Part shown: in pieces, positions 1-64,000 of the stretch
Numbering within the stretch: the first letter of the stretch is position 1
Layout: each line of letters begins with the position of its first letter
NCBI GenBank assembly: GCA_977017645.1
Contig: OZ360229.1
Coordinates: 98,146,001-98,210,000, forward strand
Reading direction: 5' to 3'
DNA: 64,000 nt
Source of the DNA: Torpedo marmorata
Lineage: Eukaryota
The notes under the pieces: model-generated
Databases searched by the model: none
What the model saw: the letters and a program-made list of their open reading frames with translations, nothing else
What the model was told of the DNA's origin: nothing
Made by a program: the position numbers and the translations under genes

Positions 1-460
1 ACCCTCTTGAATGATGTTCTGATGTCGCCCTCAGAGGCAGATATCACAGGGTCCTCAGCCTTTTCAGGGATTCTAGTAGGCACTGTTTGGTCCTTCTTCT
101 CAAAGCGGGCATAGAAGGTGTTCAGCTCATCGGATAGTGAAGCATCACATCCGTCTATAGTGTTCGCCCTCGCTTTGTAGGCTGTAATGGCCTGCACTCC
201 CTGCCATAGCTGGCGTGCATCTATCTCTGTCTCTAGCTTCCTCCGGAATTGCCACTTTGCTTCAGAGATGGCCTTCCGCAGGTTGTGCCTGGACTTCTTG
301 TAAAGATCCCGATCACCGGCCTTAAACACCCTTGTTCTCGCCCTCAGCAGGTTGCAAATTCTCTGATTCATCCAGGGCTTCTGGTTGGGGAACACCCAGT
401 ATTTGCGCGTGGGCACACACTCATCCACGCAGGTCTTGATGAAGTCGGTGACACCTGTTG
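1..460 (-). mobile_element. Rex1/Babar-type LINE ORF2 internal fragment
   Basis: Reverse strand encodes FPNQKPWMN...DARQLWQGVQAITAYK...LSDELNTFYARFE, typical of Rex1/Babar RT-upstream region; runs off the window start. Confidence 0.75.
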
Positions 461-477
461 CATATTCATTCAAGTCT

Positions 478-1298
478 ATGGTGCACCAACAATAACCTCA
501 CACTCAATGTCACCAAAACCAAGAAGCTGATTGTTAACTTCAGGAAGGGAAAACCAAGGTGTACGATCCAATGATCATTGGGGGATCAGAGGTGGAGAGG
601 GTGAGCAAATTTAAGTTGTTGGGAGTCACTATCTCGGAGGATCTTTCCTGGACCCAACACACCAATGGCATCATGAAGAAAGTACATCAGCACCTCTACT
701 TCCTCAGGAGTTTGCGGAGGTTTGGAACGATATTGAAAACCCTGGCAAATTTCTGCAGATGTGTGGTGGAAGGTGTGCTGACCGGCTGCATCACAATCTG
801 ATATGGGGACAGCAATACTCCTGAGGGTAAAGCCTTGCAAAAGGTAGTGGACACAGCCCAGGACATCATAGGCAAAACCCTCCCCACCATCGAGAACATC
901 TACAGGGAACGCTGCCGTTGGAGAGCAGCAGCAATTATCAAGGATCCACACCACCCAGCACATGCTCTGTTCTCGCTGCTGCCATCAAGAAAGAGGTATA
1001 GGTGCCACAAGACTCGCACCACCAGGTTCAGGAACAGCTGTACCCCTCCACCATTAGACTCCTCAACAACAAACTCAATCAGGGACTCATTTAAGGACTC
1101 TTATTTTTGCACTTTATTGACTTTTTTCTCTGTATTGCAGTCAGTTTGTTTACATTTCTTTATTTTTTTACATGTGTACATTGTGTACAATTTTATTTCA
1201 CACTACCAATAAGTGATAATTCTGCCTCGTCAACAGGGAAAAGAATCTCAGGGTTGTAAGTGATGTCATGTATGTACTCTGACAATAAATCTGAAATC
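478..1298 (+). mobile_element. Rex1/Babar-type LINE 3' fragment
   Basis: LNVTKTK, VERVSKFKLLGVTISEDLSW, IIKDPHHPAHALFSLLPS..RYR motifs with frameshifts; 3' UTR ends aataaatctgaaatct; near-copy at 12861-14072. Confidence 0.85.
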
Positions 1299-1369
1299 TA
1301 GTTTTAACATGACAAAGCTTTTCTCACCCCTCTGAGACACACAGGAGACAGCAGATGCTGGATTCCATA

Positions 1370-1798
1370 AGACCATTAGTCATCCGGTCCATCAAGTCCG
1401 GCCTGCCATTCCATCACAGCTAATTTACTATCCTTTCCAACCCCATTCTCCTGCTTCTCCCTCTAACCCTTGATTCCATTCCTAATCAAGAATTTAGCTC
1501 CCTCCATCTTAAATATACCCAACGACTTCGCCTCCACAGCCATCTGCGGCGATGAATTCCTCAGATTTATCACCACCATCTGGGTAAAGAATTTATCACC
1601 ACCCTCTGGGTAAAGAAATTCCTACTCATCTCTGCTCTAAAGGTACATTTTTGTATTCTGAAGCTATGCCCTCTCATCCCATATACGAAACATCTCTCCA
1701 CGTCCTATGTTGTACATATGTGGTAACAGGTAAGTATTCGATAGGTTTCAATGAGACCCCCACTCATTCTTCTAAACTCCAGCGAGTACAGTCCCAGA
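1370..1798 (-). mobile_element. CR1-type LINE 3' fragment
   Basis: Minus strand encodes LGLYSLEFRRMSGGLIETYRIL, the CR1 ORF2 C-terminal motif, followed by CR1-like 3' UTR. Confidence 0.7.
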
Positions 1799-1821
1799 GT
1801 TGAAGTCCCAAATTCTGAACA

Positions 1822-1975
1822 CAGTCTGCTGGAGGAACTCAGCAGGTCAAGCAGCATCAGTGGGAGAAAGATAATGAAAAAGTCTTGATGAAGGGTTTCT
1901 GCCTGAAACGTCGACCATTCTTTTTCTCCCACTGATGTTGCTTGACCTGCTGGTTCCTTCAGCAGCTTGTGTTTA
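1822..1975 (+). repeat. Penelope-like pseudo-LTR remnant with inverted arms and hammerhead-like core
   Basis: ctgctggaggaactcagcaggtcaagcagcatcagtgggagaaa is inverted against tttctcccactgatgttgcttgacctgctggttccttcagcag; core gtcTTGATGAaggg...cctGAAAcgtcgac. Confidence 0.6.
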
Positions 1976-3092
1976 GCTTTCTATGCCCTTCATGGGATTA
2001 ATAAACACCAAATTACATAAGGATTTATTGAATGTTGACCAAAATCAATGTCAAAGACAAATTTGTCAGTGCTGTATCAGGGGATTAAGTGGCATTTCTT
2101 ATTTCCCCAATGCTGTTTTATAAAGCTCTAAAATTGTAATATTGTACAGAACAGTTTAATAAACGGATGTGTCAGGTTCCCTTACACTGCTACATTGTTT
2201 CAGATCCTTAAAACCTCTTGCTTAATTTCTCGTATGTGTTCACGTGTTTGGTGTGGAGACCAAGAGTGGATCATAACACCTTAAGAAATGTCCTATGTTC
2301 AAGGAAGCTGCGGACACCCTCAAGTACCATCTCCTACTACAATGGCAGGAATCACCAAGGCGGTTTCCATTAGGAACAATATTACTTCCAATGGTGACCA
2401 ATTACAAACAAAATTTTACAAGGTTCATAAAGGTTGATTCTCGCAAATTAAGGCAGTTATCATATTAATTTTTCTTGCCTTCACGTGCATTCACACTATC
2501 TGCTAACACCTTTCTTTGCAACACTCTCATGGTAGCAGCCAGGAGATGGTTTGGTTTTGCAGCACTGAGCTGAGTGGGGTTTCCTGCAAGCCAGAGCAGA
2601 ATCTGTAAACCACTTTGGAGGTGGAAACATTTTCAGTGTGCAAGATGCAACAATTATATTTATTCTACCATGTTGTTTCATTTGGAAAATTTTGCTGACA
2701 AAGTTTCTCACTATTGGTTGTCGCAGGGTTTTGAATGCCTGATTTATGGACATCCCTACATACAAACGAGCTTCCATAATATTCTTACATTCAAAAATCT
2801 GACATATATTTGTTTCACTGAATGGCAAAATTAGTTTCCTCTCCATCTCTCCACTTTCAGTAGTTATTCTTTCTTATCAGTCTTATGTGCTTTCAATGCC
2901 ATTCTTTCCAATATTGTGGAAGTATGTTTACCATAATGAGTGATTTTTGAGGCATGCTCAATATTTACAGTTTATATTGTTACAGGTCTGCTTAACATGT
3001 ATTAATTTTCTTTTTGGAATTTCCTCAAAGAAGCAGGAAAGAGAGGACTGAGCCACACATAACCTGAGTTGGAGAAGCCATCTGCAGACCAG

Positions 3093-3345
3093 GACGGCAC
3101 GGTTGGCGTAGCAGTTAGCGCAACACCTTTACAGCGCCAGCGATCGGGACCGGACCTGGATTCAAATCCCGCGCTGTCTGTAAGGAGTTTGTACGTTCTC
3201 CCCGTGTCTGTGTGGGTTTTCTCCGGGGGCTCCAGTTTCCTCCCACCGTTAAAAAACGTACCGGGGTGTAGGTTAATGGGGTGTAAATTAGGCAGCACAG
3301 ACTCGTAGGGCCGAATTGGCCTGTTACAATGCTGTATGTCTAAAT
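3093..3345 (+). mobile_element. tRNA-derived V-SINE (HE1-like)
   Basis: A-box (tggcgtagcagttag), B-box (gattcaaatcc), V-domain gtttgtacgttctccccgtgtctgtgtgggtttt, CR1-like tail. Confidence 0.85.
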
Positions 3346-3954
3346 TTTTAAAAATTTAATTTTTTTTAGATGGTTGCAGTGGTGGAAAAGCATCCTGTTT
3401 CGTCAGTCCTTAAACAGCACCACCTCAGGTACAGGCACTGTGAGGGAACAGGTTATATTGGAAAAGTGTGTTTCACAAGAGAGACACCAAACACTGGGCT
3501 GTAGTCAGACAGGAGGGAAAAGAAAGCTAATGTCATGACTCCATGGAAGTCAAGCCCAGTCAGTGATACTGACCAGGAAAGTCAGGTGACCCCATGATAT
3601 AGAAGCAGGATGTCCTCAGAAGTCATCCCCGGTAATTTTATTGATGTCTGAAGCAGTAGGCAGGGCCATTAGTGATCTAAGATGCCTTTGGAAATGTGGG
3701 CATCTAACTTTTGTGGTGACTCTTCAAGGTGCCAAATATAAAATGGGCAGTCAATGTTTCATCTGAGAAAAATCTGTTTGTCAGAATTCATTGTTTGGAG
3801 AACAACCTTAAAAAGGAAGAAGCAGATATATCCAATGGCAGGTTTCTTTTTCAGAGACATTGTGGCAGAAGTTGGACCTGAGTGTGGGAGTCAAAGTATG
3901 ACTTTAGGATTGTAGTTGTACAAATGGACAGGCAAGTTGGGCTTCTCAGCTTCT

Positions 3955-4230
3955 TTTTCTCATCTAATCTCCTACCTGTATCTACGTATGACCTCTTATT
4001 GTTAGCCTGTGCTCCTCCCCCTGCCATTTCCTCCCCTCCTCCCCGCCCCCCCCCCACCCCCCACATTTTCATTCAGGCACCTGACTGCTTTTTGCTCATA
4101 CCTTGATGAAGGGCTCAGGTCTGAAACGTTGGTAATCCTTTACTTCTTATAGATGCTGAGTGACCCGCTGAGTTTCTCCAACACTTTTGTGTATTGCATT
4201 TGATCCAGCATCTGCAGACTCTCTTGTTTA
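3955..4230 (+). repeat. Penelope-like element 3' remnant
   Basis: taccttgatgaagggctcaggtctgaaacgttggta...gatgctgagtgacccgctgagtttctcca...gcatctgcagac, same family as 14073-14274. Confidence 0.6.
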
Positions 4231-4504
4231 ATTCGATTATGTGTATCTGTTGCCTAAGCTTCTAAATCAAGAAGAGATTCTTACTTACCCTTCAGACTTC
4301 ATTGAGTAGCCCTGTAACTTTGTAATGACATGATTTTATATATCATTAATGCATTTTGCATTTGTAAGTTGGCCAAGAACTGCTTGATATGAGGCCACTT
4401 TGCCTCTGAGATTAGGCTCAGGCCCAAAAAATTGGTTATATATTTTTACCTCCTATGGATGCTGTGTGTCTGCTGAGTTCCTCAAGCATTTTTGTGTTTT
4501 TACT

Positions 4505-4850
4505 ATTATCACCAAAATGTCACCGAGATTAGAGAGTATTAGCTATAAGAAGAGGTCAGACAAACTTGATTGTTTTCTCTGGAACATCAGGAGAACATAA
4601 TGGTATATAAGTTATGAGAGGCAAAGGTGGGGTAGATAGAGTTTTATCCCAGGGTGGAAATGTCAAACACTGGAAGACATAGATTTATAGTCATAGGAGG
4701 AATGTTCAAAAGTATTTAGACAGACAAATGAATAGACAAGGGATAGAGAGATATAGACCATGTGCAAGTAGATGGAATTAAATAGTTTAAATTGGCATTA
4801 TGGTCAGCATGAAAATTGTGTGCTAAAGGTAGTCCTATATTGTACATATG
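4505..4850 (+). mobile_element. decayed CR1-type LINE 3' fragment
   Basis: Similarity to the CR1 3' region seen at 53375-54000 (LESISYKKRSDKL..., ttagacag...atga tail). Confidence 0.5.
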
Positions 4851-5499
4851 TGGTAACAGATTATTATTCAAATTTATCAGAGGAGAGAGAAATGGCTGGT
4901 TGTTTCCCAACAATGATCTCTGTTGAGATCTCAACTATTTAAAATAATTATCAATGGCTTAGATTGATGGCATGGTATAAAGGTTAGAAAGGAGCATAAA
5001 ATTATAGATATTGACAGATTAAATGAGAGAAAACGGTTTCAATGGAAGCAAACACAAACTCGTACATTAAAAAAAATGATCATAGTGTTTTAAAAGGTGG
5101 AAGGGTAGGAATAATGGCAGCCCAAAACATTCCATGTGCACAGTTATTAAAATGTTACAAAAATGAAGGGTAATGGCTAATTAATATTAGCCTTTAAACA
5201 CGGAGGAGTATAAGAGGTGGTCTTGCTAAATTGCTACAGCCATCTAAAATCGCGTCTCAAGAATTCTACCACTTGCATTTTAGAAAGGGGGTACATCGGT
5301 ATTGAAGGGGTCCTGTTCAGAATAATCAGTTTTTTTTAGGACTTCAGACATTAGCTTGCCCAGCCAGAAAGAATACATAAATCAGGCTTTTAGTATCTAA
5401 ATTACAGAAGTTTGACGGGTCAAATTAAAATAAACGTTTTTTCTTCCATTGGTGTAGGAGAAATAACGTAAAAAGTCAGAACAAGAAGTTAGCTGCTAC

Positions 5500-5860
5500 T
5501 GCATCACGTGAGGCCACAAGGAATGGGGAACAGCCTTCCACAAATAAAGTAGATGCACACTCAAATTATAATTTTTAATTTGTGACTGGCAGATTATACG
5601 GAGATTAAGGAATATAGAGATGCGTTCTGGACGTTCGGTTTAGAAAGATAAGCTTTTGTCCAGTGGTTGCTTCGACTGGAAGAGGGCGGGGCAAATCTCC
5701 AACTTTACACAGAAGTGTTTTCATTGGTCCTCGCACAGCTGTTGCTGGGGTTTGGCGAGGAAGCACCTTCCGCTGATTGGTCCTGCGCTCAGACGTGTGC
5801 AAATGATGGCTTTGTTCACAGGAGAACTGGTGGAGTTGCAAACAATCAGGAGGAATGGCT
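5500..5860. promoter_or_regulatory. candidate Pol II promoter (GC box, two inverted CCAAT boxes, E-box)
   Basis: tcacgtga 5504-5511, gggcggggc 5684-5692, attgg 5723-5727 and 5776-5780 in locally CpG-richer unique sequence; the associated gene was not identified. Confidence 0.4.
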
Positions 5861-7194
5861 ACAACGAAACTGCAGGAATTGGAAAAGGGTGTGAAGGCTC
5901 AGAACTTCCCGGGCAAAAGGAGGAATTTGTTGCAGGGAAATGATTGGAAGTTTGTCGTTTGGGTGGAAAATCAAGGGACCTTCGCATTGCCATACTGGAC
6001 AGGCATTGTGGTTAATCCCTGCGTGTTCCAGTTTTAGCTGTGTTGAGTCTTTATTTAATACCGGTATTTATTTCATGCAAAATAATAGATTATTCAAAGT
6101 GGTGTTATACTAGCCAGCTGTATCCTCTTGGTAGTGCAATTCCCCGTCTTCATTGAATCGATGCTTGTAACGGGGGTCGTTATTTGAATAATATAAAGAA
6201 TAACCAAGTTTGAGGGCAAACTTAACCCTTCTCCCGTGTTGAAAAAAAGCATCGCTTACTTTGAGTGTTATTTCGTCGCTAGAGGGCCTCAGGACAACAA
6301 ACACTAATTACAATGGACTAATTTGAGAGGGGCCTTTACCAGTTGCAAAGCAATCTGAGCAGTACAACCTGAAAGTAACCTTACTTTGAACTACTTTTTA
6401 AAACGGACTCCTTTTCTCTACCTTGAAAGCACACTGAATTGGTGATATTTGCTACTAGCCGAAAACAGATGGAAGCCCATCATAATTCATAACCTTGAAA
6501 ATGCCCTTTCGTGCTTCATCATTCATAAAATCCCTGAGCACTTGTTCCACACTGAGACCTGAAGGATCTTCTCAGAACTCAGACAGCAGTAAATGGGAAA
6601 CAGTCATCGAAGATTAAGAGCTCGCCTAAAGGTACCAGAAATAGCTGCATTACCTTGACATTGTATGGCCGCTTATAAGCAATAATTGATTCATATGGGA
6701 ATCATTTTTTTCAGTTCACTGAACATGATCATCCATAAACATTATGGCTGCTTGTTTACCTGTATTACCTGCACTGTGCACATAAATTCACTCCGTCACT
6801 GGACAAGGAATAGTTTCTCAGGACCTTCTGGCACTTTATCACTTGTCATGGAAGCCTAGTAGTGCGCCATGACATACTGTACGTGGAACAAATTTAGTAG
6901 CAGGAGAACCGGAGCTGTACTTGTGCCTACAGAACTTCGATAAGCTTAAAAATCTCAATGCAACACTAAGTGACACTTTTCACTGTCCTCTGCTGCCCAG
7001 CTTGGTCGACTGTAGGAGTAAATGGTGTCCTTGGTGCTATACATAGCAACTAAATTTCAAGTTTCATGGATGAAACACCATCAGAACAGAGATCATAAGT
7101 CAGCAATGGTCACTTGTTGACAAGTGTTGGAATTGATCCCCATAAACCTGAATTTCTGGTACAAACTTCATTTCCCTCCCCCACCATACCTCTG

Positions 7195-7854
7195 TGTTGT
7201 GTGTGGAGGAAACGTGGCTTCCCTGCCTGTCTGGAATGTGTGTGTTGCGGGTGATCACGTGTCCTCCCTGTCTGAAACTTATTCGGAAGTCACATCACCT
7301 GTCAGCCAAGGTTGGACTCCGGCCACTAATTAGTGCACACCTTGCCGTTGGCTAATTTAAATCACCTTGGGTCATTATTGGTTAGAAGCACAGATTAGCA
7401 CTGTATATAGCACCAGCGCACAGCACATTCTCTCTCTCTGCCTCATGGTCCAAGCCCCGGATATCGCTCCATGCTACTGTGGACATCGCTGGGAGTGTCG
7501 CGGGTAAGGTGTGCACTACACTGAAGCTGAGCCGTTGGTTCTGCGATAGGTCGGTACTCACAGAGCCGCAACCCCGTTGGTACAGGGAACCGGGTGTGTG
7601 TGTGTGTGTGTGTAAGAGTCCCTGTTTGTAGCGTGTGAGCGGGTTGAGTATAGATTTACCATTGTTGGAGTCCAACCGAAGTCTGAGGTGAATGTCTATA
7701 TCGTCGCTAAAGTGAAATAGTGATCGAGTACCGTTTAACGTTCTCGCCTGTTTGTTTCCCGTGTGTTAATAAAAGTTACGTGTCATTGTAACACTTGTGT
7801 CCAGACTCGTCTCTCTGTGAAACCACCAAACCTGATACTCTTCTCAACACGACA
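7195..7854 (+). mobile_element. probable solo LTR
   Basis: Begins tgttgtg and ends cacgaca (imperfect inverted termini); tatata at ~7404, aataaa at ~7768; CpG-rich against AT-rich flanks; acctctg occurs on both sides. Confidence 0.55.
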
Positions 7855-8594
7855 AACCTCTGACATTAGAGAACCTAGTTCAAGAGATGGCAAAATTTTC
7901 ATACCATAATCTGGTACTAGAAGATATGGATGCAATAACATTCTGTCCGAGTGGAAGAAATGGCTCCAACCATGTCAGAATCTCCGAAAAATAGTTGTGG
8001 TAGTGGATAGCAACACTCCTCAATGTTATTGGTTTGGAACTGGATGGTATAATCCATAATGCCTATCAAGGGAGGGAACGGTCATTTGATTTTTAAACTC
8101 CATCTGATGCTAACCAAGTGGGTAAGTGGAGCTGACTGAGCTCACGGACAGATCAGCCATGATCTCATTGAATGGTGGATTCAACATTGAATCGCATTGA
8201 AATGAATCAGAATCAGAATTTATTGTCATGAATATGTTGTAGCGCGTCGCTACGGTTATAGCTCTGTGCGTCGAGTTGGTCATCGCTCTAGTTCTGGAGC
8301 TCAGGAGAGAGATACACTCCCTCCGAGCGTCAAAACAGAACTGCCTATTCTGCCGTCGGCTCTACCTTTTATAGGCAGGCCGAGCCTGACTGCCGCGTCA
8401 CGGATGGGGCGTGGCCTAAGGCACGATGCCCAGGATTGGTCGGGCCACGATCCATCCTTAGGGATTGGTCCGTTCCCTCGTTGCCGTTGTGGCCTATGGG
8501 AACGGGCCGTCCAAATCACGTGCTGCCTGCGCGATCGCCGTGTTCGTACACGGCTCTCTGTATCGGCCTGCGGAGTAGGTCGCGGGCCGCTACA

Positions 8595-9630
8595 CGACCC
8601 CCCCCCCCCAGAACCGGCGATCTGTGCGGTGGCCTTGTCCTTGGGAGGCCGCCCCCTGCGGCATGGTATAGGGTGACTGATTGGTTGGCCAGTGTCCAGG
8701 TGTGCTGGCTTGAGTCGGTCAACCGCAACCGTTTCCTCCCTGCCGCCAACATCTATAACACAAGTGGAGCCATTGTGTTTAATAACCCGGTACGGCCCTT
8801 CGTACGGTCGTTGGAGTGGTGGCCGATGCGCCCCTCTCCTTATAAACACATGCTTGCAGTCCTTCAAGTTCTTTGGGACATAAGTTTTAGGCTGGCCGTG
8901 TGCCCTGGGCTGTGCCGGGGCCAGCGTACCCAGTCGTTGCCGCAGACGAGTCAGGGCTAGCGCTGGAGTGTCCTCTGTGTTCCGGGCGTCGGCCAGGAAC
9001 TCACCTGGAATGACCAGGGGTGCGCCATAGACCATTTCCGCTGCAGACACGTCGAAATCGTCTTTGGGCGCGGTGCGGATGCCCAGGAGAACCCAAGGCA
9101 GTTCATCAGCCCAGTGCGGTCCTGTGAGCTGAGCCATGAGGGCCGCCTTGAGGTGCCTGTGGAACCTCTCCACCAACCCGTTGGCCGGAGGATGGTATGC
9201 CGTAGTATGATGGAGTTGTGTTCCCAGGGTGTTGGCCAAGGCCTCCCACAGGCTGGAGGTGAACTGGGCACCTCTGTCCGACGTCAGGTGCTCCGGGACT
9301 CCAAACCGCGTCACCCAGGTGCTTAGCAAGGCCCTGGCACACGACTCTGCGGATGTTTCCACAAGCGGGACTGCTTCCGGCCACCTAGTCATACGATCCA
9401 TCATGGTCAATAGGTATCGAGCACCTCTTGACACTGGCAGTGGGCCCACAATGTCCACATGCACATGGCTGAACCTCCGTCGTGCCGGCTCGAATGACTG
9501 GAGAGGGGCTTTAATGTGCGTCTGCACCTTTGACGCCTGGCAATGCGTGCAGGTCTTGGCCCACTGACTAACCTCCTTACGGAAACCATGCCATACGAAA
9601 CGGCTGGCCACCATCTTAACCGTGGATCGT
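8595..9630 (-). pseudogene. Gypsy integrase (CTHC zinc part, DDE core, GPY motif, C-terminal RRGRPPK)
   Basis: ORF 8301-9731: HVDIVGPLP...TSDRGAQFTS...NGLVERFHR...PYEGPY; separated from RT/RNase H by a small deletion and frameshift at ~9630. Confidence 0.9.
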
Positions 9631-11295
9631 GTCAAAAACCCGTTTTCTCCATGCTGCGGGTATGACGGGTCTAGGCGTACCAGTCGAGGTGTCGCACAAA
9701 AGCGTCTGCTTTTCTGGGCCGATGCGAACATCCTCCAGACGGAGACCGGTTACTGCCGTCCGGTGTGCAGGTATGCTGAGGTCTGCTCGTTGTGCCTCAG
9801 CCAGAGCTGCATAGTCAATGCCTGGGGCGAGGGCGTGTATTTCCAGTATGGCTGGCCGGGATAGCGCGTCAGCCACCACATTCGACTTCCCGGCAATGTG
9901 TGCTATATCCGTGGAGAACTCGGACACGTAGGACAGGTGCCTTTGCTGCCTGGCTGACCATGGGTCTGACACTTTGCCTAAACCAAAGGTGAGCGTCTTG
10001 TGGTCCGTGAATATTTTGAACCTCCTGCCCTCCAGGAAGTATCGGAAATGTCGGACCGCCAGGTATAGAGCGAAGAGCTCCCGGTCAAAGGCACTGTACT
10101 TGAGCTCTGGTGGGCGGAGGTGCTTGCTGAAAAAGGCCAGCGGCTGCCATTGTCCAGCGATCAGCTGCTCAAGTACTCCCCCGACTGCTGTGTTGGAGGC
10201 GTCCACAGTGAGGGCTGTCGGGGCATCTGTCCTAGGATGCACCAGAAGGGTAGCATTTGGCAGGGCGTCTTTGGCGGTTTGGAAAGCCTCTGATGCCTCC
10301 TGTGTCCATTCGATTTCCTTCTTTGGGCCTGCCATGAGGGAGAATAAGGGCCGCATGATGCCAGCTGCTGCCGGTATGAAACGATGATAAATGTTAATCA
10401 TACCGACAAACTCCTGCAGGCCCTTTATCATTGCGGGCTTTGCAAATGATCGGATGGCCTCCACCTTTTCGGGCAGTGGCCTGGCCCCATCCCTGTTAAT
10501 ATGGTGCCCCAGGAAATCGATGGACTCCCGCCCGAACTGGCACTTGGCAGGGTTGATTATCAGCCCCAACTCCTTCAGGCGGGCGCACACCTGTCTTATA
10601 TGGATGGCATGTTCAGCATGATTGCGGCTGGCTATCAGTATGTCATCCAAATAAATGAAGGTGAACTTGAGATCCCGGCCCACCGCGTCCATCAACCTCT
10701 GGAAGGTTTGAGCTGCGTTCTTCAGGCCGAATGGCATCCTCAGAAACTCAAACAGACCAAAGGGGGTGATAATGGAGGTCTTGGCGATGTCTTCTGGCTG
10801 GACCGGGATCTGGTGATAGCCCTTAACGAGGTCCACCTTTGAGAATATCCGTGCCCCCTGTAGGTTAGCGGTGAAGTCCTGGATGTGGGGCACCCGATAT
10901 CTGTCCGGTGTGGTGGCCTCATTGAGACGGCGGTAATCCCCGCATGGTCTCCAGCCTCCCACTGCCTTGGGCACCACGTGGAGTGGGGAGGCCCAGAGGC
11001 TGTCAGAACGCCGCACAATGCCCAGCTCTTCCATCTTCCGGAACTCTTCTTTGGCGAGATTGAGCTTCTCGGGAGGAAGGCGGCGCGCCCTGGCGTGAAG
11101 GGGAGGTCCTGTCGTCACGATATGATGTTGAACTCCATGCCTAGGTTCCGCCGAGGAAAAATGTGGCGTCGTGACGGCAGGGAATTCGGCCCTAATCCGT
11201 GCCATCTCATTGTCCGTAGTTGCTACCGAGTGCAGACAGGGGGCAGTGAGCTCAGTCCCACTCAGGGAAAGAGTCTGAAAAGTTGTGGCATGCAC
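9616..11295 (-). pseudogene. Gypsy reverse transcriptase-RNase H
   Basis: [52 protein letters not shown]. Confidence 0.92.
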
Positions 11296-11299
11296 TAAT

Positions 11300-12309
11300 C
11301 TTCGCCCTTAATGTCCACTAGTAGGGAATTGGCCCTAAGGAAATCTGCACCCAGGAGCGGCTGCCGCACTGCCGCCAGCGTGAACTTCCAGGTAAAATGA
11401 TTATCCCCAAAACGGAGGGGGATGGTGCGGGTGCCAAAAGTGTGAATATCCGAATTATTGGCCGCTCTCAGCCCTTGTTAACCCTGCTGCTGCGGATGTC
11501 AGAACTGGAAGGGGGAAAAACACTGACTTCAGCCCCAGTATCGACCAGGAACCGGCGGCCCGACAGGGTGTCCTGTACATGGAGTAGGTTGTGATGCAGG
11601 CCGACCACCGCAACCATCAACGGTGGCTGGCGCTGGCGTTTCCCTGAAACGCACAGGGGGAACGGGATCGACGGGCCTTGGAACCCCACCGCTGGTGGTA
11701 GAAACAGTACTCCTGACCGGTGGGCTCCATCGGTTGGCGGGTCAACTGTTCGGGGGGCCGCCTACTCATTCGCCGCAGACGAGACGTGGATACTTGCTCC
11801 ATTGTCGCACAGTCATCTTTCTTCGCCGCCCAGAGCACGTCCGCTCGGGCAGCTACCTTCCTGGGGTCGCTCAAATCCGCTTCTGCATGCAACAGCCGGA
11901 TGTCCTCTGGCAATCGCTCCAGGAAAACCTGCTCGAACAGCAGGCAAGGTCTGTGGTCATCTGATAAGGCAAGCATGTCACTCATGAGGGCGGAAGGGGC
12001 CCTGTCCCCCAAGCCGTCCATATGCAACAATCGGGCTGCCCGCTCTCGCCTCGAGAGCCCGAAAGTGCAGGAAAACAGCTCCTTGATGGCCATATATCTC
12101 CCCTGCTCTGGAGGACGTCGCAGGAAGTCCATAATCCTGGCCGCTGTCTCCTGCTCGAGGGCGCTTACCACGTGGTAATAGCGGGCGGTGTCGTCGGAGA
12201 TCCTTCGAAGAGCAAACTGTGCTTCGGCTTGCTCGAACCATACCAGCAGCTGCGATGTCCAGAAGCTCGGCAGCTTCAACGAAACTACGTTGATTGAAGC
12301 TTGTTCCAT
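11300..12309 (-). pseudogene. Gypsy gag and aspartic protease (frameshifted)
   Basis: KLPSFWTSQLLVWFEQAEAQF gag start, CFYHQRWG knuckle, FLVDTGAEVS protease active site. Confidence 0.85.
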
Positions 12310-12860
12310 CTTCAGGTCCAAATCGCCGTTTGGACCAGTCGGGGTCACCACTGTAGCACGTCGCTACGGTTATAGCTCTGCGCGTCGAGTTGGTCGTCGA
12401 GTTGGTCGTCGCTCTAGTTCTGGAGCTCAGGAGAGTGATACACTCCCTCCGAGCGTCAAGACAGAACTGCCTATTCTGCCGTCGGCTCTGCCTTTTATAG
12501 ATAGGCCGAGCCTGACTGCCGCGTCACGGATGGGGCGTGGCCTAAGGCGCGACGCCCAGTATTGGTCGGGCCACGATCCATCCTTAGGGATTGGCCCGTT
12601 CCCTCGTTGCCATTGTGGCCTATGGGAATGGGTCGTCCAAATCACATGCCGCCTGCGCGATCGCCGTGTTCGTACATGGCTCTCTGTATCGGCCTGAGGA
12701 GTAGGTCGCGGGCTGCTACAATGTCATGAAATTTGTTGTTTTACGGCAGTCTTACAGGTGCAAAATTGCTATAAATTACATTTTAAAAAAATAAATAAAG
12801 TAATGCAAAAGAAGAGAAAGTGAGGTAGTGTTTGTGGTTCATTGTCCATTCAGAAATCTG

Positions 12861-14286
12861 CATTTAGAAATTCAGAAATTTAGAGCCATCACGCTAGCTC
12901 TACACAAAGCCATGGAACACCTGGACAGCAAAGATGAATACATCAGGATGCTCTTTATCGACTACAGTTCGGGATTCAACATCATCCCCTCAAAACTGAT
13001 CAGCACATTGCACAACCTGGGCCTCAATACCCCACTGTCTAATTGGATCCTGGATTTCCTCACCTCCAGACCACAATCAGTGAGGAGTGGTAAGAACATC
13101 TGCTCCATAATCTCCATCAGGGCTGCATTCTTAGCCCCCTGCTCTATTCGCTATACATCAATGACTGTGTGGCTCGGTACGACAACAACACCATTTACAA
13201 ATTCGCTGACGATACCACGGTAGTGGGTTGTATAAAATGGTGCGATGAGTCAGCATACAGGAGGGAGATTGAAAACTTGGTTGAATGGTGCACCAACAAC
13301 CTCCCACTCAATGTCACCAAAACCAAGGAGTTGATTGCTGACTTCAGGAAGGGAAAACCAGAGGTGTACAATCCAGTAATTATTGGGGGATCAGAGGTGG
13401 AGAGGGTGAGGAAATTTAAGTTCTTGGTAGCCACTCTCTCGGAGGATCTTTCCTGAACCCAACACACAAATGGCATCATGAAGAAAGCACACAGCACCTC
13501 TACTTCCACAGAAGTTTGTGGAGGATTGGTATGACATCGGAAACCCTGGCAAATTTCTACACGTGTGGTGGAATGTGTGCTGACCGGCTGCACCACGGCC
13601 AGCAATACCCATGAGCGTAAATCCCTGCAAAAGGTAGTGGACACAGAACAGGACATCACAGGCAAAACCCTCCCCATCATCGAGAACATCTACAGGGAAC
13701 GCTGCTGTCGGAGAGCAGCGGCAATTATCAAGGATCCACACCACCCTGCACGCACTCTGTTCTCGCTGCTACCATCAGGAAAGAGGTATAGGTGCCACAA
13801 GACTCACCGCCAGGTTCAGCAACAGCTGCTACCCCTCCACCATCAGACTCTTCAACAACAAACTCAATCAGAGATTCACTTTATTTTTGCACTTTATTGA
13901 TTCTTTTCTCTCTGTATTGCACAGTCAGTTTGTTTACATTTTTTATTTGTTTACATGTGTACGTATCTTCTTGAGTAGTTTTTTGCACCACCAATAAGTG
14001 GTAATTCTGCCTCATCCGCAGGAAAAGGAAGGGTGGTATGTGATGTCATGCACTCTGACAATAAATCTGAACGTTGAAGTAAAAACACAATGCTGGAGAA
14101 ACTCAGCAGGTCAAACAGTGTACTTTATATAGCAAAGATAAAGATACATAACCGACGTTTCGGGCTTGAGCCCTTCATCAAGGTATGGAAAAATGTACAC
14201 TGTTTGACCTGCTGAGTATCTCCAGCATTGTGTTTTTACTTCAACCACGGTGTCTGCAGACTTTCGTGTTTTACAATCTGAACTTT
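12861..14286 (+). mobile_element. Rex1/Babar LINE 3' fragment inserted into the minus-strand LINE
   Basis: [43 protein letters not shown]; flanked by gaaatctg direct repeats (12853-12860 and 14287-14294). Confidence 0.85.
14073..14274. mobile_element. Penelope-derived hairpin insertion with hammerhead-like core
   Basis: 51-bp inverted repeat (14073-14123 / 14195-14245, one mismatch) flanked by aatctgaac duplication. Confidence 0.7.
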
Positions 14287-15689
14287 GAAATCTGATGGAG
14301 ATGGGGAAGAAGCTGTTTCTGTACTGTTGGGTGTTTGTCTTCAGGCTCCTGTATCTCCTTCCTGATGGTAGCAGTGAGAAGAGGGCACGGCCTGGGTGGT
14401 GAGGGTCTTTCACGATAGAGGCTGCTTTCTTGAGACACTGTCTCTTGTAGATGTCCTCGATAGAGTAAAGGCTGGTGCGCATGATGGCGCTGGCTGAGTT
14501 CACAACTCTCTGATGTATTTTCCTATCCTGTGCATTGGCACCTCCATAACAGACAGTGATGCAACCAGTCAGAATGCTCTCCACGGTACACCTATAGATA
14601 TTTGCAAGATTCTTTGGTGCCATACCAAATCTCCTCACGAAGTATAGCTGCTGGCGAGCCTTCTTCATGATTGCATCAACATAGGGGCCCCAGAATAGAT
14701 CTTCAGAGATATTGACACCCAGGAATTTGAAGTTCTTAACTCTTTCCACTGCTGACCCCTCGATGAGGACTGGTTCGTGTTCTCCTAATTTCCCCCTCCT
14801 GGTCCACAATCAGTTCCTCAGTTTTGCGAACATTGATTGCAAGGTTTTTATTGTGACGCCATTCAACCCGCTGATCTATCTAACTCCTGTATGCTTCCTC
14901 TTTGCTTTCTGTGATTCTGCCGTCAACCATGGTGTCATCGGCAAATTTGTAGACGGCATTTGAACTGTGCTATTTGTTACAAACTCAAAACAGCAATGAC
15001 AGAAGACGCAATGCAAAAGGGGTAAAATTGAAATTTATATTTATTAAATACAATTAAACATATAATTTCTTAACAATTAACCCCACTATAAACGTCTATA
15101 AACACTATTCTTATCTAAAGTGTGTGTTTGTGTGAGTGTGTAAAGCCCAGACCATTACAGTCTGTGCCCAACCCTCATGTAAAAATGGAAAACCTTCCCC
15201 AAAACCCCAGTTCAGTCATAAAAATAAGTCAGTCCCAAAAATACAGTCCACAAAAATCACTCTCTATGATCAGGGTCAAAATTCAGCTCTGTACGCTGGC
15301 ACGAAGGACTTCTTAATGAACATTGGAGAGAGACAATGACTGTTTAAGCTTACGAATGCTTGGCCTGCTTTTCTTCCCTGATGACTTTCCCTTTTGGTAG
15401 GTGCACAAGGATTGTTCTTCCCAAATCAGTATACCACTGATTGAGGCGTGTACTTGGATCTCACAGCCTGTCTCGCTGATCTCACGCCTGTTCTCCACTA
15501 AAGTTGTTTCATATCAGGATTTTGCTGATACAGGAGGCCATGTGCTATTCTCCCAGCCTTTCTAGCTGGAATGCACAAGCCTGGATTTGGCTGTGTTGCT
15601 CCAGCCTCTTGTAACTCCAAGTCTGGATGCTCTTTGCAGAGATTTCCACCTGCTTTTGCAAAAGTGCAACAAAGTATCTTTCCACAGCC

Positions 15690-15720
<31 letters not shown>

Positions 15721-15929
15721 GAGCACAACCAGTCCTGGGCAAGTTAACTCTTTCAGTACATGGTCCCAGTGTGCACTCCAAAAGACTTCATCCTTTCTGC
15801 TGACTGTCCGCAGTCCAAATGGTCAGTCATGGTCCATAACACCTCCCATCCACAAAGAAAATTTTTGTCTGCAAGACCAAAATTTTCGAAATTAATTGAG
15901 GTGTCACAATAAAAACAAAACCCACAATG

Positions 15930-18238
15930 TTCATCCACAAACACAAAAATATGAACTATTTTCATTTATAAAGTTTAGCATCTAGAAAGACAATCAGCGA
16001 TTACATTATCTTTCCCTTTTATATGTGTTATTATTAAATCATATTCTTGCAAAATTAGACTCCAATTCAACAACCGTCGATTCTTATTTTTTATTTTACA
16101 AATAAAACTAATGGATTATGGTCAGTGTACACTATGAGCTGTACAGATATACACATCAAAGTGTTGTAGAGCCAACACGAGCTAACAACTCTTTTTCTAT
16201 GGTTGAATAATTCCTTTGATGATCATCGAACTTCTTCGAGAAGTCGGATACCAGATGGTCAATGTCCTCTTCGTTCTTCCTCTGTAACAGCACCGCACCC
16301 AGCTTCATCGCTGGCATCCACGGCTAAAGAAAACGGCTTTTCTATATCAGGTGACTTAAGCACAGGTTGGTGGCATACAATGGCTTTCAATTTGACAAAT
16401 GCTTCCTGACAACCTGTTGACCATACAAATTTTTCACCCTTTCTAAGCATATTTGTGAGAGGGAGCGCAAGATCTGCAAAGTTTTTACAGAACTTGCGGT
16501 AGTAGCCAATCATTCCCAGGAACCTCCTCAGAATTTTCTTACCAGTTGGAACAGGGAACTCAGAAATAGTCACAACCTTGGCCTCTACTGGCGCCAACTG
16601 CCCCTGTCCTACTACATAACCCATATAAATAACAGTCCCATGACCCTCTCTGAAACTGGTTTTATCTGTCTCCTCCTTACCCCGGTCGATAACCAGCACC
16701 TCTGTTAAATGTTCAGTCTCTTTGTGTGACACCTGTTCAAAATATGGCTTAATCATATTCACATGACAGACCTGTGTGTCTCGTCTGCGATTAGGTGTTT
16801 CTATAACATAGGTGACCTCATTAATTTTTGACTTAACTCTATAGGGTCCTGAAAATCTAGCCCTAAGAGGATTTGAATGTGTGGGAAACAGAACTAATAC
16901 ATTCTCACCAGGTTTAAAAGTTCTCATCTTTGCCTTTCGATCATACCAAACCTTCATTCTCTGTTGAGTGGCCTTTAAAGTCTCCTTTGCCATCTCACAA
17001 GCTTTATGAAACCGATCTTTAAATTTGGAAACATAATCTAACAGATTTAAATGCACATCACTATTAATCCACTGTTCTTTTAATAACCTTAAAGGACCTC
17101 TCACCTCATGTCCGAAAACTAACTCGAATGGACGAAAACCAAGTGATTCTTGGACAGACTCCCTCGCTGCAAATAACAACAAATGAACCCCATCATCCCA
17201 ATCCTTTTCCTTCTCACAAAAAAGGTTCTAATCATGTTTTTCAAAGTCAAATGGAACTTCTCCAAGGCCCCTTGACTTTCTGGATGGTACGCAGAGGATA
17301 CAATCTGTTTAACTCCCAGTCTATCAACCACTTGTTGAAATACTCCTGACATGAAATTACTACCTCGGCAAACCTACCAAGGTGAAAAACTTTACCATAG
17401 CCTTTACAATTGCCTTTGCTTTAATGTTTCTCAGAGGAATGGCCTCTGGAAATCTGGTGGCTGCACACATAATTGTTAACAAATACTCATTCCCCGCTTT
17501 GGTTTTGGGCAATGGGCCAACACAGTCTACAATCACTCTCGAGAAAGGCTCACTGAAAGCAGGGATAGGTTGCAAGGGTGCCACTGGGGGACCCTGATTA
17601 GGTTTACCCACCACCTGACAAGTGTGACAGGCCCAGCAAAAGCTTACAACCTCCCTTCTCAAACTGGGCCAATAAAAATATTTCATTATCTTCCGTATAG
17701 TTTTCTTCACCCCAAGGTGACGACCTAAGGGTGTGCTCGGGATCACAACCTGCTGCACTACTGCCCATTCTTCACTGGCAGGAACATCACATGGTCTCCA
17801 CTTTCTCATCAACACCCCATCTTTTTCATAATAACCCACTGGCACCTTCTTAATCTCCTCTTCAGAGAGAACCTTATCCCTCACCTCAGCAAGATCTGGA
17901 TCCTCCTTCTGCCTTGCTATTAGCTCCTGTCGGGATAGTGACAAATATGTGCCTTTAGGTGTCTTATCAGAGTATGGGTGTAACACAGGAGATTGCTCAA
18001 CCTTTTCCAGGTGTTTTTGAATATCACCGACTTTTTCTTTCATCAATTTATTTTCCACTGCCTTCTCTACAGTGACATTTTTCTTAGACATGGCCCTGGT
18101 TTTGGCACATGCCAGATAAATATCAGAGTCCTTCTCTGACTTATCAATGACTGGCTTAGTGGTCATTAGCACTGCAGGAACTACTTTACCCTCAGCCAAG
18201 TCATTGCCTAGCAACAGTGAGACTCCTTCTACTGGCAA
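15930..18238 (-). pseudogene. Gmr1-like integrase followed by truncated RT thumb/RNase H
   Basis: HLGVKKT..CHTC, IVDCVGPLPKT, YHPESQGALEKFH, RFSGPY, then YMGYVVGQG..FLGMIGYYRKF..AVDASD; the YxDD region is missing. Confidence 0.85.
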
Positions 18239-18249
18239 CTCTTATCTCA

Positions 18250-19771
18250 CTCCTATTATAACAGGTCCTTCCACCAAAGCTGAGTTCAACACTATTTTGT
18301 GCAAAGGAATGGACTCAACATCACCCCCAATTCCTTTAATTAAATTCATTTCACCGGTGTCTGTCTTCACAAAATTCCAAGACACTATCTAACACAATGA
18401 CTGAGCAGCTCCAGTATCTCACAAGATTTTCACTGGAACTTGCTTTGATCCTGCCTTAACTGAAACAAAACCATCAGTCACAAAAGGTTTAAATACATCC
18501 CTAACTTTGTCAGTAAATTTGTCTCCTTCCTGGGTGTTATGCCTCTTCTCACTCTGAATACAAGCATTAGGTTTTGCATCCTTTTCTCTCTTCTTTTTCA
18601 ACACTGGACAGCTTGCGAGCATATGACCAGCCTTCCTACAGTAGTGGCAAATGGGTCCCAAAGGGTTTTCCCTTTTCCACTTTCCTTCATCTCTTTCCTT
18701 AACACCACTTCACAATTTACTTTCCACTTGCTTGGGATTATCCACAGTGCCCTTTTGGAAAATTCTGCCTGACGTCCACTTAGGCTTGTGGGTTAAAGCA
18801 TATTCATCTGCTAACTTAGCTGAATTTTGCCAAGTTTTCACCTCCTTTTCATTTAAGTATGTCTTAATATCCTCAGGAACACACCTTTTTATCTCCTCAA
18901 TTAGTATCAATTCTCTCAATTGATTGTAATCATGGTTCACCACCTTAGATGTGCACCACCGGTCAAAACACACATCCTTTTCATAGGCAAACTCTGTGTA
19001 AGATGGGGTTGCTGATCTTTTTAAATTTCTAAACTTCTGTCTTTCAGCCTCTGGAACTAACTCATAAGCCTGGAGTATAGCCTTTTTCACCATTTCATAA
19101 TCAGCAGCTTGCTCCGTGGTAATAAGCTTGCTGAGCTTTTCCTTTAATTACACTTTGTAACATAAGAGACCATTGGTCTTGTGGCCATTTTAATTTCACA
19201 GCCACCTTCTCAAAATGCTGGAAGTACTTATCTATTTCCACTTCCTCAAATGGAGGAACCGACCTAACTTCCCTACTGGCCAAAAACCTCTCAACCGGAC
19301 CACAAATTTAATCTTGGTGCTCTTCTTGTCTCCTCTCATTTTCCAACTTAATCTTTTCCAGCTCATATTGCCTAATTTTCTCCTCGTTCTCTAATCTTTT
19401 TTGTTCTCTAGCTGCCTCCAAGTCTAATATCTTTTGTTCCAATTCCCTGTCTAATTTCTTTTGTTCCAATTCCCTGTCTAATTTCTTTTGTTCCAATTCC
19501 AATTTCTTTAGTTCCAATTCCCTGTCTAATCTCTTTTGTTCCAACTGTATGTTTTCAGAAGGTTTACCCTTGGGAAACTGCTCTAACACGCTCTCCTCAA
19601 ACTTTTTCCCTTTTATATAGTATTTGGCTATTTTTCTCACAATCTCTGCCTTTTCATTGATGGTTTTACAGAAACAATGCCCAACTCTGTTGCTATAGCC
19701 ATTAACTGTTCCTTTTTAGGCTTTTTTAAAGTATCAGGTTCAGGTGATTCAAAAAATTTTTACACATCCAT
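18250..19771 (-). pseudogene. Gmr1-like gag (SCAN-like capsid domain, CCHC knuckle) and protease
   Basis: VKKAILQAYELVPEAERQKFR...LRELILIEEIKRCVP...KLADEY; CHYCRKAGHMLASC; IL*DTGAAQSL; several frameshifts; 27-bp LDRELEQKK repeats at ~19420-19545. Confidence 0.8.
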
Positions 19772-20887
19772 TGTCGCTGGTTTTTGTTACACACTCACTA
19801 GCTTTTAATTAGCTTTACAAAACGAATGTCTTAAACCAGACTAGGATTACTTCAATTACCAAGATGGAGCTTGATTCAATCCCGGACGAGCCCCCAATTT
19901 GTTACAAACACAAACCAGCAATGACAGAAGACGCAATGCAAAAGGGGTAAAATTGAAATTTATATTTATTAAAGACAATTAAACATATAATTTCTTAACA
20001 ATTAACCCCACTATAAACGTCTATAAACACTATTCTTATCTAAAGAGTGTGTGTGTGTGTGTAAAGCCCAGACCATTACAGTCTGTGCCCAACCCTCATG
20101 TAAAAATGGAAAACCTACCCCAAAACCCCAGGTCAGTCATAAAAATAAATCAGTCCCAAAAATACAGTCCACAAAAATCACTCTCTATGTTCAGGGACCA
20201 AATTCAGCTCTGTGCGCTGGCACGAAGGACTTCTTAATGAACTTTGGAGAGAGAGACAATGACTGTTTTGGCTTACGAATGCTTGGCCTGCTTTTCTACC
20301 CTGATGACTTTCCCTTTTGTTTGGTGCACGAGGATTGTTCTTCCCAAATCAGTATACCACTGATTGAGGCATGTACTTGGATCTCACAGCCTGTCTCGCT
20401 GATCTCACGCCTGTTCTCCACTAAAGTTGCTTTTCCTCAGGATTTTGCTGATACAGGAGGCCATGTGCTATTCTCCCAGCCTTTCTAGCTGGAATGCACA
20501 AGCCTGGATTTGTCTGTGTTGCTCCAGCCTCTTGCAACACCAAACTGGATGCTTTTTGCAGAGATTTGCACCTGCTTTTGCAAAAGTGCAACAAAGTATC
20601 TTTTCACAGCCTATCTCTCTCTCTCTCTGTGTCTCTCTCTGAGTACAACCAGTCCTGGGCAAGTTAACTCTTTCAGTACCTGGTCCCAGTGTGTTCTCCA
20701 AAAGACTTCATCCTTCCTGCTGACCGTCTGCAGTCCAAATGGTCAGTCATGGTCCATAACATTAGCCACACAGTCATGGGTGTAGAGAGTGGAGCAGTGG
20801 GCTAAACACGCATCCTTGAGGTGCGCCTGTGTTGATTGTCAGTGAGGAGGAGACTTTGTGTCCGATTCGTACTAACTGTGGTCTTCT

Positions 20888-23800
20888 TTTTTTTTATTTT
20901 TTTTTTATTATTTTTTTTTTTTTTTTTAAATATTTTATTTAAATTTTTAAATCACACATTACATAAAATAACTTGCATATAATTCTTAAAAAATACATGT
21001 GATTACATTTTCTCCCCCCCTCATCCCACCCTCCCCTCCCTAACCCCTATACCCCCCTAATCTAATTAAAATATATATAAAATAATAATAGTAAAGAAAA
21101 AAAGAGAAAGTAGAGATAGAAAGATAGAGCGAGGAGTCAATAAGCTTAAAAAAAAAAAACACTGATATATCTTAGAGGTTGTTTCGCCGGTAGGTCTAAT
21201 ATCCAGAGAATTCACAATGTTAAACCCATAATCCTCGTATATGGGCCCCAAATTTTTAAAAAAGAATGATATTTATTTCGTAAATTATAGGTAATTTTTT
21301 CCAATGGTATACATGACCGTAACTCTGCATGCCATCGTTCTAAATTTAAATCAACATCCGATTTCCAAGTAATAGCTATACATTTTTTTGAAATTGCTAA
21401 TATTATACGTAAAAATTCTACTTGATACATATTCAATTTATGTCTAATACTAAATTTTTTAATGTCTCCAAATAAAAATAACATAGGATCCATTGCAATT
21501 TCAACATTAAAAATTCTTTCTAAAAAATTCTTAACTTTCAACCAAAAATCTTGAATCTTTGAACATGACCATGTACAATGTACAAAAGATCCTATTTCAG
21601 TTTTACATCTGAAACACGTATCTGATAACGCTGGGTTAAATTTCTTCAATTTTCTAGGTGTCAAATACAATTGATGAAAAAAATTATATTGTACTAATCT
21701 ATATCTCACATTAATAACTTTTGTCATACTTAGTTTACATAAATCTTTCCAATGTTTTTCATCTATATTAACATTCAAATCAAACTCCCATTTCAGTCTA
21801 GACTTATGCTCTCCTACCTTAGACATCTTTCTTTGAAACAACTTATACATTTGTGATATAAATTTATTAACATTAACTTTGGTAATTAATAACTCCAATT
21901 CACTTTGTCTTAATACTGTTAATTCATTCCCTAATCTTTCAATCAAAAAAGCTCTAACTTGAAAATAAACTAACATTGTATTATCTAATATATTAAATTT
22001 TTCCTTTAACCTCTGAAAGGTAACAAATTTACCTGCTTCAAAACAATCTTTTAATGTCTTAACTCCCTTTAAAAACCATAACTTAAGTAATTGATTATCC
22101 ATAGAAAATGGTAAAAGTGGATTCTGATATATTGGTGTATTTAAAGAAATTAATCCTTTTTGACCTATCTCCTTATCTACTTGCGACCAAATTTCCAACA
22201 AATGTTTAATAATTGGTGTTTTTTTCTTTTTAAGTAATAATAATTTAGGATTCCATTTATAAATAATATCTTCTTTATGTATTTCTCCCATATTATTCAA
22301 TTCTATATTAATCCAAGCAGAAGTTTTATTCAAATCAAAAAATTCATTAATAAATTTTAACTGAGCTACTTTATAATAATGTTGAAAATTAGGAAGTTGT
22401 AATCCTCCCATTTCATAATTCCATGTTAATTTATCTATACTTACTCTTGCTAACTTTCCTTTCCATAGAAATTTCCTAACAATAAATTTTAAATCTTTAA
22501 AAAATTTATTTGGAATACCATAAGGAATCGATTGAAAAAGATATTGAATTCTTGGAAAAACATTCATTTTAATACAATTTACTCTTCCCATCAACGTTAT
22601 AGGTAAGTCTTTCCAAAGCTCTAAATCTTTTTTTATTTTAATAAGTAAAGGTGTATAATTTAATTTATACAAATTTTCCAAATTTGTGTCTACTTTAACT
22701 CCCAAATATTTAATACTCTCTGTAGTCCACTTAAAGTCTGTAACTTCTTTACATCTAGTATAATCCCCTTGTGATAAAGCCAAAATCTCACTTTTATCTG
22801 AGTTAATCTTATATCCTGATATCTCACCATATTCTGTCAATATAATAGCCAATTGTTGAAGTGATGTAACAGATTTTGTCATATATATTAATACATCATC
22901 TGCAAACAAACTAATCTTGTGCTCTTCCCTACCAACCTTTATTCCCATTATATTTATATCTTCTCTAATCATTTCTGCTAAAGGTTCTATTACCAACACA
23001 AACAAAGCAGGTGATAAAGGACATCCCTGTCGTGTTGATCTTGATAACAAAAACTTTTGCGATATCTGTCCATTTGTAACTACTTTAGCTGTAGGTTCCT
23101 TATATATAGTTTTAATCCAATTTATAAAATTATCTCCAAATCCAAATTTTTCCAAAACCTTAAATAAGAAATTCCACTCTACTCTATCAAATGCCTTCTC
23201 TGCATCCAGTGTTACTACCAGTGGTAGATCTTGTTTCTTCTTATATACATTAATTAAGCTTAACAATCTAGCTATATTATCTTTCGAATATCTATTTTTA
23301 ATAAATCCGGCTTGATCCGAATGTATTAAATGTGGTAAACATTTAGCTAATCTATTTGCTAAAATTTTCGCCATTATCTTATAATCTACATTTAGCAATG
23401 AAATAGGCCTATAAGATTCTGTTTTTAATACATCTCTATCTTTCTTTGGTATAACCGTAATAATAGCATTTAAAAATGTCTTCGGTAATAAATGAGTTTC
23501 CTTAACTTGATTCAATACCTCCATATACAAAGGTATCAATAAATCTTTAAATTCTTTATAAAATTCTACTGGAAATCCATCATCACCTGGAGATTTACCA
23601 CTTCTCAACGTCGATATTGCTTCAGTAACTTCTCTCATCGTAAAAGGTAAATCCAAAGAATATTTACTTTGAACAGTCAATTTAGGTAAAGTAATTTTAG
23701 ATAAAAATCTATTTATCTTCGTTTCATCTTGATCTGTCTCAGATCTATATAAATTCTGATAATATTCTTTAAAAGATTCATTTATTTCTTGTGGCTTATA

Positions 23801-25204
23801 TGTTATTACCCCCGTATTTCTCTTCCTTATAGCATTAATTGTTTTAGAAACTTGCTCTTTTTTCAATTGCCATGATAACACCTTGTGTGCCTTTTCCCCT
23901 AGTTCATAATATCTTTGTTTTGTCCGTACTATCAATTTTTCAGTCTTACGCGTTTGCAATAAATTATAATGTAATTTCTTCCTTACTAAACGGTTCCTCT
24001 TAAGAATAGACCGGTTTCTCTGTGAATCTTTTTCCATAATTTCAATCTCCTTCTCTAATTTTTCTTCTTCTCTCAAATAATCTTTTTTTATCTTTACTGA
24101 AAAACTTATTATTAAACCTCTTAAATAAGCTTTCAAAGCTTCCCATACCATAAATTTATCATCTACCGAATTATTATTTACTCTTAAAAATTCCTGAATT
24201 TCTCGTCTCATATATTCACAAAAATCCTTCCTTTTCAATAATAAAGAATCAAATCTCCAGTTATAAATAGTTTTTTCTTTCTCTGGAATTATACACGTCA
24301 TTAATAAAGGTGAATGGTCCGAAATTATTCTTGCTTTATAAGATATCTGTGTTATTCTTTCCTGAAGTTGTGAAGACAATAAAAATAAATCTATCCTAGA
24401 AAAAGAATTATGTCTAAATGAGTAGAATGAATAGTCCTTCTCCCTAGGCTTTAATTTTCTCCAAATATCCACCAAATTTAAATCCTCCATCAAATTAACT
24501 ATCTTCTTCACTATTTTTGGTCTAACAGCTGTTTTAGAAGTTTTATCCATTATTGCATTTAAACAACAATTAAAATCACCACCAACTAAAATATTATCTT
24601 TGGCATCTGATAAATGTAAAAAAGCATCTTGAATAAACTGTTCATCATCTGGATTTGACACATACAAATTCATAAGAGTCCAAAATTCCGAATAAATTTG
24701 GCAATAATCAAAACATATCTACCTGCCGTATCTATCACTGTCGATTGTATCCTGAAGGGCAACTTTTTATTAACTAAAATAGCAACTCCCCTTGCTCTAG
24801 AATTAAATGATGAAGCTACAACATGTCCTACCCAATCTCTTTTCAATTTCTGATGTTCAACATCCGTCAAATGAGTTTCTTGTAAAAAGGCTATATCTAC
24901 CTTCAATTTTTTTATATATGTCAAAGTTCTTTTCCTTTTAATTGGATTGTTAAGCCCATTTATATTAATACTAACTAAGTTTATACTCTTAGAATCCCCC
25001 ATAATAAAATAATAATCCTTCCCTGTCAATCAGATCCACCAGCGTATCCCTCTTACTCATTTGCATATATATGTCCTCCTCTATTAGAATGAAAAAAAGA
25101 AATATTAAAATAAGAAAAAAAACCCCTGTAAAGAACACTGGTCTTCTATTCCCAGTGTTACCCCCCTCCATTGTTCGAGAAGCGGTTCTCGCCGCTAAAG
25201 TGGT
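20888..25204 (-). mobile_element. L1-clade LINE, 5'-truncated (ORF2 plus 3' UTR and poly(A))
   Basis: 15-bp TSD taactgtggtcttct (20873-20887, 25205-25219), poly(A) tail on minus strand at 20888-20928, G-rich 3' UTR tract. Confidence 0.93.
21212..25029 (-). pseudogene. L1-clade ORF2: APE endonuclease, RT and cysteine-rich C-terminus, one frameshift near 24700
   Basis: SININGLNNPIKRK..FLQETH, GGDFN, SDHSP, YRPISLLNVDYK, TRQGCPLSP, FADD, CFRCKTEIGSFVHCTWSC. Confidence 0.92.
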
Positions 25205-25393
25205 TAACTGTGGTCTTCTGATGAGGAAGTCAAGGATCCAGTTGCAGAGGGAGGTGCAGAGGTCCAGGTTTTGAAGATTGCTGACCAGTACTGAGGGTGT
25301 GATGGTGTAGAAAGCTGAGCTGCAGTCGATGAAAAGTAGCCTGATGTATGTGTTGCTGTTGTCTAGGTGATCCAGGGCTGAGTGGAGAGCCAG

Positions 25394-26231
25394 TGTGGGG
25401 TCCTACAAAAGCAAGGCAATTCTCTGTAGCTCAAAGTTATAATGAAGTTCCTGTAATTGGGTAGAAAGAGAAGTTGCTTAAGAAGTTTGAAGCCACACTA
25501 ATAATGAGAGAAAATGATGAAAACATGCAGCAAAATACCTATTGTATCTAAAAATGGCAAATTCTAACACAACAGAGGATTGATATGAGCACACCTCCAG
25601 TTGGGAAAGAAGCAGAGATACTAAGGGCAATCACAAGTTGTGGGTGAGAATGATCTAAAGCCAATCAACAATGAATGGAAACAGCCTAGAAGACTGAAGA
25701 TGAGAAAAAGGTCCACACTCTAAAGCAACAATGCAAAGGATGTTGATAACAAAGATTGTTCAAGAGAAAATGAAAGATGTTTAAAGGGATCCCCACCATT
25801 CAAGTTGACTATCATGCAAGTCTGATTAGTATTGCTTGGAGAACTTTGGATTACGAACACTTATTTCACAAAATAAGTGATGAGAAGACCGAGCAATTCA
25901 TTCAAAATCTGGGCGATGGAAGATCAAACCCTGGGCATCAAGAGGTACATCTGTCCTTGGACAGTAAGACTGGAGATGAATACTGATGCCCAAATAGGGA
26001 AAGAAGTGGATGGCTCTCCAACAAAGACTACAAAGGGAAAGATGAAAGCTTAGTTTAAGTATCGAAGAACTGTGCATTGTTTAATTATATCTGCTGTAGA
26101 TATTAATTTGTTTTTAAAAGTTTGTATTCAGGTTTATGCAATTTGCATGCAGGTGGCCTTCAGAAGATGCTGATCCAAAGCAAATAAAACAATGTATTCA
26201 CATTTGTCTGGGTAATTTTCTTCATGCAACA
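25394..26231 (+). repeat. possible solo LTR of unknown family
   Basis: Starts tgtgggg where LINE homology ends, has aataaa at ~26183 and ends tgcaaca; no TSD recognised. Confidence 0.3.
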
Positions 26232-27540
26232 ATATCATATCTAAAGGAGACCAGTCAGACATGATTATTACAGCCTATAGTGAAGAATTTGAAATACCAT
26301 AAGTGAATGAATTGACAATAAAAATAGAAAATGTTAGAACCATCTCGCAGACATTATCAATGGGGAGAGAAAATAAAGCCGACTTTTCAGATGAAGAATC
26401 CTTCATCAGTGTAAGAGCCGTAGGCTCGTTAACTTACCGTTGTTGCGGCGCTCCGATGTCTCGTCGGGCCTTGGAGCGCTCGCGTTGTTATGTAGGCCGT
26501 CCTCGGAGCGCTCCGAGGCCACGTCGGGCCATGGAGCGCTCGCGTTGTTCTGTAGGCCGCCGTCGGCCCGTTTCTTTGATCTGCGCATGCGCGGGAGTGC
26601 CGACGGACACATGCGCAGTATGGAGTGACGTCATTGTGCGCGTGGGAGGCTGGGAATTGTAGTATGCGCGGTGGAGGGTGCGCAGAGCCATTAGGAGTGA
26701 CGGAGGATGCGCAAATCAAGTTTAGAGAGAGAGAGAGAGAGATAGAGAAGGAAAGGAAAAGATGTATGGAGGGTGAGTCTGGTCTCCACATCTTTATTGA
26801 CCGTTTTATTGACCGTTTTATATCGTTTTATAATGTTTTTATAACTTCAACATCATCTCCAGTGTTTCATATCGTTTTGGAATTGTTTAAGGAATAATTT
26901 AAAGGAACTCATCATACATCGTTTACAAGAACTGTTTATATTAAAGTCATTGAAGATTACTGCAAGTCATGTGTGAAAATAAAGGTTTTGAACATATTGG
27001 ACTTTGTTAGTAAATTAATTAAAAACGCGTCAAAAGCAAGGACCACACTTAGCCTCCAGGTGACTATTGGTGGAGCGAAGTCACCATTACTTATAGTCAA
27101 TAAAGGGCTGGCTGTTTGGAACAGAAGTTTGAAGGAAAGAAGATAGAAAAAACTCTCTGTGCTTTGGACTGATATAAATTGGTGGCCATTTTGGAGATGC
27201 CTCGAGTTGGGGGCAGTTTGTAATCCACTTCCATCTGCCATGAATAACAGCCAGAGAGGGATTTAAAGCTTCAAATCTTATAATAAAGTGTCCTATAAAT
27301 ACGTTGGAGAAACCATTTTTGGAAAATCAGTGATATTAGTGACGGATGTTGTGGTTGAAACTCGTTTGTGGATTGCAGCACATTACAGTCATTAGAAGTG
27401 GTAGGCATAAGTCTGTGGACTCCTTCTGTGTATCTTTAGCAAGTAAGAACACAGATTGGAATTGCTGCCGCTGGTCCATTGGGGACTGTTGTTTGGCTAG
27501 TGTTGTGTATGCTTGAAGGAAAGAGGAACAAGACGAGTAA

Positions 27541-30500
27541 AATGGCCGCAGCAGCCACTGATACAGCAGCTACTGATTTATCAGCAGCTGACGCAGCAAC
27601 CGCTGATGTTGCTGTTGAGGACCAACGTATTGAAGACATGAAGGTTGCGGATATTAAAGAAGAATTGAAGCGACTGAATAAGGACATAAGTGGAAATAAA
27701 AAGGTTCTTATTGAAAGATTGAAGCAGGCAAAGGATGAAGAGGCAGCTTTATTAGTTGAACAAGAAGATAACTTGGAAATGGCTGAAATTGTGTCAACAA
27801 ATGATGAACAATTTGAATTGGATAAAGAGGTAAGTATGAAGACAACATATGAACTGCAGGACGAAATACAAGCAAGTGACAGTGTCTCAAATGCTGAAAG
27901 CAGGAGAAGCAAAAGAAGTTCTGGTTCAAGCTCCAGAGTTTCTCGTACTTCAAGTTCTGCATCGTCACGTACAAAGGTTGATGTTAAATTGGCCGCTCTT
28001 CTTGCACAACAAAAAACGCTTAAGGATAAATTTATATTAGAACAAGAGGAGGAGCAGCTAAGACAAAATGAGAAGCAGCTAAAGGAGCGGCTAAGACAAG
28101 AGGAGGAGCAGCTAAGACAAAAGGAGGAGCAGCTAAAGGAGCAGCTAAGACAAGAGAGGGAGCAGCTAAGACAGAGAAAAGAACTGCAGGAGCTGGAAGC
28201 AAACATTGCTATTGCCAAGGCAGAAAAGAAAGCAATAGAAGGCTCAATGGTATCTGGTGCTAGCAGTAAATTATCTAAATTGTCTGATAATAAAAGGTCA
28301 TATTTAAAAAAGGAGTCACAGGAAAAGAAACCAACCAAAAGGATAGATATTTTAGAACCAAGGATACAAAACTTACATATACAACGTCAAACCTTTCAAG
28401 AGCATTTTGGTATCGAGTCACATGTACCAATGGTAACATCTGAAAGCAAAGCTGCAGATTGGGTTCGGTCGAACGAAGTAGCTTCTTTGTTATGTGAGTC
28501 AAGCATCAGAAATATGGAAGAAACTACACCAGTAAGGTATCCAGATACATTGCATGCAACAAGAAACAGTGAACAGAGCAATGTATTGTCATCCAAGGAA
28601 AGACAAAATGAAATTGCTGCATCATTGTTTCAGTTACAGTCTCTCTCTTCTTTACCCAAGAAAGAGATACAAACTTTTGATGGTGATCCACTTCAATATC
28701 AATCATTTATGAGATCTTTCAAACGCAATATTGAAGATAAATGCCAAGATCGTGATGAATGTCTTTATTATTTGGAAATGTTTACAAAGGGACATCCAAA
28801 AGAACTGGTTAAAAGTTGTAAACAAATGTCTTCAGGAAGAGGATTAGACAAAGCTAAGGATTTATTGGAACAATATTTTGGCAACAAGCAACGAATTGCT
28901 TTAGCTTATATGGATAAAGCTCTTAAATGGACATCAATAAAACAAAATGATGTAAAGGCTCTGCAAGAGTTTACTCTGTTTTTAAGAGGATGTTGTAATG
29001 CTATGGAAGAAATCGATGGTATTCGTGAGCTTGATGTGCATAGTAATATGCGAATCATTTTAGAAAAATTACCTTACAAGGTGTGGGATAGATGGAGAAA
29101 TTTGGCTTGTGATTTACAAGTAAATTATGGTCGAAAAATTACTTTAAAGGATTTGGTAAATTTTCTTGAACGACAAGTGTATGTTGAAACAGATCCACTA
29201 TATGGAAATACAAGAGATAATTCAATGGGCAAAGATGTAAGAAAGTCTAATTCACAGTCTAGTCCGAAAGTGAAAAGGAGTACATTTGCTACTAATGTGC
29301 AAGTTATAAGTAAAGAAAATGACAAAGTAAATAAGGAAAAGGAAAGTTTGCCTAATGAAAGGAGTTGTTTGTTCTGTAAAGGTGGACATGCTTTGGAAAT
29401 GTGTTTACGATTGGAAAAGAAGGAACATAAGGAAAAGATCGCTTTCTTAAAGGAAAATGGAATATGTTTTAGCTGTCTGTGTAAAGGGCACATCAGTAAA
29501 AACTGCGAGAAGCGAATTAATTGTAAAATATGCAATTTGAAACATCCTAGAATTTTGCATATCCATAACAGAAACAAGGAATTGGAAAAGGAGCAAACAG
29601 AAACAAAGGAAACAACAGAAAATAATGTTATAACCTCGGTTCAGACAAGTGGTCTTACTGGGGCCGGGGTGAATAACTGCAAACTTTCAATAGTACCTGT
29701 ACAAGTCAAGGCCAAGAAAGGGGATGCAATAGTAAAAACATATGCATTTCTAGACCCAGGCAGCACTGCATCTTTTTGCACGGAAGGACTAATGAATAAA
29801 CTTAATATTCAAGGAAGAAGATCAAAAATTATGTTAAAAACCATGGGTCAAGAAAAGGTTGTTGAAACTAACATTGTTTCAGGCTTAGAGGTTGCTGGAT
29901 TGGATGACAAAAAATTTTGTGATCTTCCAAGTGTATATACTCAGAAGACTATGCCTGTGAATGAAGGAAATATTCCTCATCAAAGGGATATCCATCATTT
30001 AGCTTATCTATGGAAGGTTTATTTACCTGAAATTAATTCTGAAATAGAAATGCTGATTGGTTCAGATGTGCCAAAGGTTTTGGTACCAAAAGAAGTAATA
30101 GAGAGTAAAAGGAATGGACCTTACGCTATTAGAACCATACTTGGTTGGGCAATCAATGGACCAATGGAAAGAAATAATGATATTGCTCAGGAACAGGTAG
30201 CGATAAATGTTAATAAAATTTCAGTTGAGAAATTTGAAGAGTTAAGAGAAGAGCAAAAAACCGTGAATAAGAAAATTACTTATGAAGAAAAGAAAACAGA
30301 TCAATGTAACAATAAATCAGTGGTATTTAAAACAACATTGAAGAAATTAATTTCGTCAGAAATGGATGAAAGTGAAGTATTAGAAGATATTGCAAATAAT
30401 ACTATTGATCATTCATGTGTAATTGAATCAGATACAGGAATAAAACAAGTGACTGAAAACAAATCTGAATGTAGATTTTGTAGTTCAGAGATTACAATTG

Positions 30501-31231
30501 ACAAAGCTAATGAAGAATTATTGCAATGTGATGTAAAAATGGAGAACACAGAAAATTGTGCTGATGGAATAAAGAATAATAATTTAATGCAATTGAATCC
30601 AGAGAACAAAATGATGAAAGGGGAATTGGAAATATTAGATAATCAAGAAAACAGTAAACAGAAAGATTTAATTGTAAGTAAAACTCGCAAAGTCAGAAAG
30701 CGGAAGAAAAGAATAACTGCTGAAGAAATGAATACAGTTATTGAGGAAAGGGATTCAGCATTATCAAAATGTAAAAGGTTGGAGGAAGAGATTAATGTTT
30801 TGAAAGAGATCAAGTTATTGGTTAATAACACAAAACAGTTAACTTTTAAAACCAATCAAGAATGTAAATTGAATGTTCAACAATTAACAATGCAGAAAGA
30901 ATGTGAAATTGCATTGCAGAAATGTAACAAGCAAGACGAAGAAATTAAAAAATTTCAAGTATGCCGCAACAGGATTGACAATGGAACTATCAATGTATCG
31001 CATGATATTTTGACTTCAGATCAAATTATTAATTTCTCGGAAGGAGCTGAGACTGAATTGAAAGTTGCGAAATTGGATTTAGCATTGCAGGAAAGAGCAA
31101 TAGAAACCAGAGTGGTTAAACAGACCTGTTTAAAATCGAAAGAATCAGATAAATATTCAAATTCTAATTCTAAGAGTTTAAATTCTTCACATGAGAAGTG
31201 GAATACTGAAGAAAGGAATAAAGTGAAATGA
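27541..31231 (+). CDS. BEL/Pao SAP-Gag-protease polyprotein fused to a MIPOL1-like coiled-coil C-terminus; no RT/RNase H/integrase
   Basis: Open frame 27479-31231; SAP-like MKVADIKEELKRLNKDISGNKKVLIERL, FDGDPLQYQSF (DUF1759-like gag), three Cys/His knuckles, AFLDPGSTASF protease, PYAIRTILGWAINGP, then RITAEEMNTVIEERDSALSKCKRLEEEI. Confidence 0.88.
30362..31130 (+). other. MIPOL1: captured, intronless MIPOL1-like host gene segment within the BEL ORF
   Basis: RITAEEMNTVIEERDSALSKCKRLEEEI...NNTKQLT...NQE...LTMQKECEIALQKCNKQDEEI matches recalled vertebrate MIPOL1 RITAEEMSALIEERDAALSKCKRLEQEL...NNMRHLT...NQE...LSMQQARETAVQQYKKLEEEI. Confidence 0.75.
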
Positions 31232-31339
31232 CGTGCTGAAGAAGTGCCTTGTGTTAAATTCAAAAGAAAAACTGTATCTATTTTGTCTGAGGAGGATTTG
31301 AAGTTTACTGGTTGACGTTTTAACTCAAAGATTATAGAG

Positions 31340-31530
31340 ATAAAAGAACTTTAAAGAGACATTGTGATTGTTATGGATGGTTCAACTTCAAGAAATTCCT
31401 GGTTACTTGGAAAAGATTATTGAGACTTTTCAAGACAAAGAGGACTTGTGCGTCAAGTGCGAATTAAAACTAAGACTGGTTTTTCGAAACAGAACTATTA
31501 ACAAGGTCTGCCTTTTGTTGGAGACAGAGG
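31340..31530 (+). pseudogene. decayed BEL integrase C-terminal remnant (DUF5641-like)
   Basis: DIVIVMDGSTSRNSWLLGK / GLVRQVRIKTKTG / INKVCLLLE in shifting frames. Confidence 0.75.
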
Positions 31531-32519
31531 AACTTTGATAAATATAAACTGACTTTATTTGTTGTTGTATATTTCACAGGTTACAGACTTTTGTTGAATC
31601 AGAGTTATGGTAAACTCTAGATTTATGAAGAAGGAAGAAAGAAGATTTGTATTGTTTTGAATATTATGGTTATTATTATTTATAGTGTAATTATTATTCA
31701 AGACATTACGTCTAATTATAATAATTAGGGGCCGGTGTAAGAGCCGTAGGCTCGTTAACTTACCGTTGTTGCGGCGCTCCGATGTCTCGTCGGGCCTTGG
31801 AGCGCTCGCGTTGTTATGTAGGCCGTCCTCGGAGCGCTCCGAGGCCACGTCGGGCCATGGAGCGCTCGCGTTGTTCTGTAGGCCGCCGTCGGCCCGTTTC
31901 TTTGATCTGCGCATGCGCGGGAGTGCCGACGGACACATGCGCAGTATGGAGTGACGTCATTGTGCGCGTGGGAGGCTGGGAATTGTAGTATGCGCGGTGG
32001 AGGGTGCGCAGAGCCATTAGGAGTGACGGAGGATGCGCAAATCAAGTTTAGAGAGAGAGAGAGAGAGATAGAGAAGGAAAGGAAAAGATGTATGGAGGGT
32101 GAGTCTGGTCTCCACATCTTTATTGACCGTTTTATTGACCGTTTTATATCGTTTTATAATGTTTTTATAACTTCAACATCATCTCCAGTGTTTCATATCG
32201 TTTTGGAATTGTTTAAGGAATAATTTAAAGGAACTCATCATACATCGTTTACAAGAACTGTTTATATTAAAGTCATTGAAGATTACTGCAAGTCATGTGT
32301 GAAAATAAAGGTTTTGAACATATTGGACTTTGTTAGTAAATTAATTAAAAACGCGTCAAAAGCAAGGACCACACTTAGCCTCCAGGTGACTATTGGTGGA
32401 GCGAAGTCACCATTACTTATAATCAGACTTGGGAAATGTGTAGAAAAAAAATAGAAACAGAAAAGAAATAAGAAACAAATTAAAATAGAAAGGTGCAGCC
32501 ACATCAATGGAGAGAAAAA

Positions 32520-33190
32520 AAGGTAATTGCCTAAAATTTTAAATTCAATATTGAGTTGAGAGGGCTGCAAAGTGTCTAAACACTCACATTGGGCATCAGT
32601 GGAGTAACGTAAAAGGCCAAAGCCAGAGTGGGGTGGAAAATTACAGTGACAGGTGACTCGAAGGCCATGCATGGTTGCCCTTTGCAAACTTTCAATTAGC
32701 TTATTTTTAGCAGGGTCCGAATAGATATTGGTTGTTAATTCTGCAAAGGGTGAAGCTATGTTTTGAGTCACCCTTCACGTTAATTCTTCTTCTAACTCCT
32801 ACTTAAAACTCTCTGTCTTTGGCCTCCTACTGTGCTCTAATGATCTGCAAGGTAACCTTGAGTAAGAACACATCATCCTCTGATTGGACATGTTATAGTC
32901 TTCAGGACAATAAAAAATTAACAATTTCAGGTAACCTGGTGGTGATTTTCTTCCTTTTCTGTCTTTAGCTGCTGTTTTATAAAGTGATTGTTACCTTGAC
33001 AACTTTTGTCTGCATCCTCATTGCAACATTCCGTCTGTGGTCAACATCACACCCTTTCTCTGAGACTTATATTGTTTTTACACTTCCCTCATTTGGATGA
33101 AGGGTCCTTTACCTGAGTGCAACCCTATTCCCAGATGCTGCTTGACTTACTTGTTCAGTGCTTCCAGCATTTTCTACTTTTATTTGGATT
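32520..33190. repeat. old Penelope-like element remnants in both orientations
   Basis: Minus strand LDTLQPSQLNIEF; plus strand LSVFGLL..EHIIL..; gatgaagggtc...gatgctgcttgac tail. Confidence 0.45.
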
Positions 33191-33584
33191 CTTATTATCT
33201 AGTTTTAGGCTTCAATTACTGAGTGAATTTATAACTGGTTAATTTTATAACCTTTTATATATTGTATCACTAAGTTCACATGTATAGAATTGCTTGCTTG
33301 CATGAAGTTTACTTTCTATTAAAGCCGTGCAGCTTTATTAATCAAGAGTACGTCGAGGAAATGAGTGTACTGTTAGGTTTCACCTTTAAACATTATTATA
33401 CTGAACACTGTTGTTCAGTTTGAGAAAAGCTGTGCTCAGTCAAACATGAACCACTCTGATTGATAGAACCTGTAGTGATACCAAAGAAACTCACAATCAC
33501 TAAATTTCACACAACTTATTTGGTCATGGGTGTATTTGAGTGGTGTGGGCTGTTACTGTGCTGTATCTCCAAATTAAAAATTAA

Positions 33585-34080
33585 ACTCTTGCAAATTTCT
33601 ACAGGTGTACCATGGAGAGCATTCTGACTGGTTGCATCACTATCTAGTCTGGAGATGCCAATGCACAGGGCAGGAAAAGGCTCCAGAGGGTTGTAAACTC
33701 GGCCAGCGCCATCATGGGCATTAGTCTTCACTCCATTAAGGACATTGTAACAGGTGGTGTCTCAAGAAAGCAGCCTTTATCATTAAGGACCCTTACCACA
33801 CAGGCCATTCCCTCTTCTCACTCATCAGGAAGGAGGTACAGGAGCCTGAAAACGAACACCCAATGTTACAAAAACAGCTTATTCCCCTCCGCCATCAGAT
33901 TTCTGAATGGACAATGAACCGTAGACTCTACCTCACTTTTTTTTTCTTCTTTTGCAACTAATTTTGTTTTAGTTTATTTACAGAAATGTGATTTATAGCA
34001 ATTTTTGCACCTGTAATGCACAATACTGCTGCCACAAAACAAATTTTGTAACACATGTTCATAACAATAAACCTGATTCA
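33585..34080 (+). mobile_element. Rex1/Babar LINE 3' fragment
   Basis: SGRRYRSLKTNTQCYKNSLFPSAIRFLNG followed by aataaacctgattc tail; same subfamily as the split LINE at 8203-25396. Confidence 0.8.
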
Positions 34081-34979
34081 ATCACTTTTAATTTTCCTAT
34101 GACAGTGTTAAGTGAAGGAATCTAAGATGGGTAAGGGTCATGATCCCACTAAATAGTGAAATCAACATGAAGGACTGATAATTAGCTGCATGTGTACTTT
34201 TTCAAGTATAGTTACAAAGACAATGTAGGCAACACATACAGCAAAATGACATTGTGTTAATTTAGAGAAAAAAATCTTTAAATTGAGCTTTATCTAAAGC
34301 ACTTAACATGTGTTAGGAAAAAGTTAATGTTCTGCTGTTAGAATGTGCTTTTAAAATGCTCTTTGAAATAGCAGCTGCATGCCTGTGCAGACATGTGAAA
34401 CCAAAAACCAGACAGGGGGAGTGTTTTGCAATTAAATGCTAGAATTGAAATAGGGTAGTGGCAAAAGCTTGCGATAGGGGCGAACGTATGGTACTGCAAA
34501 CAAAGAAACAGTGATGGGGGATGAAATGCCTAAGAAGTACATGATGATAAGGGGTAGAACAGAATGTGAACTCATGTAACCTGTGAGTAAAATAAATGTA
34601 TAAAAGGCTGCTACACTGATGGAAAGGCACTCAACTGCTCTGACAGCAAGTTGAGTCCAAATCTGCAGACTTGTTACAATTAAAAGTCAACCGCTGCTGC
34701 TTTTGCTGAGACTCCGTGTGAGTTCTTTTCTGACAACTTGGGGGCTCGTCCGGGATCCCCACTCCGGTCGTGAGGGTCGAGAGAAGGGACATCGGAGAAG
34801 GTGCACCCCGCCGAGTTCGGCGGTCCCCGACTCCTTGCTCGTCGTACCCACGCGGCTTGAGCGAGTGATATCCGGACAGCGCAGAGCGGAAGACTGGGAA
34901 GAAGTAGAAGGACGGTCCAGGGCGGCACACCGGGTAAGTGAGTACGACGGTACTACTAGGATAAGGTGTGACCGGGCGA

Positions 34980-35256
34980 AAGGGAGCAAAAGGAGAGTTC
35001 GGGTGTATTCCCGAAGGTACCTCCAGATTGTCCCCTAGACAGGCTCAAAGAAAAGGGAGCCGAAGGAGAGTTCGGGTGTATTCCCGAAGGTACCTCCAGA
35101 TAGTCCCCTAGACAGGCTCAAAGAAAAGGGAGCCGAAGGAGAGTTCGGGTGTATTCCCGAAGGTACCTCCAGATAGTCCCCTAGACAGGCTCAAAGAAAA
35201 GGGAGCCGAAGGAGAGTTCGGGTGTATTCCCGAAGGTTCCTCCAGATAGTCCCCTC
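34980..35256 (+). repeat. 73-bp tandem repeat (~3.7 copies) covering the gag 5' end
   Basis: aggagagttcgggtgtattcccgaagg starts at 34991, 35064, 35137 and 35210. Confidence 0.9.
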
Positions 35257-35262
35257 GGGAGA

Positions 35263-36330
35263 ATGTTAGCAAATTGGGATTTGGGACGGACGAGAGGAAA
35301 GCAGAAAATGAAAATGATCGGGTTTAGTAGTTTATGGTCAAAGCAACCGATAAAAGGGCAGTCAGTTTGGTGGCCACCATTTGGGTCAGATGAGGGATGG
35401 GTAAGGCAGGCTCTGAATGTGTATGTAAATTCTAAGCCTCATCCGCAGGCGGATGAAAGGGAATATGCCTCCTGTTGGGTCCCAGGGCCCGGGGATTCAA
35501 CAAGAAGTTTTAAAATGCAAACGAAGAAGGACGAAGGAGAAGCCCCCTGGGAAGTATTAAACCACCTACCTCCTCCTTACACCCCTCCACCACTAAATCC
35601 TGAGGTCTCAGCCCCTGAAGCAGTGCCCTCTCATGAAGAAGTAAATGGACAGGAAAGGGGAGAGAGAGAAGAAGGGAGGGATCCCCCGGATGACAGCTGC
35701 CGAAGGAAGATAATGACAAGGGCTGAGACCAGACGAGGGCTGGAAGACGAGGACGGGGCAAAAATATGCCCATTAAGAGAGGTACCTATGGGAGGTCCCG
35801 ACGGAGGGACCGGGTATGTGAATGTGCCTCTAACAAGTACAGAGGTGCGAGCCTTCAAGAAGGAAACTAAAAATTTACTTGAAGATCCAATGGGACTAGC
35901 GCAACAATTAGACCAGTTCTTGGGTCCCAACATATATACCTGGGATGAAATGTATGCCATAATGGGAACGTTGTTTTCCGCCCAAGAAAGGCAGATGATC
36001 AGACAGGCGGCCATCGTGGTATGGGAAAGGGAGAGGCCGCAAGGGGCAGCAGTAAACGGAGAGCAGAAATTTCCCCTAGTGGATCCACGATGGGATAAGC
36101 AGACCGAGGAAGGACGAATGTTGGAACAAGTACTGGCTGAGTTTCAATGCAGTCCTGAAAACCAGTTACTACAATATATAGATGATTTACTTCTTTCCGG
36201 ACCTGAGGAGGGTGAAATCAGAGAAGACACTATCAGACTGCTAAATTTCTTAGGGGGCAAGGTCTCAGGGTCTCCAAGACAAAGTTACAATTTGTGGAAA
36301 AAGAAGTCCGATATTTGGGCCATGTATTAA
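35263..36330 (+). pseudogene. gag: truncated Gag (MA, PPPY late domain, CA N-terminal part) fused to RT YIDD segment
   Basis: WPPFGS, PPPY, PLREVP, then WDKQTEEGR joined directly to MLEQVL...LLQYIDDLLL at ~36118; NC and protease absent. Confidence 0.85.
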
Positions 36331-38711
36331 CTAAGGGAAATCGCTGCATCACGTCCGAAAGAGTGGCTGGAATTATTAAACTCCCCATACCACAAAGTAA
36401 AAAGGAAATACGCCAATTTTTGGGACTAGTGGGCTATTGCCGAATATGGATCGAAAATTACACACCACTGGTTAAGTTCCTATATGAAAAACTAGGAGAA
36501 GAAGAAAGGAAGGTTCGATGGACAGAAGAGGAGGAAAGATTGTTTGAAAAGATAAAAGGACAGTTGATAAGAGCACCAGTATTGGCTCTCCCCGCCTTGG
36601 AAAAGCCATTTCAACTATATGTCAATAATGCTGAGGGAATCGCGTCTGGAGTCTTGACCCAAGAGAAGGGGGGAAAGCGCCAGCCAGTAGCCTTTTTATC
36701 TAAAATGCTGGATCCGGTATCCAGAGGATGGCCAACCTGCATCCAAGCCGTGGCCGCCACTGCAGTACTAGTGGAGGAAGCACGGAAACTGACGTTTGGA
36801 GGAAAAATCACCGTGTACTCACCACACTCAGTGAGTGCCCTGTTGGCACAAAAGGCCCACCGGTGGCTAACAGATTCCAGGATCTTGAAATATGAGATCA
36901 TTCTGATGACCGGCGAAGACCTGAATTTCACGAAGGATCCCAACTGCAATCCGGCCCAGTTCCTATACAGGACGGGAGGAGAGGAAGGGCCAGAGCATGA
37001 TTGCCTTGAGTTGGTGGACCTGCAGACCAAGAGTCGTGAAGACCTACAGGAGGTGCCCCTGGAAGAGGGACAGGAGTTATATATTGATGGCTCCTCCAGG
37101 TGCATTGATGGAATACGACATAGCGGATATGCTATCATTGACGGGAAAACTGGAAAAAGGGTGGAATCAGGCAGGCTCCCTGCCAGCTGGTCGGCTCAGT
37201 CATGTGAACTGTATGCCCTCCAGAGGGCACTGAAATGTCTGGAGGAGGAAGTCGGAACGATATATACGGATTCTAAGTATGCCTATGGCATTGTCCATAC
37301 GTTTGGGAAGATATGGAAGGAGCGAGGATTGATTACAGCACGAGGAAAAGGTCTCGCACACGAGCAGATGGTGGGTCTGACCCTAGAAGCCCTGGCATTA
37401 CCCACAGAAATTGCAGTGGTACATGTTCCGGGTCATCAGAAGGGACACTCTCCAGAGGCCGTAGGAAATCGACTAGCTGATGAAGAAGCTAAGCGGGCAG
37501 CCATTGAAGAATCGGTACAACTTTTAACTCTGATACCGGTGAGAGAAAAGCCGACGAAACTACCGGTCTTTACGCAAATGGAGATCGATAAAATGAACCA
37601 ACTAGGAGCCCAGAAGGATGCCGATGGTAAATGGAGGATCTCCGACGGAAGACAAGTACTGAACAGGGAAGTTACCCGCAACATTCTTCAGCAGCTACAT
37701 CAGCAAACCCACTGGGGAGTCCAAGCCCTATGTGATACGGTGCTCAGGGAATATGCATGTAAAGGAATCTACACCCTGGCTCAGCAGGAAGTGGTGGGAT
37801 GCCCCATATGCCAAAAGGTAAATAGGAAGGTGATGCGAGCTACTCCCGGAGGAGGACAGCCCCTGGCCCTGAGACCATTCCACCGAGTCCAGATCGACTT
37901 CACCGAATTGCCCCCGGTACAAAGGTGGCGGTACTTGTTGGTAATTGTGGACCATTTCACAAGATGGGTAGAGGCATATCCAACCACCAAAGCAGATGCC
38001 CCAACAGTAGCCAGAATATTGTTGGAGAATATTGTCCCGAGATATGGTGTGATTGGGTCAATAGATTCTGATCGTGGAACACACTTTGCATCCAAGACAC
38101 ACCAGCTTATCTGTGATGCATTAGGTATTGAATGGAAATTACACACTCCTTGGCATCCGCAAAGTTCAGGACGAGTCGAGCGAATGAATAGCACTTTAAA
38201 AACACAACTTACTAAATTGATGACGGAGACAAAATTACCTTGGACCAGATGTCTTCCTATTGCATTACTGCGGATTCGTACTGCGCCCCGTAAAGACATT
38301 GGACTCTCTCCCTATGAGATGTTGTTCGGACTACCATATTGGAGCCAAGTAGAGGGATATCCTACGTTGCAAGGGGGGGATATCTTTATAAGGGACTATT
38401 TACTGGCATTGTCTCGTTCCTTTGCAGAGTTGCGGAAAAAGGGGCTTTTGGCCCAGACTCCCCCATTGGATTTCGCTCTACACCAGATTGTGTCCGGAGA
38501 TTGGGTCCTTGTGAAAACTTGGAAACCAGAAAAACTCCAGCCGCAGTGGGAGGGGCCTTTTCAGGTCCTATTGACTACTGAGGCGGCGGTACGAACGAAA
38601 GAAAAAGGGTGGACCCACGTTACACGTGTAAAGGGGCCAGTGGAAGGCCGAGAAAAAGTGTGGACTTGTGAGAACACGGACTCCCCTTTGAGACTTATTT
38701 TGAAACGATGA
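36294..38711 (+). CDS. pol: ERV Pol C-terminal part: RT thumb/tether, RNase H, integrase (open for 805 codons)
   Basis: FLGLVGYCRIWI, YIDGSS, YTDSKYA, GNRLAD, HQQTHWG..CPIC, QIDFTEL, SDRGTHF, SSGRVERMN, WEGPFQV. Confidence 0.85.
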   Translation: MEKEVRYLGHVLTKGNRCITSERVAGIIKLPIPQSKKEIRQFLGLVGYCRIWIENYTPLVKFLYEKLGEEERKVRWTEEEERLFEKIKGQLIRAPVLALPALEKPFQLYVNNAEGIASGVLTQEKGGKRQPVAFLSKMLDPVSRGWPTCIQAVAATAVLVEEARKLTFGGKITVYSPHSVSALLAQKAHRWLTDSRILKYEIILMTGEDLNFTKDPNCNPAQFLYRTGGEEGPEHDCLELVDLQTKSREDLQEVPLEEGQELYIDGSSRCIDGIRHSGYAIIDGKTGKRVESGRLPASWSAQSCELYALQRALKCLEEEVGTIYTDSKYAYGIVHTFGKIWKERGLITARGKGLAHEQMVGLTLEALALPTEIAVVHVPGHQKGHSPEAVGNRLADEEAKRAAIEESVQLLTLIPVREKPTKLPVFTQMEIDKMNQLGAQKDADGKWRISDGRQVLNREVTRNILQQLHQQTHWGVQALCDTVLREYACKGIYTLAQQEVVGCPICQKVNRKVMRATPGGGQPLALRPFHRVQIDFTELPPVQRWRYLLVIVDHFTRWVEAYPTTKADAPTVARILLENIVPRYGVIGSIDSDRGTHFASKTHQLICDALGIEWKLHTPWHPQSSGRVERMNSTLKTQLTKLMTETKLPWTRCLPIALLRIRTAPRKDIGLSPYEMLFGLPYWSQVEGYPTLQGGDIFIRDYLLALSRSFAELRKKGLLAQTPPLDFALHQIVSGDWVLVKTWKPEKLQPQWEGPFQVLLTTEAAVRTKEKGWTHVTRVKGPVEGREKVWTCENTDSPLRLILKR

Positions 38712-40369
38712 AAATATTATGCTTTTTGTGTTTCTTCATACTTTTGACGTTATGTTATAAAGATGTCAAGGGGGAAAGAAAGAAAGTGCGGGAAAGAAGG
38801 GGGGCCACGGTTATGGCACCCCCAGCTGGGTCAAATGTAATAATACCCCTAGAATGCTTTAAGAATAAACAAATAAAGTGCTATACATATGATGAAGTAC
38901 AGCACCCGTATTGGTTAGTGAAAAATGCTAAGCCAGGTAATTATAAGATCTTTGCGCTCTGTCCCAGGGAAAACTCATTCTGTGTTTCATATGGAAAAAG
39001 GGAAAGGTTAACATGTCCAAAGAACCTTTTACCTTGTGATAATAGCTCAGACCAGAAGAAAGAAAATAGGATAATAAAAGGAGAAGGAGCTCCTAAAAGA
39101 AAGGAGAATCTTTTTATTGATTTGGCAACACGTATAGCGACTAGCTTGAATGTGAGTGGATGTTGGGTCTGTGGAGGACCATTTTTGAGTGAACAATGGC
39201 CCTGGGTGGGTGAGCCGGTAAATGTATGGCAGCTCCTGGAAAAGAATTGGACAAACAGACGGGATCCGGGAGAAGAAAGTTGGAAATTGACCAACTTTCC
39301 AGAGGGACAAGTATGTGTTGAAGGTGGTGGAAGTGTAAAGGTGGGAGTAAGCCCTTGCAAAAATGTTAAGTTGGCAAAAAGCGATGGCTACCGGACATGG
39401 AGGCCAGAGGCCCCTATGTGGTATATATCAGGGAAGGGGAAAGATAATTGTACCCGACTCTCTGGGAAAGGGGAATTATGGAATTGCAGTGGATCGAGTC
39501 CTTTTGAGGGAGTGCCTATAGTACGGAATGTGTGGAGAAATGCAAGGGAAGGGGGACCTGCCCCTGAGGGTCTTTTCTGGATATGTGGTAATCAAGCATA
39601 CACTAGGTTACCCTCCGGCTGGGCTGGTGTTTGTTTTTTTGGTATTATTCGACCAGAATTCTTTCTTCTTCCTGAGGAGGATGGGAAAGATTTAGGGATA
39701 AAGTTGTTCGATTCCCTACAACGAGAGACCCGTGGCATAAAGGTGGGGGAATGGGGTGATGAGTGGCCCCCGGCCCGAATTATTGAATATTATGGACCTG
39801 CGACATGGGCACAGGATGGGTCCTGGGGTTATCGCACACCCATCTATATGTTAAATCGAATTATTCGACTCCAGGCGGTGGTTGAGATAATTACGAATCA
39901 GACCGCACTGGCATTAGAGTTATTGGCCAACCAACAGACCCAGATGAGAACAGCCATTTACCAGAACAGGTTAGCTCTTGATTACCTTTTGGCCTCAGAA
40001 GGGGGTGTTTGTGGAAAATTTAACTTGACCAATTGTTGCCTAAAGATAGACGACAACGGTAAAGCGGTGCTGAAAATTTCGGACAAGATCCGAAGGCTAG
40101 CTCATGTGCCCGTCCAGCGTTGGAATTCTTTGGGTAAACTGAGTTGGCTCGATGACCTCTTTGGAGGGACATGGTGGAAAACAGCATTGCTAATGGTAGG
40201 GGGCATATTGTTAGTGCTCCTCTTGTTACCCTGCATTATTCCCTGTTTCCGCATCCTTATAACTCGAATTGTGATGCAAGTGATGCAACCAGGGGAACCT
40301 GCTGACCCTGTGAAAATGTTGCTCCAAAGAACCCCAGAGGGAGGGGGTTGGACCCCCTGGAACCCTTAG
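38708..40369 (+). CDS. env: intact retroviral envelope glycoprotein, ERV3/HERV-R-like gamma type
   Basis: Signal peptide, CWVC motif, furin site RETR, WPPARIIEYYGPATWAQDGSWGYRTP, ISD YQNRLALDYLLASEGGVC, CGKFNLTNCC, hydrophobic TM and cytoplasmic tail; ATG overlaps the pol stop (atga). Confidence 0.93.
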   Translation: MKILCFLCFFILLTLCYKDVKGERKKVRERRGATVMAPPAGSNVIIPLECFKNKQIKCYTYDEVQHPYWLVKNAKPGNYKIFALCPRENSFCVSYGKRERLTCPKNLLPCDNSSDQKKENRIIKGEGAPKRKENLFIDLATRIATSLNVSGCWVCGGPFLSEQWPWVGEPVNVWQLLEKNWTNRRDPGEESWKLTNFPEGQVCVEGGGSVKVGVSPCKNVKLAKSDGYRTWRPEAPMWYISGKGKDNCTRLSGKGELWNCSGSSPFEGVPIVRNVWRNAREGGPAPEGLFWICGNQAYTRLPSGWAGVCFFGIIRPEFFLLPEEDGKDLGIKLFDSLQRETRGIKVGEWGDEWPPARIIEYYGPATWAQDGSWGYRTPIYMLNRIIRLQAVVEIITNQTALALELLANQQTQMRTAIYQNRLALDYLLASEGGVCGKFNLTNCCLKIDDNGKAVLKISDKIRRLAHVPVQRWNSLGKLSWLDDLFGGTWWKTALLMVGGILLVLLLLPCIIPCFRILITRIVMQVMQPGEPADPVKMLLQRTPEGGGWTPWNP

Positions 40370-40949
40370 CACATTCTAAAAAGAAAAAGGGTGGAATTGT
40401 TAGGAAAAAGTTAATGTTCTGCTGTTAGAATGTGCTTTTAAAATGCTCTTTGAAATAGCAGCTGCATGCCTGTGCAGACATGTGAAACCAAAAACCAGAC
40501 AGGGGGAGTGTTTTGCAATTAAATGCTAGAATTGAAATAGGGTAGTGGCAAAAGCTTGCGATAGGGGCGAACGTATGGTACTGCAAACAAAGAAACAGTG
40601 ATGGGGGATGAAATGCCTAAGAAGTACATGATGATAAGGGGTAGAACAGAATGTGAACTCATGTAACCTGTGAGTAAAATAAATGTATAAAAGGCTGCTA
40701 CACTGATGGAAAGGCACTCAACTGCTCTGACAGCAAGTTGAGTCCAAATCTGCAGACTTGTTACAATTAAAAGTCAACCGCTGCTGCTTTTGCTGAGACT
40801 CCGTGTGAGTTCTTTTCTGACAACATGTAATTTTGAGGTGTTGTCACAAATGTAATCGAGGACCATGACGACCAATGTGTTTATTTCATAGCTTGAGTGT
40901 GTGATATCAGCCAGCACACCCGGGATTTCCGACAGGGAAAGCCTCAAGA

Positions 40950-41080
40950 TAACCTCATCTGAAAGACCACACCTTCAATAATATAACACTCCCCTCGATG
41001 TTTGCAAGTTTTATCCTAGATTTTTCTTCCCAAGGGCCTGAAATGAGATTTGAGTGTAAATCCATATGATTCAAAGGCTA
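40950..41080 (-). repeat. ancient DeuSINE-like fragment
   Basis: ctcatctgaaagaccacaccttcaataatataacactcccctc resembles the recalled reverse complement of the Deu-domain SINE consensus. Confidence 0.4.
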
Positions 41081-41549
41081 ATTCTAAAAACACTTGAGGG
41101 TTGACATAGAGAAAAAGCACACAAAACAAACAGCCCACCAAATCTGTGCGAGATCATTTTGTTCGAGCAATCTCAAGTTATTCCCACTGGTCCCCATGCT
41201 TCCTGTTTCAAGCCTTCCACATTCCACGTGACAGCACACTTGATGCTCAAACAACATGAACGTTTATCAATTATTTCCCCAAACAGAATGGACAATACAG
41301 ATGAGTTAAATCTCCACTCTAACTCTTTGCAGACCTGATGAGAAAAGTGGAGGCACCAGGAGAGGGCGCGAATGTGGAACAACAAGGCCACCAAGAAAGA
41401 TATACAAGTAGAGAGGAGAAATAAACGGAAACAAACTGCGCGGAAGAGAGTGTGAGAGAATCATGTAAGTGAAACCAATAATAATACCTTCCCAGCTCAT
41501 TAGGGAGCAAAGTTAGTGCACAACATTTGGCTTGGAGAGAGAGAAAAAA

Positions 41550-41846
41550 AAGATAGTCACGTGACCGCATTTCTTAGCCCTCGCCGCCCCAAACTTAAAT
41601 TAAAATTCGAAATTGCCTCCAATTTCTTTAGTTTATAGTCAATTTGTGGAGTTTCATGAGGTAACCAAGTTTTTTTTTTAAATCGGGCGCGATTGCTTTA
41701 ATGATTGATGAGATATATTCGTTGCTGGCCTGATGACGTCGCGGCCGAGGGGAAGATGCCATATTGGAATCGGGCAGAGCTGACAGACAAAAAAGGGAAT
41801 AAATATAAGAGAAATCGGAGCGAAATCGCCGCCATCACGGGTTTGT
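41550..41846 (+). promoter_or_regulatory. DDX6: probable DDX6 promoter and non-coding first exon
   Basis: CpG-enriched unique sequence with gtcacgtgac (41556-41565), tgatgacgtc (41731-41740), YY1-like cgccgccat (41827-41835) and possible donor cgg/gtttgt at 41840/41841, upstream of DDX6 coding exons. Confidence 0.5.
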
Positions 41847-43453
41847 TTAGCAGTATTTTCATTAGAACTCTTCTGCTGAACTATCAGGGCTTGGGATGTA
41901 GCTTTATTTTTTGAAACCGTAGTTTCCTGGCTTTTATTTATAAAGCTGCGTAGGAAGTTGATGGTTTTCTTCTTTTCCGTTGGCCGTTGCTGTGGTGCAA
42001 GGCCCAAACTCTTTTTTGCGGGTTTAAAAAAAATGTCATTTGAATTTCGTGTTGTGTTAAATCTGTTCGTAATGTTCATTGTTGCTATTTTGTGACGTAT
42101 CTGAGAGTCGTTGTTAATTTCTGCCTGAAAATGCCCGCTCTGGGTATATTGTCGGAAAATGTTTGGGTTTGTGTCGTCTCCTTCTCTCCGAGGTGGCAGG
42201 ATGCGAGAAGGAGCCCAAAGAAATGTGTCGTAAATGTTGACCCATTTACCCGGAGGCTCTCCCCTCACCGTAAGACCCAAGTTTCGTTCTCGTTTGATGT
42301 CTAATGGAGCTGGTGGTTTCTGTGTGTATTTTGTTTACAATTTGAAGCTGTTTCCTAATTGATTCCAACTCTAGCTCTATCACTGTAAAGTGACAATCTT
42401 TTTTGAGTTTTAAAAAAAAAAATGGCAAATTTTTTTTTATAAAAGGAATTAATTACGGAAAGTAATTTGTATCTATTGTTTGCTTTATTGCGAGTTATAA
42501 GGTAATTGTTTAATTTTGAGTAGGATTATCAATGTACAGTTCATTTATTCTGCTTGGTAATTACTGTATAATTGTTAGTTTTTATAAATTCATGAATATT
42601 TGAATAATTTAAATCTGATTTTGTCAACATTTGTGGTATGATTTTTTTTGGTAAAATTTATGCATTGTAATTGATGAATTCATGGGATGGGTGGGATAAA
42701 GTAATGTAATCTAAATCTTGGAAGATATTACAAAAAGATAATTTTGTCCCTTTTGATTCTTTTTCTTAAGTATATATGTAATATGGGTGGAGTTTTAGTT
42801 TGAGGAGGTTCCTTCAAAAAATAGTTTCTCATTCAAAATCGCTTGCTTTTAGGATTTGCATTTGTCCATTTAATATTGCAGTTCCTTTTTGGTATGGCAG
42901 GGGGTGGGGTGATTCTTCAAGACTGAAACCCTGCTGAAACTTGGCAGGTTAATGAGATTATCTTGTATGGACACTTATGCCATTTGCTGTAGTTTGTTGT
43001 TTTGATTGGCAGTAATGAGCTGTTCTCCCTTGTGGTATAATTGTCAGACAGGTTTTAATCATTTATGACCTTGGCTTTAGTTCCAAAGAAATTAAACAAC
43101 TAAAACTTGTGGTCCAGATAATTCACTGGCTAAGATAAGTGGCCACTAGGAATAAGATAAAATGCATATCAGTTGTTAGTTTGCAATTCTACATTATGAA
43201 TGTCTGCATGAAGATATTAGCACTAACCCATCCAGGTAAAAAGATGAAAGACTATTTTTAAAATTCTAAGAGTAAATGTTGAATTCCTTTGGATGATGTC
43301 TTGGCTTCATCTTACTGGATTGTTTGTGTAGAAACATCAGTGCAGTTACACTGCTGTCTTTACATAGCAATTTGTTTTCACTTCAGCGATGCAGAAGTGA
43401 GCACATAACTCTGGTTGCCAGTCTGACAAGAACTTGGAGTCTTTAGGGAGATT

Positions 43454-44181
43454 CAGTAAAACCCCTGGTATCTGGCATCCATGGGGATGCCGGATAAGTA
43501 TATTTTCTGGCTGCTTGACACTTGCTCTTACAATGCATTAAGGATAAACTGTTTAAAAGACAAAAATACTTGCTCTTACAATGCATTAAGGATAAACTGT
43601 TTAAAAGACAAAAATACTGTACTTGCACTGAACAAACCTCACTTGCATGAATATATAAACCTTAAAGCATTTAACTTTATTTCAGTCACATTCTTTGAAA
43701 ACATTTAACCCTCGCTGCATTTGCAGGTTTCTCTGTCTCCATGGAGCCGCCCAAAAGACGAACAATAACATTTATAGATAATAAACCCCCCTCCCCCAAG
43801 TTTACAGATAAACCTTTGATCAGGGTGATTCTTACTCAGCAGGGACAAGGAGACACTTTAAGAGAGTCACCCCAACAGTGAGCGGCATCAACCTGCTCTT
43901 CATACTGGGTGACGCCATTGCTGTTTCACACAACTTTATTCAAAAAGTTATTAGGAGCAAAGTACCACCAAGGCACTCTGCTGGCTGAATATTTGCTCCC
44001 ATCTTCATAGTTTGTGTTACTTCAGAGAACATTTACTTTTACAATTTTAAACTTGCTGCGTATTTTTTACCTATTATTTTATTCTTATTTATTAAAATTC
44101 TTAAATTTATTTTCCTCAATTTTTTTGCCGTTTGCTCGAGGCTGCCAGTTGTTTGAATTCTAGATACCAGGTGTTTTACTG
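43454..44181. mobile_element. Tc1/mariner (Tigger-like) MITE
   Basis: TIRs cagtaaaacccctggtatct / agataccaggtgttttactg; internal ~46-bp tandem duplication at ~43519-43617. Confidence 0.75.
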
Positions 44182-45889
44182 TACATTATATGGAATAGAT
44201 CTTTTGTAGAATTTGAAAAATACTTGGATCTTGTGAAATTCCTGAATTCATTTTGGCACAGTTTCACTTTCCTGTGTTAACGCTGTTTCCCTTCATTCCT
44301 ATAATATCTGAAAATGTATATATCTATGCTTTAAATATGCTCAGTAACTGATCCTCCACCGTCCTCTTGCAGAGAATTCCAAAGATTCGTTACTCCAGAT
44401 AAAGAAATTTCTTCAATTATTTCTTCTCGAAAATTAAATCTTAATTTCCATACTGGAATCAAAACTCTCAATCTGCATTGAAGTGCAGTAGTGCAGTGTA
44501 TTGACTATTCAATTTATCCTTTTGGCATTTTTTTAAAATTAAAAAATATTATTGGAATCTTCACTACTTGAACATTTACATTAGCTCAACATAAAGCATT
44601 TGGACTTCTAATAGCAATTAAGCAGTGGTGCTATCAAAATAAATGTCTTAATTTTGGAAGAGCAACTTGGATTAGGTTTTCGTAGGAGCAGGAGAGCATT
44701 TATTTTGAGGTAACGGCCATGGTCCAATTGGGTTTGGCATACATAGAGGCCTTATTCAGCTCTACCCTCCCTGTAGAATACTGATTTGTTTGATATGTTC
44801 AAGGTCTTCCATTCTGAATGCTTGTAAATGAGCTGAAAAGTAGTTGCTGGCCTTGATCTTATTGCCATAAAGTCTCTGGGCTTGGGGTGAACAGTTCAGC
44901 CAGCCAGGGAGGGAGAAACTGCTCCCATCTCATCCAGCAGAAGGTGAAGAAAGAAACATGAGGATTTGCAAGTTCGTAGTTGAATGCTGAAGTCACTGCT
45001 ATTCCTCATGATGGTCGTGTACTCCTAATGTCTGATCAAAATTAAAGGATTTCATGGATGTTACATTCTAAATGTAGTATTACGTGACAATAATGGAACC
45101 TTTACCTTTATCCTCTCATTTCATCTTTGAGCAGCTACACTGGTCACTCTGGCCCACATAGATGGCCTCTGCCACTCGAAAAAATTACATATAATTTACG
45201 TGATAAGTATCATTTCTTTTTGGAAGTATGGAGCCCATATATAAAAATTGTGGGTTTAAGGATTTGAAGATCTCTGGACATCGGGTCTGGCTGGTGAGCC
45301 TATCCTCCACAATAAGATCAGTTTATAGTTGTTCTTTTTAGATTGACATTCTCCTTACTCTATCCTTTTCTTCTTCTTTCTTTCTTTTCGGGAGGGTTAG
45401 GGTGGGGGGGAGGGGGGGTGAAAATGTATCACATGTAATTTGAGGAATTTGCATTTTAAACTGTGTATTGTGTGATTTAAAAAATTTAAATAAAATATTT
45501 ATTAAAAAAAAACAAAAAAAACATAGATGGCCTCTGGTGAGCCATACATTGCTACAGGAGTATCATTGGAGGACAGGGATTGATGCCAGTTTCGTGGCAT
45601 AGTGGTACACATCTACAGGGAGGGCAGACGTTTATGGCAGCAAGCAATGTGACAGTAAGGCTGTACGGTCATCCTGGGAATGCACCCTAACCACTAAACG
45701 AAGCACTATTGGGATTACAGGCTTGAACGAACAAGATGGATGTGGATATTCTAATTTGAAATTGAAAAGTAACTTGGCAGAAGTGGTCTGAACCCTCCTT
45801 GAAGTTAAATGAATCTCTGAACAATAGGGGGCATTCAAAAAAAAAAAATTGCAGTGTTTTCAGTAAGTGTTTTCTCTCATATTTTAAAG

Positions 45890-47340
45890 TGAGACTGGAT
45901 TAAAAGGTTTATAGATGAGACAAAGGAAGGTGTAATATATACTGAGTTTAATACAGCAGAAAACCTGGAAGAGTATGGAAAATGTAGCAGTGAAATTTAA
46001 AGGAAAATGAAATACAGGTAGTACTCGACTTACAACCTACGCGAGTTACGTCCACCCACACATAAGACCGAAATTTTTTTGTATTAAAAGTTCTGTATAT
46101 ATGTTGAGATTATTTATTACAGAATTTACTTGGTTCATATGTTGAGTATCTTTATTAAAGGTACTGTACAGTACATATGTTGAGATTCTTCATTAAAGGT
46201 TCATTTGTTGAAAATGTTTTTGAAAAATTGCTTTAAGACCTCGTTAACACGTGCGGTAGGGTGAATCCGACTTACGACCATTCTGAGTTACAACCAATCC
46301 TTCGGTCCCAATTACGGTCGTAAGTCGAGGACTAACCTGTTCAAGAAGTTTTGGCAAGTGTAGTGAGGGAAAATCTAAAAATGCATAAAAGTAGAACTAA
46401 TTAGGGATCAAAAGGGGATTGTGTTGGTTGTGGACAAAATTGCAAAATATTCATTAACAAGGATCCTCGTAAATGAGGGGGTTATGCTGCTTTGTCATTA
46501 AGGTGAATGAGTGTAAATATTGAATGGGATATGGTAAATGTAGTTGAGGAATTATTAAGGAGTTTTATCATTTGAAAATGGAGAAGTTGCCAGACCCAGA
46601 TGAAATGTATCACAGACTTCAAAAAGAAAGATTACAATTAACGAGGACTAACAATATTATAAAATTATTTTAAAAGGAATCAATTAATTACAGTTCAATT
46701 ATTTAAAATTTTGTCAAATTGCTGGAATACGTTCTAAAGGATAGTGTAAACCTTCATAGACGTGATCTATGTGAATCATAGCAAGATTTTGAATGGTCTT
46801 GTAGTTTGATTGAAATGATCTGACTATGGTGGTAAGCAAAGAGTAATGCTTGATGAGTATTTGATATGGGAAAGCTAATTCCAGTTGGCAAGGCTTTGCA
46901 TTCTGCCCTTGTTTTTGTAATGTGGATAACATGGGATACAATACAAAAAAAGACGATGGTGAGGATGAAAACTTTAGATTGTATGAAAATAGGAGGTTTG
47001 GTGAGTAACATAGAAATGTGACAAATGGGCATTTAATCCAGGAAAAGAAGTAATGCATTTAAGCAAAGGGGCAAGGAATGAGGGAGAAACTAAGGAAATT
47101 GGAGTCTATTTGCTGATACTGAAAGGCAGCTGGACAGTCAGAAAGGTGGTTGGAGGCATACAGGTTGCTATCCTTAATCAGTTCAGGCATGGGGTGCAGA
47201 ACAAGGAGGTTGTGCTAGAAATCTAAATAATGCCTGTCAGGCTATAACTTGAAAGCCACATACATGTTTAATCTCCACATTTTTCGTACAATGTGCTTAC
47301 ATTGGCAAGATGCAGATGAGATTTATGAAAGTTTTGCTAG
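45890..47340 (+). mobile_element. old CR1-type LINE fragment interrupted by a MITE
   Basis: Degenerate CR1 ORF2-like sequence (gacccagatgaaatgtatc, ttggtatg/gtcaggc motifs) with many indels. Confidence 0.45.
46015..46339. mobile_element. Tigger-like MITE
   Basis: TIRs caggtagtactcgacttacaacc / ggtcgtaagtcgaggactaacctg, preceded by TA. Confidence 0.75.
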
Positions 47341-47789
47341 GATTGGAAAAAATGTTGGGAAGAAAGGTTGGAAAGCATTTTTTTTTTTTTTTTTTTTTTT
47401 TATTTTTTTTTTTGGGACACGAGACCAACGGGAGACATCTTTGGTACAAACTTTAAGGGGTCCAGATGGATTAAATAGAAATTCTTGGCAGGGGGTGGGT
47501 GTTTTTTTATTTTTAAAAAAGGCATAGAATTGGAGGAGATGGGAGAAGTAAAATAAAATCACCAAGCAGGTGCATCAGGGACTGAAAGATAGTAAGAGAT
47601 GGGAATCCTTGCCAGCAAATAAGTGATCCATAACCAGCAGGACGATGGGCTATGGTATTTCTACAGTTAGACCCCGACTTGCGATGTTCCAACTTACGAT
47701 ATTTTGAAGTTACGATGATCAGAATCCGTTTTCAATAAAGGTAAGTCGGCGTCTACCTGTATCAACGTGGTTGCTTTTCCTTCTCTGAA

Positions 47790-48227
47790 GGAAATGCTTC
47801 CGTCCAATCAGCGCTCGCAGATCGCTTCCCACTGCTACCACCCCCCCCCCCCCCAACAAAAGTCATAATTTCGGTGCTCCTCTTGTAGTGACGTCAAGGA
47901 AATGTGCTTTGTCGGACCCAACACCGCTTTTTTTAAAAAGGTGATTTGGGACGCATGCGCATATTGCCGTCGCTGGGGAGGGAGAGAGAGTGACGGCAAT
48001 CTTCGCATGCGTTCCAAATCACAACATAGGTTGCGAAGTGATGCCGCTGCCCCTAGTTACCAGGTGCCATCTCGGGCTCCCGTCAGGAGCGGGGACGTCG
48101 GCCTCCCGCTGCCGCCAGGAGGTCGACGTATGAGAATAGCACACGTGTGACCTTCATCTGATCTGTGTCGAACAGTGTGCAATCAAGGTCGTAAAGGGAG
48201 AATTAGAAATTTTAGTGAATGGTAAGT
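47790..48227 (+). promoter_or_regulatory. second CpG-rich promoter-like region and candidate alternative DDX6 first exon
   Basis: CCAAT 47804-47808, CRE tgacgtca 47889-47896, NRF1-like cgcatgcgca 47952-47961, consensus donor atg/gtaagt at 48221/48222. Confidence 0.45.
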
Positions 48228-49363
48228 GGGTTGTTGAATTTAATTGCTTTCTAAAATAAAAACTTTAAATTTCAAACCTATGGCACTTGTTAGCATACCA
48301 ATTAAATGGATAATTCACACCAATTTTTAAATACAGCTGTAAAGTTTTCATTTTGATTTTTTTTGCCTACAGTTTTTGAACAGTATTTTGACTCGTGAAA
48401 TTTTTGGATAAATTAGTCCTTGGACAAATTACTTTATGCTTATAAAATTAATTGTGAAATCAAGATAGCTGGATATGTTGTTTCTAAATACCCTAACAAT
48501 GAGCTACTCCAGGACCACCAAAATATCTGTCTGCACCATTGAATCATCACTTTTTTTATACTAACTCACAACTGGAGCTGTGAATATTTATCTATCCTTT
48601 TGTATAATCTCTTTCTGTTGCCTGGTGCATTGTGGTAATTTAATTTCAACTATTATTTGTGTGTCTTGTGTACCTGTGTGGCTGCAGCAAAAAAGAATTT
48701 CAGTGCATCTGTACATTGTACTTGTTTAAATGACAGACTCTCATTGTTTAAAATGGTTTTCAGTTTTTTCCTTTCTGAACAATTTATGACAAAATGACCA
48801 GTTTTGTGCTAATTCTGTTTCTGGCTAAACTTAAGAGAGGCATGGGCTGAAGGCCTGTACTGTGCTGTAATGTTTTATGTTTTAATGACATTGTAAATTC
48901 AGAAAAGATGGGGAATATTCCATTTGGTTTACATCACATTCCTCCCAGGTTGCTTTTGCCTTAACTGCTGAAAGTGTACGAAAAGACCCTGGTCTCGTGT
49001 ATACTGTGCCATAAATTCAAAATAAATGGAGGAAATTTTGATTATTGCTAGAAGTATCTTGTTTTGCATGAAAGCCAAATGTATCCAAATTGTTATTGCA
49101 CATGTAGTCTGCAGAGAAAAATACTGAATTTATTACAGAATGTGTAGCAGTTGCTACTGATGTTCTGAAAATTAGCAATGGCAGCATGAGAGCAGCAGAT
49201 GATAAAACATGGGATATAAACACTGCTGGAAATATTGAACTTCGTAATTGTGAACTTTAGTTTAATTAATATTGTCAAAGACAGTGGTGAAATACTCTTC
49301 TTGCTGTTAGTCGGTTTAAATGCTTCTGAAATATTTTTTAAAAATGTTTTAATTGCATTACAG

Positions 49364-49637
49364 GTGAAAGTGAATACATTCAAGACCTTTTCATGAAAAA
49401 AGATTTGTGTGGAAGAATATTGTGCAAGTGACTGCTTGACTTTTTAAAAAGACTCGTACGAGTGCTTACTTTGATTGCAACGGGAGGACTCGTATATATT
49501 GAGCAAACTTTATTATCTCTTCATTTGAAGAGGTTTAAACTATTATAGTTTCTGTATGAACATTGGGCTGTAAACTGAACCTCCATAGAGAGATATATAT
49601 ATATATATATAGAAGAAAATATATATATACACATAAA
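49364..49637 (+). other. DDX6: DDX6 5' UTR portion of the first coding exon
   Basis: Acceptor ttacag/g at 49363/49364, 274 nt upstream of the ATG; contains two short uORFs and a (TA)n tract. Confidence 0.55.
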
Positions 49638-49837
49638 ATGACCACAGCCAGGACGGAAAACCCCGTTATTATGGGTTTGAATGGGCAGTTGAGAGGCCCA
49701 CTGAAATCCAGTACAGTCCCAGGAGGGGTGCCACCACAGCAAGTCGCACAGACCAACCAACAGTTGCAACAGCTAAAGAATGCCAGCACACTTAATGGCA
49801 CTCAGCAGCAAGCACATACAACCAGCAGTACTATTAA
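49638..49837 (+). CDS. DDX6: DEAD-box helicase DDX6 (Rck/p54), coding exon 1
   Basis: [21 protein letters not shown]...[11 protein letters not shown]; donor aa/gtaagt; 200 nt. Confidence 0.96.
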
Positions 49838-50295
49838 GTAAGTAAACCTGATAGAAAATCTTTGGAAGCTATTATCTATTGTGGTTTTGTCACAATTGTT
49901 TTGGATTTTTTTCTGAATGTGTTTAACCTGGAACTGGCCTCCTGATTTGCTGTGTTTGAGGATATATCAATTGCTAAAAGAATTGGGTATTTTGTGAATT
50001 TGTAATTTCCTAAGGATGTGCTTTAGAAACTTTGATTGCTGCTGTAATATGAATGTAATTGAAATAATGATCTGATCTGTATTAGAGGTGGAGTTGTGCG
50101 ATAATTATCGGCTGTGGTATCAACCGATCTTTAATTCTAATAACCATACAAGGGGTATTATTGCACAGATTAAAATTTTATTTGGCTTTTGTTATCAGTT
50201 TTCCATTCCTACTTTGCCCCTTTTCCTGTAAATGCGGTGACCATCTAATGGGATTCTTGCTTGTGTGGATGCCAATATTGTTGATGTTGCAGCTG

Positions 50296-51079
50296 CAGTA
50301 AAATCCCCATTATCCAGCACCTACAGGGATCGCGGATGCCGGAAATGTGAATTTTCTGGTTGACTAAGACTCACTTTTCCAATGCCTAACTAATACACAT
50401 GCATTAAGAATACATAGTTTAAAAGTCAAAACAGTGCAAAATGTAAAGTAATTAAAAAAAAAACCAATATTGTCGACTTTAATTATGTAAAGTTCACTTT
50501 AATCAAGTAATTCCTGTAACTTGCAAATTTTAACCCCGATCACTGGCGCTGCAACAGTGTTGCGCTAACCATGCTGCTGTCATAATTAACCCCCTCCCTC
50601 AAGTTTATAGATAAAGCCTTACTAATATACCTAAAAATAAAGACTCCTACCAGGCATGGATACGGAGACATTTTGGGAGAGTCGCCCCAGTGGCGATCGG
50701 CATCAACCGGCTCTTCAGTCAGGCCCGCAGCGCAACCCGACTCTCCTCTACTCCAGTGTCCTGGTCAGGCTTTCTGCGCACCTTCCTCACGCTGACAGCC
50801 CGACTCCACGCAAATGTCCTGGCTCGGCGCACATTCCTTGTGCTGACAACCCGACTCACCTCCACGCAAGTGGCGACAGCGAAAGGAATGTGCACGCATT
50901 TGAGGGGCATTGTTAGTTCAGTGGAGCAAACCTGCACTTGTCCAACGAAGTCTCAGCGCTCCCTGCGGGGTCCATCCACCCAGTCTTATTTATTTGAATT
51001 TGAAAAAATTTATTTCCTCTTTTTTGCCAGTTGTTTGAGTTTCCAGTTGATTGAATTCTGGATAATGGGGATTTTACTG
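50296..51079. mobile_element. Tc1/mariner (Tigger-like) MITE
   Basis: Perfect 22-bp TIR cagtaaaatccccattatccag / ctggataatggggattttactg. Confidence 0.85.
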
Positions 51080-51604
51080 TGTTTAATTATCTGAATACTG
51101 TATATCTGGTTGCCTTTCCTTGTTTTGTAGTCTTTTCCAAAAGCCATCATTTTGGTGAATTTTATCCAGAATTTTTTTTAATTATTATATAAAAGGTTCA
51201 TGTTTAGTTTGTTGCAAAATGTGTAGTACATTGAGAAGGGTTCTTTTGCGAACAGACCAATTGCAGCAGTACTTAGAGTACAATTTACGGAATATGGGAT
51301 TACATTAGTTTGTATAACCATGTTTTGAGTAACCACTGCCAAAACCCAGTAATTTCAAATTGATGACTTGGGGAGGGGTGTTGGAGGATTCTGTTTCCTA
51401 AGATTATCTGTATAGTTTTAAGTTTGAATTGCTTATTATCCATCTTCAAAATAATGTTAAACTAATGTGCATAATTCTTAGCATAGATTTCTCATTTTAA
51501 TCTCCATGTTTAATTCCATTCAAACAATTTTAGCCATTGAGCCAGAAATTGTGAACCACTGCTTTCAGTATTATCTGATTTCCTTCACTTCCAATAACCA
51601 TGTA

Positions 51605-52086
51605 CAGTACGTTTCCGATTATCCGAAAAGCTTGGGACTGGAAGTTTTTTTGGTTAACTGGATTTTTCGGATAACCGAGAAATGGCTTTAAGCAGCCCAG
51701 TAGCATCAGCAGAATACTTGTATCAGCGGATAAACAACAAAAAAACAACAGAAGGCTTTTCAAGCATGAAATGTTTAATTCTTACTTAAAAACGTGATCT
51801 CTGCTTACAAAATAAGATAAATGCCGATCCCCGACACCTCCCCACCGCCGCCATCGATCCCCGACACCTCACCTTCTCTGAGCCGACATCCAGCCGTTCA
51901 GCGTCTGCCTTCCCGGCTGGTTCTGAGCTCTGTTGCCAAACTGGTGCCAACAGAGCGTCAGAGCCCCACATGAGCACGTCGGGTGAAAATCTTTTTCAAC
52001 TTGTGACATCATGTCGCCGCTGAAAAAAAAGTCCGGCTAACTGAGATTTTCGGTTAACTGATTTTCGGATAATCGAAAACGTACTG
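51605..52086. mobile_element. Tc1/mariner MITE
   Basis: TIRs cagtacgtttccgattatccgaaaa / ttttcggataatcgaaaacgtactg, TA on both sides. Confidence 0.85.
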
Positions 52087-52154
52087 TATGATAAAACTTT
52101 GTGGGGAAAGTTGGGTGGGAGATCCAAGAGTTTGTTTTTTAAATTTTTAAAAAA

Positions 52155-52374
52155 CTTTAGACGTACAGCACGGTAACAGGCCATTTCGGCCCACGAGTCC
52201 ATGCTGCCCAATTTACACCCCATTAACCTACACCACCGGTACGTTTTTTGAACGGTGGGAGGAAACCGGAGCCCCCGTACAAACTCCTTACAGACAGCGT
52301 GGGATTCGAACCCCGGTCCGGTCCCGATTGCTGGCGCTGTAAAGGCGTTGCGCTAACCACTATACCAACCGTGT
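52155..52374 (-). mobile_element. V-SINE (HE1-like)
   Basis: Reverse-complement copy of 3093-3345 with an internal deletion. Confidence 0.85.
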
Positions 52375-53374
52375 CTTAAATTTCCGTATGTTTGAAATCC
52401 AAGTGACTATTGTGTAGAATTTCATTTGTGCATTCTGTAAAGTAACTTTTGTAATTTTTACTATTTATAATTTTCCTGATTTATTTTGGAATGCAAATTA
52501 CTAGGTATGAAAGATGAAGGATGAGCATATTGAATAAATATGGAATGTCTTGAAGAAATGTTTATAGAAATGTAAAAGCTTATTATTTTATCAGCTTGAC
52601 TTTCTCTTCCATTCTGTCCTTGATTTTAAAACACTGCAGAACTTTAAGATGAGCACCTTCCTTTTCTGCCATAAGAATATTGTGACCATGAAATGGAGCT
52701 TAAATTTACTGTTATTATTGGAAGCATAATGGGGAAGGAAAGATTTTTCTGCAACTTGTTTGTATTTGGAATGAAGGCCCTTTTTATGTCAACTTGTTTG
52801 TAACTAATGAAAGATTTTGTAGATGGTGGTGGGGATGAGCAGTAAAATATTGGGCATGGAAATAAAGGATTTTTAATTAAATTAATCTCCAGTGGAGAAA
52901 TTGAGTGCAGGTTTTTTGGGCCCCACCAGCTCCTTTTGCATTAAAATAACACTTCCTATAAATTTGTGTTCAATTTGACTTGTCCTCTTTTCATAAAGAA
53001 ACTTTAAGACAGCTGGAAAAGTTTGAAAGGGTTATGTTGTCAGAACATTGGGTGTGGGTCTTGGAATTTGTTGCATTCTCCTGTTGAATACAGACTTCAG
53101 TAGTCCCGAAAGAAGTGTAGAAATTTGGGATACAATGATGATCTCTTAAATTAGTCATTTTGTTTAAATTGTTACCTACTTAATGATATGCATTTCAATT
53201 AATAATTTATCAAATACTTAACCCTTCATTATGGGTTGAGTATTTCAACCTATTTATTTGAATTGATTGTCTGCTTTCCAACTTGCAATCTTAAGAAATT
53301 ATGATCCACTGGACCAGATAGTAGTCGTATTTTCCTTTATTTATAATCTGGGCTTCAAGTGAGAAAATAAATAA

Positions 53375-54782
53375 CCATATAACAATTACAGCACAGAAAC
53401 AGGCCAGTTTGGCCCTTCTAGTCCATGCCGAACACCTTCTCCCACCTAGTGCCACTGACCCGCACCCGGCCCATAACCCTCCACACCTCTCTCGTCCATA
53501 TACCTACCCAACTTTTCCTTAAACATTAAAATTGAACCTGCATCTACCACTTCGGCCGGAAGCTCGTTCCACACTCCCACCACCCTCTGAGTGAAGAAAT
53601 TCCCCCTCATGTTTCCTCTAAACTTTTCCCCCTTCAATCTCAATCCATGCCCTCTTGTTTGAATCTCCCCCACTCTCAATGGAAAAAGCCTGTCCACATT
53701 CAATCTATCTGTCCCCTTCATAATTTTAAATACCTCTATTAAATCACCCCTCAATCTTCTACGCTCCAGGGAATAAAGTCCCAGCCTGCTCAACTTTTCC
53801 CTGTAACTCAAACCCAGAAACCCTGGCAACATTCTTGTAAATCTCCTCTGCACTCTCTCTATTCTGTTTATATCCTTTCTATAATTCGGTGACCAAAACT
53901 GCACACAATATTCCAAATTTGGCCTCACTTTTTTATACAACTTCAACATGACAACCCAACTCCTGTATTCAATACTCTGATTTATGAAGGCCAACATACC
54001 AAATGCTTTCTTCACCACCCTATCTATGTGTGACTCAGCTTTCAGGGAATAATGTACCAGAATTCCTAAATCCCTTTGTTCTACTGCACTCCTCAATTGT
54101 CTTCCATTTAACATGTATTTGACCTATGCTAACTAGTCCTACCAAAATGTAGCACCTCACATTTATTAGTATTAAACTCCATCTGCCATGTTTCTGCCCA
54201 CTTCTAACTGTCCTATATCCCCCTGCAAGCTTTGATATCCCTCTTCACTGTCCACAACACCACCAATCTTCGTATCATCTGCATACTTACTAATCCAATT
54301 TACCACCCTATCATCTGGATCATTAATATATATGACAAACAACAATGGACCCAGTACCAATCCCTGAGGCACTCCACTAGTCACCGGCCTCCCAATTTGA
54401 CAAACAGTTTTCCACCACTACTCTCTGGCATCTCCTATCCAACCATTGTTGAATCCATTTCACTACTTCGACGTTAATACCTAATGCTTGAACCTTCCTA
54501 ACTAGCCTCTTATGCGGAACCTTGGTCAAATGCTTTAAAGTCCATATAGACAACATCCATAGCCTTCCCCTGATCAACCTTCTTAGTAACCTCCTCGAAA
54601 AACTCTTGAGATTTGTTAAACATTATCTACCACGTACAAAACCGTGTTGACTACTCCTAATCAATGCTTGTCTTTTCAAATAACTGTATACACCATCTCT
54701 AAGAACACTCTCCATTAATTTACCCACCACCGATGTCAGACTCACAGGCCTATAATTTCCAGGTTTACTTTTGGAGCCTTTT
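53375..54782 (-). mobile_element. CR1-type LINE 3' part
   Basis: SGVPQGLVLGPLLFVIYIND..KYADDTKIG, RPNLEYCVQFWSP, LGLYSLERRRLRGDLIEVFK, FFTQRVVGVWNELP. Confidence 0.92.
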
Positions 54783-55822
54783 TAAAAAAAAAAAAAAAAA
54801 AACTGAACCAGAATTTGTGCTCTTCCCCCCCCCACCACCCAAAGCAGGCATTGAAATGTTGTTTGAGATACGAACTCTTGATTTATTTGATCCTACCTCA
54901 TGGATTTTAATTCGGGAAGCGAGTTTGGGCCCCAATTTATTCTTATGCACTTTTCAGTAGTCTATTTTGATCCTAGAGAAAGAAATGTACTTATGTCTAG
55001 TCTTTCATTTCCAGCCTTTGTCAACTCAGAATACAGTGATTTAATCCAGTCTTTGAAAAACAAAAAAATGCAGATTGAAATACTTCAGAAGCAACTGTGG
55101 AGGGTGAAATAGAAACTTGGCACAAATGCTGCTTGACCTGCTGAGTATCTCCAGCATTTTCTCTTTGTTTATTATGATTCAATGTGGCACATTTGTGAGT
55201 GGCTACTTGCAGGCTTATTTTTCCCAAAGCAAATCCAGATTTTAAGTTTTTGGGAGACACTAGCAAGACAACATACCTTGTCTATACCTGTCTTGGAAAA
55301 GGTTGTAGTCAGTCACTTCCTTGAACGGCGTTGATCCTTCTGAGGAATGTAATTTTGTTGGCTGAGGGTTTCAGCATTTAAACTTGATGATCAAGCAAAG
55401 ACTAATTTAAGGTTTGCTGCCTGCTTGTTACCACTCATGGGAGTTGGACAATTACCATAATAAAGGGCCATGCTATTTGATTTCACGTAAACAACACAAA
55501 AATTGTATTGTTATAGTTGTAGATATTGTTGCACTGCAACTGGGATTTAATTAACTTAAATGCCAGCATGCTTGCTTTTTTAATTAAAGTGAAATTTAAA
55601 TGTTTGCACCTTAAACGTAAGGACTTTGAAATTTAGTAAAATAAAAAAAACAAAACATTTCATGTGTGAGCTTGAAGTAAAATTGCATTCGTAATCAGTT
55701 CTGACATTGTATCTGAGGTTGAAATGAGATTTAATGCAGTTGTAGATTTTGGTTAAATTTCAGAACTATTTTCCCTAAAAAATTACCACTAACGTAAATT
55801 GTTTTTTCATCATTCTCTGTAG

Positions 55823-55886
55823 ACCAGGTGATGACTGGAAGAAAAACTTAAAGTTGCCTCCAAAAGACAGGCGGATGAAAACTTCG
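55823..55886 (+). CDS. DDX6: DDX6 coding exon 2
   Basis: ag/A CCA GGT GAT..: (K)[21 protein letters not shown], donor gtaag; 64 nt, phase matches the previous exon. Confidence 0.96.
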
Positions 55887-56029
55887 GTAAGAAGAATCTT
55901 AGTAATCATTTTCTTTCATTACCTCTACTTCAAATTGTTCTTTAAATTATCTGTTTGTTGCCCTTTTGAAATGGTTATAACTCAGGATATAGTGAAGAAG
56001 CTTATTTTTCAAGATAAAGAAATTTAGTC

Positions 56030-57560
56030 CTGGAGTTCTCCAGCACAGAAAGAGGCCCTTCGGCCTATTGAGTTCGTCCCATTTGCCTGTGTTTAGCCCA
56101 TATTCCTCTGGTCCTCTAAGGTTTTCGATTCTTTTTTTCCTGTCTAAATGTCTTTTGAACATTATAGTTGCTGCTTCCTCTGGAACTCATTCCTTGTACT
56201 CACTACCCTTTGCATGAAGAAGATGCCCCTCTGGTCTCTTTAAATCTTTTTTCCTCACAAACCTCTGCCCAGTAGTTTTAGACTCTACTGTGGGAAAAAG
56301 ATCATTAATATTTATCAATGTCCTTTTGATTTTATAAACTTCTAAGATTCCCCCCATTAGTTTGTTACTTTCCAGGAGAGGAAAAAAAAACTCCCATTAT
56401 TATAAAACCTACCAGTCCTGGTAACATTCTCATGAATCTTTTCCACACTCTTTCTAGCTTAATGATATTGTGGCTGGATGACCTAAACTATACACAATAC
56501 TCCCAAGAGCAATCTCATCAATGTCTTGTACAGTTGTAACATAATTTAATTTAGACATACAGCACGGTAACAGGCTATTTCGTAACAGGCTATTTCGGCC
56601 CATGCCGCCCAATTTACACCCAATTAACCTACACCCCCGGTATGTTTTTGAATGGTGGGAGGAAATCGGAGCCTGCCGGGGAAAACCCACGCAGACACGG
56701 GGAGAAGGTACAAACTCCTTACAGACAGCGCGGGATTCGAACCTCGTTCCCGATCGTTGGTGCTGTAAAGGCGTTGCGCCTTGCTGACCCTGCTCCTGTA
56801 CTCAGTACCTTGACCGATGAAGGCAAATGTGCTAAATGTTGCCTTCATCACCCTCTCTACCTGTTTTACCATTTTCATGTGATTGTGTACCTGTACCCCC
56901 CAAGTCTTTGTTCTACAATACTATCCAGGGCTGTACCGTTCACCTTGTGTCCTGCCCTGGTTTAACCTACCAAAGTGTAGCACCTCGCAGTTGTCAGAGT
57001 TAAATTCTGTCTGCGACTCCTTGGCCCACTCTCCCAGTTCATCTAGATCCTATTTAATCTTAAATAACCATAACATTCCACTATACCACCAGTTTTTATG
57101 TCATCTGCAACCTTACTAACCCTGTCAGCTACATTGTCAACCAAGTCATTTATATAGATGAGAACCAACAGTGGACCCAGCACTGATACCTGTGGCACAT
57201 CACTGGTCACAGGCCTCTACTCTTGAATACAACCCTCCACTGCCATTTCTGTCTCCTACCATCAAGCTAATTCTGGATCACATGGGATCTGACCTGGACC
57301 AGACTACCATTCAGAAATTTGTCAAAGTCCTTGCTAAAGTCCATATAGACAATGTCTACTGCCCTGTCTTCTTCAATTTTCTTGATCACCTCTTTACAAA
57401 AAAAAAAATTAAAAAAAATTCATGTTCATGAGACACCATTTCTCATGCAAAAAGCCATGATGACTATCCCTAATCTGTGTTTGCCTTTCCAAATGAAAGT
57501 AGATTCTGTCTTTTGGAATCCCCATCCAATAACCTGCTTCACCTGATAATTAAGGACCAA
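56030..57560 (-). mobile_element. CR1-type LINE fragment with nested V-SINE (~56550-56780)
   Basis: Similarity to 53375-54782; SINE is a reverse copy of 3093-3345. Confidence 0.75.
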
Positions 57561-57924
57561 TCTTGATGGCCTGTTTTGTAATATTATTCCCTCTAGACCC
57601 AACTATACCAAAGATGGAGAAACCATATCCATGAATGTGGAAAGCTGTATTTTGACAATTGGAAATATTGCAGCTTTCTAAATTGGGACGTAATTATTAG
57701 GTCTTTCTCCAAAGGAATATTTTGGGCTCCAGTGCTATTGTGACTGTTAGAATGCTTCTCTGACCTTGATCTTAACAGCTAACTTCCATAAATTGGGTGT
57801 AGATGGTGGTTGTTTCTTTTATTCACTTCACATGAGGCAGTATAAAATCGAATGGTTAAGGTTTTAATGGACTTCGTTAGTAACCAGTTTTGAGTGAGAT
57901 TGCTTCCTACAGGAAGAAAAATAA

Positions 57925-58335
57925 ATTAAGGATACAGGTTAAACAGATTAGGACTTTATCACTTGAAGTGCAGAAGAATGGTTGGAGATTTGATAGAGGT
58001 ATACAAAATTATGATGGTTTATAGATAAGTAAATGCAAGTAGGCTTTTTCCACTAATGTTTGGTGAGATACAAACCAGAGGACATGGGTGAAAGGAGAGA
58101 AGTTTAGGAGAACGTTAGGGGAAATTTCTTCAGAGTGGTGGGAGTATGGAACGAGCTGCTAGCAGAGGTGGTGAATGCAGGCTCATATTTAACATTTAAG
58201 AAAAAATTGGACATGTACATGGATGGGAGGAGTGTGGAGGGATGTGGAGTTGGGTGCAGGTCAGTGGGACGAGACAATAATAGTTTGGCACAGACTAAAG
58301 GGCCTATTTTCTGTGTTGTAATGATCTATGGTGTT
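57925..58335 (+). mobile_element. CR1-type LINE 3' fragment
   Basis: VVGVWNELLAEVVNAGSYLTFKKKLDMYM. Confidence 0.8.
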
Positions 58336-58673
58336 TGATTTCACAAGTTTCAAGTAGTGTGATTTTTCTTCAATTATTTATGAAGTACAGAATGTTCACA
58401 TAATTGGGGGAGAATTGAAGGGGGGGAGATTTTCAGGCAATGTCTCAGTTGTAGAATAGATTTTTAAAAAAATGCTGAATGAATATAGACAGATGAATAT
58501 CCAAAGCCTAGGTTTTCATAGTAGTTTCAGTGTTTTCTTTCACTGCAATCTGGCAGGTTAGCTCTTCTGATGTCTTTTGACCACAAAGTAGTCCAATTGA
58601 GAAAGTTTCATATTTTAAGAGTTGTAGCATTGTACACTGTGCTGTAACATCAGCTTTGTTCCTTGATCTTTAG

Positions 58674-58817
<144 letters not shown>

Positions 58818-59304
58818 TAGTCTGTTCATCTCTTTAGGTTCTTGCTTGCTTTGTAGGAAGCAATCCCATTAGTCCCAGTTCCTCTCATTTACCTGATCTC
58901 GACAACTTGTTTCCTCTTGTACATATTCATCAGCTCCCTTGTTGATTCTTTTTTTTTTCCCCCATTAACCTATACTGCAAAGTAATTTGCATCAGCCTTC
59001 TGACTTACCAGCACATGTTTGGGTTGTAGAAAAAAAACTTGTAAAAACCCAAACCCAAGTTGCTGAAACAGAGAGGCTGCAGCACTAATTGCTGCACCAC
59101 TGTGGAACCAAAGAATGGTGAGATATTGTAAAGATAAGAACTTGGTGTTACATTAAGTGTGAGCATTTATTTGTCCTGCATAGCAGTCTTTAAGTCAAGT
59201 TTATTATCATCTGATTGTACAAGTACAACCTGGTGAAACGGCATTCTCAGACACAGCCAGACATAACACACATACAGACAAATAATACATATGCAGGACA
59301 AGTA

Positions 59305-59747
59305 TGTATAACTCCGATTATCCGAAATCGGATTATCCGAAATCCTCAGTTATCCGAAATTTTTTGGACGTGGAAGTGACGTCTGTTCGGCTCCGAATTT
59401 TTTTCGGATAATTGAGGATTTCAGAAAAATCAGAAATCCTCATTTATCCAAAAAAAATTTAGAAGCCGAAATGACGTCATTTCGCCTCCGAAAAATTTCG
59501 GATAAATGAGGATATCCGAAACAATCAGAAATCCTCAGTTATCCGAAATTTTTTCGGAACCGAACTGACGTCACAGGTTGAAAAATTTTTGGAAAAACCT
59601 CTGAGTAGAATTTTGAGTTTTTGGTGTTGGATTTACTGTATATTTCGGTGTATAAGTTGTTTCTTGAAACCCTCAAAAAATCATTCAAAAATGGGGGGGG
59701 GTCGACTTATACGCCAGATACACTTTTGAGAGCTTAAATTCAACTAT

Positions 59748-59781
<34 letters not shown>

Positions 59782-60536
59782 CGCTCGACGTAGATTCGGT
59801 GTATAAGACGACCCAGAAGCACCTCCCCACTGCCGGTCTACCATTGCTGCCCGACACCTCCCTACCACCGGGTGCTGCCATAACCCACCCAGACATTCTA
59901 CAATTGTAGAGCCCGAGATCCCTGCTCCTGCCCGGGAGCCAACACGTATCTGTGGTTCCTGCCCCGAGCACACTTGGTCAGGGAGGCGACTTTGATGCGG
60001 GCGGCACCACACCCAATGTTGAGAATGGAGTCGCTGTCGCCGCCTCCGGCTGTAGCCGATGCTGAAGACTTGAACCCAGCTCCGTTTGGCATCTTCCTGG
60101 CCAGAAGCAAAGGTTTTTTTACTTTTACAGATTTGTTACTTGGCGATTGGGGTGTTGTAACAAAGTTTGGGTTGTTGCTGGGAGGCCCGGACACCAGTCT
60201 CCAGCAAGTTCTTTGCAGAAAATTGGGGTGTCGACTTATACACCCGATATATGGTAAAACCATGAAAATTAGGCTGAAAATGGGGACCTGACTTATCTGA
60301 AGGTCGACTTATACGCCAAAATATATGGTATCTTACTTTGTTCAGGTTGTTTTTTGGTGAGAATTAAACATTATTTCATGCTTAAAAAGCCTTCCCTTGT
60401 TGTTTAAACGCAGTTACAAGTGATTTGCTGTTGCTACTGGGCTGTTTTTTTTTTTAAAAAAGACCAGATATCCGAAAATATTGTTTATCCGAAATAGGCC
60501 CGGTCCCGACCATTTCGGATAATCGGAGTTGTACTG
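59305..60536. mobile_element. Tc1/mariner MITE with internal ttatccga repeats
   Basis: aactccgattatccgaaat / atttcggataatcggagtt inverted ends. Confidence 0.75.
59636..60328. mobile_element. pogo/Tigger-like MITE nested in the previous MITE
   Basis: ta-ctgtatatttcggtgtataagt / acttatacgccaaaatatatgg-ta; repeated gtcgacttatac motifs. Confidence 0.7.
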
Positions 60537-61118
60537 TATTATATCTATAAAAATAATTAAATAAATATTGCTTTGTGCAAATGAGAGTCTTGGATGTTTA
60601 GTGTGAGCAGTTCCTTTGGTTGTTCAGCATTCTCACAGCCCATGAGAAGAAGCTGTTCCTCAGCCTGGTGGTACTGGCTCTGATACTCCTGTATCTCTTT
60701 CCTAATGGGAGCAGCTGAAAGATGCTGTGCAGGGTGGAAGGGGTCCTCAATGATTTTGCACACCCTCTTCAGGCAATGATCCCGGTAGATCACGTCGATC
60801 GGGGTGAGGGAGACTCCAGTGATCCTCTCTGCCACTCTTATGTCTTGTGGATTGACCTCCAATCCATTTCTCTGCAGCAACCGTACCACACTGATGCAGC
60901 CGGCCAGGGTGCTCTCGATAGAGCTCCTATAGAAGGTTGACATAAAGGTGGCCAGTAGCCTTGCCCGCTTCAGTCTTCTCAGGAAGTCTGAAGCGGGCAA
61001 GGTTTTGTTGCATGTTAAGCTGCTTGTTTTCCTTCTGTGAATGCTTTGTTTTTAATGAAAACAGAAGTTTGGCCGAAGGTGCAAGCATTTTTGATTTAAT
61101 AATCTCCGTGTTTCTTAG

Positions 61119-61253
<135 letters not shown>

Positions 61254-61582
61254 TGATTTCTGTTTAAAACTTCATTAATTATAGTTGAGTTCCCCAATCT
61301 CATTTCTTCCAGTGATCCCAATAAGACAACAAAGGAAAGACAGGAAAACAACAGAGGGCATCTTCCTTTAAGCAATATTCAGTTATGTATAATGGGAGAG
61401 AGGTTTCCTGTGAGATCTTTGGCCAGAATTAAGACTATTGCAGCATGGGTGGATCAACTGGATGGAGAGAGGAGAAAGAAAAGAGTAAAGAGAAAGAACT
61501 GTAAGGAGTCGATAGTTGGCACAGCTGGAAATTGTTTCTTTCATTGTAGAAATTATTCCTGGGCGGTTTGATGTCTCATTTA

Positions 61583-62420
61583 CCATTTTTACATAGAGGT
61601 AACGGGATTTTCCTGTCACCAATATGCATACTTACCCTCCGGAGTGGCCATTTACACAGGATGGAGGTTTACACTGACCTCCGGTGTGTTGGTGATTCCG
61701 GAGGATGGATGTGGGTCAATGTCGATTCCGACGTACAGCTACGTCCGACGCACAGCGTCAATACGTCGACGTCATTAACCTGCACAGGGAGAGGGGGGGC
61801 ACACGGAGGGGGGGGCGCACAGGGAAAGGAGAGGGGGGGGCGCACAGGGAAAGGCGAGGGGGGGCGCACAGGGAAAGGAGAGGGGGGGCGCACAGGGAAA
61901 GGCGAGGGGGGGTGCACAGGGAAAGGCGAGGGGGGGGGTGCACAGGGAAAGGCGAGGGGGGGCGCGCACAGGGAAAGGCGAGGGGGGGCGCGCACAGGGA
62001 AAGGCGAGGGGGGCGCGCACAGGGAAAGGCGAGGGGGGGCGCGCACAGGGAAAGGCGAGGGGGGACGCGCACAGGGAAAGGCTAGTGGGGCGTTGCAACT
62101 GAGGAGGGAACGAGAAGGTGGGTTGAGGGAGCGGGAAGCACGGCAGATTGAACCCCCTGGAGAGATGGCCGGAGAGGTTGGAGGGAGGTCGAGGGGCATT
62201 GGAGGGGGAAGAGGGAGACCGTCATCAGGTACATCGTATTTTTGCGGACCGCCTGCCGTTCAGTTCCGACTGCAGGCACTCCGCAAATATTACTAGGGCT
62301 ACCGCAGGAAAAATGTCGGGACGGAAATTAGTTTGTAATTTCCGTCACGACATTTTTACACTGCCAGCAGAACGGGAAATTTCTGACAATTTCCGTTATG
62401 CTGCGGCTGTGTAAAAATGG
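61583..62420. mobile_element. PIF/Harbinger-like MITE
   Basis: tta-ccatttttacatag / ctgtgtaaaaatgg-taa termini with TWA-type flanks. Confidence 0.6.
61781..62081 (+). repeat. G-rich minisatellite, ~24-27-bp unit gcacagggaaaggcgaggggggg(c), about 11 copies
   Basis: Directly visible tandem array. Confidence 0.9.
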
Positions 62421-62694
62421 TAATTGGTGCCAGATCTAAGCTTGTTGCAGAACATTCTCGGAGGATGGAGATGACCAGTCTTGATTTCTGTTTATTTTGG
62501 TACAAATGATATGAGTCGAAATAGTATGAGGTCCCTCTGGCATTTGAAAATAGGAAAATAAAGATCCGAATTGCATCCGAACGAGAAGTAGAAAGTTTTA
62601 AGACCGAAACAAACATTGAGAAAATTTTAGTTTTAATTATACAAATTAAATAAGGTCGACTGTGGACACTGGACCACATTAAGATGTAGCTCTT

Positions 62695-63039
62695 GCCCTT
62701 TTTACACAGAGATCCCACTTAATTGGTGTGTGAACGACCCGTCTTTAAAGCCAGCTCGGGTCGTTCACACTGAACCAAGAAAAGTCGGGTTAGTGCGACC
62801 TTTTACATAGCAACCCAGCAAAAAGAGGCGGGACCAGCAGCATTACGATGTCGGCGTCCCGGGAGGCTGGGTACGCCTTTTAAGCAGGAGCCGATGCGTT
62901 TCGCATCGGCTCTGATACTACCTACCTTGGCGGGTAATACACAGGATGAAAATGACCCCCCATCCTGCGATCATTGTGTTTACACAGAGCGGTTAAAAGG
63001 AGGTTAATTCCTGTCTTTTAACAGCTGTGTAAAAGGGGC
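62695..63039. mobile_element. PIF/Harbinger-like MITE
   Basis: gccctttttacacag / ctgtgtaaaaggggc termini followed by taa. Confidence 0.65.
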
Positions 63040-64000
63040 TAATGAGACCAGGCTTAAGGTGTTCAATTAAAATAAAGAAGGAATAAAGAACTGGTACTGC
63101 CAGTATTGATAACCTGAAGCACTGAAGACCAATCAGAATTTAAGAAACCAAAGACTGCTGGGATGTTTTTTGTAAGGCACCAACTCGTGGGTATTGTAGA
63201 GGAGAAATGTTCAAGTGCCATGGAATAGTAAAAATGGGGATTTCAACTAAACAAATAACAGGTGAGAACAGCAATGGCATAAAAGGAAAGGAGATAGAGG
63301 TGTGTTCAGGTGAATGTTCCTCGATCAGTTCATCTCTAGCCAAATAAGGACTTGGCTCTGCAAAATGAGTCCGGCTAAGTGGAACAAATGAGTAGGGAAA
63401 TATTAGGAGGTCATAATATCATAAAATTTGCAAAGGAGTTTGTAGAAGTGTTTGTATTTCTGCTCTATACAAAACACTTTATTGTGAGGACTATCCTGCA
63501 AATCTTTTTATTGTCCTTTGGGCCAGAGAAATGTGTTTGACAACAAATGTAATGCAAGAATGAAAAGCAACAGTAAAGTTCAAATTTTCACACCAAGGTT
63601 TGTATTGGAAAGAAAGGAAACTATTTATCTGAAGTCTTCCATCTATCTGAGGACACTCCAATAATCCTTTTCTATGCACCCCTTCTCCCTTGCCGCTGAA
63701 ATGTATTGCAGGCATTGAGATCATGACAAATGTAATTACTGTATTTTTGGAAGTTTGTTTGTATGTTCAGGTCTATTTGAGTTCAACATGGTTCCACAAA
63801 CAGCAATGAAATAATCACTTGGTCATCTGTTGATGTTTTTCCCCCAATCCTTCCCATGATTCAAATATTGTTTGGGACATTGGAGAGAAATGTTCTATGT
63901 GCCTCCAAGGTTGTAACAGCATGATATCTATTACACGCTAGTTCAATGTTTTATACAAAATTGTTATTCTATTAGTGGTTGATGTATTACAGTATTATCC

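Follow-up and report, generated by a model that had tools for sequence, protein, structure and literature searches.

The BEL/Pao element that we analysed in a 64,000-nucleotide stretch of Torpedo marmorata DNA (hereafter the window) carries, behind its 5' LTR, a site complementary to a segment of the LTR itself, and this complementarity is real, covarying, and clade-wide. We consider it very likely that this BEL/Pao clade uses its own RNA as the primer for the minus DNA strand, in a Tf1-like manner. Self-priming had been suggested by a sequence-only reading of the window, and the suggestion is now supported by the complementarity, its covariation, the lack of TGG, and intron-split matches in relatives, all of which are evidence at the level of sequence. 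The replication of BEL/Pao elements is poorly understood and has been described as tRNA-primed (PMC8742986). If self-priming is true, a third LTR superfamily, BEL/Pao, would have abandoned the tRNA primer, which would account for the missing recognisable binding site in such elements. Self-priming elements would presumably also escape silencing by tRNA 3' fragments.

Anatomy of the window element

The element and its neighbours in the window are composed as follows.

26410-32421, + strand: BEL/Pao element, full span, with two identical LTRs and a target-site duplication
26405..26409, unstranded: target-site duplication ATCAG, left
26410..27095, + strand: 5' LTR of 686 bp with TG...TA ends; the 3' LTR has the same sequence
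26792..26801, + strand: 10-nt segment proposed as self-primer; a further pair, G:U, comes from T26791; by analogy with Tf1, cutting is predicted behind C26801
26804..26813, + strand: tandem near-copy of the LTR motif, a dispensable duplication confined to the subfamily
26978..26983, + strand: AATAAA, probable polyadenylation signal within the LTR
27059..27085, + strand: predicted U5 hairpin immediately before the LTR end
27096..27105, + strand: putative primer-binding site GTCAATAAAG, without TGG, complement of 26792-26801
27440..31231, + strand: single open frame, 1263 aa from stop to stop
30257..31355, + strand: about 1.1 kb dissimilar to autonomous relatives, replacing about 3.2 kb of RT-RNase H-integrase
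31727..31735, + strand: polypurine tract
31736..32421, + strand: 3' LTR, with a second motif copy at 32118-32127
32422..32426, unstranded: target-site duplication ATCAG, right
34311-40824, + strand: endogenous retrovirus with identical 427-bp LTRs, a TGG-type binding site, and Gag_p30, RNase H, integrase, and Env matches
8269-12720, 14972-20761, and 21212-24718, - strand: two Gypsy-type elements (LTR similarity about 94%) and a 1168-aa LINE-type frame, adjoining the BEL copy

The frame at 27440..31231 encodes, in this order, SAP, a DUF1759 Gag, zinc knuckles, a DPGS protease motif, and a tail unrelated to pol. DUF1759 (PF03564) scored above the cut-off at residues 413-553 of the window Gag, and the zinc knuckles and protease motif were recognised by eye. 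The window copy and its autonomous relatives in the same genome are approximately 93-95% identical over gag-protease, and neither the domain search nor the comparison with relatives recovered RT, RNase H, or most of the integrase in the window copy. Taken together, its identical LTRs, its replaced pol, and the BEL domains of its relatives mark the element as a young non-autonomous BEL/Pao copy. All 81 copies scored are 98-100% identical over Gag-protease and have open frames of 886-1372 aa, which suggests a large young non-autonomous subfamily in which the frame of Gag-protease plus tail is kept open. Within 30257-31355, the gag-protease frame continues into approximately 1.1 kb of unrelated coding sequence that is rich in lysine and glutamate.

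The polypurine tract is common to nearly all relatives examined, and the distance from AATAAA to the binding site is about 118 nt in six related families. Many families have a predicted U5 hairpin, and in the other families of the same genome a stem of different sequence is predicted at the same place; the z score is -1.5 in the window, -2.5 and -4.1 in two other families, and -0.7 in a fourth. A splice-donor-like GTGAGT is present at 26773-26778; three of the four own-genome families have it, at a distance of 13-14 nt upstream of the motif. No spliced form appeared in four contig runs aligned to 26400-28000, a kind of data that does not reveal transcript starts, ends, or splice joints. The domain search of the neighbouring endogenous retrovirus (34311-40824) gave no RVT_1 match.

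Self-complementarity of the window copy

According to the sequence-only reading, the 5' LTR is followed not by TGG but by GTCAATAAAG (27096-27105), which directly adjoins the LTR end and is the exact reverse complement of 26792-26801 within the LTR; a G:U pair at T26791 lengthens the 10-nt helix by one, and C26801 lies opposite G27096. All of this was confirmed. In the window copy and the youngest subfamily, LTR and site adjoin without a spacer, but other copies and families have 2-7 nt at this position. Likewise, the tandem near-copy of the motif does exist at 26804-26813, but it appears to be incidental: it was rejected as a functional second motif, as only 9 of 30 close copies carry it and its pairing probability in folding is 0.00.

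When the LTR was dinucleotide-shuffled 5000 times, a 10-nt match arose at offset 0 in 2 shuffles and at offsets 0-7 in 6. Among 4630 internal 10-mers, two have a complement in the LTR, and this binding site is one of the two. The same test applied to three neighbouring LTR elements in the window yielded 6 nt at most; the TGG-type sites of two of these neighbours (the endogenous retrovirus and a Gypsy element) are presumably of the tRNA-Pro type. Chance complementarity could be invoked for a match that is only a 10-mer in an AT-rich LTR. However, the 2 matches in 5000 shuffles speak against it and the covariation across families already refutes it, such that chance is scarcely conceivable as an explanation.

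Covariation within the host genome

Covariation between the two arms in related families was one of the checks proposed for self-priming, and both arms were indeed found to change in a compensatory manner, in the same genome as well as in other hosts. The genome contains at least six different motif/site pairs, each complementary to its own LTR, and a TGG start is absent from every site examined. A first sample comprised 20 loci picked by Peptidase_A17, 15 of which had usable LTR ends. A 9-11 nt match between LTR and site was present in 14 of these 15, with one locus showing no match in its 5' LTR, and the loci represent four families with different pairs, one being the window family (F1). In a second type of pair, the site has G for A and the LTR C for T; another family is one base longer in both arms; and a fourth differs by several changes in both arms, with GTCGACAGAGA and its exact complement. 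At least 10 consecutive Watson-Crick pairs were found in 29 of 30 copies of F1, 28 of 30 of F2, 20 of 30 of F3, and 24 of 30 of F4, although this conservation is biased upward because each set of 30 loci, query included, was found by motif-containing DNA.

As a counter-sample, we took 40 of 150 loci found via the Gag domain only and not via LTR DNA. A recognisable LTR end was present in 28 of the 40, and none of the 28 has TGG behind it. In 25 of the 28, at least 10 of 12 positions pair with an LTR stretch located 158-259 nt upstream; five of the LTR-end anchors were derived from this set itself, and L274 is counted among the three that do not match. The Gag-chosen copies add a distant family whose site begins with ATTCAAAGAAAA and has as many as 16 nt of pairing, and a further family whose site begins with GTCAATAGAA; in one of these two, the site starts with A. 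The families of L045 and L050 have a second, partial copy of the binding site some 20-30 nt behind the first. When the genome was searched with the RT region of a distant relative, nothing above 54% identity was found among the 150 scored, and thus no closer second clade was seen among them.

These sites also bear on whether a host tRNA half or another small host RNA primes synthesis, with the LTR match being secondary. Priming by half-tRNAs is known in Copia lineages, according to excerpts of PMC6317226 and PMC10886601. A host primer is hard to reconcile with the six or more distinct sites of this genome, each of which tracks its own LTR, or with intron-split matches (see below), which would make no sense if the primer came from the host. 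Furthermore, the best tRNA match is 6 nt and none lies at a tRNA 3' end, in a set of 33 predicted genes with 9 anticodons (30 loci) that includes some over-long false calls and lacks the tRNA-Pro for a positive control. The tracking of own LTRs weakens the host primer more than the tRNA scan does, and we regard it as highly improbable.

Matches across introns in distant relatives

An alignment of 30 homologues led to 75 metagenome loci, of which the 54 with some 5' coverage were scanned; the named homologues are teleost and hemichordate proteins, and a search of viral contigs revealed no relatives. A match between LTR and site was found in 27 of the 54 loci, being contiguous in 7 and intron-split in 20. 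Each of the seven contiguous pairs (10-15 nt) is a distinct sequence that matches its own LTR. The other 20 loci, belonging to 12 families with 7 distinct sites, show a match of 11-15 nt only after a GT-AG intron inside the LTR is skipped. These introns measure 77-478 nt and have pyrimidine-rich acceptors, the exon junction lies 4, 5, 6, or 7 nt from the 3' end of the primer, and the intron is present in both LTRs wherever both are present (L166, L169, L179, and L182). A match that exists only with the intron removed points to pairing at the RNA level. The remaining 27 loci gave no credible match, and those inspected mostly lack the LTR or part of it. Several matches were dropped because of their position: those of L170 and L176 (10 nt) and a second 10-nt match in L169/L191 lie outside an LTR context, and a 14-nt match in L183 lies upstream of the element and is separate from the 12-nt spliced match of this locus.

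Among 23 family representatives, none of 468 cross-family tests reached 10 nt, which again speaks against chance, and internal decoy 18-mers did so in 3 of 1380; the representatives were picked because they match, and copies are related by descent, so that these counts are not independent events. When a two-part search was run without the GT-AG requirement, the canonical join was the sole best in 2 of 10 families and in one LTR of a third, while in the remaining families it was tied with non-canonical joins and once beaten by them. The splicing interpretation is therefore drawn from the existence of a canonical solution in every intron-split family and not from uniqueness.

In a quick, unrooted tree of RT-RNase H (45 rows), contiguous and intron-bearing families are separated by a branch supported at SH-aLRT 97; the named teleost proteins fall on the contiguous side and the hemichordate protein on the intron-bearing side. 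It is possible that a whole clade of BEL/Pao is self-priming and that its older state was gated by splicing, with the spliceosome joining the two exons of the primer in the 5' R and the 3' R staying unspliced for inheritance of the intron. The families on the fish side, including that of the window, would then be intron-less descendants that arose through a reverse-transcribed spliced 3' R. We give this joint proposal an even chance of being correct. If the splicing-gated reading is true, the binding site in the DNA would be a fossil copy of an exon-exon junction. In the intron-split form, reverse transcription would depend on host splicing for its start, and the splice junction would have to equal the complement of the binding site. 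Were transcription to start at the motif, the spliced families would have an unusually short first exon of 4-10 nt.

Variation beyond the helix and folding

In F1-F4, variation peaks locally at the base that immediately follows the helix, which is non-modal in 8, 6, 7, and 9 of 30 copies, respectively. Of 30 such variants, 22 pair with the next upstream LTR base where about one third is expected, although shared descent means that these are not 30 independent events. A variable and mostly pairing base at this position is expected if the site is recopied from a primer whose 5' end wanders slightly, and it suggests that transcription may start within a few bases of the motif.

This footprint is left unexplained if the helix is a conserved structure that serves packaging, dimerisation, translation, or the hiding of AATAAA while something else primes. 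Long-range 5' helices are common in retroelements, and the window site does contain AATAAA. However, families F2, F4, F5, and F6 retain the pairing without AATAAA, which leads us to reject masking of the hexamer; the 3' arm always starts 0-7 nt past the LTR end, the position required of a primer; and a TGG site was not seen there in its stead. A purely structural role is thus very unlikely.

Folding gave helix probabilities of 0.94-0.99 in four of five copies when the RNA started within 10 nt of the motif, and of approximately 0 in those copies with a leader of at least 40 nt; one F1 copy gave 0.02. In the window, the helix probability drops to 0.00-0.12 once the folded stretch reaches 27200. 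Folding thus agrees in part with a start close to the motif. The region as a whole folds no better than its shuffles (z 0.68). To look for the duplexes that flank the site in the Tf1 pretzel, stems across the site were compared with shuffles, and none of 23 families did better at p<0.05; a stem between U5 and leader was accordingly unsupported.

Proposed mechanism

Under Tf1-like self-priming, transcription would start a few bases upstream of 26792, and the RNA would fold back at its 5' end to pair with the complementary site that lies 294 nt downstream, behind the LTR. As in Tf1, a cut would then follow C26801, probably made by the RNase H of an autonomous partner, which is invoked because the window copy has none. 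Reverse transcriptase would extend the 3' end of the primer through U5 and R before jumping to the 3' R. Finally, plus-strand synthesis from the polypurine tract would copy the RNA primer and thereby regenerate the site in every cycle; with the site regenerated from the primer, the LTR motif and the site would change together. In the distant relatives, where the primer sequence is split by an intron, the primer would be present only after splicing by the spliceosome.

A primer derived from the element in trans or in some other way, such as an abortive transcript, a small RNA excised from LTR sequence, or a 3' end cleaved at polyadenylation, in place of one released by RNase H from folded-back genomic RNA, would be expected to leave the same covariation and the same recopying footprint. 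The polyadenylation variant can be ruled out in the contiguous families: in 11 of 11, no AATAAA or ATTAAA occurs 8-45 nt upstream of the primer end, and in 9 of 11 the hexamer is instead located downstream, approximately 118-176 nt before the site. Overall, we consider such primers unlikely.

Relation to known systems

The autonomous relative L043 encodes RVT_1, Peptidase_A17 (E 1.7e-46), integrase, and DUF5641, in that order. BEL/Pao membership is indicated by a PR-RT-RH-IN pol in this relative, the DUF1759 Gag, the 686-bp LTRs, and the polypurine tract. The elements resemble the Belpaoviridae (PMC8742986) in their LTRs (0.2-1.2 kb), a single gag-pol frame (approximately 2050-2130 aa in intact relatives), the polypurine tract, the domain set, and, in the window element, a 5-bp target duplication. 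In the ICTV description, members of the family replicate from a tRNA primer, and their 18-nt site pairs with the 3' end of tRNA-Arg or tRNA-Gly (PMC8742986). The clade described here differs in lacking such a site, as there is no TGG in the window copy or in 28 of 28 Gag-chosen copies. This absence concerns a described trait and not a phylogenetic criterion of the Belpaoviridae.

Excerpts of PMC7175516, PMC10085805, and PMC4600332 describe Tf1 as having no tRNA site, about 11 nt of LTR complementary to a site behind the 5' LTR, and an RNase H cut between bases 11 and 12. Tf1 is an established self-primer, and the same mode has been put forward for the Tf1/sushi group, for Tcn1, and for the TAR lineage of Copia (PMC7175516, PMC10085805, PMC4600332, PMC6317226, and PMC11042837). 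Our clade resembles Tf1, Tf2, Tj1, and the Tf1/sushi group in lacking a tRNA site and in having an LTR segment of about 11 nt that is complementary and, here, covarying. In Tf1 cDNA, moreover, the site is retained as a copy that bears non-templated 3' additions (PMC11042837), and these fit the variable base past the helix in our families. However, Tf1/sushi elements are Ty3/gypsy chromoviruses, whereas the present clade has Peptidase_A17, DUF1759, and DUF5641, and the pol of L043 gave no chromodomain match. The three-duplex pretzel of Tf1 was not recovered, the spacer between LTR and site is 0-7 nt here, and the primer is intron-split in 12 relatives, for which we found no equivalent report in Tf1/sushi. 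The window clade thus works like Tf1 in self-priming and is not a member of Tf1/sushi. In the Ty1/copia TAR lineage (with Houba and Osr-1) and Tcn1 (Ty3/gypsy), self-priming was predicted from complementarity between LTR and site, according to the accessible text of PMC6317226; these are plant elements of superfamilies other than BEL/Pao. We found no report of BEL self-priming or of an intron-split primer in the literature searched, with subscription journals, Repbase Reports, and supplements outside its scope. Two BEL papers (PMC554778 and PMC3118150) make no mention of a primer, PBS, or tRNA, and the available portions of PMC3601003, PMC10886601, and PMC3286476 contain nothing on BEL self-priming.

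Unequal spacers and tandem copies

The gap between the LTR end and the site varies from 0 to 7 nt both between and within families (L034, L046, L045, L035, and L041), and an integrase would thus need to trim ends of unequal length. Gag matches repeat every 5.4 kb or so at G000:C77:26974766-26981766 and G000:C1:226126054-226133122, a spacing that approximates the element length minus one LTR. It is possible that these are tandem copies with a common LTR, which might have formed by unequal recombination or by an integrase-independent route of the Tf1 type; such a route, producing LTR-sharing tandem copies, is described for Tf1 in the accessible part of PMC11042837.

Follow-up and report, generated by a model that had tools for sequence, protein, structure and literature searches.

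A non-autonomous BEL/Pao element of Torpedo marmorata carrying in-frame pieces of BRCA1, MIPOL1 and Elongin A, with MIPOL1 exons in back-spliced order

Organization of the element

The window analysed here, 64,000 nt of Torpedo marmorata DNA (contig OZ360229.1, positions 98,146,001 to 98,210,000; coordinates below are those of the window), contains a BEL/Pao element of 6,012 bp with a single ORF of 1,229 codons. Its LTRs of 686 bp (26410..27095 and 31736..32421, both +) are identical and are delimited by the 5-bp target site duplication (TSD) ATCAG, read in the sequence at 26405..26409 (+) and matched at 32422..32426 (+); a preliminary description of this locus had noted identical-looking LTRs and a perfect TSD. 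Clean 5-bp duplications were also present in five of seven further elements examined. BEL/Pao LTRs usually have TG...CA termini and are accompanied by a tRNA primer site. LTRs of the window element and of all seven others terminate in TG...TA. The 3' LTR possesses a single AATAAA, at 32304. At the primer-binding position (27096..27105, +), 10 nt can pair with the LTR of the element itself, the complement of this 10-mer lying at 26792-26801 of the 5' LTR. The same pairing was found in 8/8 elements examined, and self-priming may be possible.

The ORF extends from the ATG at 27542 (27542..31231, +) and corresponds to the uninterrupted frame of about 1230 codons reported previously; the surrounding stop-free frame covers 27440-31231 (+), i.e. 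1,263 codons. Its parts follow in the order SAP, coiled coil, Gag, three zinc knuckles, protease, BRCA1 piece, MIPOL1 piece and Elongin A piece. The SAP domain (27629..27730, +; aa 64-97, E 7e-9), which also occurs in the pol-bearing partner, and the BEL Gag core DUF1759 (28676..29098, +; aa 413-553, E 2e-6) both score over the Pfam cut-off. A tandem 21/12-nt repeat at 28042..28203 (+) encodes a coiled coil that is rich in E/Q/K/R and varies in length. Three Cys/His zinc knuckles (29366..29560, +) were read from the sequence. The aspartic protease, together with the BEL linker after it (29711..30256, +), is 92-93% identical to pol-bearing elements; its DUF1758 match is weak and under the Pfam cut-off (aa 758-904, E 0.073). 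These are the domains named in the preliminary description. BEL similarity, previously thought to be lost after the GWAINGP motif, continues past it and stops at 30256.

No Pfam match to RT, RNase H or integrase families was obtained in the window ORF, in accordance with their earlier reported absence, while the ORF of one partner (L148) does carry RT, RNase H (Peptidase_A17) and integrase. Since these domains are missing from its ORF, the element is a non-autonomous derivative of BEL/Pao (Belpaoviridae), short of full membership. The 3' tail of integrase, here out of frame, lies at 31356..31735 (+) together with the 3' UTR and a polypurine tract (PPT), and the region from 31356 to the LTR end is 85-88% identical to pol-bearing elements. 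The preliminary description placed the integrase tail at 31340-31530; helper-like integrase-tail sequence resumes at 31356, and the sequence 31232-31332 that follows the ORF belongs to Elongin A.

Three host-gene pieces and the order of MIPOL1 exons

Where a single captured gene had been proposed, three were found. All are joined to Gag-protease in their native frames, all display exact spliced junctions, and each of the host genes was located in this genome. In the BRCA1 piece (30252..30671, +), parts of two exons (host C61:25497366-229 and 25488540-243) are spliced together in colinear order, with 75-85% DNA identity to the host; older copies contain up to four BRCA1 exon parts at 91-98%. 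Supposed echoes of the MIPOL1 N-terminus following an ATG at 30362 are in fact BRCA1. Similarly, a tblastn suggestion that MIPOL1 aa 241-324 precede exon F proved spurious, as this stretch has no DNA match to MIPOL1 and represents BRCA1. The Elongin A remnant (31114..31332, +; host C41:38994689-846 and 39005551-611) is likewise spliced; its first ~38 codons lie within the ORF and the remainder beyond the stop. Introns were removed from both, BRCA1 pieces covering 2-4 exons and Elongin A pieces up to 5 across copies. Neither RING nor BRCT is present in the captured BRCA1 piece, and the Elongin A Pfam domain of old copies falls outside the part retained in the window.

The MIPOL1 identity of the intervening sequence was confirmed. 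Using the 290-aa ORF tail as query, 103 matches were obtained among 717 candidates, all sharing the same two Pfam accessions. Informative names among the 103 were MIPOL1, apart from one "hypothetical" and one unrelated automatic name, and many matches were unnamed; the best was stingray MIPOL1 (E 1.9e-24). Captured DNA is ~81% identical over 460 nt to the genome's own MIPOL1 exons, located within 400 kb of host C40, and this match rules out generic coiled-coil likeness.

The exons are, however, arranged in an order other than that of a linear mRNA. The 3' part of exon F followed by G and H, spliced, occupies 30664..30969 (+), and is succeeded at 30970..31123 (+) by exon B (nt 1-74) and exon C (nt 23-99), between which 81 nt are deleted in frame. 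The in-frame junction at 30969..30970 (+) connects the exon H donor (C40:64385712) to the exon B acceptor (C40:64591881). In old copies the end of exon H runs straight into the start of exon B at the exact donor and acceptor; the junction aligned without gaps in 60/60 loci and is bridged by an independent contig (set X2). When window positions 30970-31123 were scored, exons B+C gave 116.5, the linear next exon 20 and shuffles no more than 36. This, together with absence of exon I, rules out linear continuation from H to I. The motif LALQERA originates from the upstream exon C and not from the MIPOL1 C-terminus. Capture of a spliced, internally deleted MIPOL1 mRNA was thus only partly borne out: the piece is spliced and in frame, but its exons stand in back-spliced order.

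Exact fusion of the H donor to the upstream B acceptor indicates a back-splice, most likely within a circular RNA. Seven host exons, B to H, are each flanked by AG/GT and together measure 780 nt, which is divisible by 3; a circle composed of them would be free of stops over two turns. The family copied 587 of these 780 nt, spanning the back-splice junction. Exons A and I, which lie outside the circle, gave no match in 69 element loci, and one exon B was found in the 400 kb of host C40 searched. Judged from these junctions, the MIPOL1 piece most likely derives from a back-spliced circular RNA.

Joints between pieces are of more than one kind. At the BRCA1-MIPOL1 joint both breakpoints lie within exons and the two pieces overlap by 2 nt; short overlaps of this sort at cargo joints are candidate microhomologies. 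Between MIPOL1 and Elongin A, a 20-nt linker resembles the 5' end of an LTR, which suggests that at least one joint arose by nested integration and not by simple template switch.

Selection, family size and pol-bearing partners

The preliminary description envisaged selection on the chimeric ORF, and this applies to its frame. Captured parts contain no stop in 290 codons against 10.2 expected, and 0/20,000 simulations were stop-free. Indels relative to the host are multiples of 3 in 6/6 cases in captured parts, against 9/51 in non-coding DNA. On this evidence the frame is kept open by selection through the cargo. Residues tell a different story. From host to window, 59 amino-acid changes were observed in MIPOL1 (54.9 expected under neutrality) and 55 in BRCA1 (55.8 expected), with no bias to conservative substitutions in either; host-to-window dN/dS is 0.91. 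Since the frame is selected while residues change at the neutral rate, the cargo looks like in-frame filler and not like a transduced oncogene; an oncogene-like role of the MIPOL1 protein, in the sense of the analogy drawn earlier, is not supported.

The suggested dN/dS comparison gave constraint in Gag core, knuckles and protease (0.31-0.37 versus old copies), pointing to purifying selection on the Gag core; part of the Gag/protease signal may be inherited from helpers via recombination. In the MIPOL1 part, recent copies yield 0.43 (0.22-0.95) for the window versus five unselected copies, one of which alone gives 0.18 (0.03-0.46). Computed by distinct alleles, values are 0.58/0.51 for MIPOL1 and 0.59/0.45 for the protease. 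Copies chosen by tail protein score give 0.20, a figure biased low. Recent MIPOL1 ratios below 1 would fit some weak protein-level constraint.

Two first-look counts returned 44,840 and 40,394 candidates for the family, which are candidates and not copy numbers; the corresponding figure for BEL RNase H is 6,618. Genome-wide copy sampling was ORF-dependent. Within 600 kb fetched for other reasons, six MIPOL1-bearing copies and two pol-bearing stretches were encountered. All 135/135 scored matches are 95-100% identical over the 290-aa tail, which bears out the proposal of an old capture still spreading as a young non-autonomous family. Together with the H|B junction common to 60/60 loci, this indicates repeated retroposition with shared switch points.

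Frames longer than 2,000 aa contain 11/150 scored RNase H matches. The three pol-bearing partners examined share LTR ends, primer site and PPT with the window element and are candidates for the helper BEL with the same LTR that was to be looked for according to the preliminary description. Partners are 89-93% identical to the window element up to 30256, while old cassette copies are 76-78% identical to partners. Given common LTR ends and ~93% identity in gag-protease, pol-bearing BEL elements are likely helpers. A tree built from the protease of 30 copies places all three partners within the cassette-bearing clade (100/97, 100/99), a topology that shows exchange of backbone between the cassette family and its pol-bearing partners.

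Three contig sets cover the element in 30/30, 30/30 and 28/30 bins, attesting presence while silent on transcription, and their contigs bridge the PR|BRCA1|MIPOL1 and H|B joints. Sets X2 and X3 represent one sample, X1 is guessed to be RNA, and one set may be the assembly's own source. No fusion protein was found in other species. A long-protein search gave 3 BRCA1 matches among 4,792 candidates, and each of 35 representative matches spans the MIPOL1 or the BRCA1 part alone, never both. Those looked at individually proved to be normal MIPOL1 or BRCA1 proteins, with the exception of one repeat protein unrelated to either. As proteins of transposable elements often go unannotated, this is weak evidence of absence elsewhere. 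The literature searched, which excluded Repbase, Dfam and most subscription journals, holds no description of this family.

Origin of the family and its relation to known systems

We consider it probable that copies of co-packaged host RNAs replaced pol, that the product spread in trans and that the cargo serves as in-frame filler. A non-autonomous BEL/Pao family would have been founded when pol gave way to copies of three RNAs, namely the spliced mRNAs of BRCA1 and Elongin A and a circular RNA formed by back-splicing of MIPOL1 (exons B-H), presumably through BEL reverse transcriptase switching templates inside particles. Pol-bearing BELs would provide RT and integrase for mobilisation in trans; the element, supplying its own Gag and protease, would package its own RNA. 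The cassette has later been re-framed by recombination onto newer helper gag-protease and LTR sequence. The benefit of an open frame could then act at RNA level: ribosomes would terminate ~1.1 kb from the poly(A) signal instead of ~2.0 kb, and unspliced genomic RNA would be shielded from nonsense-mediated decay triggered by a long 3' UTR. Within this explanation, such shielding is the most likely reason for the open frame, with about an even chance of being the right one.

The MIPOL1 coiled coil might instead have become a working part of the polyprotein, with an early burst of change followed by renewed constraint. It could take over the C-terminal position of RT-IN and serve there in dimerisation or assembly, of the protease or of the particle, or interfere with host partners of MIPOL1 or BRCA1 in the manner of a transduced oncogene. 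F-G is indeed the best-preserved MIPOL1 part (127/143 nt same as host), F-G-H was spared by deletions that cut into BRCA1, exon B/C and Elongin A pieces, and the low ratios among recent copies, both unselected and score-picked, point in the same direction. Yet the change from host to window is neutral in number and kind, and the BRCA1 and Elongin A pieces lack the domains mentioned above, so that we regard a working part as rather unlikely. Also unlikely, in our estimate, is a still wider reading, in which a vertebrate LTR element reverse-transcribed a host circular RNA across the back-splice, joined it with the BRCA1 and Elongin A pieces to Gag-protease, gave rise to one of the main families behind genome growth, several times as numerous as its helper, and later recruited the circRNA-encoded coiled coil as a functional part of the particle polyprotein; if true, the element would possess a protein module with an exon order found in the host solely as a circle.

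The H-to-B order itself might be explained without a circle, by linear exon-repetition or trans-spliced RNA, by a switch of reverse transcriptase between two MIPOL1 mRNAs at a shared AG, or by an ancestral allele in which a block of exons had been duplicated. Less than one turn was captured, hence sequence alone cannot separate a circle from exon repetition; AG ends both exon A and exon H, and other origins of non-colinear junctions are noted by Dong 2016 (PMC4897178). We nevertheless find these origins quite improbable: both breakpoints lie exactly on a splice donor and acceptor whereas outer ends of the capture fall mid-exon, nothing from outside the circle was captured, exon B is single in the 400 kb of this assembly, and MIPOL1 is among the genes with catalogued circRNAs, of whatever exon content, in mouse and human. 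A stepwise build at DNA level, from retrocopies or one-gene BEL derivatives by BEL-in-BEL insertion within the MIPOL1 piece and fusing deletions, with template switching accounting for part of the joints, is compatible with a circular MIPOL1 origin and has an appreciable, if minor, chance of being correct. In old copies the 20 nt after MIPOL1 exon D nt 17 match old-copy LTR starts (12-16/20 positions from TG, nine LTR starts examined), and this exact linker join occurs in 22/35 old loci. Against it, an unsystematic look at the joints noticed no poly(A) tract or LINE-type TSD, one-gene intermediates were not among the copies examined (which were not genome-wide), and the BRCA1-MIPOL1 joint has the mid-exon structure described above.

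In oncogene-transducing defective retroviruses, spliced host sequence stands where pol would be and continues the frame of gag, and propagation depends on a helper. The window element resembles them in its in-frame gag fusion in place of pol and in a helper role suggested by shared cis-signals. It differs in germline spread, in that no env was seen, in captured residues unconserved over a long branch and in missing functional domains of BRCA1 and Elongin A. A closer likeness is maize Bs1, an LTR element whose chimeric ORF combines parts of exons from three unlinked host genes and which shows secondary retroposition (PMC5131818, PMC13317346). There, Bs1 has 1-5 copies and one piece out of frame; the element studied here has all three in native frames, a vertebrate host, BEL/Pao affiliation, a back-spliced piece and candidates in tens of thousands. 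In LTR-mediated animal retrocopies, as far as covered by the main text of Tan 2016 (PMC5131818), partial spliced mRNA stands between LTRs in place of the internal ORF. Intron-less partial host RNA is found in this very position here, and multi-gene chimeras and further retroposition rounds are common to both. Such retrocopies are also marked by microsimilarity beyond chance at their switch points, for which the short overlaps at the joints of the window element would be candidates. One mosquito retrocopy in that text is flanked by BEL18_AG, so BEL-mediated capture as such is already in print. The copies it describes are very young or decaying and the word "circular" is absent from its main text; a Gag-fusion frame kept open by selection over a long time, and exchange of helper backbone, are features of our element that we did not meet in that account.

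The nearest precedent for the MIPOL1 piece is mouse circRFWD2, with 33 high-confidence pseudogene copies associated with the LTR element MMERVK10C-int (Dong 2016, PMC4897178). Both are multicopy and LTR-associated, with a non-colinear junction at splice sites and circle-resident exons alone. Dong 2016 describes neither in-frame gag fusion nor full element anatomy, whereas here the circle copy lies in frame, next to two further captured RNAs, in an LTR element that is complete and has its TSD. A preprint (bioRxiv 10.64898/2026.06.26.734816) gives the five parental genes with the most retrocopies in cartilaginous fishes and names MIPOL1 first. It links the abundance of retrocopies to non-LTR elements and to expression in the germline, and its main text mentions neither circular or back-spliced RNA nor BRCA1 or ELOA. 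The family described here may explain this rank, provided that the species compared there include a related ray.

If candidates approximate copies, 40,000 elements of 6 kb would, by rough inference, make up ~4% of the 6.2-Gb genome, a very large expansion for three vertebrate genes captured serially into one frame; read mapping and retrocopy counts for BRCA1, MIPOL1 and ELOA would be swamped in such genomes. Selection for an open frame can here be separated from selection on protein sequence and studied on natural copies without engineering. The mechanism of circRNA retrotransposition was called mysterious in Dong 2016 (PMC4897178). The element would offer an anatomical answer, since a back-spliced RNA lies within a full LTR element for which TSD, helper and intermediates are all at hand, and would preserve an old germline circRNA in fossil form.

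Anatomy and captured host sequences

The whole element occupies positions 26410-32421 and is bounded by two LTRs of 686 bp, without any difference between them, and by the TSD ATCAG on both flanks. Its open frame runs uninterrupted from 27440 to 31231 (1,229 aa counted from the ATG at 27542). Pfam detects SAP and DUF1759 above cut-off and a weak DUF1758 protease in this ORF; families of RT, RNase H and integrase were not found in it. The preliminary description, a frame of about 1230 codons devoid of RT, RNase H and integrase core between identical LTRs and a perfect TSD, is thus accurate. The element order is Gag-protease, BRCA1, MIPOL1, Elongin A, integrase tail, PPT and LTR. LTR termini are TG...TA here and in L148-L154, further element loci fetched from the genome. 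The primer-site 10-mer (27096-27105) is exactly complementary to 26792-26801 inside the element's own LTR; such pairing, possibly a sign of self-priming, is present in 8/8 elements, and covariation was not seen among them.

The 290-aa ORF tail matched MIPOL1 proteins (103 of 717 candidates), the best being from stingray (E 1.9e-24). Residues 900-1263, compared with long proteins, matched 3 of 4,792 candidates, every one batoid BRCA1 (49% identity, pairwise E 2e-37). In old copies, i.e. older, diverged relatives of the element, Elongin A lies 3' of MIPOL1 (PF06881, E 1e-14 by Pfam; PDB 8oev_M, E 1e-38), and this identity of the post-MIPOL1 sequence is supported by 650/715 candidates. Best matches of all three genes are batoid, which makes a ray the probable identity of the 6.2-Gb host. 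In-frame capture of spliced MIPOL1, as proposed before, therefore holds, except that MIPOL1 is not the sole captured gene.

The host genes were mapped to contigs C61 (BRCA1), C40 (MIPOL1) and C41 (Elongin A), and are matched by 30252-30671, 30664-31123 and 31114-31332, respectively, all in their native reading frame. Exon parts in old copies number up to four for BRCA1 and up to five for Elongin A; they are spliced, colinear and approximately 90-98% identical to host. In the window element both pieces are trimmed, with identity of 75-87%. The 5' joint occurs in two variants, with longer (L054, L040, L056) or shorter (L050, L031, window) BEL/BRCA1 overlap, and 3' joints differ between old and young copies, which points to repeated trimming and re-recombination. 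Captured DNA (30252-31231) now has GC content of 0.30, compared with 0.35-0.38 in host; G>A and C>T changes dominate (81/178) and C>A is frequent (25). P0105, a Narcine BRCA1 isoform X2 model, has a gag-like retroelement N-terminus, which also matches flank DNA of L037, and lacks the RING domain there; this is probably an annotation artefact or an exonised element.

Back-spliced order of MIPOL1 exons

Host MIPOL1 exons are lettered A-I in transcript order. Exons B-H each have AG/GT ends and sum to 780 nt. The 587 nt present in old copies begin with F48-171, G and H and continue with B, C and 18 nt of D; the part that aligns is 92.5-96.8% identical to host in 30 old loci. The H|B joint connects the exact H donor to the exact B acceptor, located 206 kb upstream, in frame, unlike the outer ends of the capture, which lie mid-exon. 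The alignment is ungapped across H|B in 60/60 loci tested, including the window (30969|30970), and a contig from a public run (X2 record 15) spans the joint without differences. Window sequence following H scores 116.5 against B+C, where none of 500 shuffles exceeds 36; linear continuation was rejected, since the next linear exon scores 20 only. Exons A and I, outside the predicted circle, gave no match in 69 element loci, and exon B was found only once within 400 kb of C40. The internally deleted mRNA assumed previously is incompatible with this exon order. By the sequence criteria of Dong 2016 (PMC4897178), the piece classifies as a putative circRNA-derived copy.

The predicted B-H circle (C40:64591881-64385712), being 780 nt long, a multiple of 3 and stop-free, would provide an endless reading frame. 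MIPOL1 circRNAs are recorded in mouse and human in the available parts of PMC9888537 and PMC8783515, respectively. Five MIPOL1-bearing family copies reside inside introns of host MIPOL1 itself (C40:64,281,000-64,500,000).

Family size and pol-bearing partners

With the 290-aa tail as query, 44,840 first-look candidates, which are not copy numbers, were retrieved from the genome. Within 600 kb fetched for host genes, six MIPOL1-bearing copies occur, a density of the same order. All 135 scored tail matches, a set chosen by protein score, show 95-100% identity, and 113 of them (hand count) belong to frames that are 1,200 aa or longer. Stingray MIPOL1 as query retrieved 91 matches from the genome, of which 90 are pieces lacking introns and one is a host exon; the 30 of these pieces that were fetched all resemble the window element (~75-85% DNA identity). 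In four complete young copies the two LTRs are 99.5-100% identical and the frame is 1,272-1,356 aa long. Old copies form a star-shaped tree with tips of 0.02-0.06, which indicates an early burst followed by intermediate (87-92%) and current subfamilies, an order that is relative. Same-strand copies about 5.4-6 kb apart (C179:1325682 and 1331118; C1:132031727 and 132037223; C11:25285582 and 25291559) suggest tandem elements with a common LTR.

The window also harbours a long intact non-LTR endonuclease-RT frame of 1,168 aa (21212-24718 and 24670-25029, minus strand), which we take to be L1/Tx1-like. LTR-element-like direct-repeat pairs at 8269-12694 (95%), 15000-20761 (93-96%) and 34311-40697 (100% identity) show no similarity to the BRCA1-MIPOL1-Elongin A family.

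BEL RNase H as query retrieved 6,618 first-look candidates; 11 of 150 scored matches lie in frames >2,000 aa (hand count). Three pol-bearing elements were compared, one of which encodes the domains of RT, RNase H and integrase within the same frame. All three possess the LTR ends, primer site and PPT of the window element and are 89-93% identical to it up to 30256; similarity resumes at 31356 in two of them. Pol-bearing BELs with the same LTR ends, candidates for the autonomous helper that the preliminary description proposed to look for, thus exist and probably act as helpers. Old cassette copies are 76-78% identical to pol-bearing elements, which are nested inside the young cassette-bearing clade in a tree built from the protease of 30 natural copies. 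Backbone and cargo therefore have separate histories, from which we infer repeated recombination in co-packaged RNAs.

Selection on the frame and origin of the chimera

Compared with 30 old copies, dN/dS is 0.36 for Gag core, 0.37 for knuckles and 0.31 for protease; values for BRCA1 (0.67), MIPOL1 (0.66) and Elongin A (0.84) all have intervals spanning 1. Between host and window it reaches 0.91 for MIPOL1 and 0.65 for BRCA1, where amino-acid changes (59 and 55) are close to neutral expectation under the observed mutation bias (54.9 and 55.8) and exhibit no BLOSUM shift. On the other hand, the 290 captured codons accumulated 178 substitutions and no stop, against 10.2 expected; none of 20,000 simulations remained stop-free. 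All six indels relative to host are multiples of 3, versus 9/51, not all independent, in non-coding DNA. Selection on the chimeric ORF, postulated earlier, thus acts in the captured part on the open frame rather than on residues. In recent unselected copies MIPOL1 dN/dS is 0.43 (0.22-0.95; five pairs, all sharing the window branch); counted by distinct alleles it is 0.58/0.51, comparable to protease. Being below 1, these values make weak recent constraint on MIPOL1 residues possible in this small sample.

We regard as established the anatomy and sources of the element, the back-splice, the frame and the selection on it, the partner and the exchange of backbone, and propose that the RT of a BEL changed template to host RNAs packaged alongside, the MIPOL1 circle among them. 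The element would supply Gag and protease, package its own RNA and borrow RT and integrase. One cargo joint may have arisen by nested integration: in old copies (L054, L050, L103 and others) a 20-nt LTR-like linker starting at TG separates MIPOL1 from Elongin A just after exon D nt 17 (exact join in 22/35 old loci), and its identity to nine old LTR starts at 12-16/20 positions suggests a fossil integration junction.

The cargo is probably retained as in-frame filler. A ribosome that reads to 31231 stops ~1.1 kb before the AATAAA at 32304, a distance that resembles the partner's ~0.7 kb more than the ~2.0 kb after a stop behind protease; this would limit nonsense-mediated decay. We give such shielding about an even chance of being the reason for the open frame, as against a function of the encoded protein or some other effect tied to translation.

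LTR-mediated capture and multi-gene chimeras, including one BEL case, are already described in the available text of Tan 2016 (PMC5131818), and LTR-associated circRNA pseudogenes are known in mouse (Dong 2016, PMC4897178). In a 2026 preprint (bioRxiv 10.64898/2026.06.26.734816) MIPOL1 heads the retrocopied genes listed for cartilaginous fishes; the accessible part of that paper mentions neither circles nor BRCA1 or ELOA. No published report of this family was found in the literature searched, repeat libraries lying outside this search. The element works in the manner of maize Bs1, for which the available account gives three captured genes and 1-5 copies, or of a defective transducing retrovirus; it is a non-autonomous BEL derivative and not a full BEL family member. 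What is new is that several features come together: in-frame capture of a back-spliced RNA, a single Gag fusion carrying parts of three vertebrate genes, a very high copy number, and selection that maintains the frame and not the residues.
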